Origin: Gemmatimonadales bacterium
GTDB lineage: Bacteria > Gemmatimonadota > Gemmatimonadetes > Longimicrobiales > Gaopeijiaceae
Direction of reading: 5' to 3'
Length of the DNA stretch: 64,000 nt
Assembly (NCBI GenBank): GCA_007695225.1
Contig: REED01000076.1
Location: forward strand, 1,309 to 65,308
Below the pieces are notes generated by a model, which was given only the letters and a program-made list of their open reading frames with translations, made no database searches and had not been told where the DNA came from. The stretch's first letter is position 1, and each line of letters opens with the position of its first letter. Below, one piece after another: positions 1 through 64,000 of the stretch. The translations under genes and the position numbers were made by a program.

Positions 1-1245
1 ACCCTGGGGCTGGGCCTGCTCTCACTCACCGGGTGCGATGGGGCCGACCGGGTCCCGGCGCTGGGCGAGGTGACCGCCGCACCTTCTCCTGCCCCTGAGG
101 GGAGTGGCGAGCCCAACCTCTCGGTGGATGAAGAGGGTCGGGTCCACCTCACATGGTTCGAACGGCTCGACGGAGGGGAGGACCACGCGCTTCGGTTTGC
201 GGTCCTGGATCCGCATTCGGAGCGTTGGTCCGCTCCCAGGACCATCGTGGAGGGGCTGGACTTCTTCGTGAACTGGGCCGACTTCCCCTCGATGCTTCCC
301 CTTCCGGGCGGGGACCTGGTCGCCCACTGGCTCCAGCGAAGCGGTCCCGGAACCTTCCACTACGACGTGGTTCTTTCCTGGTCCGGGGACGGAGGCGAGA
401 GCTGGAGCCCGGGGATCCTTCCCCATCGGGACGGAACCCTGAGTGAACACGGTTTCGTGACCCTTCTCCCCTGGGAGGGAGGGGGGCTGGGCGCCGTATG
501 GCTGGATGGCCGGAAGTACGAATCCCAGCCTGACGATCCCGAAATGACGCTCCGCTTCACCACCCTGGGCCCGGACGCCACACCCGAGGCGCTGGGACCC
601 GAGGTTTTGCTGGACGACCGCGTGTGTGATTGCTGCCAGACCTCCGCCGCCCGGACCCGGGACGGCGTGGTGGTGGTCTACCGCGATCGCTCCCCGGAGG
701 AGGTGAGGGACATCTCCATCGTCCGTCTGGAGGACGGCGTCTGGAGCGATCCCGCCCCCGTTCATGAGGATGGCTGGACCATCCCCGCCTGTCCGGTCAA
801 CGGGCCCATGGTGGCGGCGGAAGGAAGGAACGTGGCGGTGGCGTGGTTCACCGCCGAGGGGGATCGGCCCAGGGTGAAGGTGGCCTTCTCCGAGGACGGA
901 GGGCGGACCTTCGATGCGCCCATCCGGGTGGACGACGGGGATCCGGCGGGACGGGTGGCGCTGGTCCTCCTGGACCCCACCGAACCCGGTGAATCGGAGG
1001 ATGTCCTGGTGTCCTGGCTGGAGCGGACGGAGGGGGCGGCGGAGGTGAGGGTCCGCCGGGTCACCGCAGCAGGAGAGCGAAGCGATGCCCGGACCGTGGC
1101 CGTCTCCACCGAGGCCCGGGCCAGCGGCTTTCCCCGGATGGTGCGGGGAGGAGATCGCCTTGTCTTCGCATGGACCGAGGCGGGAGACCCTTCCGGTGCT
1201 TCCTCCCGGGTACGGGTGGCCACCGCCGCGGTGCCCGGGTCATGA
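1..1245 (+). CDS. BNR/Asp-box repeat (sialidase-like) lipoprotein, 5' end cut by window edge
   Basis: Frame 1 is open from nt 1. It begins TLGLGLLSLTGC, the tail of a lipoprotein signal peptide with a lipobox Cys, so the true start is upstream of the window (the ORF-track start at 70 is an internal GTG). Two Asp-box motifs SxDxGxxW/F are present (SWSGDGGESW, FSEDGGRTF). The stop TGA at 1243-1245 overlaps the next ATG. Confidence 0.75.
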   Translation, partial: TLGLGLLSLTGCDGADRVPALGEVTAAPSPAPEGSGEPNLSVDEEGRVHLTWFERLDGGEDHALRFAVLDPHSERWSAPRTIVEGLDFFVNWADFPSMLPLPGGDLVAHWLQRSGPGTFHYDVVLSWSGDGGESWSPGILPHRDGTLSEHGFVTLLPWEGGGLGAVWLDGRKYESQPDDPEMTLRFTTLGPDATPEALGPEVLLDDRVCDCCQTSAARTRDGVVVVYRDRSPEEVRDISIVRLEDGVWSDPAPVHEDGWTIPACPVNGPMVAAEGRNVAVAWFTAEGDRPRVKVAFSEDGGRTFDAPIRVDDGDPAGRVALVLLDPTEPGESEDVLVSWLERTEGAAEVRVRRVTAAGERSDARTVAVSTEARASGFPRMVRGGDRLVFAWTEAGDPSGASSRVRVATAAVPGS

Positions 1246-1820
1246 GTGCTTCGGTAGGGGTGTCGGGATCAAGGCTTGATGCAGGCTGCCGGGCGCGCAG
1301 GACGCTGGCGTTGGCCTTCCTCGTTCCGGCCCTGGCCGGATGCGGCACCGACTTCCGGCCCCCGGCGGCGACGGGACAGCCCGCGCCGGAGTATCGTGCG
1401 GAAACGCTGGACGGGGATTCTTTCGTCCTGGCCGAACTGGCGGGAGAGGTGGTGCTCCTGAACATCTGGGCCACCTGGTGTCCCCCCTGCCGCATGGAGA
1501 TGCCCGAACTCCAGAGCCTCCATCGGGAACTCTTCGAATCCGGACTTCGGGTGATAGGTGTGAGTGTGGACGCCGCCGGGTCGGACCGGGCGGTGCGCAC
1601 ATTCCTCGACGATCTGGGGGTCGACTTCCAGATCGTACGGGATCCGGCGGAGCGGGTTTCCACCACCTTCGGGGCCTACGGCATTCCCCTGACCGTCCTG
1701 GTGGACCGGGAGGGGATCATCCGTTGGCGACACCTGGGGCCCATCACGGCAGACGATCCGGGTCTTCGGGCGGTGCTGGATCAGACCCTGGGCTCGGAAC
1801 GCCCATTGGGAGAGGGTTGA
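1242..1820 (+). CDS. TlpA/ResA-family thiol-disulfide oxidoreductase (thioredoxin fold), probable lipoprotein
   Basis: CxxC active-site motif WATWCPPC. The ATG at 1242 overlaps the upstream stop (ATGA). The N-terminus ...FLVPALAGCG has a lipobox. The ORF-track start at 1170 lies inside the upstream gene. Confidence 0.85.
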   Translation: MSASVGVSGSRLDAGCRARRTLALAFLVPALAGCGTDFRPPAATGQPAPEYRAETLDGDSFVLAELAGEVVLLNIWATWCPPCRMEMPELQSLHRELFESGLRVIGVSVDAAGSDRAVRTFLDDLGVDFQIVRDPAERVSTTFGAYGIPLTVLVDREGIIRWRHLGPITADDPGLRAVLDQTLGSERPLGEG

Positions 1821-1851
1821 GGGAGGAACGCACCCTTCCCCCGACACCTCC

Positions 1852-2043
1852 TCACTCCTCGGCTTGCTGCTCCGACCGCCACATCACCATCTGGCGGGTA
1901 CCGGACGAATTCTCCTCCACCCGGACGGTGAGAATGTCACCCTCCTCGATGCCCAGGTCATCCCGCATGTCCTGCGGGATCGTGATCCGCCCGCCGACGC
2001 CGACGTTCACTTCGCCGTAGTAGCGTGTCCGGAAGATGGCCAT
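1852..2043 (-). CDS. AbrB/MazE/SpoVT-family DNA-binding protein (63 aa)
   Basis: The C-terminal 63 aa of the 209-aa ORF, MAIFRTRYYGEVNVGVGGRITIPQDMRDDLGIEEGDILTV..., match the swapped-hairpin SpoVT/AbrB pattern (G-R-I-T-I-P..., GD.L). The ATG at 2043 is preceded by GGAAGGAG about 6 nt upstream. The rest of the long ORF is antisense to the ABC ATPase gene and Arg/Pro-rich. Confidence 0.7.
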   Translation of the reverse strand: MAIFRTRYYGEVNVGVGGRITIPQDMRDDLGIEEGDILTVRVEENSSGTRQMVMWRSEQQAEE

Positions 2044-2257
2044 CCAGTCTCCTTCCTCGATTGTCCGGGGATGCGTCGATGTTCCGACAGAAGAACAAAT
2101 GTAGATCGAAACCGCGTCTTGAGGCCAGATCAAAGCCTCACCCTCCGGGATCTCCCGGTCCCCAGGGGGGTGGAAGTACGGCTTGAGGTCGGGGTCAGGG
2201 CCCCGGCCCAGCGCCTCGTTCCCGGCTCTGGCCCCCTTCACACGACCCTCGCCATCC

Positions 2258-3244
2258 ATGGACTTCCCCCCGGCCGAGATCGGCCTCTCTCCGCCAACCG
2301 TCCGTCCGGAAGGCCCGGTCAGGGTCGCTCCGGGGTTCGCCGTCCGGCTCGAGGGGGTCTCCAAGAGCTTCGGGGACTTCCGGGCCGTTTCGGATCTGGA
2401 CCTGGAGGTCCCCCGGGGGACGGTGTATGGTCTGCTGGGCCCGAATGGATCGGGAAAGACCACCACCATTCGCATGATCATGGGGATCCTGGGGCCGGAT
2501 CGCGGCCGGGTGCGCCTTTTCGGCGACGACCCCGGACGGACGCGTCGGGAGCGGGTGGGGTACCTCCCCGAGGAACGGGGACTCTACCGGAAGATGAAGG
2601 TCCGGGATCACCTTGTCTTCCTGGCCCGTCTCCGGGGCATCTCCCGCCCCACCGCGACGAAACGGGCGTCGGAATGGCTGGAGCGCCTTGATCTGGGGGC
2701 GTGGAGTCATCGGAGGGTGGAGGACCTGTCGAAGGGGATGCAGCAGAAGGTGCAGTTCGTCGGGACGGTTCTCCACGAACCGGAGCTCCTCGTCCTGGAT
2801 GAGCCCTTTTCCGGATTGGACCCCATCAACCAGGACCTCCTGGAGGCCATCGTCCGGGAGTTCCACGGACGAGGCACCACGATTCTCTTCTCCACCCACC
2901 TCATGGATCAGGCGGAGCGGCTGTGCCAGCGGGTATGCCTCATATCGCGTTCCCGGAAGGTCCTGGACGGGGACCTCCAGGGGTTGAAGCGGGCCCAGCG
3001 GATGGGGGTGGTGGCGGTGGACTTCCAGGGTCCTGCGGACTGGGCGCAGGGACCCGACGTGGAGGGGGTGGAAGAGACCCCTACCGGGCTCCGGCTCCGT
3101 CTCCGACCCGGCGCCGACTCCCAAGGGGTCCTGGCCCGGGCGGTGGGCAGCGGCGCACGGATCACCCGATTCCAGGAGGTGGAGCCCCGCCTTCATGAGA
3201 TCTTCGTTCGCCACACCGGCGACCCGGGCCCGGATTCCCCGTGA
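2258..3244 (+). CDS. ABC transporter ATP-binding protein (ABC-2/NatA-like exporter subunit)
   Basis: Walker A GPNGSGKTT, signature LSKGMQQK, Walker B LLVLDEPFSGLD. Start chosen at ATG 2258 (MDFPP...); an alternative upstream start is at 2183. Confidence 0.9.
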   Translation: MDFPPAEIGLSPPTVRPEGPVRVAPGFAVRLEGVSKSFGDFRAVSDLDLEVPRGTVYGLLGPNGSGKTTTIRMIMGILGPDRGRVRLFGDDPGRTRRERVGYLPEERGLYRKMKVRDHLVFLARLRGISRPTATKRASEWLERLDLGAWSHRRVEDLSKGMQQKVQFVGTVLHEPELLVLDEPFSGLDPINQDLLEAIVREFHGRGTTILFSTHLMDQAERLCQRVCLISRSRKVLDGDLQGLKRAQRMGVVAVDFQGPADWAQGPDVEGVEETPTGLRLRLRPGADSQGVLARAVGSGARITRFQEVEPRLHEIFVRHTGDPGPDSP

Positions 3245-4506
3245 GCGCCCTCTCCACGGTGGTGGGCCGGGAGTACTTCACCCGGGTGCGGAGCAAGCCC
3301 TTCGTCATCGGGACCCTCCTGGCGCCCCTCCTCTTCATGGGCTTCCTTGCCCTTTCGGCATGGCTGGGGACCCGGGCGGCGGACGCGGAACTCCGCATCG
3401 GCGTGGTGGACCGAACGGGTGAGCTCGCGGCAACGCTGATCCCCCGACTGGCGGAAATGGGGTTCCGGGTGGAGGCCCTGACAGCCGAGGAGGTGGGCGA
3501 TCCCCTCGAGGCTGGAGTGCCCCCCCTGGATCGGGTCGCTGCCGGGGAGCTCCGTGGCGTCCTGGTGGTGGACGAGGAGACCCTTCGAAACGGTCGTGCC
3601 GTGTGGTGGGGCGAGGAGGGACCCTCGGCGTTTCGCAGGGTCACCCTCCAGCAGGCGGTGGGCCAGGCAGCCATGGAACACCGATTCCGTGGGGAAGCCG
3701 AGGCGGGGATGGTGAGCCTCCTGGCCGGCGGGTCACTGGAGGTGGTGTTCGTGGGAGAGGAGTCGGACCCGACCCGCGACCTGGCGGGGGTGGTGCTGGG
3801 GGTCGCAGGGGCCTTCATCCTCTACTTCGCCCTTCTGGTCTATGGCGCCATGGTCCTTCGTTCCGTCCTGGAGGAGAAGACGGGGCGAATCGTGGAGGTG
3901 ATCCTCTCGTCGGTCCGGCCCTGGGAGCTGATGCTGGGGAAGATCCTGGGGGTGGGTGCCGTGGGCCTCACCCAGCTCCTCATCTGGGTCGTCTTCGGTG
4001 CTCTCCTCCTCACCCTGGGTGCCGCCGCCCTCCTTCCCTTGGTGGCGGAGACGGGGATCCTGGACCAGGTCCCTGTCTTCCTGCCGGGGTGGGGCCTGGT
4101 GGTCTTCTTCCTGATCTGTTTCTTCCTGGGCTACTTCATCTACGCTTCCATCTTCGCTGCGGTGGGAGCCATGTGCTCCACCGAGGAGGAAGCCCAGCAG
4201 CTCCAGCTCCCCGTGGTGATGGTGGTCCTGGTTCCCTTCCTCTTCCTCCTTCCCGTACTGGAGGATCCGGAATCGAGGTTGGCCACGGTCCTCTCCCTCT
4301 TCCCCCTCTTCTCCCCCATCCTCATGTTCGCCCGGGTCGCAGTGGATGCGGCTCCACCCTGGCAGGCGGGAATCTCGGTGGTGGGGATGGTCGGGGCGCT
4401 GGCGGTGGTGGCCTGGGTGGCGGGCCGAATCTACCGGGTGGGGATTCTCATGCAGGGGAAACGCCCCACTCTTCCGGAACTCTGGAGGTGGGTCCGGGAG
4501 GGGTGA
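3241..4506 (+). CDS. ABC-2 type transporter permease (NatB-like)
   Basis: The GTG at 3241 overlaps the ATPase stop (GTGA). The protein has one N-terminal TM, a large soluble loop, then a block of about 5 TM helices. This is the typical architecture of NatB/ABC-2 permeases paired with the preceding ATPase. Confidence 0.8.
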   Translation: MSALSTVVGREYFTRVRSKPFVIGTLLAPLLFMGFLALSAWLGTRAADAELRIGVVDRTGELAATLIPRLAEMGFRVEALTAEEVGDPLEAGVPPLDRVAAGELRGVLVVDEETLRNGRAVWWGEEGPSAFRRVTLQQAVGQAAMEHRFRGEAEAGMVSLLAGGSLEVVFVGEESDPTRDLAGVVLGVAGAFILYFALLVYGAMVLRSVLEEKTGRIVEVILSSVRPWELMLGKILGVGAVGLTQLLIWVVFGALLLTLGAAALLPLVAETGILDQVPVFLPGWGLVVFFLICFFLGYFIYASIFAAVGAMCSTEEEAQQLQLPVVMVVLVPFLFLLPVLEDPESRLATVLSLFPLFSPILMFARVAVDAAPPWQAGISVVGMVGALAVVAWVAGRIYRVGILMQGKRPTLPELWRWVREG

Positions 4507-4548
4507 CGGTCAGGGTCGCCGATGGATTCCCGGGTGGACCGAAGGGGG

Positions 4549-4845
4549 TCAGGGAAGCATGGATCGGAGGAAGGCCACCAACTGGTGGTCCTCGAGGCGC
4601 CGGGCCTTGTGCACCGCCTCCTCGTAGGAGGGTTCCACGATGATGGGGATGGTGCGGAGCGTCTCCTCTCCTTCGGCGCGGTCTGCCGCGGAGTAGGCCA
4701 GGAGGGCGCGGTAGCGGTCCATGTGACGGGGGTCGTCCTCGAACTCCAGGTAGACGTCCCAGAACCGTCCCACGTGGCTCACGGTGGCCAGATGCTGACC
4801 CGTGGAGGGCAGGGCGTCGTCGGAGGATGGGGTGCCGGTGCTCAT
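4549..4845 (-). CDS. hypothetical protein (98 aa), last gene of the MscS operon
   Basis: In-frame ATG at 4845 (MSTGTPSSDD...). It lies 43 nt downstream of the mscS-like stop on the same strand, and its amino-acid composition is balanced (FWDVYLEFEDDPRHMDRYRALLAY...). I recognise no family. Confidence 0.5.
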   Translation of the reverse strand: MSTGTPSSDDALPSTGQHLATVSHVGRFWDVYLEFEDDPRHMDRYRALLAYSAADRAEGEETLRTIPIIVEPSYEEAVHKARRLEDHQLVAFLRSMLP

Positions 4846-4888
4846 ACCGGTAGGGTACCACAGAGGCCCGGGGGAAGTACAGTCCCCC

Positions 4889-5935
4889 TCATTTCGACTC
4901 CTTCTCCCGGCGGGGATCCTCCTGCCAGGCATCCTCCTGGGCGGGAGGCGGTTCCGCTGCTTCCGTCCCGGGACCTTCTCCTGCGGCACCCTCAGCCGGG
5001 GCCTCCGGTCCCTCCGCGCCTCCCTCCACCGGATCGTCCGCCGTCTCCGGGTCGGGAACCAATCGCAAGGGGAAGGGGCCCGTCGCCTCGCCGGAATAGA
5101 GGCTCAGGTGGGGGAAGGGGATCTCGATCCCTTCCGCGTCGAACCGGGCCTTGATCCGCTCCAGCATGGAGGTCTTCAGAGCGAAAAAGTTCTCGCGGGT
5201 CGCCCAGACGGTGAGGCGGAGGTCCAGGGAGGAGTCACCGTAGGCATCGAAGAAGACCACCGGCTCGGGCTCCATGAGGGAGCGGGGGTTGTCCCGTGCC
5301 ACCTCCAGAAGGAGCGTGCGCACCCTGGGAATGTCCTCCTTGTAGGCGACCCCCACGTTCAGGTCCAGGCGACGGATGGGAAAGCGGGTGATGTTCACCA
5401 CCTCGCTTTTCACCAGCGTCTCGTTGGGGATCCGGATGTACCGGTTGTCGAAGGTCCGGAGCTTCACCGAGAGGGTGTCGATGGAGAGGATGCGTCCCGT
5501 GGTGCTCCCCACCTGGATGACGTCATCTACCTCGAAGGACTTCTCCGCAATGAGGAAGAACCCCGAGATGACATTGGAGACGGAGGTCTGGGAGGCGAAG
5601 CCCACCGCGATCCCCACGATTCCCGCCGCACCCAGGAGAGGGGTGAGGGAGAACTGGAGTTCCTGGAGGGCCGTAACCAGGATGAGGAGGAGGCCAGGAT
5701 AGAGCACCAGCTTCCCGGCCACCAACCCCTGCTGGAGCGAATAGCGCTTTCCCACCACCGCCTGGACCCAGCGAGACACGGCCAGGATCATCGGAATCCC
5801 GATGAAGAGCCAGGCGCCCGCCCGGACCAGGAGGAAGGGGTTCTCGGGCCGGAAGATCCGCTCCCACAACCCCAGTTCCGGGGCCTGGGCGGCCTGGGCC
5901 AGGAGGGCCGCGAGGAGAAAGGGCACGGCACTCAT
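4889..5935 (-). CDS. mechanosensitive ion channel family protein (MscS-like)
   Basis: N-terminal TM helices are followed by the MscS beta-domain pattern FEVDDVIQVGSTTGRILSIDTLSVKLRTFDNRYIRIPNETL. The C-terminus has an acidic/Pro-rich tail. The start ATG overlaps the upstream stop (ATGA at 5932-5935). Confidence 0.9.
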   Translation of the reverse strand: MSAVPFLLAALLAQAAQAPELGLWERIFRPENPFLLVRAGAWLFIGIPMILAVSRWVQAVVGKRYSLQQGLVAGKLVLYPGLLLILVTALQELQFSLTPLLGAAGIVGIAVGFASQTSVSNVISGFFLIAEKSFEVDDVIQVGSTTGRILSIDTLSVKLRTFDNRYIRIPNETLVKSEVVNITRFPIRRLDLNVGVAYKEDIPRVRTLLLEVARDNPRSLMEPEPVVFFDAYGDSSLDLRLTVWATRENFFALKTSMLERIKARFDAEGIEIPFPHLSLYSGEATGPFPLRLVPDPETADDPVEGGAEGPEAPAEGAAGEGPGTEAAEPPPAQEDAWQEDPRREKESK

Positions 5936-6744
5936 GACCCTCCTCCCAGTCCCGGGAAGGCCAGCAACCGGGCGAAGGTACGGGCGGTGAACCCCCGGGA
6001 CACGGGAATCCGGGGGTCGGCCACCCGGATAGCGCCGGAGGCCTCCGGCGGGGGCTTCCCGGTGATCTCGATCTGGCTCCCCTCCGCTTCTCCCTGATAG
6101 CGGACCACCGATTCATCGGCCCAGAGTCCACCCCGGTGGGCGAAGAGGGAGAGATGGGCGACGCGAAAGGCCAGCTTTTCGACCCGGAGATCCGTGCCGG
6201 AGCGATTCACCAGGAGGAGGGGGCAGATGGCCAGATAGGGCTGGATGAGCTCGGCGCGCATCTCCCGCCGGGCGTGCGTGGGAAGCCAGTAGCAGAGGTC
6301 GCCCTCCAGGAAGCTTCCCCACCAGGTGTCGGAGAGGTCCACGGTGGGGACTTCGCTCAGGAGGCTCCGTTCCGGATCGGCCATCTCCACACGGATCCAG
6401 AGGGGGATCCGAACGTAGATCCGGGCCTCGGCTCGGGGGAGGAGGGAGAAAGGAAGCTCCGGCTGGAGGACGACCGAGCGATTCGGGAGAGTCGGTCGAA
6501 GCACCACGCTGCGTCCTTCGCCGGGGACAGCCCATCGGGCCCACTCCACCCCCTCCGGCGGCTCTGGAGTGGGCGTCGCCTCCCCTTCCGGGACGGGAGC
6601 CGAGGCCACCTGGATCTCACGATCCCTGAAGGCGAACCAGTGGTCCCGGGGGCCGATCCGGTGGCGGAGGGTCGTTTCGACGGGGAGTTCCAACCGCCCC
6701 CAGGGGGGAGGAAGAAGGTGGGATCCATCTGAAGGCATGCTCAT
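5932..6744 (-). CDS. hypothetical protein translationally coupled to the MscS-like gene
   Basis: A long ORF with sensible composition whose stop overlaps the mscS start. Start chosen at ATG 6744 (MSMPSDG...). The ORF remains open to ATG 6909, so the N-terminus is uncertain. I recognise no family with confidence. Confidence 0.55.
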   Translation of the reverse strand: MSMPSDGSHLLPPPWGRLELPVETTLRHRIGPRDHWFAFRDREIQVASAPVPEGEATPTPEPPEGVEWARWAVPGEGRSVVLRPTLPNRSVVLQPELPFSLLPRAEARIYVRIPLWIRVEMADPERSLLSEVPTVDLSDTWWGSFLEGDLCYWLPTHARREMRAELIQPYLAICPLLLVNRSGTDLRVEKLAFRVAHLSLFAHRGGLWADESVVRYQGEAEGSQIEITGKPPPEASGAIRVADPRIPVSRGFTARTFARLLAFPGLGGGS

Positions 6745-6948
6745 GCGCCGAATCTGGGATCCCCTTGCTTCCCGGACAACCGGGCCATCCGGGCGAGACT
6801 TCGGCACCCTGAGGCCGGCGACGCCACCGAGCCTGCCCTCCGGATCCGCAATGCCCTGACGGAACGTGAGGGCATACCCAGGGCCACCGAGCACCATTGC
6901 GATAACCATATTCGCTGCAACCGCGGCGCAAATCCGCCGGGAGCGCCG

Positions 6949-6976
6949 TTGACAGGGTGGAGCGAGCCCCGATAAG
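6949..6976 (+). promoter_or_regulatory. candidate sigma-70-type promoter upstream of actA
   Basis: TTGACA (6949-6954), a 16-nt spacer, then GATAAG (6971-6976), about 110 nt upstream of the actA ATG. It sits in a 341-bp divergent intergenic region. Pattern match only. Confidence 0.3.
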
Positions 6977-7085
6977 TTCCGGCCGCGTTTCAGGGAAGGG
7001 TCCCTCTGCGGGGTCCCGCGTGCCTGGTTGCTCCGCAGCCCGTCATCCGCTTTCCTGCCCGAACTCAGACCGAGAAATCACGGTT

Positions 7086-7646
7086 ATGAAGACGAAGTGG
7101 TTCCTTCTCTCGATGGCGACGCTCATGGTTTTCGGAGCCCTGGGCTTCGGCTTGACCCGCAGCGCCGACGGACAGGAAGCTGGAGGTCAGGAGGTGGAGG
7201 AGGCAGCGGAGCCTGAGGTCGGGCCTTCCGGTCAGCCCATCGCCTTCCCCCACAACATCCACGCGGACCAGTACCAGATCGAATGCCAGTACTGCCACTT
7301 CTCCGTGGAACGGGCTTCCGCCGCCGGAATCCCGCCCATGTCGACCTGCATGGGGTGTCATACGGTCATCTCCGGCCAGGAGAACCCCGAGGAGATCACC
7401 CGCCTCCGGGACTACTACAACCGGGGTGAGGCCATCCCCTGGAACCGCATTTACAAGGTGGCGGACCACGTCCAGTTCCCCCACATGCGGCACATCGCCG
7501 GTGGGGTGGATTGCGCCGCCTGTCACGGGAACGTGGCGGAGATGGGTGTGATCCAGGAGGTCAACCAGAACCTCACCATGGGCTGGTGCCTGAATTGCCA
7601 TCTGGAGATGGGTGCTTCGCGAGACTGCACCGTCTGCCACTACTGA
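7086..7646 (+). CDS. actA: Alternative Complex III subunit ActA (pentaheme cytochrome c)
   Basis: Five CxxCH motifs (CQYCH, CMGCH, CAACH, CLNCH, CTVCH) follow an N-terminal signal anchor MKTKWFLLSMATLMVFGALGF. It is the first gene of the actABCDEF order. Confidence 0.9.
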   Translation: MKTKWFLLSMATLMVFGALGFGLTRSADGQEAGGQEVEEAAEPEVGPSGQPIAFPHNIHADQYQIECQYCHFSVERASAAGIPPMSTCMGCHTVISGQENPEEITRLRDYYNRGEAIPWNRIYKVADHVQFPHMRHIAGGVDCAACHGNVAEMGVIQEVNQNLTMGWCLNCHLEMGASRDCTVCHY

Positions 7647-7737
7647 CCACGACCCCCGCCCCGGGGCCTCAGGGCCTGATCGGGGCGGACGTGTTCCGGG
7701 GGCCTCTCCCCGGCGAACGGATCATCGAGGGACGTTC

Positions 7738-10700
7738 ATGAGTGAAGGGATCAAGCGGCGCGACTTCCTGAAGGTGCTCGGGGTGACCGGGGCCGGCGCA
7801 GGCCTCGTGGGATGCTCCACCGATCAGGTGGAGAAGCTCATCCCCTACGTCATCCCGCCCGAGGAAATCACCCCCGGAATCGCCACCTGGTATTCTTCGG
7901 CCTGCGGAGAGTGCTCCGCCGGCTGTGGTGTCTGGGTGAAGACCATGGAGGGTCGGGCCATCAAGCTGGAGGGCAACCCGAACCACCCCGTTTCCCAGGG
8001 GGCTCTCTGCGCCCGGGGACATTCGGGGCTCCAGGCCCTCTACAATCCGGACCGCATCCGGCAGCCTCTTCGGCGCAACGGCGATGACTTCGAACCCATC
8101 TCCTGGGACGAGGCCGAGGCGTTCCTGGCAGACGGCGTGGGAGGAGCGGGCTCGAACCTCCTCCTCCTCTCGGGCCGCACAGGCCCCACGCTGTCCCGCC
8201 TCATGGACGAGGTGGCGGAGGCTACCGGGGGGCGCCGGGTTGAATACGAGGCCCTGTCCGAGGCGCCGCTCCGAGAGGCGGCGCGCATCGCCTTCGGCCG
8301 GGACGAGGTTCCCACCTTCGATTTCGCAGCCGCGGACTTCATCGTCTCCTTCGGTGCCGACTTCCTGGAAACCTGGCTTTCCCCGGTGGAGCATGCCCGG
8401 GGCTTCGCCCGGTCCTCCGGGGTGGATGACGGCACCCGGGAAAAGGCGCGCTTCGTCTTCCTGGGGCCCCGCCTCTCCCTCACGGGGCAGAACGCCGACG
8501 ACTGGTTCCCCATCCGCCCGGGCTCGGAGGGGGTGGTGGCCCTTGCCCTGGCTTCGGCCCTGGCCCAGCGGGGTGGCGATGCCGGTCCCTTCGGCGAACT
8601 TCTCCGCGCCTATGATCTCCAGGGGGCGGCTTCTCAGGCGGGCGTCCCGGTGGAAACCCTCCAGGAGCTGACGGACCAGTTGGCGTCGGCCAACGCACCC
8701 CTGATCCTGGGTCCAGGCGTGGCCGGGCACCATGTGAATGCCACCGCTTCGAATCTGGCGGCCCTGGTTCTGAACGGGGTGGCGGGGGCCGTGGGGACCA
8801 CGGTCCACTTCGCCCACCCGGATCTGGCGGCGCCCTCCTCCAGCTATCAGGAGCTGGCGGATGCCATTGAGGAAATGGCGGCCGGGACGCTCCAGGCCGT
8901 GGTCATCCACGGCACCAACCCCGCCTACTCCCTGCCCGAGGGTACAGGCTTCCGTTCCGCCCTGGGGAATGTGGGCTTCAAGGTGGCCATCACGCCGCAG
9001 ATGGATGAGACTGCGGCGCTGGCCGATCTCATCCTGCCGGATCGCCACTACCTGGAGACGTGGGGCGACTCCAATCCCCGCCCGGGAACCTGGACGGTGC
9101 AGCAGCCGGTGATGCAGCCGGTCCCCCACTTCGATAGCCGGCCTTGCGGGGATCTCCTCCTGGGGGTGCTCCGGAGGCTGGGCCACGACGCCGGAGCCGA
9201 GACCTTCCACGACTATCTCCAGAACCGCTGGAGCGATCTACATGCCGCCGCCGGATCTCCGGGAGGAACCTTCCAGGAGTTCTGGCGCGAAGTGCTTCGC
9301 ACAGGGTTGGCCGAGTTCCCGGCTGAGGCCCTCCCTGAGGCGGTCCTGCAGGCCCCCGACCGGGCCCTGACCTTCGACGCGCCCACTCTGGAGGGAAGCG
9401 ACGACGATCTGGCCCTGGTGGTCTATCCCTCGCCCCGCTTTGGCGACGGGCGGGGCGCGAACCGCCCCTGGCTCCAGGAGCTCCCTGATCCGGTTTCGAA
9501 GATTGGCTGGCATTCCTGGGTGGAGATGCACCCGGACACCGGCCGTGAGCGGGGGATCCGACGGGGGGACATCGTCCGGCTCCGCACCTCCCACGGAGAG
9601 GTGGAGGTTCCGGTCTGGCTCTATCCCGGAATCCGTCCGGACACGGTCGCCGTGGCCATGGGGGCGGGGCACGAGAACTACGGACGTTACGCCGATGGAA
9701 AGGGCGTGAACGCCATGGATCTCCTGGATGCCCAGGTGGAGCAGCCGTCCGGCTCCCTGGTCCTTCTGGGCACCCGGGTGTCGGTGGAAACCACCGGTCG
9801 CCGGCGGCGTCTGGCCACCATCGAGGGCGAGACCCAGACCTTCGATCGGCCCATCACCCCGGCGGTGCAGTTGGCTGCCCTGGGGAATGGCCATGGTGAC
9901 GACTACGGCGGCCACGACCTTCAGGAACTGCAGGGGATGGGCGGGTTCGTCCCGGTTCCAACCGAGGGTCGCCCGGAGGATTTCCCACTGGCGGGCGCCC
10001 GCTACGGGGACTACGCAGACCACGAGAACCTGGCCCGCTGGGCCATGGCCATCGACCTGGACAAGTGCACCGGATGCTCGGCTTGCATCACGGCCTGCCA
10101 GTCCGAGAACAATGTGGCCTGGGTGGGTGAGCAGGAGCTAATGATGGGCCGGGACCTCCACTGGATCCGGATGGAGCGCTACTACGAGACGGTGGACGCT
10201 TCCCAGCCGGGGCCGGTGGACATTCGGTTCCTCCCCATGCTCTGCCAGCACTGCGGGAATGCCCCGTGTGAGCCGGTCTGCCCCGTCTACGCAGCCTACC
10301 ATACGCCGGACGGGCTCAACGCGCAGATCTACAACCGGTGTGTGGGCACCCGGTATTGCGCCAACAACTGCCCCTACAAGGTCCGGGTCTTCAACTGGTA
10401 CGGATACTCGGATGTGCCGGAGCCCATGAACTGGCAGTACAACCCCGACGTCACGGTTCGTTCCGAGGGGGTCATGGAGAAGTGCTCCTTCTGCGTACAG
10501 CGGATCCGCCAGGCCGAGAACCGGGCGACGCTGGAGCAGAGGGGGCTGAGGGAGGGAGATGTGGTCCCGGCGTGTCAGCAGAGCTGCCCCGCGGAGGCCA
10601 TCGTCTTCGGGAACATCCGGGACCCCGAGTCGCGGGTGGCCCAGGTATCCCAGAGTGAGCGTACCTACCGCGTGCTGGATGTGCTCATCAACACCCAGCC

Positions 10701-10758
10701 GGCGGTGAACTATCTGCGGAAGGTCACCTTCCATCCCGTGAAGGACATCCACGTCTGA
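7738..10758 (+). CDS. actB: Alternative Complex III subunit ActB (fused molybdopterin-oxidoreductase-like B1 and FeS B2 domains)
   Basis: Twin-arginine signal MSEGIKRRDFLKVLG. The N-terminal Cys cluster is CGECSAGCG. The C-terminal ferredoxin-type clusters are CTGCSACITAC, CQHCGNAPCEPVCP, CVGTRYCANNCPYK and CQQSCPAEA. Length 1006 aa, position after actA. Confidence 0.92.
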   Translation: MSEGIKRRDFLKVLGVTGAGAGLVGCSTDQVEKLIPYVIPPEEITPGIATWYSSACGECSAGCGVWVKTMEGRAIKLEGNPNHPVSQGALCARGHSGLQALYNPDRIRQPLRRNGDDFEPISWDEAEAFLADGVGGAGSNLLLLSGRTGPTLSRLMDEVAEATGGRRVEYEALSEAPLREAARIAFGRDEVPTFDFAAADFIVSFGADFLETWLSPVEHARGFARSSGVDDGTREKARFVFLGPRLSLTGQNADDWFPIRPGSEGVVALALASALAQRGGDAGPFGELLRAYDLQGAASQAGVPVETLQELTDQLASANAPLILGPGVAGHHVNATASNLAALVLNGVAGAVGTTVHFAHPDLAAPSSSYQELADAIEEMAAGTLQAVVIHGTNPAYSLPEGTGFRSALGNVGFKVAITPQMDETAALADLILPDRHYLETWGDSNPRPGTWTVQQPVMQPVPHFDSRPCGDLLLGVLRRLGHDAGAETFHDYLQNRWSDLHAAAGSPGGTFQEFWREVLRTGLAEFPAEALPEAVLQAPDRALTFDAPTLEGSDDDLALVVYPSPRFGDGRGANRPWLQELPDPVSKIGWHSWVEMHPDTGRERGIRRGDIVRLRTSHGEVEVPVWLYPGIRPDTVAVAMGAGHENYGRYADGKGVNAMDLLDAQVEQPSGSLVLLGTRVSVETTGRRRRLATIEGETQTFDRPITPAVQLAALGNGHGDDYGGHDLQELQGMGGFVPVPTEGRPEDFPLAGARYGDYADHENLARWAMAIDLDKCTGCSACITACQSENNVAWVGEQELMMGRDLHWIRMERYYETVDASQPGPVDIRFLPMLCQHCGNAPCEPVCPVYAAYHTPDGLNAQIYNRCVGTRYCANNCPYKVRVFNWYGYSDVPEPMNWQYNPDVTVRSEGVMEKCSFCVQRIRQAENRATLEQRGLREGDVVPACQQSCPAEAIVFGNIRDPESRVAQVSQSERTYRVLDVLINTQPAVNYLRKVTFHPVKDIHV

Positions 10759-10810
10759 GGTCTCCGTTGGCCCTGCCGGGCCGCGGGAGATCGGACGCGT
10801 GAGGAAGCGA

Positions 10811-12205
10811 ATGGCGACGGCAAGCGAAACTGAAGTTGGGCGGGGGGCGCAGACCCACCCCGACGTTACGACGTACGGGGAGGTCAACACCGACGTCCTC
10901 AAGATCCTGTCCCCCCCGGGGAAATGGTGGTGGATCCTCTTCGGCCTCTCGGTGGCCGGGATCGGTCTTCTGGCCTTCTCCTGGGGGAACCAGATCATCA
11001 ACGGGATCGGGCTCACCGGCCTGAACACGCCGGTGGGGTGGGGGGCCTACATCACCACCTTCGTGTTCTGGGTGGGTATTGCCCATTCCGGCACACTGAT
11101 CTCCGCCATCCTCTACCTCTTCCGGGCCCGGTGGCGCCAGTCCATCTACCGAGCTGCAGAGGCCATGACGGTGTTCGCCGTCATGACGGCGGGTCTCTTC
11201 CCCCTCATCCATGTGGGGCGGGTCTGGCACGCCTACTGGCTGTTCCCCTATCCCAACGAGCGGATGCTGTGGCCGAATTTCCGCTCGCCCCTGGTATGGG
11301 ACGTGTTCGCGGTGACCACCTACTTCACGGTCTCCTCCCTCTTCTTCCTCCTGGGGCTGATCCCCGACATCGCCGCGGCCCGGGACCAGGCGAAGCCCGG
11401 GTCCATCCGGCAGAAGATCTACAAGGCCATCTCCTTCGGATGGCGGGGGACAGATCGGCAGTGGCATCACTTCGGAAAGGCCTACCTCTTCATGGCGGCC
11501 CTGGCGACCCCCCTGGTGATCTCGGTGCACTCGGTGGTGTCCTGGGACTTCGCCATGGGGATCGTGCCCGGATGGCACGCCACCATCTTCGCCCCGTACT
11601 TCGTGGCCGGCGCCATCTTCTCCGGGGTGGCCATGGTGATCACCCTCATGGTCCCCATCCGGAAGATCTTCGGTCTGGAGAAGTACCTGACGGTCCGGCA
11701 TTTCGATGCCATGGCCAAGCTCATTCTCCTCACCGGCCTCATCGTCTTCTACGCCTACCTCGTTGAGTTCTTCATGGCGTGGTACTCAGGTGAGGACCCG
11801 GAGCGACGGCTCTTCTGGAACCGACTCTTCGGGCACTACTGGTGGGCCACGTGGATCATGCTGATCTGCAACGGCTTCATCCCGATCCTACTCTGGTTCC
11901 GGCGGGTCCGGCACTCCATCGCCGCGCTCTTCGTCATCACCATCTTCATCAACATCGGGATGTGGTTCGAGCGCTTCGTCATCATCGCCACTTCCCTGGC
12001 GACGGAGTTCATGCCCTTCGCCTGGAACGTCTACCGGCCCTCGGTGACGGAGATGGGGATCATGGTGGGGAGCTTCGCCTGGTTCTCCTTCTGGTTCCTC
12101 ATCTTCATCCGGATGCTCCCGCCGGTGGCCATCGCCGAGATCAAGGAAGTGCTCCCGCCGCCCATGCGCGGTAGGCCCAAGCGGACCAAGGAGGTGTCGT
12201 CATGA
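10811..12205 (+). CDS. actC: Alternative Complex III subunit ActC (NrfD/PsrC-like quinol-interacting membrane subunit)
   Basis: A polytopic membrane protein of about 10 TM helices, rich in W/F/Y, following actB. The ATG at 10811 is preceded by GAGGAAG; an alternative GTG is at 10799. Confidence 0.88.
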   Translation: MATASETEVGRGAQTHPDVTTYGEVNTDVLKILSPPGKWWWILFGLSVAGIGLLAFSWGNQIINGIGLTGLNTPVGWGAYITTFVFWVGIAHSGTLISAILYLFRARWRQSIYRAAEAMTVFAVMTAGLFPLIHVGRVWHAYWLFPYPNERMLWPNFRSPLVWDVFAVTTYFTVSSLFFLLGLIPDIAAARDQAKPGSIRQKIYKAISFGWRGTDRQWHHFGKAYLFMAALATPLVISVHSVVSWDFAMGIVPGWHATIFAPYFVAGAIFSGVAMVITLMVPIRKIFGLEKYLTVRHFDAMAKLILLTGLIVFYAYLVEFFMAWYSGEDPERRLFWNRLFGHYWWATWIMLICNGFIPILLWFRRVRHSIAALFVITIFINIGMWFERFVIIATSLATEFMPFAWNVYRPSVTEMGIMVGSFAWFSFWFLIFIRMLPPVAIAEIKEVLPPPMRGRPKRTKEVSS

Positions 12206-12744
12206 GCGCCGCGCCTGGGACGGATCGACAGGGGGTCCTGGCATCCTACGACTACCTGGACGACACGGTGGATGCCATCAAGGAATTGAGGGCCGAGGGG
12301 TTCGAAGAGATCACGGCCTTCTCCCCCTTCCCGGAGCACCATATCGAGGAAGCCCTGGGGTACGGGGCCAGCCCGGTGCGCCTCTTTGCCCTGGTGGGCG
12401 GGCTCACGGGAGCGGCGACGGGCCTGGCCTTCACGGTCTATGCGAGCCTGGACTGGCCCCTCATCACCGGTGGAAAGCCCGTGCTTTCCATTCCGGCCTA
12501 CGTCATCCCCACCTTCGAGATGACGATTCTCTTCGGGGCCTTCTTCACGGTCATCGGGGTTCTCTGGCATATGAGGATCCCGGAGCTGAAATCCACCGTC
12601 GTCTACGACCCCGAGTTGTCAGCGGGTCGCTTCGGCGTGTACGTGACCGCCCCGGCCGATCGCCTGGCCCAGGCGCGTCAGATTCTGGAATCGAACGGGC
12701 CGGCCCTGCTGGAGGACGACCCGGATGGGAGATCCCATGGTTGA
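12202..12744 (+). CDS. actD: Alternative Complex III subunit ActD (DUF3341-type)
   Basis: The ATG overlaps the actC stop (ATGA). It has a soluble N-terminal domain (VLASYDYLDDTVDAIKELRAEGF) then two TM helices, in the canonical operon position. Confidence 0.85.
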   Translation: MSAAPGTDRQGVLASYDYLDDTVDAIKELRAEGFEEITAFSPFPEHHIEEALGYGASPVRLFALVGGLTGAATGLAFTVYASLDWPLITGGKPVLSIPAYVIPTFEMTILFGAFFTVIGVLWHMRIPELKSTVVYDPELSAGRFGVYVTAPADRLAQARQILESNGPALLEDDPDGRSHG

Positions 12745-13408
12745 TGGAAGAGCGACAATGAAGGGCGTCCAGAGGGCCGGCGTCCTCCTTCTCCTGGTGG
12801 CTACGAGCGCGGCCTGCAGCCCGATGGATGACCTCATCGTCTCCATTTTCGGGCGGTCCATGCGCAGCCAGCCATCGTTGGGGGCATACGAACAGGAACC
12901 CCGCAGTCCCGCAGTCGGGTCGGTCCCCTTTGCCTCGGGCAACTTTCCCGGGGCCGAGGGTGAGGTGAACGTGGGACAGCCGGAGGGCGTGCCCATGCCT
13001 CCGCCAATCACCCAGATGATGGTCCTCCAGGCCATGGGACAGCCGGACGCCGTCCCTGAGATCACGAACCTGCAGAACCCCGTCGCCCCCTCCGCCGCTT
13101 CCCTGGAACGAGGAAGGGTGCTCTACGATCGGGCCTGCGTTCCCTGTCACGCCGAGAACGGTGACGGACAGGGGCCGGTGACCCAGGCGGGGATTCCGCC
13201 CTGGTCGCTGGTGGCTCCCCACGTGACCAACTATTCCGACGGCTTTCTCTACTCCGTCATCCGGGTGGGGCGCGGCCTGATGCCCGGATACGGACACCAG
13301 CTTACACACTTCGATCGGTGGCACGTGGTGAACTACGTGCGCGAACTGCAGGGGACTCTTCCCCAGGCACCGGCCGAGGGCGCGTCCGGCGCGGCCGGGC
13401 AGGACTGA
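12737..13408 (+). CDS. actE: Alternative Complex III subunit ActE (monoheme cytochrome c, lipoprotein)
   Basis: A single CxxCH (CVPCH) with a downstream Met ligand region (RGLMPGYG). The signal peptide has a lipobox (LLLVATSAAC). The start is ambiguous among ATGs at 12725, 12737 and 12758. Confidence 0.85.
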   Translation: MVDGRATMKGVQRAGVLLLLVATSAACSPMDDLIVSIFGRSMRSQPSLGAYEQEPRSPAVGSVPFASGNFPGAEGEVNVGQPEGVPMPPPITQMMVLQAMGQPDAVPEITNLQNPVAPSAASLERGRVLYDRACVPCHAENGDGQGPVTQAGIPPWSLVAPHVTNYSDGFLYSVIRVGRGLMPGYGHQLTHFDRWHVVNYVRELQGTLPQAPAEGASGAAGQD

Positions 13409-13418
13409 GGACCGAACG

Positions 13419-14777
13419 ATGCATGAGATTCCCGTTCCTTCCGAGATCCAGCCCCGGTACCTCCCCCGCTCCCGGGGGACCTCGCTCCTCCTGGGCGGGA
13501 TGGTAGCAGTCGGGGCCCTGGCCTTCTTTGCACTCCTGGCCTCGAATCCCGATCGGGCGTGGCAGGCCTACGTGGCGAACTGGCTGTTCTTCACCGGGAT
13601 CGCTGCGGGTGCGGTCCTGTTGTCCGTCGTGACGGTCATCGTCAAGGCGAAGTGGAACTGGTCCATCCGCCGCGTTGCGATCGCATTCGGGGCCTTCCTC
13701 CCCCTTTCGTACCTTCTCATGCTGCCCATGTTGCGGCTCCGGGAAAGCTACTTCCCCTGGATCGAGAAGATGGCCTACGATGAGATCGTCCAGGCCAAAG
13801 CCGCCTACCTCAACATCCCCTTCCTTATCACCCGGAACCTGATCTCGCCGGTGATCCTGTTCGGGATCATGCTCCTCTTCATCTACTGGATGCTGCGCCC
13901 TGATCTGGGGCCAGGGCGCCAGGCGGATGAGGGGGGCGACGCGGGACGGGCCCGCTGGCGGGAGCGGATCGCCGGGAACTGGCTGGGACAGGCGGAAGAA
14001 GAGGCCCGGAGCTGGGAGAAGCTCAAGCGGCTCGCGCCGGCGGTGGCCATTCTCTATGCCGTGGTCCTCTCCTTCGTATCCATTGACTGGGCCATGACCC
14101 TGGAGCCCCACTGGTTCTCCACCCTCTTCCCGGGGTGGTTCTTCATGGCCGCCTTCTGGGGAGGGATCTGCGCCACGGTTGTGGCCATGGTGCTTTTGAA
14201 GCGGTCGGATCCCTTCTACGATGAGCACATCGGCCCCTATCAGAAACACGACATGGGGAAGCTGGTGTTCGGCTTCTCGATCTTCTGGGCGTACCTGTTT
14301 TTTTCCCAGTACATCGTTATCTGGTACGGGAAGCTTCCCTGGGAGCAGGAGTGGATCATCCACCGGTCCGGCGCGGAATGGGGTCCCCTTTCCCTGCTCG
14401 TGATCTTCCTCTGCTTCGTGGTCCCTTTCGCGGGTCTCATCGGGCGGCAGCCGAAGATGAACCCCCGCTGGTTGGGTAGCATCGCCCTCATCGCCCTGGT
14501 CGGCCTCTGGATGGAGCGGTGGCTCCTGATCGCACCCTCTCTCCATGTCCCGGGCACCCCCACCATCACCCTCTGGGAGCCACTCATCGCCATCGGTTTC
14601 CTCGGGATTTTCGTCGCCAGCGTGCGGTGGTTCCTTTCCACCTTTCCGGTGGTCCAGATCTGGCAGCCGCCCTATGAGGCCGAGCGCCTGGAGGCGGAGT
14701 TGATGCTGGACGAGGAAGGGGACGTCGTAGTGGCGACCCCTGAGCGAGGCCGTCGGGAGCAGGCGCGGGGGCTCTGA
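13419..14777 (+). CDS. actF: Alternative Complex III subunit ActF (second NrfD-like membrane subunit)
   Basis: A polytopic membrane protein paralogous in flavour to ActC (WFSTLFPGWFFMAAFWGG..., YIVIWYGKLPWE) and the last gene of the operon. Confidence 0.85.
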   Translation: MHEIPVPSEIQPRYLPRSRGTSLLLGGMVAVGALAFFALLASNPDRAWQAYVANWLFFTGIAAGAVLLSVVTVIVKAKWNWSIRRVAIAFGAFLPLSYLLMLPMLRLRESYFPWIEKMAYDEIVQAKAAYLNIPFLITRNLISPVILFGIMLLFIYWMLRPDLGPGRQADEGGDAGRARWRERIAGNWLGQAEEEARSWEKLKRLAPAVAILYAVVLSFVSIDWAMTLEPHWFSTLFPGWFFMAAFWGGICATVVAMVLLKRSDPFYDEHIGPYQKHDMGKLVFGFSIFWAYLFFSQYIVIWYGKLPWEQEWIIHRSGAEWGPLSLLVIFLCFVVPFAGLIGRQPKMNPRWLGSIALIALVGLWMERWLLIAPSLHVPGTPTITLWEPLIAIGFLGIFVASVRWFLSTFPVVQIWQPPYEAERLEAELMLDEEGDVVVATPERGRREQARGL

Positions 14778-14852
14778 GCCGGGGCAGGAGCGCCGAAGGG
14801 GCGCCTCCGCCAGAGAAACCAGCGTTCCGCTCCACAGTGTGAAGCTGGTCGG

Positions 14853-15626
14853 TCAGTCCTGCAGGAACGCCAGGGCTGCCTCGTGAAGGATGCCATTGGT
14901 TGAAAGGCCGGAGCCGCCATGGATGGTGGCCCGGCCTTTCACGTCGGTGAAACGGCCGCCGGCTTCCGTGAGGATGGTAAGGAGGGGGGCGGAGTCCCAG
15001 GACGAGAGTTCCGGGTCCACCATCACCTCGGCACGGCCTGTGGCCACCAGGGCGTGTCCGTAGGCATCCCCCCAACTCCGGGTGTACTCGCATGCGGCAG
15101 AGAGGCGGTCCCACCCCTCCCCCACTGCGCTCCTCCGCGCCATCACAGGGTCGGTAGTGAGCACGAGGGCCTTTCCCAGCTCCGCTTGGGAGGAGACGCC
15201 GCAGGGACGGCCGTTCCACCGGCACCCCTGACCCCTGGCCGCCGCCACCGTCTCGGAGAGGCCGGGGAAGTGGGCGACGCCCACCACCGGCTCCCCCTCC
15301 ACCTCCACGCCGATGAGGACGGCATAGAGCGGGACGCCGCGCATGAAGGAACGGGTGCCATCAATGGGATCCAGGATCCAGCGAACGGGTGCTCGGCCCG
15401 GCTTCTCCCCAAACTCCTCGCCGAGGATGCCGTGCTCCGGATAGCGCTCTGTGATGCGTCGACGAAGCGCCTCTTCCGCGGCGCGATCAGCCAGCGTGAC
15501 CGGGGTGCCGTCTCCCTTTTCCTGGTGTTCCACCCTGGCGCCGAAGTACTGGAGGGTGATCTCGCCCGCCTGGAGGGCGATGTCCTCGGCGAAGGTCAGC
15601 AGTTCGGCGGGGGAGGGAAGACTCAC
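14853..15626 (-). CDS. inositol monophosphatase family protein (IMPase/HisN-like)
   Basis: IMPase-family motifs WILDPIDGTRSF and, at the C-terminus, WDSAPL. The start overlaps the upstream GGDEF gene stop by 4 nt. Confidence 0.85.
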   Translation of the reverse strand: MSLPSPAELLTFAEDIALQAGEITLQYFGARVEHQEKGDGTPVTLADRAAEEALRRRITERYPEHGILGEEFGEKPGRAPVRWILDPIDGTRSFMRGVPLYAVLIGVEVEGEPVVGVAHFPGLSETVAAARGQGCRWNGRPCGVSSQAELGKALVLTTDPVMARRSAVGEGWDRLSAACEYTRSWGDAYGHALVATGRAEVMVDPELSSWDSAPLLTILTEAGGRFTDVKGRATIHGGSGLSTNGILHEAALAFLQD

Positions 15627-17143
15627 GAAGCAGCCTCCCGCTTCGCCGAGCGAGCCGCCTTGGCCTGGTAGAGATTCCGGTCCGCCGCTTCCACGAGTTC
15701 CCGGACCTCCACCATGGCGTCGGAGAATTCGGCGACCCCGGCGGAGAAGGAGAGGTCCGCATCCCGTACCACAGGATGCTTCCGGAGTCGGCCCTTCACC
15801 CGCTCGGCAAAGAGCCGGCCACCTTCCGCGGAGGTGTCGGAGAGGACGGCCACGAACTCATCTCCCCCATACCGAGCCACCAGGTTCATGGCACGTGTCT
15901 CCCCGGAAAGGACCTCTCCCACGGCACGGAGCGCCTCGTCGCCGGCCAGGTGGCCCATGGTGTCATTGTACCGCTTGAAGTCGTTCAGGTCGAAGAGGAC
16001 CATGGAGAGCGGTCGGCCCCGGCGTGCCGCGGCAAACTCCTGGGAGAGATGGAGCTCCAGGTGGCGTCGATTGGGAAGTCCGGTGAGTGGGTCCGTCAGT
16101 GAGAGGGCGCGGAGACGGGCGTGCAGATGGGCATTCTCCAGCGCCAGCGCCGCGTGGCCGGCCAGCCGCTGCAGGAGGCGGGCCTCTTCCCGCTGGAAGC
16201 TGCGGGGGGCCTCCGATGCCACGGAGATGCCTCCGATGACCCGCTCTCCCGAAACAAGGGGGACCACCAGGGCGCTCTCTCCCTTCAGCCGTCGGCGGAA
16301 GCTCAGCGGAAGGAGTTCAGTGGCAGGAAGGTCGTCTACAATGACCGTCTCTCGCTCCTCCAGCACCATCCGCACCAGTTGTCCTTCCAGGGGGAAGTAG
16401 GCTCCTTCAGGTGGTCCGGTGCGACCGGCAGAGGCCCCGATGCGGATGCCCTCTTCTTCCAGGAGCCAGACCGCCGCGCCTTCAGAGGCGAGGAGTTCGC
16501 GGGCCGCATCCACGATCCGCCGGAGCACCTCCCGGTCGTCGAGGGAGGAGGTGAAGGTCCGGGCCAATTCCAGAACTCGTTCCGCCTCTCGCCGCCGACG
16601 ATCAAGCTCCGACATGTGACGGGAGTTCTGGATCGCCACCGAGGCCACGTCGGCAATCCCCTGAAGGAGCTCCAATTCCTCCGCATCGTAGGCCCCGGCC
16701 CGATAGCTCTGAACCGAGATCACTCCGATCACACGGTTCCCGATGCGCAGGGGGACCGAGATGGCTGAGCGGGTTGCGCCAGACTCCGTGTCGCCCAGAA
16801 GGAGGAGGGAGTGATCTCCAAGGCGATCCTCCACGAGCACCCCTTCACCACTCGCGAGAACCTCGCTTGAGGAACCGCGAAAGACCACGGGCTTCCAACT
16901 CGCTCGCCCCTGGTCTGACCAGTACACCACCTCAGCCCGATCGCTCTCCTGCTGGTAGAGGGCGATGTAGAAGCCGTCTGTCTCCAGCACCCGAGCGGTC
17001 TCTCGATGGATGGCGGCATAGATCTCCCCCTCCTGGAGAACGCCAGCCAGTGCCCGACCCACTCCGAGCAGGACCCGGTAGCGGTGATCCACTGTGGGGA
17101 GACCCATCTCAAAGTCCCACACGTCCATGCTTCTGGTTGCCAT
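15623..17143 (-). CDS. diguanylate cyclase with two GAF-like sensor domains (GAF-GAF-GGDEF)
   Basis: The C-terminal GGDEF domain has LTGLPNRRHL, a DLNDFKRYND segment and an RYGGDEF active site. Upstream are two repeats of GAF-like sequence. Start chosen at ATG 17143 (MATRSMDVW); the ORF is open to 17254. Confidence 0.85.
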   Translation of the reverse strand: MATRSMDVWDFEMGLPTVDHRYRVLLGVGRALAGVLQEGEIYAAIHRETARVLETDGFYIALYQQESDRAEVVYWSDQGRASWKPVVFRGSSSEVLASGEGVLVEDRLGDHSLLLLGDTESGATRSAISVPLRIGNRVIGVISVQSYRAGAYDAEELELLQGIADVASVAIQNSRHMSELDRRRREAERVLELARTFTSSLDDREVLRRIVDAARELLASEGAAVWLLEEEGIRIGASAGRTGPPEGAYFPLEGQLVRMVLEERETVIVDDLPATELLPLSFRRRLKGESALVVPLVSGERVIGGISVASEAPRSFQREEARLLQRLAGHAALALENAHLHARLRALSLTDPLTGLPNRRHLELHLSQEFAAARRGRPLSMVLFDLNDFKRYNDTMGHLAGDEALRAVGEVLSGETRAMNLVARYGGDEFVAVLSDTSAEGGRLFAERVKGRLRKHPVVRDADLSFSAGVAEFSDAMVEVRELVEAADRNLYQAKAARSAKREAAS

Positions 17144-17263
17144 TCCCTGTAACCGGAGTGGGTGGGCGGAGGAGGGCGCCAAGCCGGTGCCGTGCCTCGT
17201 CTGTCTGGTTTCCTCAGGGGCCGTGAAGGTCCGTGGCCTGGCCAAGGCTTGCAAGATGCGGGC

Positions 17264-18082
17264 CTAAGTCTCCCCAACGGGTCTCTCCGGGTTCGGTTCC
17301 CCCCCGTCCTCGGCCGAATGCGCCGGCAGGTGGCGGTCCAGATAGTTCTGCACCTCGAAGCCAAGGGCCTGCACGAGTCCCGCCTCCTGTTGATCAGGGT
17401 CCGCACGGGAGAGGAGAGTGCGGAACGTCCGCATCACGCTCTCGGGCGTCCGGGCCTTGAAGAAGTCGACGCGGGTCAATGCGCCTTCCAGCGCCCCGAA
17501 CATCGTTTCCATCCGCTCTCGGGAGGCCGGTCCCGTGGAGCGACGGCCCCGGGGAAGGGGGCGGTCCTCTCCCTGCGCTGCCAAGAAGAGTTCGTAGGAA
17601 AGAAGGAGACAGGCCTGGGCCAGGTTCAGGGAGGAGTAGTCGGGGTTCGTGGGGATGATGGCCACTCCGTCGCAGAGGTCCAGGGCCTCATTCGAGAGTC
17701 CCCGATCCTCTCGGCCGAAGACGAGCGCCACCGGCCCCTCTTCCGCCCGGGCCAGCATTCGGTGCGCCCAGTCCCTGGCATATCGGTAGTTCCGCTGGGC
17801 GGTCCGGGGGCGGGCGGAGGTCCCCACCACCAGCACCGCATCGGCCACTGCGTCCTCCAGGGTGTCCATGTGTTCCGTGCGCTCCACCACGTCGTCGGCT
17901 CGATGGGCGATCCCGGTGATCCGCCAGGCATCCCATTCTGCAGGACGCACGACGCGGAGGCGGGAGAGCCCCATGTTCTTCATCGCTCGGACCACGCCGG
18001 CCACATTCACCAGGTTCTGCGGTTCGTGCAGGACGATGACGATCCGGTCCAGCCGGGGGTCGCCGTGGTTCATGGATTCCAT
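17264..18082 (-). CDS. SpoU/TrmJ-family RNA 2'-O-methyltransferase
   Basis: The N-terminus IVIVLHEPQNLVNVAGVVRAMKNMGL and the SPOUT motifs LVFGREDRGLSNEAL and IPTNPDYSSLNLAQA are typical of TrmJ/TrmH group-1 enzymes. Confidence 0.8.
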   Translation of the reverse strand: MESMNHGDPRLDRIVIVLHEPQNLVNVAGVVRAMKNMGLSRLRVVRPAEWDAWRITGIAHRADDVVERTEHMDTLEDAVADAVLVVGTSARPRTAQRNYRYARDWAHRMLARAEEGPVALVFGREDRGLSNEALDLCDGVAIIPTNPDYSSLNLAQACLLLSYELFLAAQGEDRPLPRGRRSTGPASRERMETMFGALEGALTRVDFFKARTPESVMRTFRTLLSRADPDQQEAGLVQALGFEVQNYLDRHLPAHSAEDGGEPNPERPVGET

Positions 18083-18096
18083 CAGGGAGTCCGGTT

Positions 18097-19344
18097 TCAG
18101 CTGGGAGAGGAGAGGGGGGGGCCGGCGGGACCGACGGGCTCCAGGGGCTCTCTACCGCCGGCCGACTCGCCGCCGCCTCCCCGCCGGGAGGGCAGGCTCA
18201 GCCCCCAGAGAGCCGCAGCGAGCGCAACCAGTGCGCCGGTGAGGAAGGGTCCGGGCCCCCCGAAGAGGTCCCAGGCTGCTCCCCCCATTAGGGGTCCCCC
18301 AATCCTGGCCAGTGCGCTCACGCTCTGGCCGACGCCCAGGCTACCCCCCTGAAAGGCGGCGGAGGAGGACCGGGAAAGGAGGCTCACCAGGGAAGGAAGC
18401 GTTCCCCCGAAGCCCACGGAAAGCAGGAAGAGCGCCACGAGGAGCCAGGGGATGGAGGGCGCCAGCCCAACCCCCCCAAGCCCCAATACGAAGGGGATCG
18501 AGGCCAGACGGACCAGCCCTGCCTCCCCCACCCTGGGCACGAGAACGCGGACCACTCCCCCCTGCATGAGGGCGGAAACCGTCCCCATGAAGGCGAAGAG
18601 CCACCCCACCCCCCGCTCGTCCAGCCCGAACCGCTCGGCTGCGAAGAGGGGGAACACCGGGTGGATGGCGGAGAAGGCGGCGGTAAAGAGGAAGGAGACC
18701 CCGAGGATCTTGACGAACTCCGGGTTCTGGAAGATGGCCCGGGCCTCCTGGAATCTGGACGGTCGGTCCCGGAAGGAGATGGCCGGATCCACCCGCCCGG
18801 CTCGTTCCTCCGGGGAAAGGGACTCGGGAAGGAAGAAGAGGGCCAGGATCGCATTGGTGAAACAGAGCGCCGCAGCGGCCAGTCCGGGAGCCTCCGGGGC
18901 GATGGGCGCGAGGATGCCCCCGATGGCCGGACCGAAGATGAATCCCAGGCCGAAGGCGGCGCCGATGAGCCCCATTCCCCCGGCCCGCTTCTCTGGAGGC
19001 GTGATGTCGGCGATATACGCCTGTGCCACGGGAATGTTGGCCCCACCCACTCCTGCCATGATCCGGGAAAGGAGGAGAGCGGTGATGGAGCCGGCGTAGG
19101 CGAACACCAGGTACGAGACGGCTGATCCCAGGAGTCCCACGATGAGGATGGGGCGCCGCCCGAATCGATCGGAGAGCCGACCCCAGACCGGAGCCAGGAG
19201 GAACTGGGCGGCTGAGTAGGATAGGACCAGAACCCCGATCTGGGTTCCCGATGCCCCGAAGCGATCCGCGTAGAAGGGGAGGAGAGGGAGGATGATCCCA
19301 AACCCCACCAGGTCCACGAAGACGGTGAGGAAGAGGATCGACAA
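18097..19344 (-). CDS. MFS transporter (drug:H+ antiporter/TetA-like)
   Basis: About 12 TM helices. The MFS motif A-like sequence GRLSDRFGRRPIL follows TM2, and the N-terminus is MSILFLTVFVDLVGFGIILPLLPFY. Confidence 0.85.
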   Translation of the reverse strand: MSILFLTVFVDLVGFGIILPLLPFYADRFGASGTQIGVLVLSYSAAQFLLAPVWGRLSDRFGRRPILIVGLLGSAVSYLVFAYAGSITALLLSRIMAGVGGANIPVAQAYIADITPPEKRAGGMGLIGAAFGLGFIFGPAIGGILAPIAPEAPGLAAAALCFTNAILALFFLPESLSPEERAGRVDPAISFRDRPSRFQEARAIFQNPEFVKILGVSFLFTAAFSAIHPVFPLFAAERFGLDERGVGWLFAFMGTVSALMQGGVVRVLVPRVGEAGLVRLASIPFVLGLGGVGLAPSIPWLLVALFLLSVGFGGTLPSLVSLLSRSSSAAFQGGSLGVGQSVSALARIGGPLMGGAAWDLFGGPGPFLTGALVALAAALWGLSLPSRRGGGGESAGGREPLEPVGPAGPPLSSPS

Positions 19345-19390
19345 CCGGACCCAGGGTGCCCGCTCCGAGCCCGGGCCGGAGAGTGAGCCT

Positions 19391-19600
19391 TTAGCGCGGA
19401 TCGTCGTCCCTCTCCCTGGATTCCCCGTTCCCGTCTTCCAGCCGGTCCTTGGGGGGCGGGTCGCCCTCCTTCAGGCCACCCTTGAAGTTCCGGATCCCCT
19501 CGCCCATCCCCCGGGCGATCTCGGGAATTCGCTTGGCTCCAAAGAAGAGCACCACGATGGCGAGGATGACGACGATCTCACCGATACCCAGTCCCAACAT
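19391..19600 (-). CDS. tatA: twin-arginine translocase subunit TatA/E
   Basis: [40 protein letters not shown] is the canonical TatA TM plus amphipathic helix (FG hinge). The ATG at 19600 is preceded by GGAAGGA. Confidence 0.9.
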
Positions 19601-19618
19601 TGGCTTCAATCCTTCCAA

Positions 19619-19836
19619 GTGTGTGGGAGGGAGACGGGGCGCGGCCGGGGGCCGCGCCCGGTTACGGCCCCCCCGCCCCCAAAAGAGTAATCCCTAGAGG
19701 GGTGTTGTATAAGAAAAACGCCCCACCGTGTGTGGGTGGGAGACGGGGCGCGGCGGGGGGCCGCGCCCGTTTCCGTCCCCCCCGACCGCATCAGAGTAAG
19801 CCCTAGAAGGCTGTTGAAGAAGTACAGGGCGCCACC
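19619..19836. repeat. two head-to-tail 109-bp repeat units, each with a GC-rich perfect hairpin
   Basis: Unit 1 is 19619-19727 and unit 2 is 19728-19836; both start GTGTGTGGG(A/T)GGGAGACGGGGCGCGGC. Hairpins are GGGCGCGGCC-ggg-GGCCGCGCCC at 19637-19659 and a 9-bp version at 19746-19768. A degenerate continuation runs to about 19920. The repeat lies between the acyl-CoA dehydrogenase stop and the tatA start. Confidence 0.85.
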
Positions 19837-19920
19837 GTTGGGAGCACCGGACCCCCGCTGGGGAGGTGGGCCAACGAGCGGGGTGGGCCCCTGCCGCCTC
19901 CTGCGGGGTCCCGACATGCG

Positions 19921-21090
19921 TCACCGGAGGAGGAGCTTCGCGATGGTCTGGAGCTGCATGTTCGTAGTGCCCTCGTAGATCGTGCCGATCTTGGCGTCCC
20001 GGTAGAGCTTCTCAACCGGATACTCCCGGGTGAAGCCATAGCCGCCGAAGAGGTCGATGGCCATGGAGGCCACCCGCTGGGCGATCTGGGAGGAAAAGAG
20101 CTTGGCCTGGGCTGCCTGGGCGAGAAAGTCCTCCCCGGCATCCTTGAGGCGCGCTGCGTTGTAGACCAGCAGGCGGGCCGCCTCGATCTGGGTGGCCATC
20201 TCTGCGATCTGGAACTGGACGCCCTGGAAGTCCCCGATGGGCCGGCCGAACTGCTCCCGCTCCTTCACGTACTTGATGGAGTGGTCCAGGGCACCCTGGG
20301 CCAGCCCCACCATCTGGGCGCCAATACCAATCCGCCCCTCGTTCAGGGTCTCGATGGCGATCTTGTAGCCCTTCCCCACCTCACCCATGACCGCGGAGCC
20401 GGGGATGCGGCAGTTCTCGAAGAGGATCTCGGTGGTGGAGGAGGCTCGGATCCCCAGCTTGTCCTCCTTCTTCCCCACGGAGAACCCCGGCGTGTCCTTC
20501 GGTACCAGGAAGGCGGTGATGCCCCGGTAGCCGGCGTCGGGGTCCACCGTGGCGAAGACCAGGAAGAGCCCGGCCTCGTTCCCGTTGGTGATCCAGAGCT
20601 TGTGCCCATTCAGGATGTAGTCGTCGCCGTCCTTTTCCGCCCGGCAGGCCAGGGCGAAGGCATCCGATCCCGAACCCGCCTCGGAAAGGGCATACGCACC
20701 CACCGTGTCGGAGGCCAGCTTCGGGAACCACTGGGCCTTCTGCTCATCGTTGGCCCACCGGAGGAGGGCATTGATGACCAGGGTGTTCTGGACATCCACC
20801 AGGACGCCTACCGCCGGATCCACGCGGGACAACTCCTCCACCACCAGGACGGAGGTGAAAAAGCTACTGTCCGCGCCCCCAAACTGGTCGGGAACCTCGA
20901 TCCCCATGAGCCCCAACTCGAAGAGCTGTCCGATGAGGTCCGGGTCCATCTGCTGAGCCTCGTCCATGGCGGAGACCCTGGGGGCCACCTCGGCCAGGGC
21001 GAAATCCCGAACCGCCTCCTGGAACATCCGCTCCTCTTCGGTCAGGGAGGTGAGGGCTGGGCGGGTGCCATCCGCTAGGGTCGTGGACAT
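19921..21090 (-). CDS. acyl-CoA dehydrogenase
   Basis: ACAD pattern throughout (TEEERMFQEAVRDFA..., LSEAGSGSDAF, WITNG, C-terminal IYEGTTNMQLQTIAK). Start chosen at ATG 21090 (MSTTLADG), preceded by GAGAGAGG; the ORF is open to 21291. Confidence 0.9.
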   Translation of the reverse strand: MSTTLADGTRPALTSLTEEERMFQEAVRDFALAEVAPRVSAMDEAQQMDPDLIGQLFELGLMGIEVPDQFGGADSSFFTSVLVVEELSRVDPAVGVLVDVQNTLVINALLRWANDEQKAQWFPKLASDTVGAYALSEAGSGSDAFALACRAEKDGDDYILNGHKLWITNGNEAGLFLVFATVDPDAGYRGITAFLVPKDTPGFSVGKKEDKLGIRASSTTEILFENCRIPGSAVMGEVGKGYKIAIETLNEGRIGIGAQMVGLAQGALDHSIKYVKEREQFGRPIGDFQGVQFQIAEMATQIEAARLLVYNAARLKDAGEDFLAQAAQAKLFSSQIAQRVASMAIDLFGGYGFTREYPVEKLYRDAKIGTIYEGTTNMQLQTIAKLLLR

Positions 21091-21238
21091 GGAAGCCTCT
21101 CTCAGGTTCTGTGAAAGCCAGCGCGTGGGGGCGTATGATGCCCCTTCACCGCGCATGGGGTCTGGGATCCGAAAGGGGAAATCTCTTGAAGTCGGGCCGA
21201 GAAATCCACCCGTCCCCAAAGGCGAGCTTCCCGGCCCG

Positions 21239-21267
21239 TTGACGCTTCTCCCTTCCAGGCGTCTATT
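21239..21267 (+). promoter_or_regulatory. candidate promoter upstream of gcvH
   Basis: TTGACG (21239-21244), a 17-nt spacer, then TCTATT (21262-21267), 35 nt upstream of the gcvH ATG. That ATG has a GGAGG RBS. Pattern match only. Confidence 0.25.
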
Positions 21268-21302
21268 CCCGTCAGGAAAATCCCCCCTCACCTGGAGGTC
21301 GC

Positions 21303-21695
21303 ATGTCGCAAATCCCTGATGATCTGCTCTACACCGAGGAGCACGAATACCTGAAACCCACCGACGAAGAGGCCGTCTACCTGGTGGGGGTGACCGACTA
21401 CGCCCAGGGTGAGTTGGGCGATGTCGTCTTCCTGGAGCTTCCCGCTGCCGGCGACACCTTCACCCGAATGGATGTCTTCGGCACCATCGAGGCGGTGAAG
21501 GCGGTGAGCGATCTCTACGCCCCTGTCACCGGCGAGGTACTGGAGGTGAACCCCGCCCTGGACGATGATCCCGCGCTAGTCAATGCGGATCCCTACGGGG
21601 AGGGGTGGATGCTCCGAGTGAGGATGGACGATACGGCAGAGCTGGATCGACTCCTGAGCGCCGCCGCGTACCGGGAGCTGGTCGGGGAAGGCTGA
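21303..21695 (+). CDS. gcvH: glycine cleavage system H protein
   Basis: 130 aa with the lipoyl-lysine motif [14 protein letters not shown] and an N-terminus YTEEHEYL. Confidence 0.93.
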
Positions 21696-21819
21696 CAGGT
21701 CTCCACCGAGGAACGGTGGGAGGTGCGCGGGGTTTCAGGGGCGCTGCAAGCCCGGGGCGCTTCAATCCCGGAAAATCGCCAACCCTTCTCCTTGTCACCC
21801 AGAACCCCTTGGGATACCC

Positions 21820-24741
21820 ATGGCCGAGGCAAGAAGCCTTCAACGGACCGACCGTTTCGTTTCCCGTCACCTGGGTCCCCGGGAGGGGGATATCCGGGGA
21901 ATGCTGGACTTCCTTGGGTACGATGCCATGGATGAACTCATGGCGGATGCGGTTCCACCTTCCATCCGGATGGAGGGGCCCCTCCACCTGGAAGATGGGC
22001 TGGAGGAGGGGCTCTCCGAAGTCCGCCTCCTGGCCCGGCTGCGGGAGCTGGCGGCGGAGAACCGACCCTTCCGGTCCTTCCTCGGCATGGGATACCACGA
22101 CACCGTCACCCCTCCGGTGATTCTCCGGAACATCCTTGAGAACCCGGGCTGGTACACCCAGTATACGCCCTACCAGGCCGAGATCTCCCAGGGGCGCCTG
22201 GAGGCCCTCCTGAACTTCCAGACCACCGTCATCGATCTGACGGGGCTGGACATCGCCAACGCCTCCCTCCTGGACGAAGGGACCGCCGCCGCCGAGGCCA
22301 TGGGGCTCTTCCTCGATGGGGCCGGCGGGGACCGGAACACCTTCCTTGTGGATTCCCGCTGCCACCCCCAGACGCTGGCGGTGGTGGGGACCCGGGCCGA
22401 AGCACTGGGCGTGGAGGTGGTGGAGGTGGATGCGTCGGACGGTGCCTCCGGCGGGGATTTCCCCTGGGACGGCGCGTTCGGCCTCCTCCTGGCCTATCCC
22501 GACACCGAGGGGGAGATCCGGGACATATCTCCGTTGATCGCCCGTGCCCGAGAGGGAGGGGTCCGGGTGGCGGTGGTGGCGGACCTCCTCGCCCTGACCC
22601 TCCTCATCCCTCCGGGAGAGATGGGGGCGGATGTGGCGGTGGGGAACACACAGCGCTTCGGGGTGCCCCTTGGATACGGCGGACCCCACGCCGCCTACAT
22701 GGCCGCCCGGGAAGAGTTCAAGCGCCGCATGCCTGGACGCATCATCGGCGTCTCCGTGGACGCGGACGGGAACCCGGCCCTTCGCATGGCCCTCCAGACC
22801 CGGGAGCAGCACATCCGCCGGGAGCGCGCCACCTCCAATATCTGCACCGCCCAGGTGCTCCTGGCGGTGATGGCGTCCATGTACGCCGTCTACCACGGGC
22901 CAGAAGGTCTCCGGCGGATCGCTCTCCGGGTCCACGATCTGACCCGGACGCTGGTCGCGGGGCTGGAGAGGATGGGGCACACCGTGGTCACCCGGCACTA
23001 CTTCGACACCATCCGGGTCCGGCCCCTGGAGCCCGACGCCGGGACGGTACTCCGCCGGGCCGAGGAAGCGAGCGTCAATCTCCGGGACTTCGGGGACGGT
23101 ACCCTGGGGATCGCCCTGGACGAGGCGGTGGAGGTCGAGGAACTCGATGGGCTCCTGGCCCTCTTCGCTCCCGTCGGGACCGAGCCGCCCCGATCTGCAG
23201 TGCTCTTCCGGGAACTGGGGGAAGGGTTCGCCTTCCCCACGGAGTGGGCCCGGACCTCGCCGTACCTGGAGCACCCCGTCTTCCACCGGCACCACTCGGA
23301 GACAGAGATGCTCCGCTACATGCGGCGCCTGGAAGGACGGGACCTTTCCCTCAACACCAGCATGATCCCCCTGGGGTCGTGCACCATGAAGCTCAACGCC
23401 ACCACCGAGATGATGGCGGTGAGCTGGCCCGAGTTTGGCCGGGTCCATCCCTTCGCTCCGATGGAGCAGGTCCGGGGATACCAGCGGGTGGTGGCGGATC
23501 TGGAGCGTTGGCTGGCAGAGATCACCGCCCTCCCCGCCGTCTCCCTCCAGCCCAACTCCGGCGCCCAGGGGGAGTACGCCGGACTCCTGGTCATCCGGGC
23601 CTTCCATCGGGACCGGGGGGAGGGGCACCGAGACGTCTGCCTCATCCCTTCGTCGGCCCACGGGACCAATCCCGCCTCCGCCGTGATGGCAGGAATGCAG
23701 GTCCAGGTAGTGAAGTGCGACCAGGACGGAAACATCGACCTGGCCGATCTCAGGTCAAAGGCCGAGGCCCATTCCAGTCGGCTGGCGGCGTTGATGGTCA
23801 CCTACCCCTCCACCCACGGGGTCTTCGAGGAGCACATCCGGGAGGTCTGCCAGGTCATCCACGAGCATGGCGGACAGGTCTACCTGGACGGGGCAAACCT
23901 GAACGCCCAGGTGGGACTCTGCCGCCCCGGTGACTACGGGGCCGACGTGATCCACATCAACCTCCACAAGACCTTCGCCATTCCCCATGGGGGCGGGGGG
24001 CCCGGCATGGGGCCCATCTGCGCGGCGGAGCACCTGGCGCCCTTCCTCCCAGGACATCCGGTGGTCCCCACCGGAGGAGAGCGGGCCATCGGTCCCGTAT
24101 CCGCCGCTCCCTGGGGGAGCGCCTCCATCCTCCTCATCTCCTGGGCCTACATCGCCCTCCTGGGGTCCCGGGGGGTCACCCGGGCCACCGAGGTGGCCAT
24201 CCTGAACGCCAACTACATGGCGAAACGGTTGGAAGGTCACTTCGACGTACTCTTCCGGGGCCGGAACGGCCGGGTAGCCCATGAGTTCATCCTGGACCTG
24301 AGGCCCTTCCGGAAGGGGAGTGGGATCACCGAGGAGGACGTGGCCAAGCGCCTCATGGACTATGGGTTCCACGCTCCCACCATGTCCTGGCCCGTCCCGG
24401 GGACCATCATGGTGGAACCCACCGAGTCGGAGGCCCTCCAGGAGTTGGATCGCTTCTGTGAGGCCCTGATCTCCATCCGGGAGGAGATCCGGCAGGTGGA
24501 GCTGGGGATCCTGGACCGGGAGGACAATCCCCTCCGGAACGCGCCCCACACAGCCCAGTCGGTCCTCAGGGAGGAATGGGATCATCCCTACAGCCGGGAA
24601 CAGGCGGCCTTCCCCGCCACGTGGAGCCGGGAGCAGAAGTTCTGGCCCGGGGTCCGGCGGGTGGACAACGCCTATGGGGACCGGAACCTGGTCTGTGCCT
24701 GTCCCCCCGTGGAGAGCTACGCCGGCGCTTCGGTGGAGTGA
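21820..24741 (+). CDS. gcvP: glycine dehydrogenase (decarboxylating), single-chain P protein
   Basis: 973 aa. N-terminus FVSRHLGP, the motif [20 protein letters not shown], and the PLP-lysine region [17 protein letters not shown]. Confidence 0.95.
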
Positions 24742-24799
24742 ACTGAACAGCTCCACAGGCGGACCCGGCCATCCCCTGCAAGACCCCGGAAGGGAGGGT

Positions 24800-25699
24800 A
24801 TGGCCCGGAGGGAGGGGCCACAGGGGGGCGCTCCCCTCCGGTGGCGAATCCTACGGGAGCCCCCGGCCGGTGGCGCATGGAACATGGCCGTAGACGAGGC
24901 ACTGGCCCGTTGCCGGGCGCCTGGGGAGGCCACGCTTCGGATCTATCGCTGGGCCCGTCCCACACTCTCCTTCGGCCGGAACCAGCCGGCTCGGGGGCGC
25001 TACGATGAGACGGTGGCCCCCCTCATTGGTGCCGAGGTGGTGAGACGCCCCACCGGTGGAAGGGAGGTTCTCCACGACCGGGAACTCACCTACTCCATCA
25101 TCCTTCCCCTTCGGCGCCTGGGGGGTCTGCGGGAGGCCTATGCCGAGGTGAATGCCGGCCTGGTCGACGCCCTTCGTTCCCTGGGCATAGCTGCGGAGGC
25201 CGCTCCCCGCCTGGGCCGATCCCCCGGACCGGAAGCAGGTGCCTGTTTCGCTGTGGCGGCTCCCGGCGAGGTTACGGTCGCAGGGCGCAAGCTGGTGGGG
25301 AGTGCCCAGGCCCGGGTCGAGGGGAGCCTATTGCAGCACGGCTCGCTCCTGCTGGCCCTCCCTTCCCTCTCCCTGGAGGCCTTTCGGGCCCCTCCCACCT
25401 CCGACGCAGGTGGACCGGTGAGTAGCGGGGTGCAGCCACAGAGGCATGGGTTGGAGGGCGCCGTAACGCTACAGGAAATCCTCGAAGGTGAAAGAAGGGA
25501 GGGGGTGAGTTCGGGAAATGTGGATGGGGCCGCTGCTGGCGTGGTTTCCTTTCCGGCGGTGGCCGGGGCCGTGGAGAGCGCCCTGGCCGGTCGATTCGGA
25601 GGGGAGTGGAGGCGAGACGATCTTCGCGACGAGGAGCATGCGGTGGCGAGGTCGCTGCTCCCCCACTATCAATCCACGTCATGGACATGGCGACGATGA
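24800..25699 (+). CDS. lipoate-protein ligase / BPL-LPL catalytic domain protein
   Basis: LplA/LipB-type patterns are RIYRWARPTLSFGRNQ, RRPTGGREVLHD and the catalytic-lysine region GRKLVGSAQ. The ATG at 24800 is preceded by GGAAGGGAGGG. It lies directly downstream of gcvP. Confidence 0.75.
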   Translation: MARREGPQGGAPLRWRILREPPAGGAWNMAVDEALARCRAPGEATLRIYRWARPTLSFGRNQPARGRYDETVAPLIGAEVVRRPTGGREVLHDRELTYSIILPLRRLGGLREAYAEVNAGLVDALRSLGIAAEAAPRLGRSPGPEAGACFAVAAPGEVTVAGRKLVGSAQARVEGSLLQHGSLLLALPSLSLEAFRAPPTSDAGGPVSSGVQPQRHGLEGAVTLQEILEGERREGVSSGNVDGAAAGVVSFPAVAGAVESALAGRFGGEWRRDDLRDEEHAVARSLLPHYQSTSWTWRR

Positions 25700-27465
25700 C
25701 TGATGAAGGAAACTTCCCTCCCCGGCTCTTCCAGGGAGTTCTCCCCGCGCCTCTCTGGGCGGGCGTCCTGGCACTCTTGACCGGGACCTTGTTGACCGGA
25801 TGCGCCGGCGATCCCGGGGAGCGGGCGCTTCGGGGGATGCCCGAGTTCTGTCAGGAGGCCCTTCCCCGGGTGGCGAGCCATCTTTCGCAGTTCCCGGAGC
25901 CCACCGGAGAGCGGTTCGGTGGCACCGCAGTGGCCGCAGGCTCTGGAGCCCTGGCGGGAGGAATGAACGCCCTGGTTTCCACCGACTATGCGGGGAACCA
26001 GCACCAGACCTTCGCACACCTGATGACGCTGGTGCGTCTGGACGAGGAGTTGGAGTGGGCCCCCTACCTGGCCCGGAGCTGGTCCCTGGGCGGGGATGGC
26101 ACCGAGATGGTGTTCCACCTCCGGGACGACGTCTTCTGGCATGACGGCACCCCCACCACAGCCCATGACGTGGCGTTCACCTTCCTGCGGGCCACGGACC
26201 CGGAGACGGGGTTCCCCAACGCAGCCTTCTGGGCCCATTACATCCCCGGTCCCGAGGGGGTCGAGGTGGTGGATGACCACACGATCCGTCTCCGACTTCG
26301 TCCCCATGCAGACGCCATGGACCCGTGGCGATCCACCTCCATCCTTCCTCGTCATCTCCTGGAGGGCGTGCCCCCCGGGGAACTGCGGGAGCACCCCTTC
26401 GGCACCCGGTGCCCGGTTGGGAACGGGCCCTTCGTCTTCGTGGATCACGCAGCCGACGGCTCCTGGACCTTCCGACGGAACCCTGCCTTCCCCGAGGCGC
26501 TGGGGGGACCGCCCTACCTGGACCGGTACGTGTACCGCCCCATCCCGGAGCAGACCACCCTGCTGGCAGAGCTCCTTACCGGGGGTGTGGATGTGTACGT
26601 GTCCCCTCCGCCGGACCAGGCCTCACGGATCCTGGAGACCGAGGGGATCCACCTCAGGGACTACCCCTTCCGGGGGTACGTCTTCGTGGGGTGGAACACC
26701 CGACGGCCCCAACTCGCCGATGCCCGTGTCCGGAGGGCCCTCACCCTTGGGACCAATCGCGAAGAGGTGGTGCAGGCGGTCCTCCAGGGGTACGGTGAGG
26801 TGGCCAACTCCGGCGTTCCCCCCTTCCATTGGGCCTTCCACGAGGGGCTTCGGGGCGCCATCTCCCACGACCCGGCCCAGGCCCGGGATCTCCTGGAGGA
26901 GGCGGGGTGGGTGGATCGTGACGGGGACGGGGTTCGGGAGAACGAGTCGGGGGAGCGCCTGGAACTCACCATCGCCTATCACCCCGGAAGCCTTCAGCGG
27001 GAAGGGATCGCCCAGATCATGCAGTCGCAGCTCCGGGAGATCGGGGTGGAGATTCGCCAGGAGGTCCTGGAGTGGGGAACCCTCATCTCCCGGATCACCG
27101 ACCCTGGGAGCCGCAACTTCGACGGCGTGGTCATGGCCTGGGCCACTGAATTCCGGGTGGACGATTCGGATCTCTTCCACTCCCGAGGCGCCGACGGGCC
27201 CTTCGGCTGGGCGGGAATCCGGAACGATCGCCTGGACCAGCTCCTGGACACCCTTCCCCTCATGACCGACCGGGAGGAAGCCCTTCCCCTCTGGCATGAG
27301 TACCAGGAGCTCCTGGTGGAGCTGCAGCCCTTCACCTACTTCTACTACCCCCGGCGGTTGGCCGGGGTGAGCGACCGGATCCAGGGGATGGTCAACGACG
27401 TACGGGGAGACTGGGTGAACCTGCCGGAGTGGTGGATCCCCGTCGACCTCCGCGGACGTCGTTAG
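25681..27465 (+). CDS. ABC transporter substrate-binding lipoprotein, family 5 (peptide/nickel, OppA/DppA-like)
   Basis: Lipobox LLTGTLLTGCAG. SBP_bac_5-like sequence is present (FHLRDDVFWHDGTPTTAHDVAFTF; PYLDRYVYRPIPEQTT). An alternative start at ATG 25696 overlaps the upstream stop (ATGA). Confidence 0.85.
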   Translation: MDMATMTDEGNFPPRLFQGVLPAPLWAGVLALLTGTLLTGCAGDPGERALRGMPEFCQEALPRVASHLSQFPEPTGERFGGTAVAAGSGALAGGMNALVSTDYAGNQHQTFAHLMTLVRLDEELEWAPYLARSWSLGGDGTEMVFHLRDDVFWHDGTPTTAHDVAFTFLRATDPETGFPNAAFWAHYIPGPEGVEVVDDHTIRLRLRPHADAMDPWRSTSILPRHLLEGVPPGELREHPFGTRCPVGNGPFVFVDHAADGSWTFRRNPAFPEALGGPPYLDRYVYRPIPEQTTLLAELLTGGVDVYVSPPPDQASRILETEGIHLRDYPFRGYVFVGWNTRRPQLADARVRRALTLGTNREEVVQAVLQGYGEVANSGVPPFHWAFHEGLRGAISHDPAQARDLLEEAGWVDRDGDGVRENESGERLELTIAYHPGSLQREGIAQIMQSQLREIGVEIRQEVLEWGTLISRITDPGSRNFDGVVMAWATEFRVDDSDLFHSRGADGPFGWAGIRNDRLDQLLDTLPLMTDREEALPLWHEYQELLVELQPFTYFYYPRRLAGVSDRIQGMVNDVRGDWVNLPEWWIPVDLRGRR

Positions 27466-27489
27466 ATGGCGGACTGACCGGCGGCCACC

Positions 27490-28476
27490 GTGGGCGCCTA
27501 CCTGGTTCGACGGTTGGCGTGGTCGATCCCCCTGGTCCTGGGGGTGGCCACCGGGGTGTTCTTCCTCCTCCATCTGGCCCCGGGAGATCCGGCGGCCTAC
27601 TACACCGGCCCGGGGGTCTCCGCCTCGGCCATGGAGCAGGTGCGCCGGAACATGGGGCTGGATCAGCCCCTCCCGGTGCAGTACGTGCGCTGGATGGGGT
27701 CCATGGCCCGGGGGGACTTCGGCGTTTCCCTGGCGCGGAATCAACCGGTCCGGGACTTGGTGCTCCAGGCCCTTCCCAACACCCTGATCCTCACCCTGAC
27801 CGCCTTTGCCCTGGCGTTTCTCGGGGGGATGCTGGTGGGGGTGGTGCAGGCGGTGCGGCACAACACCCTCACTGACCGGCTGCTGAGCCTCGGTTCCCTC
27901 TTCTTCTACTCCATGCCCTCCTTCTGGCTGGCGTTGATGCTGATCCTCCTCTTCAGCCTCTACGCCCGGAACGTCTGGGGATGGGCGCTCTGGTTTCCGG
28001 CGTCGGGGATGGTCTCGGTGGATCACGCCTTCCTGTCCCCCTGGGGACAGCTTCAGGATCGGGTCCGCCACCTCGTTCTCCCGGCGCTTTCCCTGGCCCT
28101 GGTGTTGGCGGCGGGCATCGCCCGCTACACCCGGGGGAGCATGCTGGAGGTGATCCGGCAGGACTTCATACGGACCGCCCGGGCGAAGGGGCTCCGCAGG
28201 AGCCGGGTGATCTTCCACCACGCGCTCCGGAATGCCCTCCTTCCGGTGATCACCCTCTTCGGGCTCTACCTTCCCTTCCTCTTCAGCGGCGCCGTGGTCA
28301 TCGAGACCGTCTTCGCCTGGCCGGGAATGGGAAAGCTCATGGTGGACGCCATCTTCCAGCGGGACTACCCGGTGGTGCTGGCCGGCACCCTCCTCTTCAC
28401 CCTCACGGTGGTGGTGGGAAATCTCCTTGCGGATCTCCTCTACGCCGTGGCCGATCCACGGATCCGTCATGGGTGA
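27490..28476 (+). CDS. ABC transporter permease (DppB/OppB-like)
   Basis: N-terminus YLVRRLAWSIPLVLGV, the conserved loop FIRTARAKGL, and 6 TM helices. Confidence 0.9.
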   Translation: MGAYLVRRLAWSIPLVLGVATGVFFLLHLAPGDPAAYYTGPGVSASAMEQVRRNMGLDQPLPVQYVRWMGSMARGDFGVSLARNQPVRDLVLQALPNTLILTLTAFALAFLGGMLVGVVQAVRHNTLTDRLLSLGSLFFYSMPSFWLALMLILLFSLYARNVWGWALWFPASGMVSVDHAFLSPWGQLQDRVRHLVLPALSLALVLAAGIARYTRGSMLEVIRQDFIRTARAKGLRRSRVIFHHALRNALLPVITLFGLYLPFLFSGAVVIETVFAWPGMGKLMVDAIFQRDYPVVLAGTLLFTLTVVVGNLLADLLYAVADPRIRHG

Positions 28477-29590
28477 GGGGGGGGCGGGAATCCTGTTTGG
28501 GGTGACGGTGCCACCGGGGCGCGGAGGGCGGAGCCTGCCCGGAGGGAAGACCGGGGCGGGGGCGGCGCTGACGCTGGCGGTGTGCTTCTGGGTCATCCTG
28601 GTCTGGCGGTGGGACCGGGTGGTGGCCGCTCCCGGGGCGGGCCTGGAGGAGCGCCTGGCCCTGGCCACCCTGATCCTCATGGGAATGGCAAGCCTGACCT
28701 GGGCGTGGTGGTGGCGCCGCCGAGGGCGGGGGGTGGGTGGGAGAGAGGGCCCCTGGGCCGGGGCCCTGCGCACCTTCGGGGAGAACCGGATGGCCGTGGT
28801 GGGGGTCGCAGGGGTGGTCCTCTTTCACCTGGTCGCCCTCCTCGCCCCCTTCCTGGCTCCCTACGATCCGGCCTTCCAGGGGGATCTCCTCACCCGCAGG
28901 TTGGTGGGGCCCTCCAGCCAGCATCTTCTGGGAACGGATCCTTTCGCCAGGGACATTCTCTCCCGGCTGATCTACGGGGCCCGGGTATCCCTCTCCATCG
29001 CCCTGCTGGCCGTCTCCATCGCCATCACCATCGGCACGACGCTGGGAGCGGCGGCAGGATACCTGGGGGGGACGGTGGACTCCCTCGTCATGCGACTGGT
29101 GGACGCAGTCCTGGCCTTTCCCCGTCTTGTCCTACTCATCGTGGTGGTGGCCCTCTTCCAGCCTTCACTCACCGTCATCATCCTCATCCTGGGACTCACC
29201 CAGTGGCCGCACGTCACCCGAATCGTCCGGGGCGAGGTCCTGAGCCTGCGGGAGCGGGAGTTCATCCTGGCGGCACGAGCTCTGGGTCTTTCCCGCAGAC
29301 GGATCATCTTCCGCCATGTCATTCCAAATGTCCTGGCGCCGGTCATCGTGGCCGCCACCCTGGGAATCGGTGACACCATCGTGCTGGAGGCGGTGCTCTC
29401 CTTCCTGGGATTGGGCGTCCAGGAACCCATCGCCTCGTGGGGGCGGATGGTGAGCGGAGGACGGGAGCATCTGCTGGGAGCCTGGTGGGTCGCCACCTTT
29501 CCCGGAATCGTCATCGTCCTTGCGGTGATGGCCTTCAACCTGGCGGGGGACGGGCTGAGGGATGCCCTGGACCCCCGGATTCGGGGCTGA
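28469..29590 (+). CDS. ABC transporter permease (DppC/OppC-like) with a roughly 100-aa N-terminal extension
   Basis: Conserved motifs FLAPYDP, LLGTD.FARD and FILAARALGLSRRRIIFRHVIPN. The ATG at 28469 overlaps the upstream stop (ATGGGTGA). Confidence 0.88.
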   Translation: MGEGGAGILFGVTVPPGRGGRSLPGGKTGAGAALTLAVCFWVILVWRWDRVVAAPGAGLEERLALATLILMGMASLTWAWWWRRRGRGVGGREGPWAGALRTFGENRMAVVGVAGVVLFHLVALLAPFLAPYDPAFQGDLLTRRLVGPSSQHLLGTDPFARDILSRLIYGARVSLSIALLAVSIAITIGTTLGAAAGYLGGTVDSLVMRLVDAVLAFPRLVLLIVVVALFQPSLTVIILILGLTQWPHVTRIVRGEVLSLREREFILAARALGLSRRRIIFRHVIPNVLAPVIVAATLGIGDTIVLEAVLSFLGLGVQEPIASWGRMVSGGREHLLGAWWVATFPGIVIVLAVMAFNLAGDGLRDALDPRIRG

Positions 29591-29720
29591 AGCAGGTCTG
29601 CAGGAGGCCCGGGCCGGGGGGAGAAGGGCCTTCAGGCCCCGCCGGCGCCGGAGCACGGAAAGGTGCCGAGGGACATGAGGCGGCATGTATCGAGGTGGAA
29701 ACTTCCCCCTCGGGTCTGAC

Positions 29721-29749
29721 TTGACAGGTTGGAGTTGGGGGCTCATTAT
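29721..29749 (+). promoter_or_regulatory. candidate sigma-70-type promoter for the ExbB-like gene
   Basis: TTGACA (29721-29726), a 17-nt spacer, then CATTAT (29744-29749), in the 200-bp gap after the permease gene. Pattern match only. Confidence 0.35.
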
Positions 29750-29774
29750 GCCACCTTCCAAACTCAGCGGTAGG

Positions 29775-29796
29775 CCGCACGAACCTCTTCGTGCGG
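29775..29796 (+). promoter_or_regulatory. perfect 9-bp hairpin covering the first candidate start codon of the ExbB-like gene
   Basis: CCGCACGAA-cctc-TTCGTGCGG. The GTG at 29791-29793 (the ORF-track start) lies inside the 3' arm. Confidence 0.5.
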
Positions 29797-30537
29797 TGCA
29801 TTCATGGTCTTCAACCCTTTTGGCGGGAGGTCCTTTTGGTCGGTCTCACGCAGCTGTACGGTCTGCTCCTCCAGATTCCGGGGGTGGACTCTCCGGACCT
29901 AACCATCGGGGAGCAGTTGTTCTTCATCTGGGACGAGATGGGGTTCATGCGATATCCTCTCGGAGCATGTCTTGCTCTGGGGATCCTGGTGATCATCTGG
30001 AAGTTCTTCGACCTTCTCGCGAAGAGTTCGAAGACGAAGAAGATCCTTTCCGAGGTGAACGGTCTTCTGGCCGAGCAGCGGATCGACGAGGCGCTCACCC
30101 TCTGTCAGGAGTCCGATTCCCCCGCCGCGAATATCCTTCAGGCCGGCCTTGAGCGCCGGAACGAAGGAACGGACCGGGTGATGAAGGCCATCGAGAACCA
30201 GGGCCTCCTTGAGCTGACGAAGCTGGAGAAGGGTCTGGTGATTCTTGCCACTCTGATGAACGTGGCGCCGCTCCTGGGCTTCCTTGGTACGGTGATCGGG
30301 ATGATCATCGCCTTCCAGGCCATTGAGGTGGCCGGTGAAGTGGAGGCAACACTGGTGGCCGGAGGGATCAAGGTGGCGCTTCTCACCACGGCGGCCGGTC
30401 TTGCCATCGCCATTCCGGTGAGCATCGCGCACAACTACTTCGTCTCCCGCATCGACGCTCTCGTCATCGATATGGAGGAGTCGGCGCAGAAGATGATCGA
30501 CACGCTCCACGCGATGGAGGGTGGCCGGGTCGTCTGA
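29791..30537 (+). CDS. MotA/TolQ/ExbB proton-channel family protein
   Basis: Conserved TM2-TM3 region APLLGFLGTVIGMIIAFQAI ... LTTAAGLAIAIPVSIAHNYF. The N-terminus is uncertain. The GTG at 29791 is inside a hairpin, and an in-frame GTG at 29884 gives a more typical length (VDSPDLTIGEQLFFIW...). Confidence 0.8.
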   Translation: MRCIHGLQPFWREVLLVGLTQLYGLLLQIPGVDSPDLTIGEQLFFIWDEMGFMRYPLGACLALGILVIIWKFFDLLAKSSKTKKILSEVNGLLAEQRIDEALTLCQESDSPAANILQAGLERRNEGTDRVMKAIENQGLLELTKLEKGLVILATLMNVAPLLGFLGTVIGMIIAFQAIEVAGEVEATLVAGGIKVALLTTAAGLAIAIPVSIAHNYFVSRIDALVIDMEESAQKMIDTLHAMEGGRVV

Positions 30538-30670
30538 CGCTTCCCGGCCCGGCCCGAAAAGCCGGTTGAGGTAGGAGGAGGGGGCCGTTCCCAGCATCGG
30601 GGCGGTCCCCTCTTTCCTTTGGACTCCTGCGTGATGGCTTTCCTTACCCTTTTCGCCCCCTGGCCCATCC

Positions 30671-33451
30671 ATGGTGGACATCCCTCCGAAGGCGGCACCC
30701 CGGCTCTTCCTCATCGACGGATATGCCCTCATCTACCGTTCCTTCTTCGCGTTCATCCAGCGGCCCCTCACCAACTCCCGGGGAGAGAACACCTCGGCGC
30801 CCTGGGGCTTCGCACACTTCCTCCTCCGGATTCGTGAGACCTACGAACCCGACTACATGGCGGTGGTCTTCGATGCGGGGATGAGCGATCGGGAGAAGGC
30901 CTACCCTGAGTACAAGGCCACCCGGGAGAAGATGCCCGAGGAGCTGGAGGCCTCGCTTCCCCGGATCCGGGAGATGGTGGCTGCCTTCAATGACGAGGTG
31001 GTGGAGCTGGACGGGTACGAGGCCGATGATGTCATCGGCACCCTGGCCCGTCAGGCGCGGGAGGCGGGGATCGAAGCGGTGATCGTCTCCGGGGACAAGG
31101 ACTTCTATCAGCTGGTGGGCCCGGGGGTGCATCTCCTGAATCCGGGACGGGGCGGGCCTACGGGGGTGGCGGCGGAGTGGGTGGACGCCACCAATGCCGG
31201 TGAGCGACTCGGGGTCCCCCCGGCGCAGGTGGTGGACTACCTGGCCCTCATCGGAGACAGCTCCGACAATGTGCCCGGCGCCCCGGGGGTCGGTCCCAAG
31301 ACGGCGGTCAAGCTCCTGGAGGAGTTCGGCTCCCTGGAGGCCATGCTGGAGCGGGTGGACGAGATCTCCGGCAAGCGGGCCCGGGAGTCCCTCCTGGCGA
31401 ACGAATCCCAGGTCCGCCTCTCCAAGCAACTGGTGACCATCCAGGAGAATCTTCCGGTGGAGTTGGACCTGGAGAAGCTGAAGGTCCGGGCACCGGACCG
31501 GGAGCGGCTGCGGCGCCTCTTCACCGAGCTGGAGTTCCGCACGCTCACCGAGACCTTCTCCGATGGGGGAGAGGGCCCCGAGGCACCGGGGGGAGGGGAA
31601 GTGGAGTACCGGGCCCTCACGGACCCCGATGCCGTGGCGGGGGCGGTCGCGGCGATCCGGGAGGCGGGACTCGTGGCGGTGGATACAGAGACCTCCTCCA
31701 TTCATCCCATGGAGGCGGAACTGGTGGGGATTTCCCTGTCCTGGGAGCCGGGGAAGGGGGTCTACCTCCCGCTGGGTCACACCACCCCCGCGGCATCCCT
31801 CCTGGATGGCCTGGAGGGAGAGGTCTCGGGAGAGGAGGTGGAGAACCTCCCGCCCCTGGGCAGCCCCGCCATGGAGCCCCTGGTGGCCCTTCTCGAGGAT
31901 CCGGAGCTCCCCAAGGTGGGGCAGAACCTCAAGTACGACCTCCTGGTCCTGCGACGGGCCGGGGTATCGCTCCAGGGCATCGCCTTCGACACCATGGTGG
32001 CATCCTACGTCCTGGACCCCGGTCGACGGAGCCACGGGCTCGACGCCCTCTCCACCGACTTCCTGGGATACACCCCCATCTCCTATCAGGATGTCGCAGG
32101 GAAGGGAAAGAAGCAGGTGCCCTTCGCCCAGGTGCCCATGGACGCGGCCGTGGAGTACGCGTGCGAGGACGCCGACCTCACCCTCCGGCTCCGTGACCGG
32201 TTCCTCCCCCAGCTCGAAGAACAGCGCCTTCTCCCCCTCTTCCGGGAGCTGGAGATGCCCCTGGTTCCGGTCCTGGCGGAGATGGAGTGGAACGGGATCC
32301 GTATCGACGCCCCCTTCTTCCGGGAGATGAGCGGAAAGCTCGGCCGGGAGCTGCAACTCCTCCAGGAGGAGATCTGGAAGGAGGCGGGCGAGGAGTTCAA
32401 CATCAACTCCAACCCCCAACTCCGGGAGATCCTCTTCGAGAAGCTGGATCTCCCCGTGATCAAGCGGACCAAGACCGGCCCCTCCACCGACGCCTCGGTC
32501 CTGGAGGAACTGGCGGCCCAGGGACACACCCTTCCCCGGCACCTGCTGGAGTACCGGCAGCTCGAGAAACTCCGGTCCACCTACGTGGACACGCTCCCTC
32601 GCCTGGTCCACTCCGGAACGGGGAGGATTCACGCCTCCTTCAACCAGACGGTGGCGGCCACGGGACGGCTCTCCTCCTCTGATCCGAACCTCCAGAACAT
32701 CCCCATCCGGACCCAGATCGGGCGGGAGATCCGAAAGGGGTTCGTTCCGGCGGAGGGGCATCGATTCCTGGCGGCGGACTACTCCCAGATCGAGCTCCGG
32801 ATCCTGGCCCACTTCTCCGGGGACGAGGCCTTTGTCTCGGCCTTCCGGGAGGGCCGGGACGTCCACCGGCAGACGGCATCGGTGATCTTCGACGTTCCCC
32901 TCGAGGAGGTATCCCCGGAGCAGCGAGCCCGGGCCAAGACCATCAACTTCGCCACCCTCTACGGCCAGGGGGAGTTCTCCCTGGGTCAGCAGCTTGGGGT
33001 CCCCCGGGACGAGGCGGCCCGGTTCATCGAGCAGTACTTCGAACGCTTCTCCGGGGTGCGTCGGTTCCTGGACGAACAGGTGGAGATGGCCCGGGAAAAG
33101 GGGTACGTGGAAACCCTGTCGGGACGGCGCCGGTACATTCCCGAGCTCCAGTCCAAGAACTGGAACGTCCGCCAATTCGGGGAACGGGTGGCCCAGAACA
33201 CACCGATCCAGGGGACGGCGGCCGATCTCATCAAGGAGGCCATGCTCCGGATCCATCGGAGGATGCCGAAAACGGGCTTGGGAGGGAGGCTCCTGGTGCA
33301 GGTCCACGACGAACTGGTCTTCGAGGTCCCCGAGGAGGAGGTGGACGCGCTCCGGGCCTTCGTGGTGGAGGAGATGGAGGGCGCCATGGAGCTGGCGGTC
33401 CCCCTCCGGGTGGACGTGGGGGTGGGGCGGTCCTGGTTCGAGTGCAAGTGA
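30671..33451 (+). CDS. polA: DNA polymerase I
   Basis: 926 aa. The 5' nuclease N-terminus is LFLIDGYALIYRSFFA, followed by a 3'-5' exonuclease domain. Polymerase motif A is DYSQIELRILAH, a motif B region is present, and motif C is QVHDELVFEV. Confidence 0.96.
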   Translation: MVDIPPKAAPRLFLIDGYALIYRSFFAFIQRPLTNSRGENTSAPWGFAHFLLRIRETYEPDYMAVVFDAGMSDREKAYPEYKATREKMPEELEASLPRIREMVAAFNDEVVELDGYEADDVIGTLARQAREAGIEAVIVSGDKDFYQLVGPGVHLLNPGRGGPTGVAAEWVDATNAGERLGVPPAQVVDYLALIGDSSDNVPGAPGVGPKTAVKLLEEFGSLEAMLERVDEISGKRARESLLANESQVRLSKQLVTIQENLPVELDLEKLKVRAPDRERLRRLFTELEFRTLTETFSDGGEGPEAPGGGEVEYRALTDPDAVAGAVAAIREAGLVAVDTETSSIHPMEAELVGISLSWEPGKGVYLPLGHTTPAASLLDGLEGEVSGEEVENLPPLGSPAMEPLVALLEDPELPKVGQNLKYDLLVLRRAGVSLQGIAFDTMVASYVLDPGRRSHGLDALSTDFLGYTPISYQDVAGKGKKQVPFAQVPMDAAVEYACEDADLTLRLRDRFLPQLEEQRLLPLFRELEMPLVPVLAEMEWNGIRIDAPFFREMSGKLGRELQLLQEEIWKEAGEEFNINSNPQLREILFEKLDLPVIKRTKTGPSTDASVLEELAAQGHTLPRHLLEYRQLEKLRSTYVDTLPRLVHSGTGRIHASFNQTVAATGRLSSSDPNLQNIPIRTQIGREIRKGFVPAEGHRFLAADYSQIELRILAHFSGDEAFVSAFREGRDVHRQTASVIFDVPLEEVSPEQRARAKTINFATLYGQGEFSLGQQLGVPRDEAARFIEQYFERFSGVRRFLDEQVEMAREKGYVETLSGRRRYIPELQSKNWNVRQFGERVAQNTPIQGTAADLIKEAMLRIHRRMPKTGLGGRLLVQVHDELVFEVPEEEVDALRAFVVEEMEGAMELAVPLRVDVGVGRSWFECK

Positions 33452-33651
33452 GGGGTTCCCGGTCCCGGAGCGCCTACGATCTGACCTCCTCTCCTCCTTC
33501 AACGGCTTTTGGGCGAAGCCCGTCATCGGGCCCATCTCTCCATGGGTTCGCCCCCGGTTCCAGGCCATTCTGTGGGCGAACTCGCCGGTCCCTGTCCGGC
33601 TCGCGACGGGGCCGGGCTTACGGAGAGCGAGCGGATCAGGAGCGAATTGCC

Positions 33652-34008
33652 ATGAGCCGGTCGGTGAACAAGATCATCCTGGTTGGACATGCAGGACGGG
33701 ATCCCGAGGTCCGGGAGACCCAGAGCGGAAGCAAGGTGGCCAGCCTATCCCTGGCGACGAACCACCGTGTGGGAACCGGGGACGACGCGGAGGAGCGGAC
33801 GGAGTGGCACCGCCTGACCCTCTGGAATCGGCTGGCCCTTTTTGCAGAGGAGTACGTGAGAAAGGGGGACCGGGTCTACGTGGAGGGGCGCCTTGAGTAC
33901 GACGCCTACGAGAGGGATGGGGTCACCATCCCCACCGCTGAGGTCCATGTCCGGGAACTCGTCCTCCTGTCGCCCCCGAAGGCACAGGAATCGGAGGTGG
34001 CCGCCTGA
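33652..34008 (+). CDS. ssb: single-stranded DNA-binding protein, short form without acidic C-terminal tip
   Basis: The OB-fold pattern MSRSVNKIILVGHAGRDPEVRETQSGSKVASLSLATN ... TEWHRLTLWNRLAEFA-like ... GDRVYVEGRLEY is present. At 118 aa it ends ...PPKAQESEVAA and lacks a Gly-rich linker and a D-D-D-I-P-F-type end. Confidence 0.85.
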   Translation: MSRSVNKIILVGHAGRDPEVRETQSGSKVASLSLATNHRVGTGDDAEERTEWHRLTLWNRLALFAEEYVRKGDRVYVEGRLEYDAYERDGVTIPTAEVHVRELVLLSPPKAQESEVAA

Positions 34009-34086
34009 GACGGACGCCCTCGCCAGGAGTTCGTTCAGCCTGGGCGCGCGGCACCACCCCGCTACGAGGACCCGCTCCCAGGAAGG

Positions 34087-34124
34087 CCGAAGCCCCGGCC
34101 GCTAGAAAGCGGCCGGGGCTTCGG
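34087..34124. terminator. bidirectional GC-rich hairpin between convergent ssb and the sigma-factor gene
   Basis: A perfect 15-16-bp inverted repeat, CGAAGCCCCGGCCGC-tagaaa-GCGGCCGGGGCTTCG. There is no U-tract on either side, so its function as an intrinsic terminator is inferred from position only. Confidence 0.55.
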
Positions 34125-34173
34125 GATCCTTCAGGAGTGCGGGCACGATGTCCTCTTCGGTGGCCGCCCCAGG

Positions 34174-35034
34174 TCAGTTCGCCGCCCAGAAGGCGGAGAG
34201 GGATTCCCCATGGGGACTCTCCCGGAGCTTCTCGAAGGCGCGGTTCCGAATCTGCCGGATCCGCTCCCGGGTGACGCCCAGGAGGGAGCCAATCTCCTCG
34301 AGGGTCCGTTCCTCGCCGTCATCCAGACCATAGTAGAGGTAGAGGATCTTTCGTTCCCGCTCCGTCAGATAGCTCTCGAACATGGCCTCCAGGAAGTCAC
34401 GGCGGGCCGACGCCTCCACGTCTTCCTCGATGTCTTCCGAGTCCAATCCGGCGAATCGCTCGCCGAAGGAGGCACTGTCCCGATCTCCCCGGTCGATGGG
34501 CGCATCCAGGGAGAGCTCGCTGGCGGCTACTCGGCGGAGGGCCCGTACCGTGTCCACCGGCTCCTCCATGTCCTCGGCGATCTCCTGGTCTGTGGGAGAT
34601 CGTCCGAGCTGCTGGGTGAGGGCGGTATCGGTTCGGGCGAGGCGGGCCAGGTTGGAGTTCTGGTTCAATGGAATTCGAACAGATCGGGTCTGTTCCGCCA
34701 GCGCCTGAAGCACCGTCTGGCGGATCCACCAGACCGCATAGGAGATGAACTTCACTCCCTTGTCCGGATCGAATTTCTTCACGGCCTTGAGGAGGCCTTC
34801 GTTTCCGATGCAGACCAACTCCGCCAGTCCAAGACCTCGGCCCTGGTACTTCTTGACGTAGGAAATGACGAAACGGAGGTTGGCCGTGACCAGACGCTCC
34901 GCAGCTTCCTTATCGCCTGCCCGGGCCCGGCGGGCCAGCGCCCTTTCTTCTTCCGGGTCTTGAATGAGGGGGTATTTCTCTACGTCCTGCAGATACTGAT
35001 CGAAAGAGTCCAAACCGCGAGAAGTCGAAAACAT
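34174..35034 (-). CDS. RNA polymerase sigma factor, sigma-70 family (compact RpoD/RpoS-like, regions 2-4)
   Basis: Region 2 is TANLRFVISYVKKYQGRGLGLAELVCIGNEGLLKAVKKFDPDKGVKFISYAVWWIRQ. Region 4 is LEEIGSLLGVTRERIRQIRNRAFEKLR. Confidence 0.9.
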   Translation of the reverse strand: MFSTSRGLDSFDQYLQDVEKYPLIQDPEEERALARRARAGDKEAAERLVTANLRFVISYVKKYQGRGLGLAELVCIGNEGLLKAVKKFDPDKGVKFISYAVWWIRQTVLQALAEQTRSVRIPLNQNSNLARLARTDTALTQQLGRSPTDQEIAEDMEEPVDTVRALRRVAASELSLDAPIDRGDRDSASFGERFAGLDSEDIEEDVEASARRDFLEAMFESYLTERERKILYLYYGLDDGEERTLEEIGSLLGVTRERIRQIRNRAFEKLRESPHGESLSAFWAAN

Positions 35035-35257
35035 CCGTTCCGCACTGCCTCGCTGTGGTGGGGGAAGAGGAACTCACGAGGGCGAGGGACAACCGAGTAA
35101 TCGGGGGATCCCTGGCAGGCAACCCACAACCGGAAAGGGCGGAGACGACCACCCGATTTCTTTCGAAGATTACCCCAAAAGCTATACACGGGGGTGAAGG
35201 GAGTCAAAGCCCTTCACGCTCCGACGGACGCAGGCATCTCCTGAACGGGGTATCGCC

Positions 35258-36271
35258 TCAGATACGGTCTTCTACATTCTCCGGTCCATCCAGAGGGAGG
35301 AGGAGCACCCCATCCCCCTGTCCAGGGTCCACCGGAATCACCTTCCCCCAGGGAAGTTCAGTCCCAAGGGGGGAAGGTGTCCGGGGTGGCGCCAGCTCGA
35401 CCTCCCAACTCCGAGTGGGTGTACGGTAGACGAAAAGCGTTTCCCCTCCGTTCCAGATGAGCCAGCCGGTGCGGAAGAGTCCGACCTCCGGTGGCCCCGC
35501 CAGGGCCGCACGGGTGCCCCGGAGTCCTGTAGGCGATTGGGCCAGGGGTGCCGGCTCGCCTCCCTCTCCGGTCGTCCCGGTGGCACTCGGGGCCACCCAA
35601 CGGGGAAGGTCCCTCTGCTCCATCCACCCACTCCCGGGCCGGGTGAGGTGTCTGAAGATCCCTCGCGCCAGAGTGGGGAAGAAGCGTGCAGCCCTCAGCG
35701 ACGGGCGTCCCATCCAGGCGAAGGCCAGGAGTCCCGCGAGGGCGGCAGCCCCGGCCACTGTCGGCGCCAGAAGGAGGAGGAGGAGAAGGACGAGGACGGC
35801 GAGATCCTCACCCACGTCCCGGAGAAGGGGGGACGGGGCGCGGGGGCGATCGGGAAGGAGTCGGTCCAGGAGTCGGGCGCCGAGCCTGCCCCCCTGGAGG
35901 GAGCCGGCCACAACCATGGCCAGTACCCCCGAGACGGCGAGTGGGAGGACCGGGTCGGCGGGACGGAACATGAGGACGAGAAGGAAGGCCGAGGGAATCG
36001 CCGCTGCCGCAAGGAGGCCTTCCCAGACCCCGGTGAGCCCCGGGGCTCTGCGAACGGCCCACCCGGCCAGGTAGAGGCTTCCGCCCAGGAGGGCGGGAGC
36101 CGGCGAGGCCAGGGGGAGCCATTCGGGTGGAAGGGGGGGAAGGCCCGGGATCAGGCCCGTGACCAGGGAGAGAACCGCGGGAAGGAGAAGGACCAGGGGG
36201 AGGTCCATCCCCACCGCTACCGCCAGCCCCAGGAGGAGCAGGATCTCCATGGATGGGAGGTAGCTCACCAT
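35258..36271 (-). CDS. hypothetical multi-pass membrane protein with a soluble C-terminal domain
   Basis: The ATG at 36271 (MVSYLPSMEILLLLGLAVAV...) overlaps the stop of the upstream Omp85-family gene by 7 nt. The N-terminal 200 aa or so form several hydrophobic helices, and the C-terminal 130 aa or so are soluble. I recognise no family with confidence. Confidence 0.6.
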   Translation of the reverse strand: MVSYLPSMEILLLLGLAVAVGMDLPLVLLLPAVLSLVTGLIPGLPPLPPEWLPLASPAPALLGGSLYLAGWAVRRAPGLTGVWEGLLAAAAIPSAFLLVLMFRPADPVLPLAVSGVLAMVVAGSLQGGRLGARLLDRLLPDRPRAPSPLLRDVGEDLAVLVLLLLLLLAPTVAGAAALAGLLAFAWMGRPSLRAARFFPTLARGIFRHLTRPGSGWMEQRDLPRWVAPSATGTTGEGGEPAPLAQSPTGLRGTRAALAGPPEVGLFRTGWLIWNGGETLFVYRTPTRSWEVELAPPRTPSPLGTELPWGKVIPVDPGQGDGVLLLPLDGPENVEDRI

Positions 36272-38109
36272 CGCCTCCGGTCCCGGCTGGCTCCGATGAA
36301 CTCTCCACGGACTCCGCTCCTCCGGGCTCGTTCCATCTCCTGGCTCGCGAAGCTGCCCAGCACGCCCAGCCACTCTCGGCCGTGGATCCGGAGGACCGGA
36401 GACCGGGAGGCCACGGGGCCCAGCGGGAAGGCCAGATCGGCGCGAATCACGGCCCCACTCCCTGCAGGGAAGCCGGCCCTCAGCCCAACGCCCAGGGTTC
36501 CCCGCCATCCGGAATCCAAGGCATAGGGGACATCGCCCGGAAAGGCACGACCGGCATCAGCGAAGAGGGTCAGGCCCAGGTCCAGGAACTCAGCTCCCGG
36601 GGCCGGGAGGACGATCCGGTCCTCCACCGAGAACACCATCTTCCGGGCACCGGCCCACTCTGTGTCTCCATAGCCTCGGACCCCGTCGGGTCCCCCAAGG
36701 GTGAGTTGGAAAGGGGCGTCGGTCCGCCATGCTCCCTGGGCCGTCGCCCGAAACACCAGCGTCTGGGGGAGCGGTCCAGTGAACTGCTGATATAGGAAGA
36801 TGTGGGTTTCTCCCAGCACATCCCGACTCGCAGCTACCGGTGCGTCCTCGCGTCGGCCCTCCAGGGAGAGGAAGAACTGTCCCACCGTCTGCTCCAGCCC
36901 GAAACCCCCGAAGAGATCGACCCGGGCAAAAGTATCCCCTGGTCCTTCCCCTCCCACCTGGCGACCCAGGGACAGGAGGGCCTCGCGACCGAAGGCCACG
37001 TCCTGGACCCCTGACAGGAGGTCCAGCCCCCTTCGCTCCTGGAATCGGATCCGGCGCATCCCCGCCAGGAGATTGATCCGGGTCGCTTCCCGCTCCCGGA
37101 GCTGCGCGGCCAGGGGGGAAGCCATCTCGGGTTCGGCGGGGATGAGGCTCCTGAAGTCCCCGTCCATGACCTGCTCCACCTGATCCAGTGAGCCGGGGCG
37201 GACCCATTCCCTGGAGATGCCTCCTCCCAGGAGGAGCAGGTGCCCCGGGACCCCGAAGCGTGCGGCTCCCGTGACTTCCACCAATCCGTTGTGGAGGGGG
37301 ACCACCAGATGGGACGCCGGCGCCTCAGCCGGGAGGATCCAGGTGAAGTAGTCCTCCCGCGTCCGGATCTGCTGCCGGAAGGCGAAATGGCCCAATTCGC
37401 CCTCGAAGGGGTGGATGAAGGCCTGTTTGAGGGAGGGGCCTACCCGGGTACGAGCACCAGAGGCCTCCAGATCCCAACCCGAGCCCCCCAGCCGAGGGAC
37501 CTCCACCCGGCCTCCCGCCTCCCGCTGCTCGTCACGGTCAGTGAGGAACACCCCCAACGCCGCGCCCCGCCCCAGGAAGTTCTCCTCCACCATGGACAGG
37601 CCGTCGAAACGGAGCCCGTCCTCCACCCGGACCCCAACGGATAGCTTGGTGGTCCAGTCGTCCCGGGTGTCCACCACCACGTGGCGAGAGCCGTCGGGCT
37701 GAGGCACCGAGAAGGCGTCCACCGAAGCCAGGAATCGGAACTCCCGGAGGATCCTGGCGCTTTCGCGAACCCGGGTCGGATCGTAGCAGTCTCCCGGTTT
37801 GAAAAGGAGCTGGCCTGCGATGAACTCCTGGCGGGTGCGGATGTGGACGGTGTTGGCAAGCTGATAGGCCCAGCGGATCCTGGTGTCCTGCGGCATGGAC
37901 GCAGGATCGAAGATGGAATGATTGTCGATGAATACATCAGAGATCCGGCCCTGGGGACAGGGCTCCGGATCGCGGCTCAGGGGCCCCTGGGCCGACAGCT
38001 CGCCCCAGGGGGAGAGAATCGACCCCGGTAGGACCGAAAGCACTGCCGACAGGAGAATGGCCTGTAGCCGGAGTGACCGCGCGGACGGAGAATGAGGGGA
38101 GGAACGCAT
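36265..38109 (-). CDS. Omp85/BamA/TamA-family outer-membrane protein (POTRA plus surface-antigen beta-barrel)
   Basis: Signal peptide (LQAILLSAVLSVLPG). POTRA-like segment (ISDVFIDNHSIFD...IRTRQEFIAGQLLFKPGDCYDPTRVRESARILRE). Barrel-entry motif VEENFLGRGAALG, followed by alternating beta-strand-like sequence. Confidence 0.75.
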   Translation of the reverse strand: MRSSPHSPSARSLRLQAILLSAVLSVLPGSILSPWGELSAQGPLSRDPEPCPQGRISDVFIDNHSIFDPASMPQDTRIRWAYQLANTVHIRTRQEFIAGQLLFKPGDCYDPTRVRESARILREFRFLASVDAFSVPQPDGSRHVVVDTRDDWTTKLSVGVRVEDGLRFDGLSMVEENFLGRGAALGVFLTDRDEQREAGGRVEVPRLGGSGWDLEASGARTRVGPSLKQAFIHPFEGELGHFAFRQQIRTREDYFTWILPAEAPASHLVVPLHNGLVEVTGAARFGVPGHLLLLGGGISREWVRPGSLDQVEQVMDGDFRSLIPAEPEMASPLAAQLREREATRINLLAGMRRIRFQERRGLDLLSGVQDVAFGREALLSLGRQVGGEGPGDTFARVDLFGGFGLEQTVGQFFLSLEGRREDAPVAASRDVLGETHIFLYQQFTGPLPQTLVFRATAQGAWRTDAPFQLTLGGPDGVRGYGDTEWAGARKMVFSVEDRIVLPAPGAEFLDLGLTLFADAGRAFPGDVPYALDSGWRGTLGVGLRAGFPAGSGAVIRADLAFPLGPVASRSPVLRIHGREWLGVLGSFASQEMERARRSGVRGEFIGASRDRRRW

Positions 38110-38244
38110 TCCTCCAGACTACCCCTTCTCCGGTGGCCTCGGTCCCCCATGCAGGAGGCGAAGTGCTGATTTGACACCTTCTCCTCCCCGGAATACCCTT
38201 CTTCCCTTCGGCTTCCCCACCCATCCTCCCCCAGGTTCCAACCC

Positions 38245-40512
38245 ATGAGCCGTCGCCGCCAGGCGGCCCTCGACTACCATTCCGAGGGTCGACCGGGGAA
38301 GATCGAAGTCATCCCCACCAAATCCGTTGCGACACAGAGCGAGCTGTCCCTGGCCTATTCCCCGGGAGTGGCGGAACCGTGCCGGGAAATCCACCGGGAT
38401 CCCGACGAGGCCTTCCGGTACACGGCCCGGGGAAACCTTGTGGCGGTGGTCTCCAACGGGACCGCAGTGCTGGGGCTCGGGAACATCGGGGCCCTGGCCT
38501 CGAAGCCGGTGATGGAAGGAAAGGCGGTGCTCTTCAAGCGTTTTGCCGGCATCGATGTCTTTGACATCGAGGTGAACACCGAGGACCCGGAGGAGCTGAT
38601 CCGCTTCTGCCAGCTCCTGGAGCCCACGGTGGGGGGAATCAACCTGGAGGACATCCGGGCCCCGGACTGTTTCCGTGTGGAAGAGGAGCTGAAGCGGACC
38701 CTTCAGATCCCCGTCTTCCATGACGACCAGCACGGGACCGCCATCATCGCGGGAGCGGCGCTCCTCAACGCCCTCGAGCTGGTGGGAAAGGAGTTGGCGG
38801 ACATCAAGGTCGTCTTCACTGGCGCAGGCGCCGCCGCCCTCTCCACCGCGGAGCACTTCGTTCGGCTGGGGGTGCTCCGGGAGCATATCTTCCAGGCGGA
38901 CATCCATGGCGTGATCTACCGCGGACGCACCGTGGACATGAATCCGTACAAGGCCCGGTTCGCCCAGGACACGCCCCACCGGACCGTAGCCGACGTGATG
39001 GTGGGAGCCGATGTGTTCGTGGGGCTTTCGGCCAAGGGGGCGGTGATGCCGGAGCATGTGGCCTCCATGGCGGAGAATCCCATCATCTTCGCACTGGCGA
39101 ATCCGGATCCGGAGATCCTTCCCCATGAAGTGGCCGCCATTCGTAGCGACGCCATCATGGCCACGGGACGCTCCGACTATCCCAATCAGGTGAACAACGT
39201 CCTGGGGTTCCCCTTTCTCTTCCGGGGCGCGCTGGACGTCCGGGCCCGGGAGATCAACGCCGATATGATGATGGCCGCCACCCGGGCCCTTGCCGATCTG
39301 GCACGGGCCGAGGTTCCCGAATCGGTTGCGGCAGCATACCGGGGAGAGGAGTTCCAGTTCGGGCGGGAATACCTCATTCCGAAGCCCTTCGACCCCCGGG
39401 TCCTCTTCTTCGTGGCTCCGGCCGTGGCCCGGGCCGCGATGGAGAGCGGGGCCGCTCGCAGGGAGATCGAACTGGAGGTCTATCGGGATCGCCTCATGGC
39501 TTCCCTGGGACCGGGGCGGGAGGTGCTGCGCTTCCTCACCGGCCGGGCCCGCAGGAATCCCCCGCGGCTGGTTCTGGCGGACGGCCAGAATGACAAGGTG
39601 ATCCGGGCCGCCGCCCAGATCGTGGAGGAAGGCGTGGCCCGACCGATCCTGGTGGGAAAGCCCCACAAGATCGAGCCCAGGGCCGAGGCGCTGGGGGTGG
39701 ATCTCACCGGGGTGGAGATCGTCCACCCGACGCTGGAAGAGGTCCAGCGATACGCCTATGCCGATGACCTGCATCGTCGGCGCCACCGGAAGGGGCTCAC
39801 TCTGGCGGAGGCCCGGTCCAACCTCTACAAGCCCATCTACTTCGCCTCCATGATGGTTCGGAGCGGAGATGCCGATGCGCTCCTGGCCGGGGTGGAATCG
39901 AATTACCCCGAGGTCCTCCGGCCTGCCCTGGAGGTCATCGGGACGGCTCCCGGCGTCTCCAGGGTCACCGGCCTCTACATGGTGGCTCTCCGGAATCGGG
40001 AGCCGCTCTTCTTCGCCGATACCACGGTGAACATCGACCCGTCGGCGGAGACCCTGGCGGAGTCGGCCATCCTGTCGGCGCGGTTCGTGGAGGATCTCGG
40101 GATTACGCCTCGCATCGCCATGCTCTCCTTCTCGAACTTCGGTTCCGCCCGGCACCCCTCATCGGTCAAGGTGCGGCGCGCGGTGGAGCGGGTGAAGGAG
40201 CTGGCGCCGGAACTCGAGGTGGATGGCGAGATGCAGGCTGACACGGCGGTGAACGCCGAAATCCTCCTCGGTACGTATGGGTTCAGTGACCTGAAGCAGC
40301 CGGCGAACATCCTCATCTTTCCCAGCCTTGCGGCGGCAAACATCTCCTACAAGCTGTTGGCGCAACTCGGGGGTGCCGAGGTCATCGGACCCATCCTGCT
40401 GGGGATGGCCGACCCGGTGCACATCCTTCAGAGGGGGAGTACTGCGCAGGACGTGGTGAACCTTGCCACCATCGCGTCGGTAGACGCACAGCGTCGTTCC
40501 CCCCAAACTTGA
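38245..40512 (+). CDS. maeB: NADP-dependent malic enzyme (malic enzyme plus PTA-like C-terminal domain)
   Basis: 755 aa. N-terminus [28 protein letters not shown], the Rossmann motif FTGAGAAA, and a C-terminal phosphate-acetyltransferase-like domain (about 330 aa). Confidence 0.93.
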
Positions 40513-40598
40513 CGGTCTGGGATGGGAAAACCTCGGGGTCAGCGGGGTCAGGTGACGTCCCGGTGCGGAAATCCTTCTAAATCTTCGGAGCAAGCAAG

Positions 40599-42218
40599 AT
40601 GGCGATAAAGGCGATTGAGGTGCGGAGTGGCGCGGGCGTGGCCAGTGGGAATGGCCTGGACATCCACGGCCTGGACCCTTCCCAGTCCGTGCACTGGAAT
40701 CTCTCGCCGGCGCAACTCTATGAAGAGGCCCTCCACCGGGGGGAGGGCGAGCTGGCCCACATGGGTGGCTTCTCCGCCAACACGGTGCCCCACACCGGCC
40801 GTTCCCCCAACGACAAGTACACCGTTCGGGACGCAACCACCGAGGAGGATGTGGACTGGGGGAAGGTCAACGTCCCCATTTCCCAGGCCCACTTTGAGGT
40901 GCTGCGGGCCGACGTGGTGGCCTACCTCAACGCACGGGAACTCTTCGTCCGGGATGCACGAGCCGGAGAGGATCCCGAAGCCGGGATCAACGTCCGCGTG
41001 GTGACTCCGAGCGCATGGCACAACCTCTTTGCCTACAACATGTTCCTCCGTCCCTCCAAGGAGGAACTGGCGACCATGTACCCCGACTTCACCATCCTCC
41101 ATGCTCCGGGGCTGGATGCGAAGCCGGCGCGGCACGGGACCCGTTCCACCACTTTCGTGGTGGTGAACTTCGCCGCCCGGGAGGTCCTTGTCGGGGGCAC
41201 CCGCTACGCCGGAGAGATCAAGAAATCCGTCTTCTCGGTGCTCAACTTCCTCCTTCCGGGGAAGGGGATCCTGCCCATGCACTGTTCGGCCAACGTGGGC
41301 CCCGACGACGACGTGGCCCTCTTCTTCGGTCTCTCCGGGACGGGGAAGACCACCCTCTCCGCCGACCCCGACCGGGGACTCATCGGGGACGACGAGCATG
41401 GGTGGGGCGACGACGGGGTCTTCAACTTCGAGGGCGGTTGCTACGCCAAGGTGATCAACCTCTCTCCCGAGGCCGAGCCCGAGATCTTCCAGGCCACCCA
41501 GATGTTCGGGACCATCCTGGAGAACGTTTCGCTGGATCCCGATGACCGGGCCATCGAATTCTCGAGTGACCGGATCACGGAGAACACCCGGGCCTCATAC
41601 CCGATTCATTACATCCCCAATGCCGTTCTCCCGGGCCGGGGCTCCCATCCCCGAAACGTCATCTTCCTCACCTGTGATGCCTTCGGAGTGCTCCCGCCCA
41701 TTGCCGTCCTGACGCCGGAGCAGGCCATGTACCATTTCCTCTCGGGGTATACTGCGAAGGTTGCGGGGACCGAGCGGGGGGTGACGGAGCCGAAGGCCGC
41801 CTTTTCCTCCTGCTTCGGAGCCCCCTTCCTCCCCCGGCACCCCGGAGTGTACGCAAAGATGCTGGGGGAGAAGATCAAGGAGCATGATGCCCGGGTCTGG
41901 CTCGTGAACACGGGGTGGTCCGGGGGCGGGTACGGTGTGGGGTCGAGGATCAAGCTGGCCCACACCCGGGCCATGGTAGGAGCGGCCTTGGCTGGGACGC
42001 TGGACGGCGTGGAGACCCGTGAGGATCCCCGTTTCGGTCTTCGGATTCCGGTGGCGGTCCCCAATGTCCCCGACACCCTCCTGACTCCGCGGGATACCTG
42101 GGAGAATGGTGCGGCCTATGACCGGGCTGCAGAGAAGCTCGCCGAGATGTTCCGGGAAAACTTCGAGCAGTATGCCGACCAGGTTTCAGAAGAGGTGAAG
42201 AACGCCGGTCCCCGCTGA
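40599..42218 (+). CDS. pckA: phosphoenolpyruvate carboxykinase (ATP)
   Basis: 539 aa. Kinase-1a loop FFGLSGTGKTTLS, plus IGDDEHGW and FEGGCYAK. Confidence 0.95.
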   Translation: MAIKAIEVRSGAGVASGNGLDIHGLDPSQSVHWNLSPAQLYEEALHRGEGELAHMGGFSANTVPHTGRSPNDKYTVRDATTEEDVDWGKVNVPISQAHFEVLRADVVAYLNARELFVRDARAGEDPEAGINVRVVTPSAWHNLFAYNMFLRPSKEELATMYPDFTILHAPGLDAKPARHGTRSTTFVVVNFAAREVLVGGTRYAGEIKKSVFSVLNFLLPGKGILPMHCSANVGPDDDVALFFGLSGTGKTTLSADPDRGLIGDDEHGWGDDGVFNFEGGCYAKVINLSPEAEPEIFQATQMFGTILENVSLDPDDRAIEFSSDRITENTRASYPIHYIPNAVLPGRGSHPRNVIFLTCDAFGVLPPIAVLTPEQAMYHFLSGYTAKVAGTERGVTEPKAAFSSCFGAPFLPRHPGVYAKMLGEKIKEHDARVWLVNTGWSGGGYGVGSRIKLAHTRAMVGAALAGTLDGVETREDPRFGLRIPVAVPNVPDTLLTPRDTWENGAAYDRAAEKLAEMFRENFEQYADQVSEEVKNAGPR

Positions 42219-42321
42219 CCCCCGACGGTTCTTGGCGGGCCTTGCCCCCCGCGCCCCGGCTCGCAGCGTCGGACTTCGTCGCTTCGCGGAGGGCGCTTCG
42301 CATCGACCAGGAGTCTTCCAC

Positions 42322-43830
42322 ATGATCCGATGGAGCCGCCGGACGAGTAGAGATCTCCCCCCTCGGGAACCGTTGGACCCGCACCAGGCGGGGTTGGAGG
42401 GGCGGGCGAAGGGACGTCTCCTGAGCACGGCCCTTGGGACGACCCTTGCGGTGGCCCTGGGGTTCGGGACGGTTCCGGGAACCGGGATCTTCGCTCCGGG
42501 GGAACTGGAAGCGCAGGCCCCCCGGGTGGTGCCCTCCGACGCCCAGGCGCCGGCCCGCTATCACACCTTCCCCGACCTGAGGGGACAGGCCGGGGAACAG
42601 CAGGCCTGGCTCGAGGCCCGGCTGGACCGGGTTCTCCCGGAGCTGATGAGGGAATACGACGTCCACATGTGGGTGGTCTCCCAGCGGGAGTACGCCGAGG
42701 ACCCGGTGTTCTTCTCCATCACCTCTCCCACCACATTCGCCGCTCGCCGGCGCTCCATCTACATCTTCTTTGATCGGGGACCCGAGGAGGGGGTGGAGCG
42801 GATCGCCCTGGGGGGAACGGCCCAGGGTGGGGTCTACGAGATGTATCGCTCCTCCCGCCCTGCCCCCACCGGGGGGGATGCGGAACTCTGGGGGGATGAA
42901 CAGTGGCGTCTCTTCCGGGAGATGGTAGAGGATCGGGAGCCCCGGAACATCGTCCTCAACATCGATGAGGAGCATGCCTTCGCCGACGGCCTCCACAGCG
43001 GGGAGCGTGAGGCACTGGAGCGGGCGCTGGGCCCCTGGGTGGAACGGGTGAAACGGGAGCCTCGGCTGGCCATCAACTACATCGCCCTCCGGATTCCGGA
43101 AATGATGCCCCGCTACCGGGAGATGATGGAGACGGTCCACGCCATGATCTCCGAGGGCTTCTCCGGGGCCGTCATCACCCCGGGGGAGACCACCACGGAG
43201 GACGTGGTCTGGTGGTTCCGGGAGAAGATCCGTTCCATGGGGATGAACACCTGGTTCCAGCCCTCGGTAGCCGTACAGCGGGCCGGGGAGGTACCCACCG
43301 ACGGCCCGGTGGTGATCCAGCGAGGGGATCTCATCTGGACCGACGTGGGGATCGACTTCATGGGGCTGACCACCGACACCCAGCATCACGGATATGTACT
43401 GAGGGAGGGGGAAACCGAGCCCCCCCACGGACTCCAATTCTGCCTGGCGACCTCGAACCGCCTGCAGGACATCCTCCTGGAGCACATGGAACCGGGGCTC
43501 ACCGGGAATGAAATCCTGGCCAACGCCCTGGCGCAGATGCGGAGCGAGGGGATCGACGGCACCATCTACACCCATCCCATCGGGGACCACGGACACGGCG
43601 CCGGGCCGCTCATCGGACGCTGGGACGCCCAGGAGGGCGTGCCGGTGCGGGGGGATGTGGTGCTCCGGCCCTCCACCTGGCACTCCATCGAGCTTCAGTC
43701 CACCGTCCCCGTTCCCGAATGGGGGGACAAGATGGTCCGCTGCCAGCAGGAGGAGGAGGCGTATCTGGATGAGGCAGGAGAAAGGCACTGGGTCTTCCGC
43801 CGCCAGGAGCGGCTGCACCTGATCTGGTGA
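42322..43830 (+). CDS. M24-family metallopeptidase-like protein (creatinase/prolidase fold), probably exported
   Basis: The C-terminal pita-bread-like segments are GDLIWTDVGIDFMGLTTDTQHHGYV and IYTHPIGDHGHGAGPLIG. A hydrophobic signal-like stretch LSTALGTTLAVALGF follows the N-terminus. The ATG at 42322 has AGGAG 10 nt upstream. Family assignment is from pattern only. Confidence 0.6.
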   Translation: MIRWSRRTSRDLPPREPLDPHQAGLEGRAKGRLLSTALGTTLAVALGFGTVPGTGIFAPGELEAQAPRVVPSDAQAPARYHTFPDLRGQAGEQQAWLEARLDRVLPELMREYDVHMWVVSQREYAEDPVFFSITSPTTFAARRRSIYIFFDRGPEEGVERIALGGTAQGGVYEMYRSSRPAPTGGDAELWGDEQWRLFREMVEDREPRNIVLNIDEEHAFADGLHSGEREALERALGPWVERVKREPRLAINYIALRIPEMMPRYREMMETVHAMISEGFSGAVITPGETTTEDVVWWFREKIRSMGMNTWFQPSVAVQRAGEVPTDGPVVIQRGDLIWTDVGIDFMGLTTDTQHHGYVLREGETEPPHGLQFCLATSNRLQDILLEHMEPGLTGNEILANALAQMRSEGIDGTIYTHPIGDHGHGAGPLIGRWDAQEGVPVRGDVVLRPSTWHSIELQSTVPVPEWGDKMVRCQQEEEAYLDEAGERHWVFRRQERLHLIW

Positions 43831-43936
43831 TCGGAGCAGAAACGGCGGCGAAAGCATCGGTGAGGGGCTGCAACGAGGATCCAGGGCCGTACCCCCCTCT
43901 CCCTGAGGGTTGGGGCAGCAGGGAGCCCTCTCGGTG

Positions 43937-43971
43937 GTTGGCGCCCTCTACTTCTTCAATGGTCTTCTGGG
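43937..43971 (+). repeat. 35-nt copy of part of the tatA-upstream repeat unit
   Basis: GTTGGCGCCCTCTACTTCTTCAATGGTCTTCTGGG matches the minus-strand sequence of 19836-19802 (GGTGGCGCCCTGTACTTCTTCAACAGCCTTCTAGG) at 29 of 35 ungapped positions. The match includes exact TGGCGCCCT and TACTTCTTCAA blocks. Confidence 0.7.
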
Positions 43972-43974
43972 AGT

Positions 43975-44445
43975 ATGGGAATGGCGAAGAAGCGTTACTG
44001 GTTGGTGAAGAGCGAAGAGGATGTCTACCCCATCGACACCCTGGAGGCGGACGAAACCACCCCCTGGGACGGGGTGCGAAACTATGAGGCCCGGAACCTC
44101 ATGCGGGACGAGATGAAGAAGGGAGATCTCGTCCTCTACTACCATTCCAACGCCAATCCCCCCGGGGTGGTGGGGGTCGCCCGGGTTGCGTCGTCGCCCT
44201 ATCCCGACCCCCTTCAGTTTGATCCGGAAAGCCGGTACCACGACCCCAAGTCCTCCGAGGAGGACCCCCGCTGGATCCTGGTGGACCTGGCGTTCGAGGA
44301 GAAGTTCCACCGGAAGGTGTCGCTCCAGGAGATCAAGGAGCACCCGGAACTCCAGGACATGGTCCTGGTCAACCGGATGCGCCTTTCGGTCCAGCCCGTC
44401 AGGGAGAAGGAATTCGAGGTCATCGTCGGGATGGGATGTCGCTGA
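43975..44445 (+). CDS. EVE (PUA-like, DUF55) domain protein
   Basis: MAKKRYWLVKSEEDVYPIDTL...WDGVRNYEARNLMRDEMKKGDLVLYYHSN...GVVGVARV is the classic EVE/thymocyte-nuclear-protein-1-like pattern. A second ATG is at 43981. Confidence 0.85.
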   Translation: MGMAKKRYWLVKSEEDVYPIDTLEADETTPWDGVRNYEARNLMRDEMKKGDLVLYYHSNANPPGVVGVARVASSPYPDPLQFDPESRYHDPKSSEEDPRWILVDLAFEEKFHRKVSLQEIKEHPELQDMVLVNRMRLSVQPVREKEFEVIVGMGCR

Positions 44446-45562
44446 GCTCCTTGGTGGGCGTTTCGCCTGCCTCCTCCCCCAGCGCTTCCAGGTAGGTCTC
44501 CACCGGAATCCCCCGGGATCGTTCTCCGGGATGGGTCCGGAACCACCGGGCCACGAGGAAGAGTTCCTCCCGTTGGGGCTCGGCAAGGGATTCGGGTGGG
44601 GTGGGTTTCCGCTCGGCGGCGGAACGGAGGGCCTGGGCCATCCGGGCACGGGCACCGAGATCTCCCCTGGGGGGCTCGTCCAGGGTGAGCTGGACCCGGC
44701 CTCCCTGGAGGAGGTATACCCGGGCGCCCTCCGGGGCTCCCGCGACAGGGTAAACGAAGGAAAGGGCCTCCCGCTCCCTTTCGGCCTCCACGACCCGGTC
44801 CCGAAGGGCCCGGAGGCGGGCCTCCCGGTCACGGAGTCGAGCGGCGACCTCGAATCCCCGGGATTGAACGGCGGCATCCATCCGGTATTGGAGTCGTTCC
44901 AGGGGGGCGTCGCTCTGTCCTTCCAGGAAGGCCGTGACCTCCTCTACCCCGCGCAGGTACTCCTCCCGGGTGCATGCTGACGCGCAGGGTGCCGGGCAAC
45001 TTCCCAGTTCCGCCCGGGGGCATCCGGGCGACCGGGGAACGGACAGCAGGTCGAACTGGTCCGCGAAGGTGATGGGGGTTCTCGCGGGGCAGTCTCGAAG
45101 ACCCACCACCGCAGCCAGTTCCCTTAGGACGTGGGGCAGAGACCGGGTAGCAGGGAAGGGACCGAAAAAACGGGAGCCGTCGGGTCGTGGGGTCCGAGTG
45201 GCCACGATCCGCGGGGCCGCCTCGCAGGTGACACGGATCCAGGCGAAGCGACGGTAGCGCCGGTGCTGGACGTTGAACCGGGGCCGGAACGCCCGAATGA
45301 GTCGGAACTCCCGGAGGATGGCCTCGAATTCGTTGGGGACGTACTCCCATTCCACCCCGGAAGCGACCCGGAGCAGTTCCCTGGCCTTCCCTTCCCTGGC
45401 CCGGAAGTAGGAGAGGAGCCGGGTCCGGATCCGGATGGACTTTCCCACATAGAGGATTTCCCGTCGGGGTCCGAGGAAGCGATAGATCCCTGGGCGATTC
45501 TCCGCCTCTGCCTGGATCCGGAGTCGAAGGCCGGACCGGCCTTCGCTTTTTGTTCGGCTCAT
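44420..45562 (-). CDS. UvrC-homologous GIY-YIG nuclease lacking the C-terminal endonuclease/HhH half (Cho-type)
   Basis: GIY-YIG motif GIYRFLGPRREILYVGKS...R...E..LI. A Cys-rich segment CPRAELGSCPAPCASAC. A UVR-motif helix GFEVAARLRDREARLRAL. At 380 aa it has no RNase-H-like or HhH region. Its 3' end overlaps the EVE gene by 26 nt (convergent). Confidence 0.75.
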   Translation of the reverse strand: MSRTKSEGRSGLRLRIQAEAENRPGIYRFLGPRREILYVGKSIRIRTRLLSYFRAREGKARELLRVASGVEWEYVPNEFEAILREFRLIRAFRPRFNVQHRRYRRFAWIRVTCEAAPRIVATRTPRPDGSRFFGPFPATRSLPHVLRELAAVVGLRDCPARTPITFADQFDLLSVPRSPGCPRAELGSCPAPCASACTREEYLRGVEEVTAFLEGQSDAPLERLQYRMDAAVQSRGFEVAARLRDREARLRALRDRVVEAEREREALSFVYPVAGAPEGARVYLLQGGRVQLTLDEPPRGDLGARARMAQALRSAAERKPTPPESLAEPQREELFLVARWFRTHPGERSRGIPVETYLEALGEEAGETPTKELSDIPSRR

Positions 45563-45690
45563 ACTTCAGGGTACTGTGCTCCGGATTATGCCACAAGGGG
45601 GTCGGCCGCGTCCCTTCCCAAGCGCCTGAGTGACCTGATCAGGGCTCCTTTGCGCATTGCTCCGCCCGTCCGGCTGGGGTAGACTCGGTC

Positions 45691-47034
45691 ATGTCCGGCT
45701 CTCCCCGCTTTCAAATCATTCGAGATCCTCTCTGGAACACCATCCGCCTTGACCCGGTGGCGGTGCGGATCGTCGACACCGCGGCATTCCAGCGCCTTCG
45801 TTACATTCGCCAACTTGGGTTCGCCCACCTGGTGTACCCGGGGGCCACCCACACCCGCTTCGATCACGCCCTTGGGGTATATCACCTCACCGTCACGGCC
45901 CTCCGGCTCCTGGAGGAGAGGGAGCCCCTCGCCCCGGAAGCCAGGGAAGGGATGGATCGGCTTCCCTACGCCGCCCTCCTCCACGATATCGGGCACTTCG
46001 CCTTCTCCCACGCCCTGGAGGAACTGGAGGCGGATCGGCTCCCCGGTGACCACGAGGCGGTGAGCGCTCGTTTCTTCCGCTCCCCCGAGCTGGCGCGGGC
46101 GCTGGAGGATCTGGGTCCCGGGGCGCCGGAGGAGATCCACGACATCATCCGCGGTGTGTCCCGTCACCCTCTCAGGGGACTGGTCAGCGGGAGCCTAGAC
46201 CTGGACAAGATGGAGTACCTCCGTCGGGATGCCCGTTTCTGCGGCGTTCCCTACGGAGAAGTGGACGTGGATCGCCTCCTCCAGGGTCTGGCCCTACTAC
46301 CGGATCCGGACACGGGACGGTTGGAGGTGGGCATCCAGGAGAAGGCACTCAGCGCGTTGGAATCCCTTCTCTTTGCCAAGTATCAGATGTTCCGGAACGT
46401 GTATTGGCATCATGCGGTTCGGGCCGCCACCGCGCTCTACAAGAGAATCGTCTCCGAGGCGGTGGAGATGGGTCTCCTGGAGTCAGGCGAACTGGTGGGG
46501 CCCACCGACGAGGAGTTGCTCTACGAGATCCGGCGTCGGGCCCAGGCTTGCGACGATCCGCTGGCGCACCGTTTGGGGAATCATTGGATCCCGGCCCTCA
46601 GGAATCGGCGCCTGCCGAAGCGGGCCTGTGAACTCACCCCTCCGGAGCTGGAAGGGGTGGCCCTTCCACCCTGGGTGGGGGAAGACTCCCCGGAGCGGAG
46701 GGAGGTGGAGGACCGCCTCGCCGGGGAGCTGGGGCTGGGAACCGGCGAGGTCTTCATCGACTTCCCCGGGAAGAGTCGGATGATGGAATTGGATCTCCTG
46801 GTCCGGAGGCGTGGGGGGAGGGTGGAGCGGCTCCGGGACGGAGGGCTTCCCGGGCTTCTGGATCTGCCCGCCGTGGCAGAGGAGCTCTATCGGACCACGC
46901 GGGTCCTCCGGGTCTTCACCCTCCAGCCACGAGAAGTGGCTCCGGAGCGGGTTTTGTCCCTCCTGGCTTCAAGGGTGGAGGACGCGTCCGACCCAGGCTT
47001 CAAGGCGAGGAACACCGTCGCGAAGGGGGGTTAG
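45691..47034 (+). CDS. HD-domain phosphohydrolase (dNTP triphosphohydrolase/SAMHD1-like family)
   Basis: FQRLRYIRQLGFAHLVYPGATHTRFDHALGVYHL and LLHDIGHFAFSH give the H...HD...D metal-binding pattern. The protein is 447 aa with a long helical C-terminal region. Confidence 0.8.
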   Translation: MSGSPRFQIIRDPLWNTIRLDPVAVRIVDTAAFQRLRYIRQLGFAHLVYPGATHTRFDHALGVYHLTVTALRLLEEREPLAPEAREGMDRLPYAALLHDIGHFAFSHALEELEADRLPGDHEAVSARFFRSPELARALEDLGPGAPEEIHDIIRGVSRHPLRGLVSGSLDLDKMEYLRRDARFCGVPYGEVDVDRLLQGLALLPDPDTGRLEVGIQEKALSALESLLFAKYQMFRNVYWHHAVRAATALYKRIVSEAVEMGLLESGELVGPTDEELLYEIRRRAQACDDPLAHRLGNHWIPALRNRRLPKRACELTPPELEGVALPPWVGEDSPERREVEDRLAGELGLGTGEVFIDFPGKSRMMELDLLVRRRGGRVERLRDGGLPGLLDLPAVAEELYRTTRVLRVFTLQPREVAPERVLSLLASRVEDASDPGFKARNTVAKGG

Positions 47035-47251
47035 CAGAGAGACCACCTGCTCCCAGGATCCGGCGTCGATGAGGAAGACACTGGACCAATCGGGGCCGGA
47101 TCCATAGGTTCAAGGGCTGTGGATCCCATGTCCGGCGGCGGGGTAGAAAGGCCCGTTGAGGAGAGGATAGGAATCGTACATGACGGCGGGGTCGACACTG
47201 AGGCCTGGATATGGCCTCACACCCCGGCGCCCCGTAAGGAGATAGATCGCG

Positions 47252-48160
47252 ATGGCCAGCACTTCCCAGAAGGGACGTCGAAAGAAGAAAGGGCGTTCCG
47301 GGAGCCCCCTGGGCGGGTTTGACGCCAGCCTGGATGAGCAAACCGCCCTGGATCAGTACCTCCGGGATGTGAGCCGGCATGAACTCATCACCCCGGACCG
47401 GGAGAAGGAGTTGGGCGCGCTTGCCCAGGCCGGGGACGAGGAAGCCGTCCAGGAGCTGGCGCGGGCGAACCTCCGCTTCGTCATCAGCGTAGCCAAGAAG
47501 TACCAGAACCGGGGGGTCTCCCTAACCGACCTGATCCAGGAAGGAAACGTTGGACTGGTGACGGCTGCCCGGAAGTTCGATCCCGAGCAGGGGGTGAAGT
47601 TCATCTCCTACGCCGTTTGGTGGATCCGGCAGGCCATTCTGGCCGCTCTGGCAAACCATGGTCGTTCGGTCCGGGTCCCCCTCAACCGGGCCTCGGATCT
47701 GGCTCGGATCTTCCGGGAGAAGGAGCGGCTCAAGCAGGAGCTGGGTCGGGAACCCAACCCCGAAGAGCTGAGCGCTGCAACCGACCTCACTCCGGAACTC
47801 ATCGAGTCGCTCCAGACGTTGAACGCGGCGGAGATCCGGTTGGACGCCCCCATCGGGGACAGCGAGGACTCGCAACTGGTGGAGCGCTTCATCAACGAAG
47901 AGGCGGCTGAGCCCGAGCAGGACGTGGAAGGCCGACTCCTCTCTGAAGCCGTCCGGGGAGCGCTGGATACGCTGGAGGCTCGGGACGCCAAGGTCCTGCG
48001 CCTGTACTTCGGGCTGGATGGGGAGCGGGAGCACACCCTGGAGGAGATCGGGAACATGCTCGGGGTCACCCGGGAACGAATCCGCCAGCTCCGGGACCGG
48101 GCCCTACGGCGACTCCGGGAGGGGGAGAAGGGCGACGCGCTGGAGTCCTTTGCCGCCTGA
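47252..48160 (+). CDS. RNA polymerase sigma factor, sigma-70 family (paralogue of the gene at 34174-35034)
   Basis: AAGGAG lies 8 nt upstream of the ATG. Region 2 is ANLRFVISVAKKYQNRGVSLTDLIQEGNVGLVTAARKFDPEQGVKFISYAVWWIRQ. Region 4 is LEEIGNMLGVTRERIRQLRDRALRRLR. Confidence 0.9.
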   Translation: MASTSQKGRRKKKGRSGSPLGGFDASLDEQTALDQYLRDVSRHELITPDREKELGALAQAGDEEAVQELARANLRFVISVAKKYQNRGVSLTDLIQEGNVGLVTAARKFDPEQGVKFISYAVWWIRQAILAALANHGRSVRVPLNRASDLARIFREKERLKQELGREPNPEELSAATDLTPELIESLQTLNAAEIRLDAPIGDSEDSQLVERFINEEAAEPEQDVEGRLLSEAVRGALDTLEARDAKVLRLYFGLDGEREHTLEEIGNMLGVTRERIRQLRDRALRRLREGEKGDALESFAA

Positions 48161-48181
48161 TCCGTTGCGTCTTCCCAATTC

Positions 48182-48234
48182 CGCTCCGGCCCCCCGTTCC
48201 AGCTTCGTGCTGAAGCGGGGGGCCGGAGCGTTTT
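48182..48234 (+). terminator. intrinsic terminator after the sigma-factor gene
   Basis: A perfect 15-bp stem, CGCTCCGGCCCCCCG ... CGGGGGGCCGGAGCG, with an inner 4-bp stem (CAGC/GCTG), followed directly by TTTT. Confidence 0.75.
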
Positions 48235-48310
48235 CATATCCTATGTCGCGGGGGAGCGGATGAGGGCGTCCGGAAGAGCCCATCCAGGGGGAGCCCACCC
48301 AGGCCCGGCC

Positions 48311-49279
48311 ATGGAGGGCGTGGTCCTGGAAAGCATCGGCGGCGTCTACCGGGTCCTGCTGGGGAGCGACGATCCCGGGGAGGAGCGAGGGGAAAGGCCA
48401 GGGGAGGTGCCAGGGGAAGAGCCGGGGGAAGAGCCGGGGGCGGGCAGGATGGTGGACGCTTTCCTCCGGGGCCGGCTGAAGCAGGAACGGCGGACGGGGG
48501 ACCGGGTCGTGGCCGGCGACCGGGTCCGGGTCGGCCAGGGGGAGGATGGCACCTGGACGGTGGAGGAGGTCTTCCAGCGACGCTCCGAACTCGTCCGGGC
48601 GGGACCCGGAGGGCACCGTCCCAAGGTGGTGGCCGCGAATCTGGATCGGGTCGTGGTCGTGGTGTCCGCCGATCATCCGCCCCTTCGTCGGGAGCAAGTG
48701 GATCGATTCCTGGCCTTGGCCGAAACCTGCGGGTTGGAAGGGGTGCTCGTGGTGAACAAGGCGGATCTCGCCGGAGATGCGGGGGCGCTGGCGGAGGTGG
48801 TGGAGCTCTATCGCGGGATCGGCTACACCGTCCTGCCTACCAGCGTGATGACGGGAGAGGGGCTGGAGCCCTTCGGCCGGATCCTCCACCAGGGGATCAA
48901 TGCCCTGGTGGGCCCTTCGGGAGTGGGAAAGTCGTCGCTCCTGAATGCATTGGCACCGGGGCTCTCGCTCCGGGTGGGGGAGGTTACCGCTCGGCTCAAG
49001 TCTGGACGGCACACCACGGTTGGAGCTCGCCTCCTCCTCCTTCCCGGGGGAGGGAAGGTCGTAGACACTCCCGGGTTCTCCGATGTGGGCCTCTGGGGCG
49101 TGGACCCTGCCGCCCTCCCCGAGGCCTTCCGGGAGTTCCAGTCCCTGGCGGAGGCGTGCCGGTTCCGGGGATGCTCCCACGTGCATGAACCGCAGTGCGC
49201 CGTCCAGGCGGCAGTGGAGGAAGGGAAGATCGACAGGGGCCGCTATCAGAGCTATCTGGACCTTCAGGCCGGGGATTGA
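48311..49279 (+). CDS. rsgA: ribosome small-subunit-dependent GTPase A
   Basis: Circularly permuted GTPase motifs VVNKADL, GPSGVGKSSLLNAL and DTPGF. The zinc knuckle is CRFRGCSHVHEPQC. Start at ATG 48311 (MEGVVLESIGGVYRV). Confidence 0.92.
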   Translation: MEGVVLESIGGVYRVLLGSDDPGEERGERPGEVPGEEPGEEPGAGRMVDAFLRGRLKQERRTGDRVVAGDRVRVGQGEDGTWTVEEVFQRRSELVRAGPGGHRPKVVAANLDRVVVVVSADHPPLRREQVDRFLALAETCGLEGVLVVNKADLAGDAGALAEVVELYRGIGYTVLPTSVMTGEGLEPFGRILHQGINALVGPSGVGKSSLLNALAPGLSLRVGEVTARLKSGRHTTVGARLLLLPGGGKVVDTPGFSDVGLWGVDPAALPEAFREFQSLAEACRFRGCSHVHEPQCAVQAAVEEGKIDRGRYQSYLDLQAGD

Positions 49280-50106
49280 TCCGGGTCCGGGGACCGATCC
49301 CGGTCTGAGCCGGACTTCCATCCCCGACTCCGGCTCCCGGGGATGATCCGGGGCGTACCGGTCTCCGGGTCCATGCGCACCGCTACCGGCCACTGATAGA
49401 CCTCCTCCAGGATCCCTTCCTGTAGAACCTCTCCCGCCGTTCCCTCCGCCGCCACCCGCCCCTGGTTCAGGAGCAACAGCCGATCGGAGAAGCGGGCTGC
49501 CAGGTCCAGGTGGTGGGTGATGAGGAGGACGCTGATCCCCCGGTCCGCCGAATCCCGGAGGAGGCCCAGGATCTCCATCTCGTGACGGATATCCAGGGAG
49601 GCGGTGGGCTCGTCCAGCACCAGGGCCCTGGGCTCCTGGGCCAGCGCTCTGGCGATGCGTACCCGCTGAAACTCCCCGCCGGAGAGGGTCCCCACTTCCC
49701 GGCGTGCGAGTGACATGGCATCGCAGCGTTCCAGGGCGGCCCGGACTGCAGCCCGGTCATGAGGGCCCTCGCGGCGAAGCGCGCCCAGATGGGGATACCG
49801 CCCCATGGCCACCAGTTCCCGGACGGTGATGGGAAAGGCCACCGTCTCGGTCTGGGTCACCGCCCCCACGCTCCGGGCGAGTTCCCGACGATCCCACCCC
49901 TCCAGGGGTCGTCCGTCCAGTCGCACCTCTCCGCCTGCCAGGGGAACATTCCCCATAAGGGCCTTCATGAGAGTGGACTTCCCTGAGCCGTTGGGTCCCA
50001 GCACGGCGTGAAGGGTGCCGGGAAGGACGCGGACCGAGACATCCGCGAGGGCAGGCCGTTCGGCGCCTGGATAGCGAACGGTGAGCCGCTCTCCCTCCAG
50101 GATCAT
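49264..50106 (-). CDS. ABC transporter ATP-binding protein (iron-siderophore/cobalamin type, FecE/BtuD-like)
   Basis: Walker A GPNGSGKST, signature LSGGEFQR, Walker B LVLDEPT. The ATG at 50106 overlaps the permease stop (ATGA). The longer 497-aa ORF-track version is an out-of-frame read-through over the permease gene. Confidence 0.9.
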   Translation of the reverse strand: MILEGERLTVRYPGAERPALADVSVRVLPGTLHAVLGPNGSGKSTLMKALMGNVPLAGGEVRLDGRPLEGWDRRELARSVGAVTQTETVAFPITVRELVAMGRYPHLGALRREGPHDRAAVRAALERCDAMSLARREVGTLSGGEFQRVRIARALAQEPRALVLDEPTASLDIRHEMEILGLLRDSADRGISVLLITHHLDLAARFSDRLLLLNQGRVAAEGTAGEVLQEGILEEVYQWPVAVRMDPETGTPRIIPGSRSRGWKSGSDRDRSPDPDQSPA

Positions 50107-51101
50107 GCCCTCAGGCTCCGTCGAAGGAGGAAGAGAAAGAAGGGGACGCCGATGAAGGCGGTGATGACCCCGATGGGGATCTCGGTCGGCGCAAGGGCCG
50201 TGCGGGCCACCAGGTCCGTGATGGTGAGAAACGCTGCGCCGGCAAGGAAGGAAAGGGGAAGGAGGGTGCGGTGGTCCGGTCCGGTGAGGAGTCGGACGGC
50301 ATGAGGCACCACGAGCCCCACGAAGCCGATAACGCCGGTGAAGGCCACTCCGGCGGCCGCCAAAAGGGAGGCCACGCCATACGCAACCCGCTTCGTCCGC
50401 TCGACCTCGGTGCCCAGGTAGCTGGCGGTCTCCTCTCCGATGGCCATGACGTTGAGCGCCCGGGCCAGTCCCATGAGGAGAAACGCCGCAGGCAGGGTAT
50501 AGACCGCCACAATCGCCACCGTCCGCCATCCGGCGCCGGACAGGCTCCCCATCATCCAGAGTATGGCGGTGCGGACGGTGGGGGCGTCGGAGAGGGAGAG
50601 GATGAGGGCGATGCACGCCGAGAAGAAGGCACCCACCACCACGCCGGCCAGGAGGAGCACCCGGACATCGAGTCGCCGGTCGGCGGAGGCGGCTACCCCG
50701 AAGACCAGTGCAATGGCCAGCAACGCTCCTCCAAAGGCGGCGCTGGGCAGAAACCATGAGGCGGCGGAGGCGAGGCCCAGGGCAAGGATGGCCACCACCC
50801 CTGCCGCGGCACCCCCCGAGATGCCCAGGATGTAGGGCTCTGCCAGGGGGTTGCGGAGGAGAGCCTGGAGGACGGCACCGGCAAGCGCCAGTCCACCGCC
50901 GACCAGCATTCCCAACAGGACCCGGGGAAGGCGAAGCTCCAGGACGATGAAACGGGCAGAGGCATCCCCTCTCCCGGCCAGAATGGCGAGGATCTCCTGG
51001 GAGGTCAGGTGGACCGCACCGAAACGAACCCCCAGGATCCCGGCAAGGAGGACACAGGCAAGGAGGGTGATGGCCATTCCCTTGGCAGGGATTCTCACCA
51101 C
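50103..51101 (-). CDS. FecCD-family ABC permease (BtuC/FhuB-like)
   Basis: About 9-10 TM helices with typical FecCD segments (LELRLPRVLLGMLVGGGLALAGAVLQ; GVIGFVGLVVPH). Confidence 0.9.
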   Translation of the reverse strand: MVRIPAKGMAITLLACVLLAGILGVRFGAVHLTSQEILAILAGRGDASARFIVLELRLPRVLLGMLVGGGLALAGAVLQALLRNPLAEPYILGISGGAAAGVVAILALGLASAASWFLPSAAFGGALLAIALVFGVAASADRRLDVRVLLLAGVVVGAFFSACIALILSLSDAPTVRTAILWMMGSLSGAGWRTVAIVAVYTLPAAFLLMGLARALNVMAIGEETASYLGTEVERTKRVAYGVASLLAAAGVAFTGVIGFVGLVVPHAVRLLTGPDHRTLLPLSFLAGAAFLTITDLVARTALAPTEIPIGVITAFIGVPFFLFLLRRSLRA

Positions 51102-51997
51102 CCCCGCTCCGGGTGGATCACCCGGGCCACCTCCACGGCGGAGGACCCTACCCGATGTCCAGGTGCCTGGACGTCCGTTGGCACCCGTCGAAGGGGCAGG
51201 TGGGCGAGACCCGAAGGGATGCCGACGCCGTCGGGAGCCAGGAGGAGGGTCGGAGCACGATAGATCACCTCCTCTACGCTCACCGGTGAGTAGAGGGGGC
51301 CCACATCGCCGAACACGTTCTCGCCCCCTGCTACCTCTATGAGTTCATGAAGAAAGGTGCCCCGTCCGGCCACCCACGGGGGGTCGCCGCCCAGAATGAA
51401 GGCGACGCGGACCGGTGGCTCCCCTTCCACCAGTCGCCGCACCCGATCGAGTTCCCCATCCATGAGTGTCAGGAGGCGCTCGCCCTCCTCCGTTGCATCG
51501 GTGATTCGGGCCAGGGTCCCGATCATCCGCCGGATATCCCCGATGGTATCCGGACGCACGGCGATATGCTGGATGCCCGCCGCATCCAGGGCAGCCGGAG
51601 TGGCCTGGTCGGATTCACCATCGAAGCGAACGACCAGGTCCGGGGCAAGCCCCACCAGTCGCTCCACCGAGGGATGCAATCCACCCCCCACCGAGGGGAG
51701 GTGGGACAGCTCCGGGTCCAGGTCGTAATCGGTTCGGCCCACCAGCCGATTCCCCTCCCCGAGGGCCTGGAAGATCCCGGTGGCCGCCGGGACGAGGGAG
51801 ATGATGCGGAGGGGTTCCTCCTCGAGAAGCACCTCCTGGCCGGCGTCGTCCCGCAGGGTCAGGGGATATGGGCTGTCCTCCTCTGGGACGGCCGGGGCGG
51901 GCGGTGGCTCCCCTTCGCCACACCCTGGCAGGGGCAGGAGAAGGGTGGCGAGGAGAAGGAGGGGGGAGAGGGCCCGCATCCGGACCGCGGGCCACAT
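51095..51997 (-). CDS. periplasmic binding lipoprotein of the ABC importer (BtuF/FecB-like, PBP type 8)
   Basis: Lipobox LLLPLPGCG. Typical segments are PLRIISLVPAATGIFQALG, PDLVV and the vicinity of GGENVF. The start is either ATG 51997 (sharing 1 nt with the upstream stop) or ATG 51979. Confidence 0.8.
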   Translation of the reverse strand: MWPAVRMRALSPLLLLATLLLPLPGCGEGEPPPAPAVPEEDSPYPLTLRDDAGQEVLLEEEPLRIISLVPAATGIFQALGEGNRLVGRTDYDLDPELSHLPSVGGGLHPSVERLVGLAPDLVVRFDGESDQATPAALDAAGIQHIAVRPDTIGDIRRMIGTLARITDATEEGERLLTLMDGELDRVRRLVEGEPPVRVAFILGGDPPWVAGRGTFLHELIEVAGGENVFGDVGPLYSPVSVEEVIYRAPTLLLAPDGVGIPSGLAHLPLRRVPTDVQAPGHRVGSSAVEVARVIHPERGW

Positions 51998-53034
51998 CAG
52001 TCCCAGCCGCGAAGGGCGCCAGTGGCCGGTGAGACGCCACATGCGTCCTGGTACCGGAGCCCCCATTCCCCTTCCCGCTCCCCGAGGATGGCAAGCCAGC
52101 GTTCCTCGGTGCCGAAGACCTCCAAGATTAGCTCCGGCTCCCCCTCTTCCCGGAGAAGGCCCGCCGCCCGGAGGCGGGGGAATGCCTTCCCCTGACGTGC
52201 GGTCTGATACCAACTCCAGAAAGGCCGCCACTGGTCACCGTCCCTGCGGCCCAGGGCGAAGAGCCCGTAGCCGGTGACGGCGGGAGTTCCCACGGAGAGA
52301 TCATCTCCGAAGACCAGGCTGGCGGCCAAGGCCTCTCCACCGTCATCGAGGGTGAAAGAACGGGTGTCCCGGAGGATGTCGGGGATGGCCGGGGGCCAGG
52401 GGACATCCGCCCGGGGGATGATGAAGCGGGCCAAAGAGAGAGCTCCAGCCTGTCGGACTGCGGCTGTACCCGCCCCCGGGTGGGGCACCACGGCAAGGGG
52501 GCGGGGGGAGAAGCCGCCGGATTCCACGTCGGCCTTCCGGACGGCGAAGAAGACCTGACCGCCCTCGGCACCGGGGCGAAGCTCCACGGTGCCCCGTCCC
52601 GCGGGCCGGATCCCACAGTAGGTGCTGTCGGCCTCCACGGAGCCGTCACTGATCAGGGTCCCGGCCCGCATTCCCCGATCCATCAGGACGAATTCCGTTC
52701 CTTCCTCCCATCGCTGCAACGGGAACCGGGGGAGGAGATCAGGGGTCTCCCCGACATCGGGAAGGGCCTCGTAGGTCCCGTTCCGCCACTCGGCCACGGG
52801 GAGGAATCGGCCGGCGGCTCCGCTCCGGTCCACCAGGTAGACCAGGGGTCCCAGCTCAAGGGGTTCAGGGGGCCGTTCCTCGGATTCCAGTTCCGTATCC
52901 GGGAGGAGCGAGGAGGGGGGCGGGGGAGGTGGGCGCAGTATGACGTCCAACCCGCCCCAGCTTACGTTGTCGCACCCGGGGACGAGCGTCAGGATCACGC
53001 AGACGGCAAAGAGGGAAAAACCCTTGAAACGCAT
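51997..53034 (-). CDS. hypothetical lipoprotein, first gene of the BtuFCD-like operon
   Basis: The ATG at 53034 gives MRFKGFSLFAVCVILTLVPGC (signal peptide plus lipobox). The stop abuts or overlaps the binding-protein start. I recognise no family. Confidence 0.6.
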   Translation of the reverse strand: MRFKGFSLFAVCVILTLVPGCDNVSWGGLDVILRPPPPPPSSLLPDTELESEERPPEPLELGPLVYLVDRSGAAGRFLPVAEWRNGTYEALPDVGETPDLLPRFPLQRWEEGTEFVLMDRGMRAGTLISDGSVEADSTYCGIRPAGRGTVELRPGAEGGQVFFAVRKADVESGGFSPRPLAVVPHPGAGTAAVRQAGALSLARFIIPRADVPWPPAIPDILRDTRSFTLDDGGEALAASLVFGDDLSVGTPAVTGYGLFALGRRDGDQWRPFWSWYQTARQGKAFPRLRAAGLLREEGEPELILEVFGTEERWLAILGEREGEWGLRYQDACGVSPATGALRGWD

Positions 53035-53157
53035 AAGGTATTGGAGTACAGAGGAGGGCGGGGGGCCCATCCCGGCTGGGGAGGAATCCTTCTCCGGGAT
53101 CCGGAAGGGGAAAGCTACCCTGAACCGATGGGGGACGCAAAGCAGCGGGGAGCGGCC

Positions 53158-53703
53158 ATGATCGACCCGGGCCGACTCCGGGAGGCCATGGGTCGCTTCG
53201 CCACAGGTGTGACGGTGGTGACGGGGCGGCGCACTTCTGGAGAGTGGGTGGGGTTCACCGCCAACTCCCTCACATCGGTTTCCCTGGATCCCCCGCTCGT
53301 ACTGGTCTGTGTGGACCGGGCGTCGTCCTCTCGGGATGCCCTGCTGGAATCAGGTCGCTTCGCGGTATCCCTGTTGGGGAGGGGTCAGGAGGATGTGGCC
53401 CGGCGCTTCGCCGGCAAGGCCCAACGGGATTCCCGCTTTGAGGAGCTTTCCGTCCGGGCGGGCCGGGAGGGGGTGCCCATCCTGGATGGAGCCATGGCCT
53501 GGCTGGACTGTCGAATCTGGGAGGTGGTGGAGGCGGGGGACCATACAGTGCTCTTCGGTGCCGTGGAGATGGCCGGGACCGACGAGGATCCAGAGGACGA
53601 GGCGAACCCGGGGCCTGGGCCTGAGTCGCAACGGGTCCCCATCCAGCGGGGGGCAGATCCCCTGGTCTACTACCGGGGAAAATTCGGGACCCTGGCTTCG
53701 TGA
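53158..53703 (+). CDS. flavin reductase-like (HpaC/NADH:FMN oxidoreductase family) protein
   Basis: AMGRFATGVTVVTGR...GFTANSLTSVSLDPPLVLVCV...F.VSLL is the flavin-reductase-domain pattern. The ATG at 53158 has GGGGAG about 7 nt upstream; an alternative ATG is at 53128. Confidence 0.8.
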   Translation: MIDPGRLREAMGRFATGVTVVTGRRTSGEWVGFTANSLTSVSLDPPLVLVCVDRASSSRDALLESGRFAVSLLGRGQEDVARRFAGKAQRDSRFEELSVRAGREGVPILDGAMAWLDCRIWEVVEAGDHTVLFGAVEMAGTDEDPEDEANPGPGPESQRVPIQRGADPLVYYRGKFGTLAS

Positions 53704-55070
53704 CGGCCTCAAGCTGGAAGGGGGTGGCCCCCGCTTCCCTCCTGGGATTTTCCCTGGCTGTATCGAGCCAGGTGGCGGCGGGCCTCCTCCTGTATGGGGG
53801 GCCGGGGTTCATTCCGGCGTTGGCGGTGATCCTGGCGGTGGTCTTCCTTTCCTTGGGCGCAGGGTTGGCGGCCCCGCCCCCCCAGGGCACCGGTGAGCGG
53901 ATGATCGAGGAGGCCCGACGGCGTTGGCTGATCACCCTCCTGGCCTTCACCATGGCGGCGGCCTTTGCCGCCGGCTGGGAGATCTTCCGGGGCTTTGGCG
54001 CGCTGGGGATCACACAGGCCGTGGGCCTGGCGGTGCTGGGGGCTCTACCGGCCTATACCGGCGGCCGGACGCTGGGCATGCTGGCACACCTCTCCGGCCT
54101 GGAAGGCGCCCGGGGCCCGGCGTTCCCAGCGCTGGCGGGTGCCTCCGCAGGCGCATTGGTCCTGGCATACATCCTTTTTCCGACGCTATCCCCGACTGCG
54201 GTCATCCTTATCTGCCTCCTGGCCGTTTCTGCCGGCGCGCTGGTCCATGGGCTGGCCCTGGACGATGGAGTCCGGGTCGAACCCCTGGCGGGGTGGGAAG
54301 GGGGGGACGGACGGCTGGAAGTGGAGCGATGGATCCAGGCCTCGTCCCGGCAGATCCGGGTGGCGGTCCGTGAGGATGGACGGCTCAGGGTCCTCCGAAC
54401 GAGCGATGGGGCTCCGGTGCTCCCGGAGGAGCGAGCGGTAGAGGGAGATGTCCTCCGTTGGGGTCCGGCTCCAGGGCGGGTCCTGGCATTGGGGCTGGCG
54501 GCGGGGATGATGGGTGGGCGGTTGGCCGCCCCCCCCGGCGGGGTAGAACTCACCATCGTGGACCAGGCTCCGGAGCGGTTGGAGCGGTTGCTGCAGGCCC
54601 TGGAATGGGGAGAAGTGGACCGAGTTCGGCGGTTGGTCGCGGACCCGGGAGTGTTCCTTCAGCGAGGGGTCGGCCCGCTCGCGCCGGGGGGCGCGGATTG
54701 GATCGTGGTGGACGCCCTGGCCCTGGGTGCTACCGGGGCCTCGGCGCGCATCCCTCCCGGGGGGTTTCTTCGCCTGCGAGAACTCCTGAGCCCCAATGGG
54801 ATTCTCGTGGTTCTTCCCCTGGAGGAGGGCGAGGGGGCGGAGAGTCTCATGGAGCGGTTCCATGGGGCGGGGAAGGTTTTCGACCGGGCCGCGCTCTATC
54901 TGGGACCCCGGGGCGGAGAGGAAGTGGCAGGCGCCCCGCCCTCCGGGGGATGGCCTCGATTCCCCATGGCGCCAGGGGCCCGCAGGGGCTTTCTGGTGGC
55001 GGCGAGATCTCCTGGGATCGGTTGGCCTGAATCGGTGGAGGGATTCCTCCAGGTCCCCGTGGGGAGCTGA
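53700..55070 (+). CDS. membrane protein with a C-terminal spermidine-synthase-like (class I methyltransferase fold) domain
   Basis: The GTG at 53700 overlaps the flavin reductase stop (GTGA). The N-terminal 200 aa or so form about 6-7 TM helices. The C-terminus VLALGLAAGMMGGRL...ELTIVDQAPERLERL...ADWIVVDA...LLSPNGILVV follows the spermidine-synthase layout, but the Gly-rich loop is atypical. Assignment is from pattern only. Confidence 0.55.
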   Translation: MTASSWKGVAPASLLGFSLAVSSQVAAGLLLYGGPGFIPALAVILAVVFLSLGAGLAAPPPQGTGERMIEEARRRWLITLLAFTMAAAFAAGWEIFRGFGALGITQAVGLAVLGALPAYTGGRTLGMLAHLSGLEGARGPAFPALAGASAGALVLAYILFPTLSPTAVILICLLAVSAGALVHGLALDDGVRVEPLAGWEGGDGRLEVERWIQASSRQIRVAVREDGRLRVLRTSDGAPVLPEERAVEGDVLRWGPAPGRVLALGLAAGMMGGRLAAPPGGVELTIVDQAPERLERLLQALEWGEVDRVRRLVADPGVFLQRGVGPLAPGGADWIVVDALALGATGASARIPPGGFLRLRELLSPNGILVVLPLEEGEGAESLMERFHGAGKVFDRAALYLGPRGGEEVAGAPPSGGWPRFPMAPGARRGFLVAARSPGIGWPESVEGFLQVPVGS

Positions 55071-55078
55071 GGACTCCA

Positions 55079-57538
55079 GTGCGCCTCGTCCACCTCTCCG
55101 ACCTCCACCTGGGATTTCGGTCCTTTCCCCGCAGGGAACGGGGGTGGAACCTGCGGGAGCGGGATCTGGCCACCACCTTCCATCGGACCATTCAGGAGAT
55201 CGCCCGTCATGAGCCCGAGGTCGTCCTCCTCTCCGGAGACCTTTTCGACCATCCGGACCCACCGTCCACCGCGTTCCTCACGCTGTCCCGGGGACTCTCA
55301 ACCCTCCGCGGCCTTCTCCCACAGGTAACCGTGCTGGCCATCGCCGGGGAGCGGGATACCCCCTTCACACCCGCAGACCCGGGTCCTGTGGCGGTTGTGG
55401 ACGCGCTCCCGGGGGTGGAGGCGGCGGCAGGGGCCCCAAGGGCCGTCCATCTCCAGGAGCACCGGCTCCACGCCCTCCTGGTTCCGCACCGCGCCGTCCT
55501 CCGGCCTCCTTTTCCGGAACTCCGCCCGGACCCAGATGCCCGTTGGAATATCCTTCTCCTCCGGGGGACACCGGTGGGAAGGGAGAGGGGGGCGGAGGAG
55601 GACTGGGGGAACGCCGCATCCCTTTCCCGTCTCCCGCAGGTCGACCCGGAGGGATGGGACTACGTGGCCCTGGGGGGGGGGCACCGGCACCGTCTCTGGC
55701 GGAGGCACGTCTGGAGTGCCGGTTCCCTGGACCGGGTGGGTGGCAATCCATGGAGAGAGGCTACCGAGGAGAAGGGTTTCGTACTCTTTGACCTGGTCCG
55801 GGGCGAGGGCGAGTTCCATCCGGTCCCGGGGCGGCCCGTAGTGGATCTTGCCCCGGTCCGTTTGGATCCTCAGGCCCCGGAAGTGGGGGGACGGCGCCTC
55901 CGGGAGGTCCTGGAAGGAATCCCCGGGGGGATCGAGGGAAAGATCGTGCGGATCCGGCTGCAGGGCTCGGTGGATGCCCCTGCAGCGGCCCTTCCCCCGG
56001 GCCTCCTGCGGGCGGTGGAGCGGCGAGCAGCCCATCTCGATGTTCGGGTGGGGCCCGAGGAACCGGAAGCGCCCGAAGCTGGGAAGGCCGGCGGGGAAGG
56101 TGCTGCAACCGGTGTCCGATTGCAGTGGCAGGGAGGTGGAGAGGGCGCGGTGACCCTCGGTCCGGGTCTCTGGGCCCTGGTGGCCGAGGCGGGTGCCGAC
56201 CGAGCCCGGATGGTGGAGGCCCTGAGGGAACAGAACGGGGAGGCGCCCCCGGATCCGGGAGTCCGAGCGCCGAACCTACGTCTTCGACTGGAGGCGCCTG
56301 CTGCCATCCCCGCAGGGATGGCAGGGGCGGTTCCCGGGCAGGTGCAGCTCCTGGACGATGCCGCCGGCCTGTCCCACCTCCTTCGGAGGTTGCAGGACGA
56401 GGGTCAGCGTGGAGGCGATGCCCAGGAAGGATCCCGAGGTCCGGGTGGAGGTCCGGAGGCTGGACACATCTCCGAGGAGGGGGCCGGAAATCGGGGAGAG
56501 GAGAGAATGACGGGCGGGGATCCGAAGCTTCGCTTTCGACTACGGGAGGCCCGGGCCGACTGGGTGGAGGCCGCCGGAGATCTGGAGGCCCGGACCATGG
56601 AGTGGACTCGGGAACGCCAGGAGGCAGATACGCGTCTGCAAACCTACCGGGATCGGGCCCGGGAACTCCGGGGGCGGCTAACGGCCCTGGAGGCCCAGGG
56701 AGCACAGGCCGCCTGCCCAACCTGCGCCCGACCCCTGGCCGAGGCTCACCCCCATCTGGTCCAACTCCTCCAGGAGGAGTGGGAGACGGTGGTCCAGGAC
56801 GGGAAGTGGTGGAAGCGGAGGCGGGAGCAGTTGGAGAACCGACCCGAGGACCTCCGGGAGCTGGAACGGCAGACGCTTCGACTTCACGCCCGCGTGGAGA
56901 CCCTCTCCGAGGGCGGGGAGGAGGGGGAGGGTACAGAGGGCCGGCAGATCCACGGGCTCGCTCCTGAATCAGGCATCCAGGGGGAAGCCCCCGCGCAGGG
57001 GGGAGCCGCTCTTCCCTTCAGGGTGGACCGGACCTCTCTACGGGCCGCCGGAGAGTTCCTCCGCAGGATCTCGGAAGGGGAGATCCAGGGGCTGACACAG
57101 GAGGTGGACCCGGAGGTGGTTCAGGGGATGACCCCCGGAGACCCCGGTCTCCGTCTCCTCCGGGAGGGGGGCGAGGCGTCGCTTCCTGGCCCCGGTGAGG
57201 CCGCCTTCCTTGCCGCCGCGCTTCTCCTCGCCGGACTTCAGAGACCCGCACCCGTGCCGGGTGGGCGGAATCGGGTGGGGCTCATGACCGCTCTGTCGGG
57301 TGCAGAGGGCGATCTGCGCGCCGTGCGGACGCTGGAGGTCATGGCCGACGCGACCCTGCCGTGGCCCGTCCTCGTGGTGCTCCCTCCGGCCCTCCTCACT
57401 CGCTGTCCTGAACTCTTCCAGGGGACCGTGGAGCTCCTCCGGGATGATGACGGTAGGCTGCGTTTCCGTGCGTCACCCGGCGGGGTGGCATGGATCCATC
57501 TGCACCCCCTCCCCGAGGACTCCCTGGAAAGCTGTTGA
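55079..57538 (+). CDS. SbcD/Mre11-like phosphoesterase fused to an SbcC/Rad50-like coiled-coil/zinc-hook region (atypical, degenerate motifs)
   Basis: The GTG at 55079 has GAGGA 7 nt upstream. N-terminal motifs are LVHLSDLHLG, SGDLFDH and YVALGGGHRH. The mid and C-terminal part is a heptad-like Arg/Glu/Leu-rich region centred on CPTC, then LSGAEG. One uninterrupted frame of 819 aa with normal codon appearance. Confidence 0.6.
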   Translation: MRLVHLSDLHLGFRSFPRRERGWNLRERDLATTFHRTIQEIARHEPEVVLLSGDLFDHPDPPSTAFLTLSRGLSTLRGLLPQVTVLAIAGERDTPFTPADPGPVAVVDALPGVEAAAGAPRAVHLQEHRLHALLVPHRAVLRPPFPELRPDPDARWNILLLRGTPVGRERGAEEDWGNAASLSRLPQVDPEGWDYVALGGGHRHRLWRRHVWSAGSLDRVGGNPWREATEEKGFVLFDLVRGEGEFHPVPGRPVVDLAPVRLDPQAPEVGGRRLREVLEGIPGGIEGKIVRIRLQGSVDAPAAALPPGLLRAVERRAAHLDVRVGPEEPEAPEAGKAGGEGAATGVRLQWQGGGEGAVTLGPGLWALVAEAGADRARMVEALREQNGEAPPDPGVRAPNLRLRLEAPAAIPAGMAGAVPGQVQLLDDAAGLSHLLRRLQDEGQRGGDAQEGSRGPGGGPEAGHISEEGAGNRGEERMTGGDPKLRFRLREARADWVEAAGDLEARTMEWTRERQEADTRLQTYRDRARELRGRLTALEAQGAQAACPTCARPLAEAHPHLVQLLQEEWETVVQDGKWWKRRREQLENRPEDLRELERQTLRLHARVETLSEGGEEGEGTEGRQIHGLAPESGIQGEAPAQGGAALPFRVDRTSLRAAGEFLRRISEGEIQGLTQEVDPEVVQGMTPGDPGLRLLREGGEASLPGPGEAAFLAAALLLAGLQRPAPVPGGRNRVGLMTALSGAEGDLRAVRTLEVMADATLPWPVLVVLPPALLTRCPELFQGTVELLRDDDGRLRFRASPGGVAWIHLHPLPEDSLESC

Positions 57539-57589
57539 AGAAGTCGTGGGGAAGCCGCTGGGAGCGCCCTGTGCTTCCTCAACACCCTT

Positions 57590-59707
57590 CTAGCGGGGTG
57601 AGGGCTCCAGCTCCACCATCCCTCCCTCCGTGCTCCGGAGGCGCCATCCCGGTGGACACCAGGTGGTGGCGCTGTACTCCACCAGGACCGCCGGGCCCGA
57701 CATCCAGACGCCAGCGGGAAGCGCCTCCCGGGAGAGGAGGTGAGCAGCCACCACTTCGCCCCCCATGCGGATGGTTGCCTGGGCGGACTCCCGAGAAGGC
57801 GGAGCCGTACCGGACGCTTGGGCTCTCAAGGGGCCCGTTTCCGCTTCCTCTCCCTCCTGCGTGCCCCGTTGCCCGGCATCCTGCGCCCCCGCCCTGAGCC
57901 CCGCCTCTCCCGGGGCCTCCACTCCAGGAGCCTCCACCCTGACCCGGAGGGTCACCGCCTCCACCGGCTGCGTGGAACGTCGATAGCCGTAGCGCTCCTC
58001 GTGGGCCTGATGGAAGGACTCCTCCCACCCCTCTTCGGGAACGGTGAGCTCCCAACTCTGACCCAGGTAGCGGGCATCCACCTCACGGCGGCGCTGGAGA
58101 ATCGCTGGGGGGAAGCCCTCGTCCTCCAGCTCCCTTCGGGCCTCCGCCTCCATGCGGTCCATGGCCTCACCCAGGCGGGCGCCGTCCTCCATGACGTCGG
58201 AGCGGAGCAGGACGGTACGGGTCCGGTCCCGGACCACCGGCGCCGCCAGCATCCCCCAGGCCGAGGCCAGCCCCGGATCAGGGGGGAGGAGGACGCCCCG
58301 GGCACCAATCCGCTCCGACAACTCTGCGGCGTGAAGGCCCGCCGCTCCCCCGAAAGCCATGAGGTAGAGATCCGAGGGATCCACTCCCCGCTCCACGGAG
58401 ATCACCCGGAGGGCCCGCTCCATGGTGGCATTGGCCACCTGGATGATCCCTTCGGCAGCGTCGTCCGGTGTGGAGCCCACCTGGTCGGCCAGCGCGGCCA
58501 GCGGTTCCCGTATCGCCTCCCGGTCCAGGGCGCGGGTGCCGCCCAGGAACGCGGCGGGGGGGAGGCGTCCCAGCCAAACATGGGCATCGGTAACGGTGAC
58601 CTCGCGCCCTCCCCGTCCATAGCAGATGGGGCCGGGGTCGGCGCCGGCGCTGGCGGGACCCACCTGGAGGGCCCCTCCCGGGTCCACCCGGGCAATGGAA
58701 CCGCCTCCGGCACCCACGGTGTGGATGTCCACCAGGGGGATGGCCACGGGGAGCCCCCCCATTCGGCCCTCCCGGGTATGCAGAAGGCGGCCCGGGACGA
58801 GGGAGACATCCGTGGAGGTCCCGCCCATGTCGAAGGTGAGGAGTTGGGACCGGCGGTGGCGGGAACCCCGGATGAGGGCACCGATGACTCCCCCGGCAGG
58901 GCCGGACAGGACGGTGCGGACCGGTTCCTCCAGGGCAAGGCGGAGGGGCAGGGCTCCTCCTGCCGAGCCCATGATCCGGACCGCCTCCGCACCGGACTCC
59001 GCCTCGAGTCGCCGGAGGTAATGGGCCATTTTCGGGGCCACGTAGGCGTTCACCACCGTGGTGGCCGTCCGCTCGTACTCCCGGAACTCCGGGAGGATGC
59101 GGGAGGATAGGGCTACCGGGACTCTGAGCTCCGCCAGCGCCCGGCCCACCTCCTCCTCATGGCCGGGGTCGGCGTAGCTGTGGAGAAGGCACACGGCCAC
59201 CGCTTCCGCGTCGGCCAGACGTAGGGGGAGCCCTCGAAGCTCCTCGGGGTCCAGGGGCACGATCTCCTCCCCGTCGGGTCCCAGGCGCCCTCGGAGCCCC
59301 ACCCGGTCCTCCCGAGTCACCGGCGGAGGGGCGCGGTGCCCCACCAGGGCGTAGAGCTGCGGCCGGTCCTGGCGCCCGATCTCCACGACGTCCTCGAAGC
59401 CCTCGTTCGTCACCAGCATCACCCGAGCCCCCTTCCGTTCCAGGACCGCGTTGGTGGCCACGGTGGAACCATGGATGAGGAGGAAGGGGGGCCGGGTCTC
59501 CCTGGGCCCAAGGAAGCGACGGATCCCCTCCAGGACGCTGGCGGAGGGATCGTCCGGGGTGGAAGGGAGCTTCAGGGCGGTGAGGACGCCATCCCGGAGG
59601 AGGAGGAGGTCCGTGAAGGTTCCCCCCGTATCCACGGCCACCACCGGGAGCACGTCCCCGGGGCGGGAGGAGGCCTGCGTTGACTTCCCCTCTCCGGCGG
59701 CGGACAT
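57590..59707 (-). CDS. hydantoinase/oxoprolinase family protein (HyuA-type, A subunit)
   Basis: N-terminus VVAVDTGGTFTDLLLL with hydantoinase_A-like sequence throughout. Start chosen at ATG 59707 (MSAAGEG); alternatives are 59752 and 59779, and the latter would overlap the trpE start. Confidence 0.8.
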   Translation of the reverse strand: MSAAGEGKSTQASSRPGDVLPVVAVDTGGTFTDLLLLRDGVLTALKLPSTPDDPSASVLEGIRRFLGPRETRPPFLLIHGSTVATNAVLERKGARVMLVTNEGFEDVVEIGRQDRPQLYALVGHRAPPPVTREDRVGLRGRLGPDGEEIVPLDPEELRGLPLRLADAEAVAVCLLHSYADPGHEEEVGRALAELRVPVALSSRILPEFREYERTATTVVNAYVAPKMAHYLRRLEAESGAEAVRIMGSAGGALPLRLALEEPVRTVLSGPAGGVIGALIRGSRHRRSQLLTFDMGGTSTDVSLVPGRLLHTREGRMGGLPVAIPLVDIHTVGAGGGSIARVDPGGALQVGPASAGADPGPICYGRGGREVTVTDAHVWLGRLPPAAFLGGTRALDREAIREPLAALADQVGSTPDDAAEGIIQVANATMERALRVISVERGVDPSDLYLMAFGGAAGLHAAELSERIGARGVLLPPDPGLASAWGMLAAPVVRDRTRTVLLRSDVMEDGARLGEAMDRMEAEARRELEDEGFPPAILQRRREVDARYLGQSWELTVPEEGWEESFHQAHEERYGYRRSTQPVEAVTLRVRVEAPGVEAPGEAGLRAGAQDAGQRGTQEGEEAETGPLRAQASGTAPPSRESAQATIRMGGEVVAAHLLSREALPAGVWMSGPAVLVEYSATTWCPPGWRLRSTEGGMVELEPSPR

Positions 59708-59767
59708 TGCGACGCCTTCACTCCTGCCATCATTCCCTTTCTCCTTCGCCATCTGCGCAGATCCTCC

Positions 59768-61279
59768 ATGGAGTTTCAACCTTCCCCTTCCCGGTTCCGG
59801 GAGCTGGCCCGGGAATCCCGGGTGGTCCCGGTGTGCGGCGAGTTCCTATTTGACCTGGACACGGCTGTCACCGCTTACCACAAGCTGGCCCGGCCCCCCT
59901 TCGGTTTCCTCCTCGAGTCGGTGGTCGGAGGTGAAACCTGGGCCCGGTACACCTTCCTGGGAACCGATCCGGCCGCGGCGTGGCGCCTGGATGACGGTCG
60001 GGTCTCTTGGTGGACGCCGAAAGCGGGGTGGATTCCGGTGGAGACCGATGACCCCCTGGCGGACCTGGATCGCCGGCTCCGAGAGCGCACACCGGCGGAA
60101 ATCCCCGGACTTCCCCGTTTCTGGGGAGGAGCGGTAGGGTACTTCGGATACGACGTGGTGCGCCAGGTAGAGCGACTCCCCCATCCTCCCGGGGACGACC
60201 TGGGGCTCCCAGACGCGGTGGTGGTCTTCACCGATGTGGTGCTGGCCATCGACAACCTGCGGGGGCGGGCCATGGCCATCGCCGCCGTTCCCGTCTCGCC
60301 CGAGCTCGACGACGAGGCTCTCGATCTCCGCTACGAGGATGCGAAGAGCCGAATCCAGCAGATGGTGGCCCGCCTCCGGGATGAGTCGCCCCCGCTTCCC
60401 CTGACGTTGACAGCCGAGCCCGAGGGGGATCCTCCCTTCAGTAGCACCTTTGCCCAGGTCGACTTCGAGGCAGCGGTGGAGCGGGTTCGGCAATATATCC
60501 TGGCGGGAGATGCCTTCCAGGTGGTTTTGAGCCAGCGCCTCGAGATGGCACTGCGGGCTCGCCCTTTCGATCTATACCGGGCGCTCCGGACCCTGAATCC
60601 TTCCCCCTACCTCTATTTCCTGGAGATGGATGGGGTGACCCTCGTGGGATCCTCTCCCGAGGTCCTCACCCGAGTGGAAGAGGGGCGGGTCACCGTCCGT
60701 CCCATCGCCGGGACCCGTCCCCGGGGTTCTACGCCCGCACAGGACCGGGAGTTGGAGGAGGACCTGAAGGCGGACGAGAAGGAGTTGGCCGAACACCGGA
60801 TGCTGGTGGACCTGGGGCGCAATGACGTGGGAAGGGTGGCCCGCTACGGAACGGTCACCGTGCCCGACCTCATGGTGGTGGAACGCTATTCCCACGTCAT
60901 GCATCTGGTCTCCCAGGTGGAGGGGGAACTCCGGGAGGGGCTGTCCGCCATGGATGTCCTGCGGGCGTCTTTCCCAGCTGGGACCGTGTCCGGCGCCCCC
61001 AAGATCAGGGCCATGGAGATCATCGATGAGCTGGAACCGGTGCGGCGGGGCCCCTATGCCGGGGCGGTGGGCTACCTGGGGTATGGGGGGACGACCATGG
61101 ATACCGCCATCGCCATCCGTACCGTCCTGGTAGCCGGTGGAAGGGCCTATGTGCAGGCTGGCGCGGGGATCGTGGCGGACTCGGATCCTGAGCGGGAATA
61201 CGAGGAGACGCTGAACAAGGCCCGGGCCCTTCTCCGGGCGGCGGCCATGGTGGGGGAGGGATCCGGCGCCGGGGAGTGA
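59768..61279 (+). CDS. trpE: anthranilate synthase component I
   Basis: 503 aa. The N-terminal Trp-feedback region is VPVCGEFLFDLDTAVTAYHKL...FLLES. The chorismate-binding domain has LVGSSPE, GTVSGAPK and GPYAGAVGYLG. Confidence 0.93.
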   Translation: MEFQPSPSRFRELARESRVVPVCGEFLFDLDTAVTAYHKLARPPFGFLLESVVGGETWARYTFLGTDPAAAWRLDDGRVSWWTPKAGWIPVETDDPLADLDRRLRERTPAEIPGLPRFWGGAVGYFGYDVVRQVERLPHPPGDDLGLPDAVVVFTDVVLAIDNLRGRAMAIAAVPVSPELDDEALDLRYEDAKSRIQQMVARLRDESPPLPLTLTAEPEGDPPFSSTFAQVDFEAAVERVRQYILAGDAFQVVLSQRLEMALRARPFDLYRALRTLNPSPYLYFLEMDGVTLVGSSPEVLTRVEEGRVTVRPIAGTRPRGSTPAQDRELEEDLKADEKELAEHRMLVDLGRNDVGRVARYGTVTVPDLMVVERYSHVMHLVSQVEGELREGLSAMDVLRASFPAGTVSGAPKIRAMEIIDELEPVRRGPYAGAVGYLGYGGTTMDTAIAIRTVLVAGGRAYVQAGAGIVADSDPEREYEETLNKARALLRAAAMVGEGSGAGE

Positions 61280-61308
61280 GGCTTGTCCGTCCGGACCCGC
61301 CGGATCGC

Positions 61309-61378
61309 ACTTGCCGGTCAGTACTTGCCGGTCGGTACTTGCGGGTCAGGACTTGCGGGTCAGGACTTGCGGGTCAGG
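61309..61378. repeat. 14-bp tandem repeat, five copies
   Basis: ACTTGCCGGTCAGT, ACTTGCCGGTCGGT, then ACTTGCGGGTCAGG three times (61309, 61323, 61337, 61351, 61365). The last copy contains the stop codon (61374-61376, minus strand) of the M20 peptidase gene. The repeat begins 30 nt after the trpE stop. Confidence 0.9.
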
Positions 61379-62729
61379 ACCTCAGAGAGGTGTAGAAGGA
61401 GAGCAGTGTCTGGATCCCCTTCTCCAGATGGGCCTCGGGGAACCACTCGTCCGGAGCGTGCATATTGGAGCCTGGGAGGGCAAACCCCAGCAGGACAGCG
61501 GGTGCGCCCAGGATCCGCTCGAACTCCGGGACGATGGGGATGGACCCCCCCTCGCCGGTGAGGACGGGCTCCACGCCGAAGGTGGCTTCGAGGGCCTCCC
61601 GGGCTGCTTCGAAGAAGGGCCCACCGGGGCGGGCCCGCCAGGGATGTCCGCTGTGAAGCTCCTCCACTTCCACGGATACGTGGGGGGAGGCCACCTGGGC
61701 CACATGATCCCGGAGGAGGGCCACCACCCGCTTCGGATCCTGGTCCGGCACCAGGCGAAAGCTCACCTTGGCCATGGCCTCTGAAGGAAGGACCGTCTTC
61801 GCCCCCTCTCCGGTGTAGCCCGAGAGGAGTCCGTTCACCTCGCAGGTGGGGCGGACCCAGAGTTGCTCCAGGGGGGTCCACCCGGTCTCGCCGTGGAGAC
61901 CGGGAGCCCCGACCCCCTCCCGGAATGCCTCCGGTGAAAACGGAAGGGTTCGGATCCCCTCCAGCGTCTCCTCATCCCATTCCACCACGTCGTCATAGAA
62001 GCCGGGGATCTGGATGCGTCCCCCTGCGTCGTGCAGGGAGGCCAGGATCCGAGCCAACTCGGTGGCCGGGTTGGGAACCGCTCCCCCGTAGGCCCCGGAA
62101 TGCAGGTCCGAACGGGGTCCCCGAACCCGGATCTCGGTGTAGGCCAGCCCCCGAAGGGAGAAAAGGAGGGAGGGAAGCCCCTCGGCAAACATGGCGGAGT
62201 CGGAAATGATCACGGCGTCGGCCGCCAGACGTTCCCGATGGCGCTCCACGAAGGGAAGCAGATGGGGAGACCCGATCTCTTCCTCTCCTTCGGCCAGGAA
62301 GATCACGTTCACCGGGAGGGGACCCTGGGAAAGTAGGATCTCAAGGGCAGCCACGTGGAGGAAGACCTGTCCCTTGTCGTCGGCCACCCCGCGGGCGTAG
62401 ATCCGACCGTCCCGAACCGAGGGCTCGAAGGGAGGGGCGGTCCAGAGTTCCAGTGGCTCGGCAGGCTGGACATCGTAGTGCCCGTAGATGAGAAGGGTGG
62501 GAGCCTCGGGGCCGGCCTCTTGCCATTCCCCCAGGACCACCGGGTGCCCAGGGGTTTCCAGGATTTCTGCCGCCATTCCGGCCCGCTCCAGGCGGTCCCT
62601 GAGCCATACCGCTGCCGCCCGTGTGTCGTCCTTGTGCTCCCTACGGGCGCTGATGGACGGGATGCGGAGAAACTCGAAAAGCTCCTCCCGGAGGCGGGGG
62701 AGGAGCGGGGAGAGGGAAGGATGGGACAT
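61374..62729 (-). CDS. M20-family metallopeptidase (dipeptidase/ArgE-DapE-CPG2 family)
   Basis: LLIYGHYDVQPAEPLELWTAPPFEP...GRIYARGVADDKGQ and FLAEGEEEIGS are the M20 metal-ligand motifs. 451 aa. Confidence 0.88.
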   Translation of the reverse strand: MSHPSLSPLLPRLREELFEFLRIPSISARREHKDDTRAAAVWLRDRLERAGMAAEILETPGHPVVLGEWQEAGPEAPTLLIYGHYDVQPAEPLELWTAPPFEPSVRDGRIYARGVADDKGQVFLHVAALEILLSQGPLPVNVIFLAEGEEEIGSPHLLPFVERHRERLAADAVIISDSAMFAEGLPSLLFSLRGLAYTEIRVRGPRSDLHSGAYGGAVPNPATELARILASLHDAGGRIQIPGFYDDVVEWDEETLEGIRTLPFSPEAFREGVGAPGLHGETGWTPLEQLWVRPTCEVNGLLSGYTGEGAKTVLPSEAMAKVSFRLVPDQDPKRVVALLRDHVAQVASPHVSVEVEELHSGHPWRARPGGPFFEAAREALEATFGVEPVLTGEGGSIPIVPEFERILGAPAVLLGFALPGSNMHAPDEWFPEAHLEKGIQTLLSFYTSLRS

Positions 62730-62954
62730 CTGGGGAAGGCCCTCGGAAAGTGGACAGAAGGAAATTCAGGGCCCCACGCAGGGGTCAAGCGTTTGTACAG
62801 CGTAGGAGCCACGGCGACGGTAGCAACAGCGCGAGTGGCTGCCCTCCGTCATTGGCGCTCCTGCCCGCTGCACATAGCATCCCGTCGGCAGGCCGCCATC
62901 GACCTGAGCGTATGGCGATCCCAACGGGCCCCCGAGTTCCTCGTCTGCTCCTTC

Positions 62955-63233
62955 TCAGGCCATGGTGCGTATTCCCCAGCGGTAGATGCCGGAGAGGAGC
63001 GCACTGAGAAAGATGGCTCCGGCAAACCCACCGATGCTCAGGGCCCGGGGGTCGAGGAAGTGGAAGAGGCCCACGCCCAGCATTCCTCCGATCACCGCTC
63101 CGAAGGCGCCGAAGACAGCCAGGAGGGTGGCGTGTCCCGGGCGCTCGCCGGACTGCTTTATCAGCACCTTCATGGAGAGGCCCACCAGGGCCCCCAATAC
63201 GATCCAGATCCCGATACCGATCCAGTTCTCCAT
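62955..63233 (-). CDS. GlsB/YeaQ/YmgE-family (transglycosylase-associated) small membrane protein
   Basis: MENWIGIGIWIVLGALVGLSMKVL...LLAVFGAFGAVIGGMLG...GGFAGAIFLSALL is a three-TM Gly-rich pattern typical of the family. Start at ATG 63233. Confidence 0.8.
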   Translation of the reverse strand: MENWIGIGIWIVLGALVGLSMKVLIKQSGERPGHATLLAVFGAFGAVIGGMLGVGLFHFLDPRALSIGGFAGAIFLSALLSGIYRWGIRTMA

Positions 63234-63294
63234 AGAACTCCTGCCCGATCCGGCCAAAGTCGAGGATTGCGAAACGATGTAAACGACCCGTTCG

Positions 63295-63367
63295 AGAGCC
63301 TGTCCGAGGATGGGCGGGCCGCATTCGGAGCGGCGTGGGGCCCCGCCCGATCACAAGGACAGGCTCT
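63295..63367. other. nested inverted repeats in the pspA-to-glsB spacer
   Basis: The outer 11-bp stem is AGAGCCTGTCC (63295-63305) with GGACAGGCTCT (63357-63367). It encloses an inner GGGCGGG...CCCGCCC stem. Confidence 0.5.
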
Positions 63368-63438
63368 TAAGGTCCGGAAATCTATCCACGGAGGTCGACT
63401 CCGGCCACCCCGAAAGAGGAACCGGGCCTGACCCTCTC

Positions 63439-64000
63439 CTACTCCAGGGCCATGCGCCGCTTCAGTTCGGCGAGGCGGGCATCCAAATCCGCCTCCGAGG
63501 GGGGGGGCGCGCCCCGGCGCTCGGCCCCGGACGTCCCCGTGCGGTCCGACATGGAACCGGAGGGTCCCCGGGCATCGGGTGGGGGGTCCGGGTGCTCGTC
63601 GAGTCCCAACTCGGTCATGACCTCCGCCGCCTCGGCCTGGGACTCCATGTCCTGGATCTTCTCTTCCATACGATTCAACTGGGCGAATAGGTCATCGGCT
63701 GCCCGGATCCTCTCCCGTGCCCCCGTCCTACCCGCCGCAGCCGACATGCCTTCCTGGCGGACACGGGCCTCCTTGAGCTGGGTCATCATGTCCTCCAGCT
63801 CCTCCCCCCGATCTTGGACCTCACGCTCCAGGACCAACGCCTTCTCGTCCAGGACTGCCTTGCGGCGGAGATGACGAAGGGCGAACTGACGGGCCACCTC
63901 CTGGGTCTCCGAATCGCCGATTCTCCGGGCCATTTCCTCCCGGCGGACACAGGTACGGGCCAGCTCTTCCTCTCGCCTCGCCTCACTCCGGACCTCCCCG
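63439..64000 (-). CDS. pspA: PspA/IM30-family protein, 5' end beyond the window edge
   Basis: Coiled-coil sequence typical of PspA (LRHLRRKAVLDEKALVLEREVQD..., LFAQLNRMEEKIQDMESQAEA). The frame stays open upstream of the ATG at 63933 to the window end (…GEVRSEARREEELARTCVRREE-M), so the true start is probably outside the window. Confidence 0.8.
   Translation of the reverse strand, partial: GEVRSEARREEELARTCVRREEMARRIGDSETQEVARQFALRHLRRKAVLDEKALVLEREVQDRGEELEDMMTQLKEARVRQEGMSAAAGRTGARERIRAADDLFAQLNRMEEKIQDMESQAEAAEVMTELGLDEHPDPPPDARGPSGSMSDRTGTSGAERRGAPPPSEADLDARLAELKRRMALE

Follow-up and report, generated by a model that had tools for sequence, protein, structure and literature searches.

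The gene studied here lies in a 64,000-nucleotide stretch of Gemmatimonadota DNA (the window) and encodes a single chain in which an SbcD (Mre11)-like part is followed by an SbcC (Rad50)-like part, with changes in the motifs of both. The question that it raises is whether such a chain is a genuine gene product and, if so, what it could still do. This touches on a long-running question about Mre11-Rad50/SbcCD, namely how far its structural roles (end tethering, bridging through the hook and signalling along the coiled coil) can be told apart from ATP hydrolysis and nuclease activity. So far the two sides have been probed with engineered separation-of-function mutants.

The frame runs from a GTG start without internal stops and encodes 819 aa, and the reading of it as single and uninterrupted in the earlier note on this DNA is borne out. 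The identical ORF was recovered in at least three independent assemblies or samples and in seven cluster members. The frame is a genuine gene. The public copy of the protein is TVR55781.1, which is annotated 'hypothetical protein'. The features of the gene and of the two genes upstream are listed in Table 1.

Table 1. Features of the fused gene and its upstream neighbours, with positions in the window
Feature	Residues	Coordinates	Strand	Basis or remark
Flavin reductase gene		53128..53703	+	Pfam Flavin_Reduct E=1e-44; start estimated from homologous gene calls
456-aa ORF, multi-TM N-terminus and Rossmann-like C-terminus		53700..55070	+	8 nt upstream of fusion gene
Fused Mre11-like/Rad50-like gene, 819 aa		55079..57538	+	GTG start; stop codon within coordinates
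Mre11/SbcD-like phosphoesterase-fold domain	1-250	55079..55828	+	Pfam Metallophos, family profile, Foldseek, motif table
Remodelled motif III, IAGERDTP	88-95	55340..55363	+	Family consensus A-G-[PAE]-R-D-T-P
Mre11-type capping domain	251-327	55829..56059	+	Foldseek alignments; pLDDT 86-93
Disordered linker at fusion junction	328-345	56060..56113	+	pLDDT <50 for aa 328-343
Rad50/SbcC-like head, N-lobe	346-446	56114..56416	+	Strand-strand-strand-helix in model; alignment to P0214; Foldseek whole-head matches
Degenerate P-loop, AEAGADRAR	369-377	56183-56209	+	Aligned to GENGAGKST of P0214
Low-complexity Gly/Glu-rich insert	447-481	56417..56521	+	pLDDT 29-36; predicted disordered; variable
Antiparallel coiled coil	482-543 and 554-615	56522..56923	+	AF2 helices, pLDDT >90
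Zinc hook, CPTC	546-549	56714-56725	+	Centre of predicted helical hairpin aa 482-615
Family motif VVQDGKWWKRRREQLE	571-586	within 56522..56923	+	Coiled-coil region
Rad50/SbcC-like head, C-lobe	651-810	57029..57508	+	Family profile, hhalign, Foldseek

Residues 1-327 are predicted to adopt the Mre11/SbcD nuclease fold together with its capping domain. Pfam Metallophos matches the window protein above its gathering threshold (E=2e-5; 25.6 bits, cut-off 21.5), and every Mre11/SbcD equivalog model stays far under its cut-off (TIGR00619 sbcd, 33.5 vs 77.65). The family profile matches M. jannaschii Mre11 at E=1e-17. A Foldseek match to Mre11 (4tug_C, E=1e-13) runs over about 350 aligned columns of nuclease and cap, with a TM score of about 0.68 relative to the target, and the top 50 Foldseek matches of this half are all Mre11 or SbcD.

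The motif layout first proposed for this half (motifs I and II, IAGERD, ILLLRG and YVALGGGHRH) is present and aligns with Mre11/SbcD as claimed. Motif I is HLSDLHLG (aa 5-12) and motif II is SGDLFD (aa 52-57). The window protein retains D8, H10, D54 and H202; across the family D8 is kept in 77/80 copies, H10 in 78/80 and D54 in 77/81. The position of GNHD, motif III, is occupied by IAGERD (aa 88-93, with GERD at aa 90-93). Position 91, the motif III Asn, is Asn in none of 83 family copies; at position 92, where the catalytic His belongs, 78 of these 83 have Arg and one has His, and D93 is retained in 82. GNHD was found in no family copy examined, and a conserved G-x-R-D stands in its place. 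At the motif IV position the window protein reads ILLLRG, with R163, and the family has His in 38 copies, Arg in 24 and Tyr in 18. Within YVALGGGHRH (aa 195-204) the motif V His is replaced by G200 (Gly in 65/86 family copies), and of the His of motifs IV to VI only H202 of motif VI is kept. We divide the residues between metal sites 1 and 2 after the P. furiosus Mre11 structure, in which the motif III Asn, motif IV His and motif V His are presumably three of the four second-metal ligands. Half of the nuclease metal site appears to be gone.

Residues 346-810 are predicted to form a miniature Rad50/SbcC, with a head, a coiled coil whose arms are each about 60 residues long, and a CPTC hook. In Foldseek this half matches only SMC/Rad50/RecN heads, over the whole head (E=1e-7 to 1e-5). 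Superposition of the C-lobe on P. furiosus Rad50 gives a TM score of 0.62-0.68 relative to the target (1f2u_B: TM 0.68, rmsd 3.7 Å). The AF2 model has a pLDDT of 76-79 and a pTM of 0.70. The family profile aligns residue by residue with the P. furiosus Rad50 C-lobe (3qkr_B, E=6e-8), and hhalign against the intact mini-Rad50 gives a probability of 99.5%. Pfam, SMC_N and AAA_23 included, gave no match over aa 340-819 of the window protein, and the NCBIfam Rad50 model PRK03918 scored 21 bits against a cut-off of 700 (E=6.5e-5). The similarity to Mre11 and to Rad50 is far beyond chance. Sequence profiles, structure prediction and family comparison thus support the original reading of one chain made up of a Mre11/SbcD-like half and a miniature Rad50/SbcC-like half.

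At the P-loop position the window protein has VTLGPGLWALVAEAGADRARMVEAL, as the earlier note had placed it, without GK[ST]. The stretch AEAGADRAR matches GENGAGKST of P0214, a relative with intact motifs, column for column, and the structure model puts the degenerate P-loop between a predicted strand and helix. Most family copies have Arg where the Walker A Lys would be, and neither GK[ST] nor SGG was found in any of about 90 copies examined. In the HMM and hhalign alignments to P. furiosus Rad50 and intact relatives the signature position is GPGEAA (aa 704-709). The Walker B/D-loop position is VGLMTALSGAEG (aa 733-744), aligned with LLLLDEPFGTLD, and GLMTAL occupies the place of the Walker B hhhhDE. 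The H-loop position is LVVLPP (aa 765-770) and the H-loop His is absent. Two of the four Rad50 motifs had therefore been placed one motif off: LSGAEG (aa 739-744), taken for the signature, falls at the Walker B/D-loop position, and PVLVVLPP (aa 763-770), taken for Walker B, matches the strand of the H-loop, which reads QVILVSHD in P. furiosus Rad50. The conclusion that no ATPase motif is left stands. Some split relatives (L008 and L086) still have D-E of Walker B together with the D-loop, and parts of the family may therefore bind nucleotide in an unusual way.

Conservation in the family is inverted, being highest in the hook and coiled coil. In the family alignment, columns that are at least 90% conserved make up 60% of the hook, 26% of the coiled coil, 27% of the Mre11-like domain and about 1% of the head lobes; the Gly/Glu-rich insert has none. 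CPxC is invariant across all family copies, and in the window protein CPTC is the predicted zinc hook at the coiled-coil apex. The CxxC that had been noticed at the centre of a heptad-like stretch sits in the middle of a predicted antiparallel hairpin (aa 482-615), between helices 482-543 and 554-586. Pfam Rad50_zn_hook matches 8/16 family members (best E=4.8e-6), the window protein not being among them. Taken together, profiles, structure prediction and family-wide comparison support a protein whose ATPase motifs are missing, whose nuclease site is altered and whose zinc hook is retained, as had been proposed.

The family has at least 564 genomic matches, and among the 80 matches listed essentially all are from Gemmatimonadota. 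Its single-chain proteins have about 750-850 aa, and it occupies one conserved chromosomal locus with the same synteny throughout the phylum. The two halves are fused at 56 of the 88 family loci and split into two adjacent genes at 29. Fused loci form coherent clades, at least two of which are entirely fused, and the fusion of adjacent halves arose at least twice. The fusion junction of the window protein lacks a helical insert of about 45 aa found in other clades (alignment columns 395-445), which may be the Mre11 segment that tethers Rad50. The public labels of family proteins are 'hypothetical protein', 'metallophosphoesterase' and 'SbcD/Mre11', of which the last overstates their likely abilities.

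The dN/dS values are 0.06-0.31 overall, which argues that the family is not in decay. Median values are 0.08 for the Mre11-like part, 0.10 for the coiled coil and hook, 0.13 for the C-lobe and 0.26 for the N-lobe, and every region of the protein is under purifying selection. The earlier note had called the motifs eroded; they are indeed lost, but the substitutions are a conserved derived state and 'eroded' is not the right word. It had also considered that orthologues might be separate genes with intact motifs. Separate genes were found, but the split orthologues are degenerate in their motifs too, and the loss of GNHD and GK[ST] is family-wide.

The nearest active relative is the phylum's own canonical SbcCD, which is found elsewhere in the phylum, including cultured Gemmatimonas. 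Locus L090 encodes a canonical SbcD (398 aa) and SbcC (820 aa), which match the family HMMs over their full length (E=4.5e-62 and 4.8e-33), have the two folds of the window protein in unchanged order and share with the family the hook-flanking W-x-R-[DE]-RQEAETRL...CPTCGRPL. In contrast, this SbcD has intact DxH, GD, GNHD, MHGG and GHYH, whereas half of the nuclease ligands are lost in the window protein, and this SbcC has intact GPNGAGKST, SGGEED, LLILDE and ITH, every one of which ATPase motifs the window protein has lost. The canonical pair also differs in being two polypeptides with a far longer coiled coil in another neighbourhood.

Three mini-Rad50 proteins with intact motifs (P0214, P0252 and P0221, at loci L007, L089 and L091; about 490-550 aa) lie at the same syntenic position as the family and match its HMM at E=1e-34 to 1e-42. 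They have the short coiled coil, the CPTC hook and a Q-D-x-x-W motif in common with the family but, unlike the window protein, retain GENGAGKST, SGGDED and LLLLDEPFGTLD. No Mre11-like ORF adjoins them on either strand.

Fusion of Mre11 and Rad50 is known already, from Mimivirus R555, C. kluyveri and Deferribacter plasmids, Bacillus phage 0305phi8-36 and several eukaryotes, and such a fusion fits the topology of the MR complex (Yoshida, Claverie and Ogata 2011; PMC3175470). Those fusions also have the Mre11-like part N-terminal and the Rad50-like part C-terminal in one polypeptide. However, they mostly keep Walker A/B and the Mre11 catalytic motifs, are long (R555 has 1351 aa) and are sporadic and tied to viruses, plasmids and transposons, whereas the Gemmatimonadota family has lost the ATPase motifs and some of the nuclease motifs, is short and is found phylum-wide at a fixed core chromosomal locus; the list in that study holds no Gemmatimonadota fusion (PMC3175470). 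The earlier statement that no fused, motif-degenerate form had been characterised therefore does not extend to fusion itself. It does hold for the conserved, doubly remodelled, core-genome form, of which we found no description in the searchable literature and which is new as far as that literature shows.

The reading that we favour, at about an even chance, is that the protein is a single-chain descendant of SbcD-SbcC, a paralogue from a duplicated operon that has lost its ATPase, has had its nuclease remodelled and now serves as an ATP-independent structural module. The family would most likely have arisen by duplication of the sbcDC operon of Gemmatimonadota themselves. The coiled coil would then have been shortened, the ATPase chemistry lost and the nuclease site remodelled, after which the two adjacent genes would have fused in at least two lineages. 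The fused protein would be unable to go through the ATP-driven open/closed cycle of Mre11-Rad50, and two-metal phosphodiester cleavage would probably be beyond it too. Two chains could be joined via a shared zinc at their hooks, and probably also via their Mre11-like domains, into a short, rigid, bivalent scaffold that would bind or tether either DNA or some partner, for instance canonical SbcC, with no cutting. Conservation is highest on the surfaces of the coiled coil, of the hook and of the remodelled Mre11 pocket (D8, H10, D54 and H202 with R92 and D93), which are therefore the likely working parts. We infer the scaffold function from what has been kept and what has been lost, and DNA binding is assumed from ancestry.

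The retained D8, H10, D54 and H202 with the conserved Arg could equally be a working but altered active site. The protein would then still be an enzyme, a one-metal or otherwise altered phosphoesterase acting on DNA ends or another phosphoester, with the Rad50-like half as an ATP-independent scaffold for dimerisation and substrate positioning. This is unlikely but deserves serious weight. Constraint is strongest on the Mre11-like half, the active-site replacements are themselves conserved (A-G-x-R-D-T-P) and the Metallophos match passes its threshold. However, the motif III Asn and the His of motifs IV and V are lost or variable and the general-acid His is gone, and no member of the Mre11 family is known to us to work with the ligand set of the window protein.

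We consider it distinctly improbable that the protein is a regulator or decoy of canonical SbcCD, one that restrains or localises the active nuclease by forming mixed zinc-hook dimers or by competing for DNA ends. Such a role would be in keeping with the hook-flanking sequence that family and canonical SbcC have in common, with the strong conservation of hook and coiled coil and with the presence of canonical sbcDC in the phylum. Their joint presence, however, is established at the level of the phylum and not per genome, the family gene has no genomic linkage with sbcDC, and arms of about 60 residues would make a mismatched rod when paired with the 820-aa canonical SbcC.

The neighbourhood raises the further question of a role outside DNA metabolism. 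The flavin reductase gene is the conserved first gene of a same-strand cluster with phylum-wide synteny, and the 456-aa ORF appears to be a variable member of the same operon as the fusion gene. Neither a flavin reductase nor a membrane Rossmann-fold protein suggests DNA metabolism. The protein could be a structural or assembly factor for these two partners, with the Mre11-Rad50 architecture as a generic dimeric rod, and the tight or overlapping arrangement of the three genes, with a gap of 8 nt before the fusion gene, is conserved from the intact-motif relatives to the window. However, the middle ORF is variable: its slot is filled in L005, L006, L007, L089 and L091 but empty in L004, and its Rossmann part is SDR-like at some loci and MTase-like at others. 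The entire 15-kb neighbourhood is syntenic, and the adjacency may merely reflect a stable genome. We know of no precedent for the Mre11-Rad50 architecture in a non-DNA role with such operon partners, and regard this role as very doubtful.

A Lamassu-type anti-phage system derived from SbcCD, with a compact CxxC-bearing SMC-like sensor, is more improbable still. Lamassu, with its LmuB and LmuC, has been proposed to be an SbcCD derivative in which the coiled coil was shortened and CxxC kept (PMC12663957), and weak LmuB matches do occur in the window protein. However, these PADLOC matches are not significant (best LmuB E=0.015) and lie in the coiled coil only. Additionally, Lamassu has an effector subunit, LmuA, and resides in defence islands (PMC12663957), whereas no LmuA-like effector gene lies near the fusion gene, whose neighbours are housekeeping genes. 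Its locus belongs to a block of the core genome that is inherited vertically, in contrast to a variable island, and the gene is present throughout the phylum.

Finally, the idea that two genes were merged by an assembly error or a frameshift, or in a decaying pseudogene, is already refuted: the halves are separate genes at 29/88 related loci, but the identical ORF recurs in three independent assemblies and seven cluster members, the 56 fused loci fall in coherent clades and no region has a dN/dS close to 1, all values being well below it.

Returning to the structural module, we tentatively propose, at rather less than even confidence, that this is a natural 'catalytically dead' Mre11-Rad50, a miniature complex capable of neither ATP hydrolysis nor two-metal cleavage, maintained phylum-wide beside a working SbcCD and repeatedly fused, whose selected function would lie in the hook, the coiled coil and the remodelled pocket. 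The family resembles a natural separation-of-function version in which selection on hook, coiled coil and Mre11 scaffold is strong and the nucleotide-binding motifs of the ATPase head are all lost. It documents a recurrent fusion of sbcD-like and sbcC-like genes within one lineage, in which the clade of the window has also lost the insert of about 45 aa. Comparators are at hand in the intact-motif relative at the same locus and the canonical paralogue in the same phylum, and a small single chain should suit biochemistry and cryo-EM. If the proposal is true, the Mre11-Rad50 architecture would have a structural role, be it tethering, sensing or the recruitment of partners, which evolution can uncouple completely from its enzymology.

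The gene for the fused protein (the focal gene) lies in a window of about 67% G+C, and the start of its frame is consistent with the family N-terminus MRLVHLSDLHLG. An identical 819-aa gene is found in three independent data sets (ENA ERZ27301262, ENA ERZ27301261 and NCBI GCA_003564555.1), which excludes an assembly frameshift. The 90% cluster of the protein has seven members, including TVR55781.1 ('hypothetical protein [Gemmatimonadales bacterium]'). Close pairs gave dN/dS values of 0.06-0.31; together with the three identical assemblies and the coherent fused clades described below, this rules out an assembly artefact or a pseudogene.

Coordinates of the focal gene, its neighbours, its motif positions and the relatives discussed in the text
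Feature	Location	Strand	Details
Focal gene	55079-57538	+	GTG start, uninterrupted, 819 aa
TM/Rossmann-like ORF	53700-55070	+	456 aa; ends 8 nt before the focal gene
Flavin reductase ORF	52480-53703	+	Mechanical frame, 407 aa; flavin-reductase domain aa 237-405 only
Walker A position	aa 369-377		AEAGADRAR, window protein
Signature position	aa 704-709		GPGEAA, window protein
Walker B and D-loop position	aa 733-744		VGLMTALSGAEG, window protein
H-loop position	aa 765-770		LVVLPP, window protein
Single-stop split pair, L025	4081-5628 / 5632-7053
Single-stop split pair, L072	4291-5592 / 5596-7017
Single-stop split pair, L081	3738-4991 / 4995-6110
Intact mini-Rad50, L007	3161-4669
Intact mini-Rad50, L089	7001-8491
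Intact mini-Rad50, L091	7001-8467

A search of 5.8 billion proteins returned 222 homologues. Almost all of the 120 that were listed are 700-850 aa long and aligned over most or all of their length, and those with a name are labelled Gemmatimonadales, Longimicrobiales or Gemmatimonadota. When a profile of the Rad50-like half was searched exhaustively, 834 representative clusters passed E<=1e-3, of which 117 also passed E<=1e-30. Genomes scanned at one per species contain at least 564 encoding stretches; the best 80 of these come from Gemmatimonadota MAGs, together with a 4-kb contig whose label is Planctomycetota. This contig (L049, DATKBQ010000623.1, 4.2 kb) carries a typical fused gene of the Longimicrobiales type (GGGGRARRA / SEEDLA / EEPFDRLD) and is probably mis-binned, rather than proof that the family extends beyond Gemmatimonadota.

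A block of about 15 kb (window positions ~47000-62700) is syntenic with loci L001-L006 across Gemmatimonadota, down to 37% identity of the focal protein. The genes run sigma-70, RsgA, an ABC/FecCD/periplasmic-binding-protein transporter, flavin reductase and a variable TM ORF, and, after the focal gene, hydantoinase, trpE, an M20 peptidase and an ECF sigma factor. The focal locus is core-genome and vertically inherited. The gene order of the block is unusually stable.

The variable ORF has, in the window, a multi-TM N-terminus and a Rossmann-like C-terminus resembling a SAM-methyltransferase or spermidine synthase; Pfam and NCBIfam gave no match to it, and PADLOC a weak one to 'mad2' (E=0.002). 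Its slot is vacant in L004, holds only a 208-aa ORF in L006, and is taken in L007, L089 and L091 by a TM-plus-SDR (adh_short) fusion with a TM N-terminus that is similar by eye. The flavin reductase stop overlaps the start of this ORF (53700-53703). Flavin reductase homologues are called at 160-191 aa and the true start is probably near 53128.

The N-terminal half is Mre11-like. It matches Pfam Metallophos above the gathering score (25.6 vs 21.5 bits), and residues 1 to ~130 are matched by NCBIfam models of Mre11 and SbcD at scores far under the cut-offs. A profile of 39 family members matched M. jannaschii Mre11 (E=1e-17), P. furiosus Mre11 (1e-11), T. maritima Mre11 (2e-10) and E. coli SbcD (1e-7) in the PDB. 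In an AlphaFold2 model of the window protein (mean pLDDT 79, pTM 0.70) the first ~330 residues superpose on the nuclease and capping domains of Mre11 (best match 4tug_C, E=1e-13, TM 0.68 relative to the target), and the top 50 structure matches of this part are all Mre11 or SbcD.

The nuclease site is remodelled in a consistent manner. D8, H10, D54 and H202 are retained in more than 95% of family copies and D93 in 82 of 83. No copy has the motif III Asn, which is replaced by Pro (32), Ala (22) or Glu (19), and the catalytic His position is Arg in 78 of 83. Motif IV has His in 38 copies, Arg in 24 (the window's clade among these) and Tyr in 18, and at motif V 65 of 86 copies have Gly. Going by the P. 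furiosus Mre11 structure (Hopfner et al. 2001), D8, H10, D54 and H202 are presumably the four ligands of metal site 1, and the lost residues presumably the site 2 ligands and the general-acid His. A protein that has one metal site taken apart and another residue in place of the general-acid His would be unlikely to carry out canonical two-metal cleavage.

The C-terminal half is Rad50-like. In the window protein the last 480 aa gave no Pfam match at E<=1; the Rad50_zn_hook model of Pfam matches 8 of 16 family members, all of them relatives and not the window protein. A single-sequence PDB search with the window protein reached the Rad50 hook at E≈0.8 only, so a family profile was required. The profile of the Rad50 half matched the C-terminal ATPase lobe of P. 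furiosus Rad50 at E=6e-8; for the Rad50 hook it gave E≈0.1, and the full-length profile 0.005-0.012. When residues 340-819 were modelled on their own (pLDDT 76), a structure search with that model returned SMC-type ABC heads only (RecN 1.4e-7, Smc 4.9e-7, Rad50 1.5e-5, plus condensin and cohesin), and the C-lobe of the model can be superposed on P. furiosus Rad50 with a TM of 0.62-0.68 (relative to the target) and an rmsd of ~4 Å. The AlphaFold2 model predicts helices at 482-543 and 554-615, about 60 residues per arm, on either side of the CPTC (546-549).

The motif columns were set by P0214, an intact-motif mini-Rad50 relative (GENGAGKST, VSGGDED, LLLLDEPFGTLD and LIATQD), and two comparisons confirmed the register, an HMM alignment with P. 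furiosus Rad50 and hhalign (99.5% probability). When the family was compared with the intact mini-Rad50, hhalign aligned the coiled coil and C-lobe only; the Walker A match therefore rests on hmmalign, the predicted strand-loop-helix and whole-head Foldseek alignments, and the proposed N-lobe correspondence on hmmalign and fold rather than on a significant local profile alignment. In these columns the Walker A placement of the earlier note is correct. The LSGAEG that it read as the signature and the PVLVVLPP that it read as Walker B are each off by one motif, the latter falling at the H-loop position, and its verdict that no ATPase motif survives stands once the register is corrected. Across the family, GK[ST] occurs in no Gemmatimonadota copy and the Walker A Lys position is mostly Arg, the signature is SEEDL-like or further diverged, the Walker B D-E is left in a few split copies only (L008, L086), the H-loop His is missing and CPxC is invariant. 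Because the P-loop Lys/Ser, signature motif, Walker B carboxylates and H-loop His are all missing, the window protein would be unable to go through the ATP-driven engagement cycle by which canonical complexes keep Mre11 under control.

Separate HMMs for the two halves classed 88 loci as fused (56), split (29) or partial (3). In split loci the Mre11-like gene is immediately 5' of the Rad50-like gene, and the junction is an overlap in different frames (L008, 4 nt) or one in-frame stop (L025, L072 and L081). The single stop could mean that the split or fusion happened very recently, that the stop codon is read through or that the stop is a sequencing error, and some loci in long-read MAGs could have been classed as split because of frameshift errors. 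The split form is confirmed by many standalone clusters of 440-570 aa, and it is also present in several other independently assembled MAGs, read-archive contigs and many independent protein clusters. In a neighbour-joining tree, which was built from a short alignment, rooted on canonical SbcC and is a rough guide only, the intact mini-Rad50s are the earliest branches, and the window's clade and the Longimicrobiales-type clade are two large all-fused clades. Between them the split forms make up a paraphyletic series in which a few fused members turn up sporadically, so fusion occurred at least twice. Fusion did not cause the motif remodelling, since the split Mre11-like partners are degenerate already. 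A helical insert of ~45 aa that follows the cap and precedes the N-lobe (alignment columns ~395-445) is absent from the window's clade and retained in split Mre11-like partners (e.g. L008:4398-5537, C-terminus) and Longimicrobiales-type fusions. It may be a Rad50-binding helix-loop-helix that is redundant once the halves are covalently linked.

A conventional sbcD-sbcC operon (L090; 398 aa and 820 aa), with all catalytic motifs intact, lies in a separate neighbourhood from the focal locus; the labels on its homologues are Gemmatimonadaceae, Gemmatimonadales or Gemmatimonas. Against the two family HMMs its SbcD and SbcC give E=4.5e-62 and 4.8e-33, a far stronger match than any PDB Mre11 or Rad50, and the hook-flanking sequence W-x-R-[DE]-RQEAETRL...CPTCGRPL is common to operon and family. 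On these grounds the best reading is that the family and the lineage's own SbcCD are paralogues. In L007, L089 and L091 the same syntenic slot holds a mini-Rad50/SbcC of ~490-500 aa with Walker A, signature, Walker B and CPTC hook intact, and no Mre11/SbcD-like ORF was found near it on either strand. A hook-bearing Rad50 without a nuclease partner alongside is unusual in itself.

Mre11/Rad50 (MR) fusions are known from Mimivirus R555, C. kluyveri and Deferribacter plasmids, a Bacillus phage and several eukaryotes (PMC3175470). Unlike the present family, those fusions keep their catalytic motifs and are long, sporadic and linked to mobile elements. Our literature search found nothing on a Gemmatimonadota MR-like protein or a Rad50/SbcC pseudo-ATPase, nor any published account of an MR paralogue, conserved throughout a phylum, that has lost its ATPase motifs and remodelled its nuclease site; it is this, and not MR fusion itself, that appears to be new here.

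The strongest constraint is on the zinc hook, the short coiled coil, which has a family-specific basic/aromatic motif (VVQDGxWWKRRREQLE), and the Mre11-like domain with its remodelled, conserved pocket. The most economical reading is that the protein would be a hook-dimerised, ATP-independent scaffold for binding or bridging either DNA or a partner. With the putative site 1 ligands kept and the general-acid His replaced, an altered yet active phosphoesterase is a rather unlikely but serious alternative. Regulation of canonical SbcCD via mixed hooks, to be set beside the common hook-flanking sequence and the separate location of the operon, seems improbable, and a role linked to the flavin reductase and membrane-protein operon, in which the membrane ORF varies between loci, is very doubtful. 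A defence role like that of Lamassu, a compacted CxxC system derived from SbcCD with an effector (PMC12663957), is poorly supported and can be set aside as extremely improbable, the PADLOC match (E=0.015) being coiled-coil noise, the effector gene absent and the locus core-genome.

The scaffold reading can be set beside the distribution of constraint along the protein. Median dN/dS is 0.08 for the Mre11-like region, 0.10 for the coiled coil and hook, 0.13 for the C-lobe and 0.26 for the N-lobe, and columns that are at least 90% conserved make up 60% of the hook, 27% of the Mre11-like domain, 26% of each coiled-coil arm and ~1% of each head lobe. In Rad50/SbcC proteins the head is usually conserved and the coiled coil variable; this family shows the inverse. 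The window protein is maintained, but the target of that maintenance has shifted.
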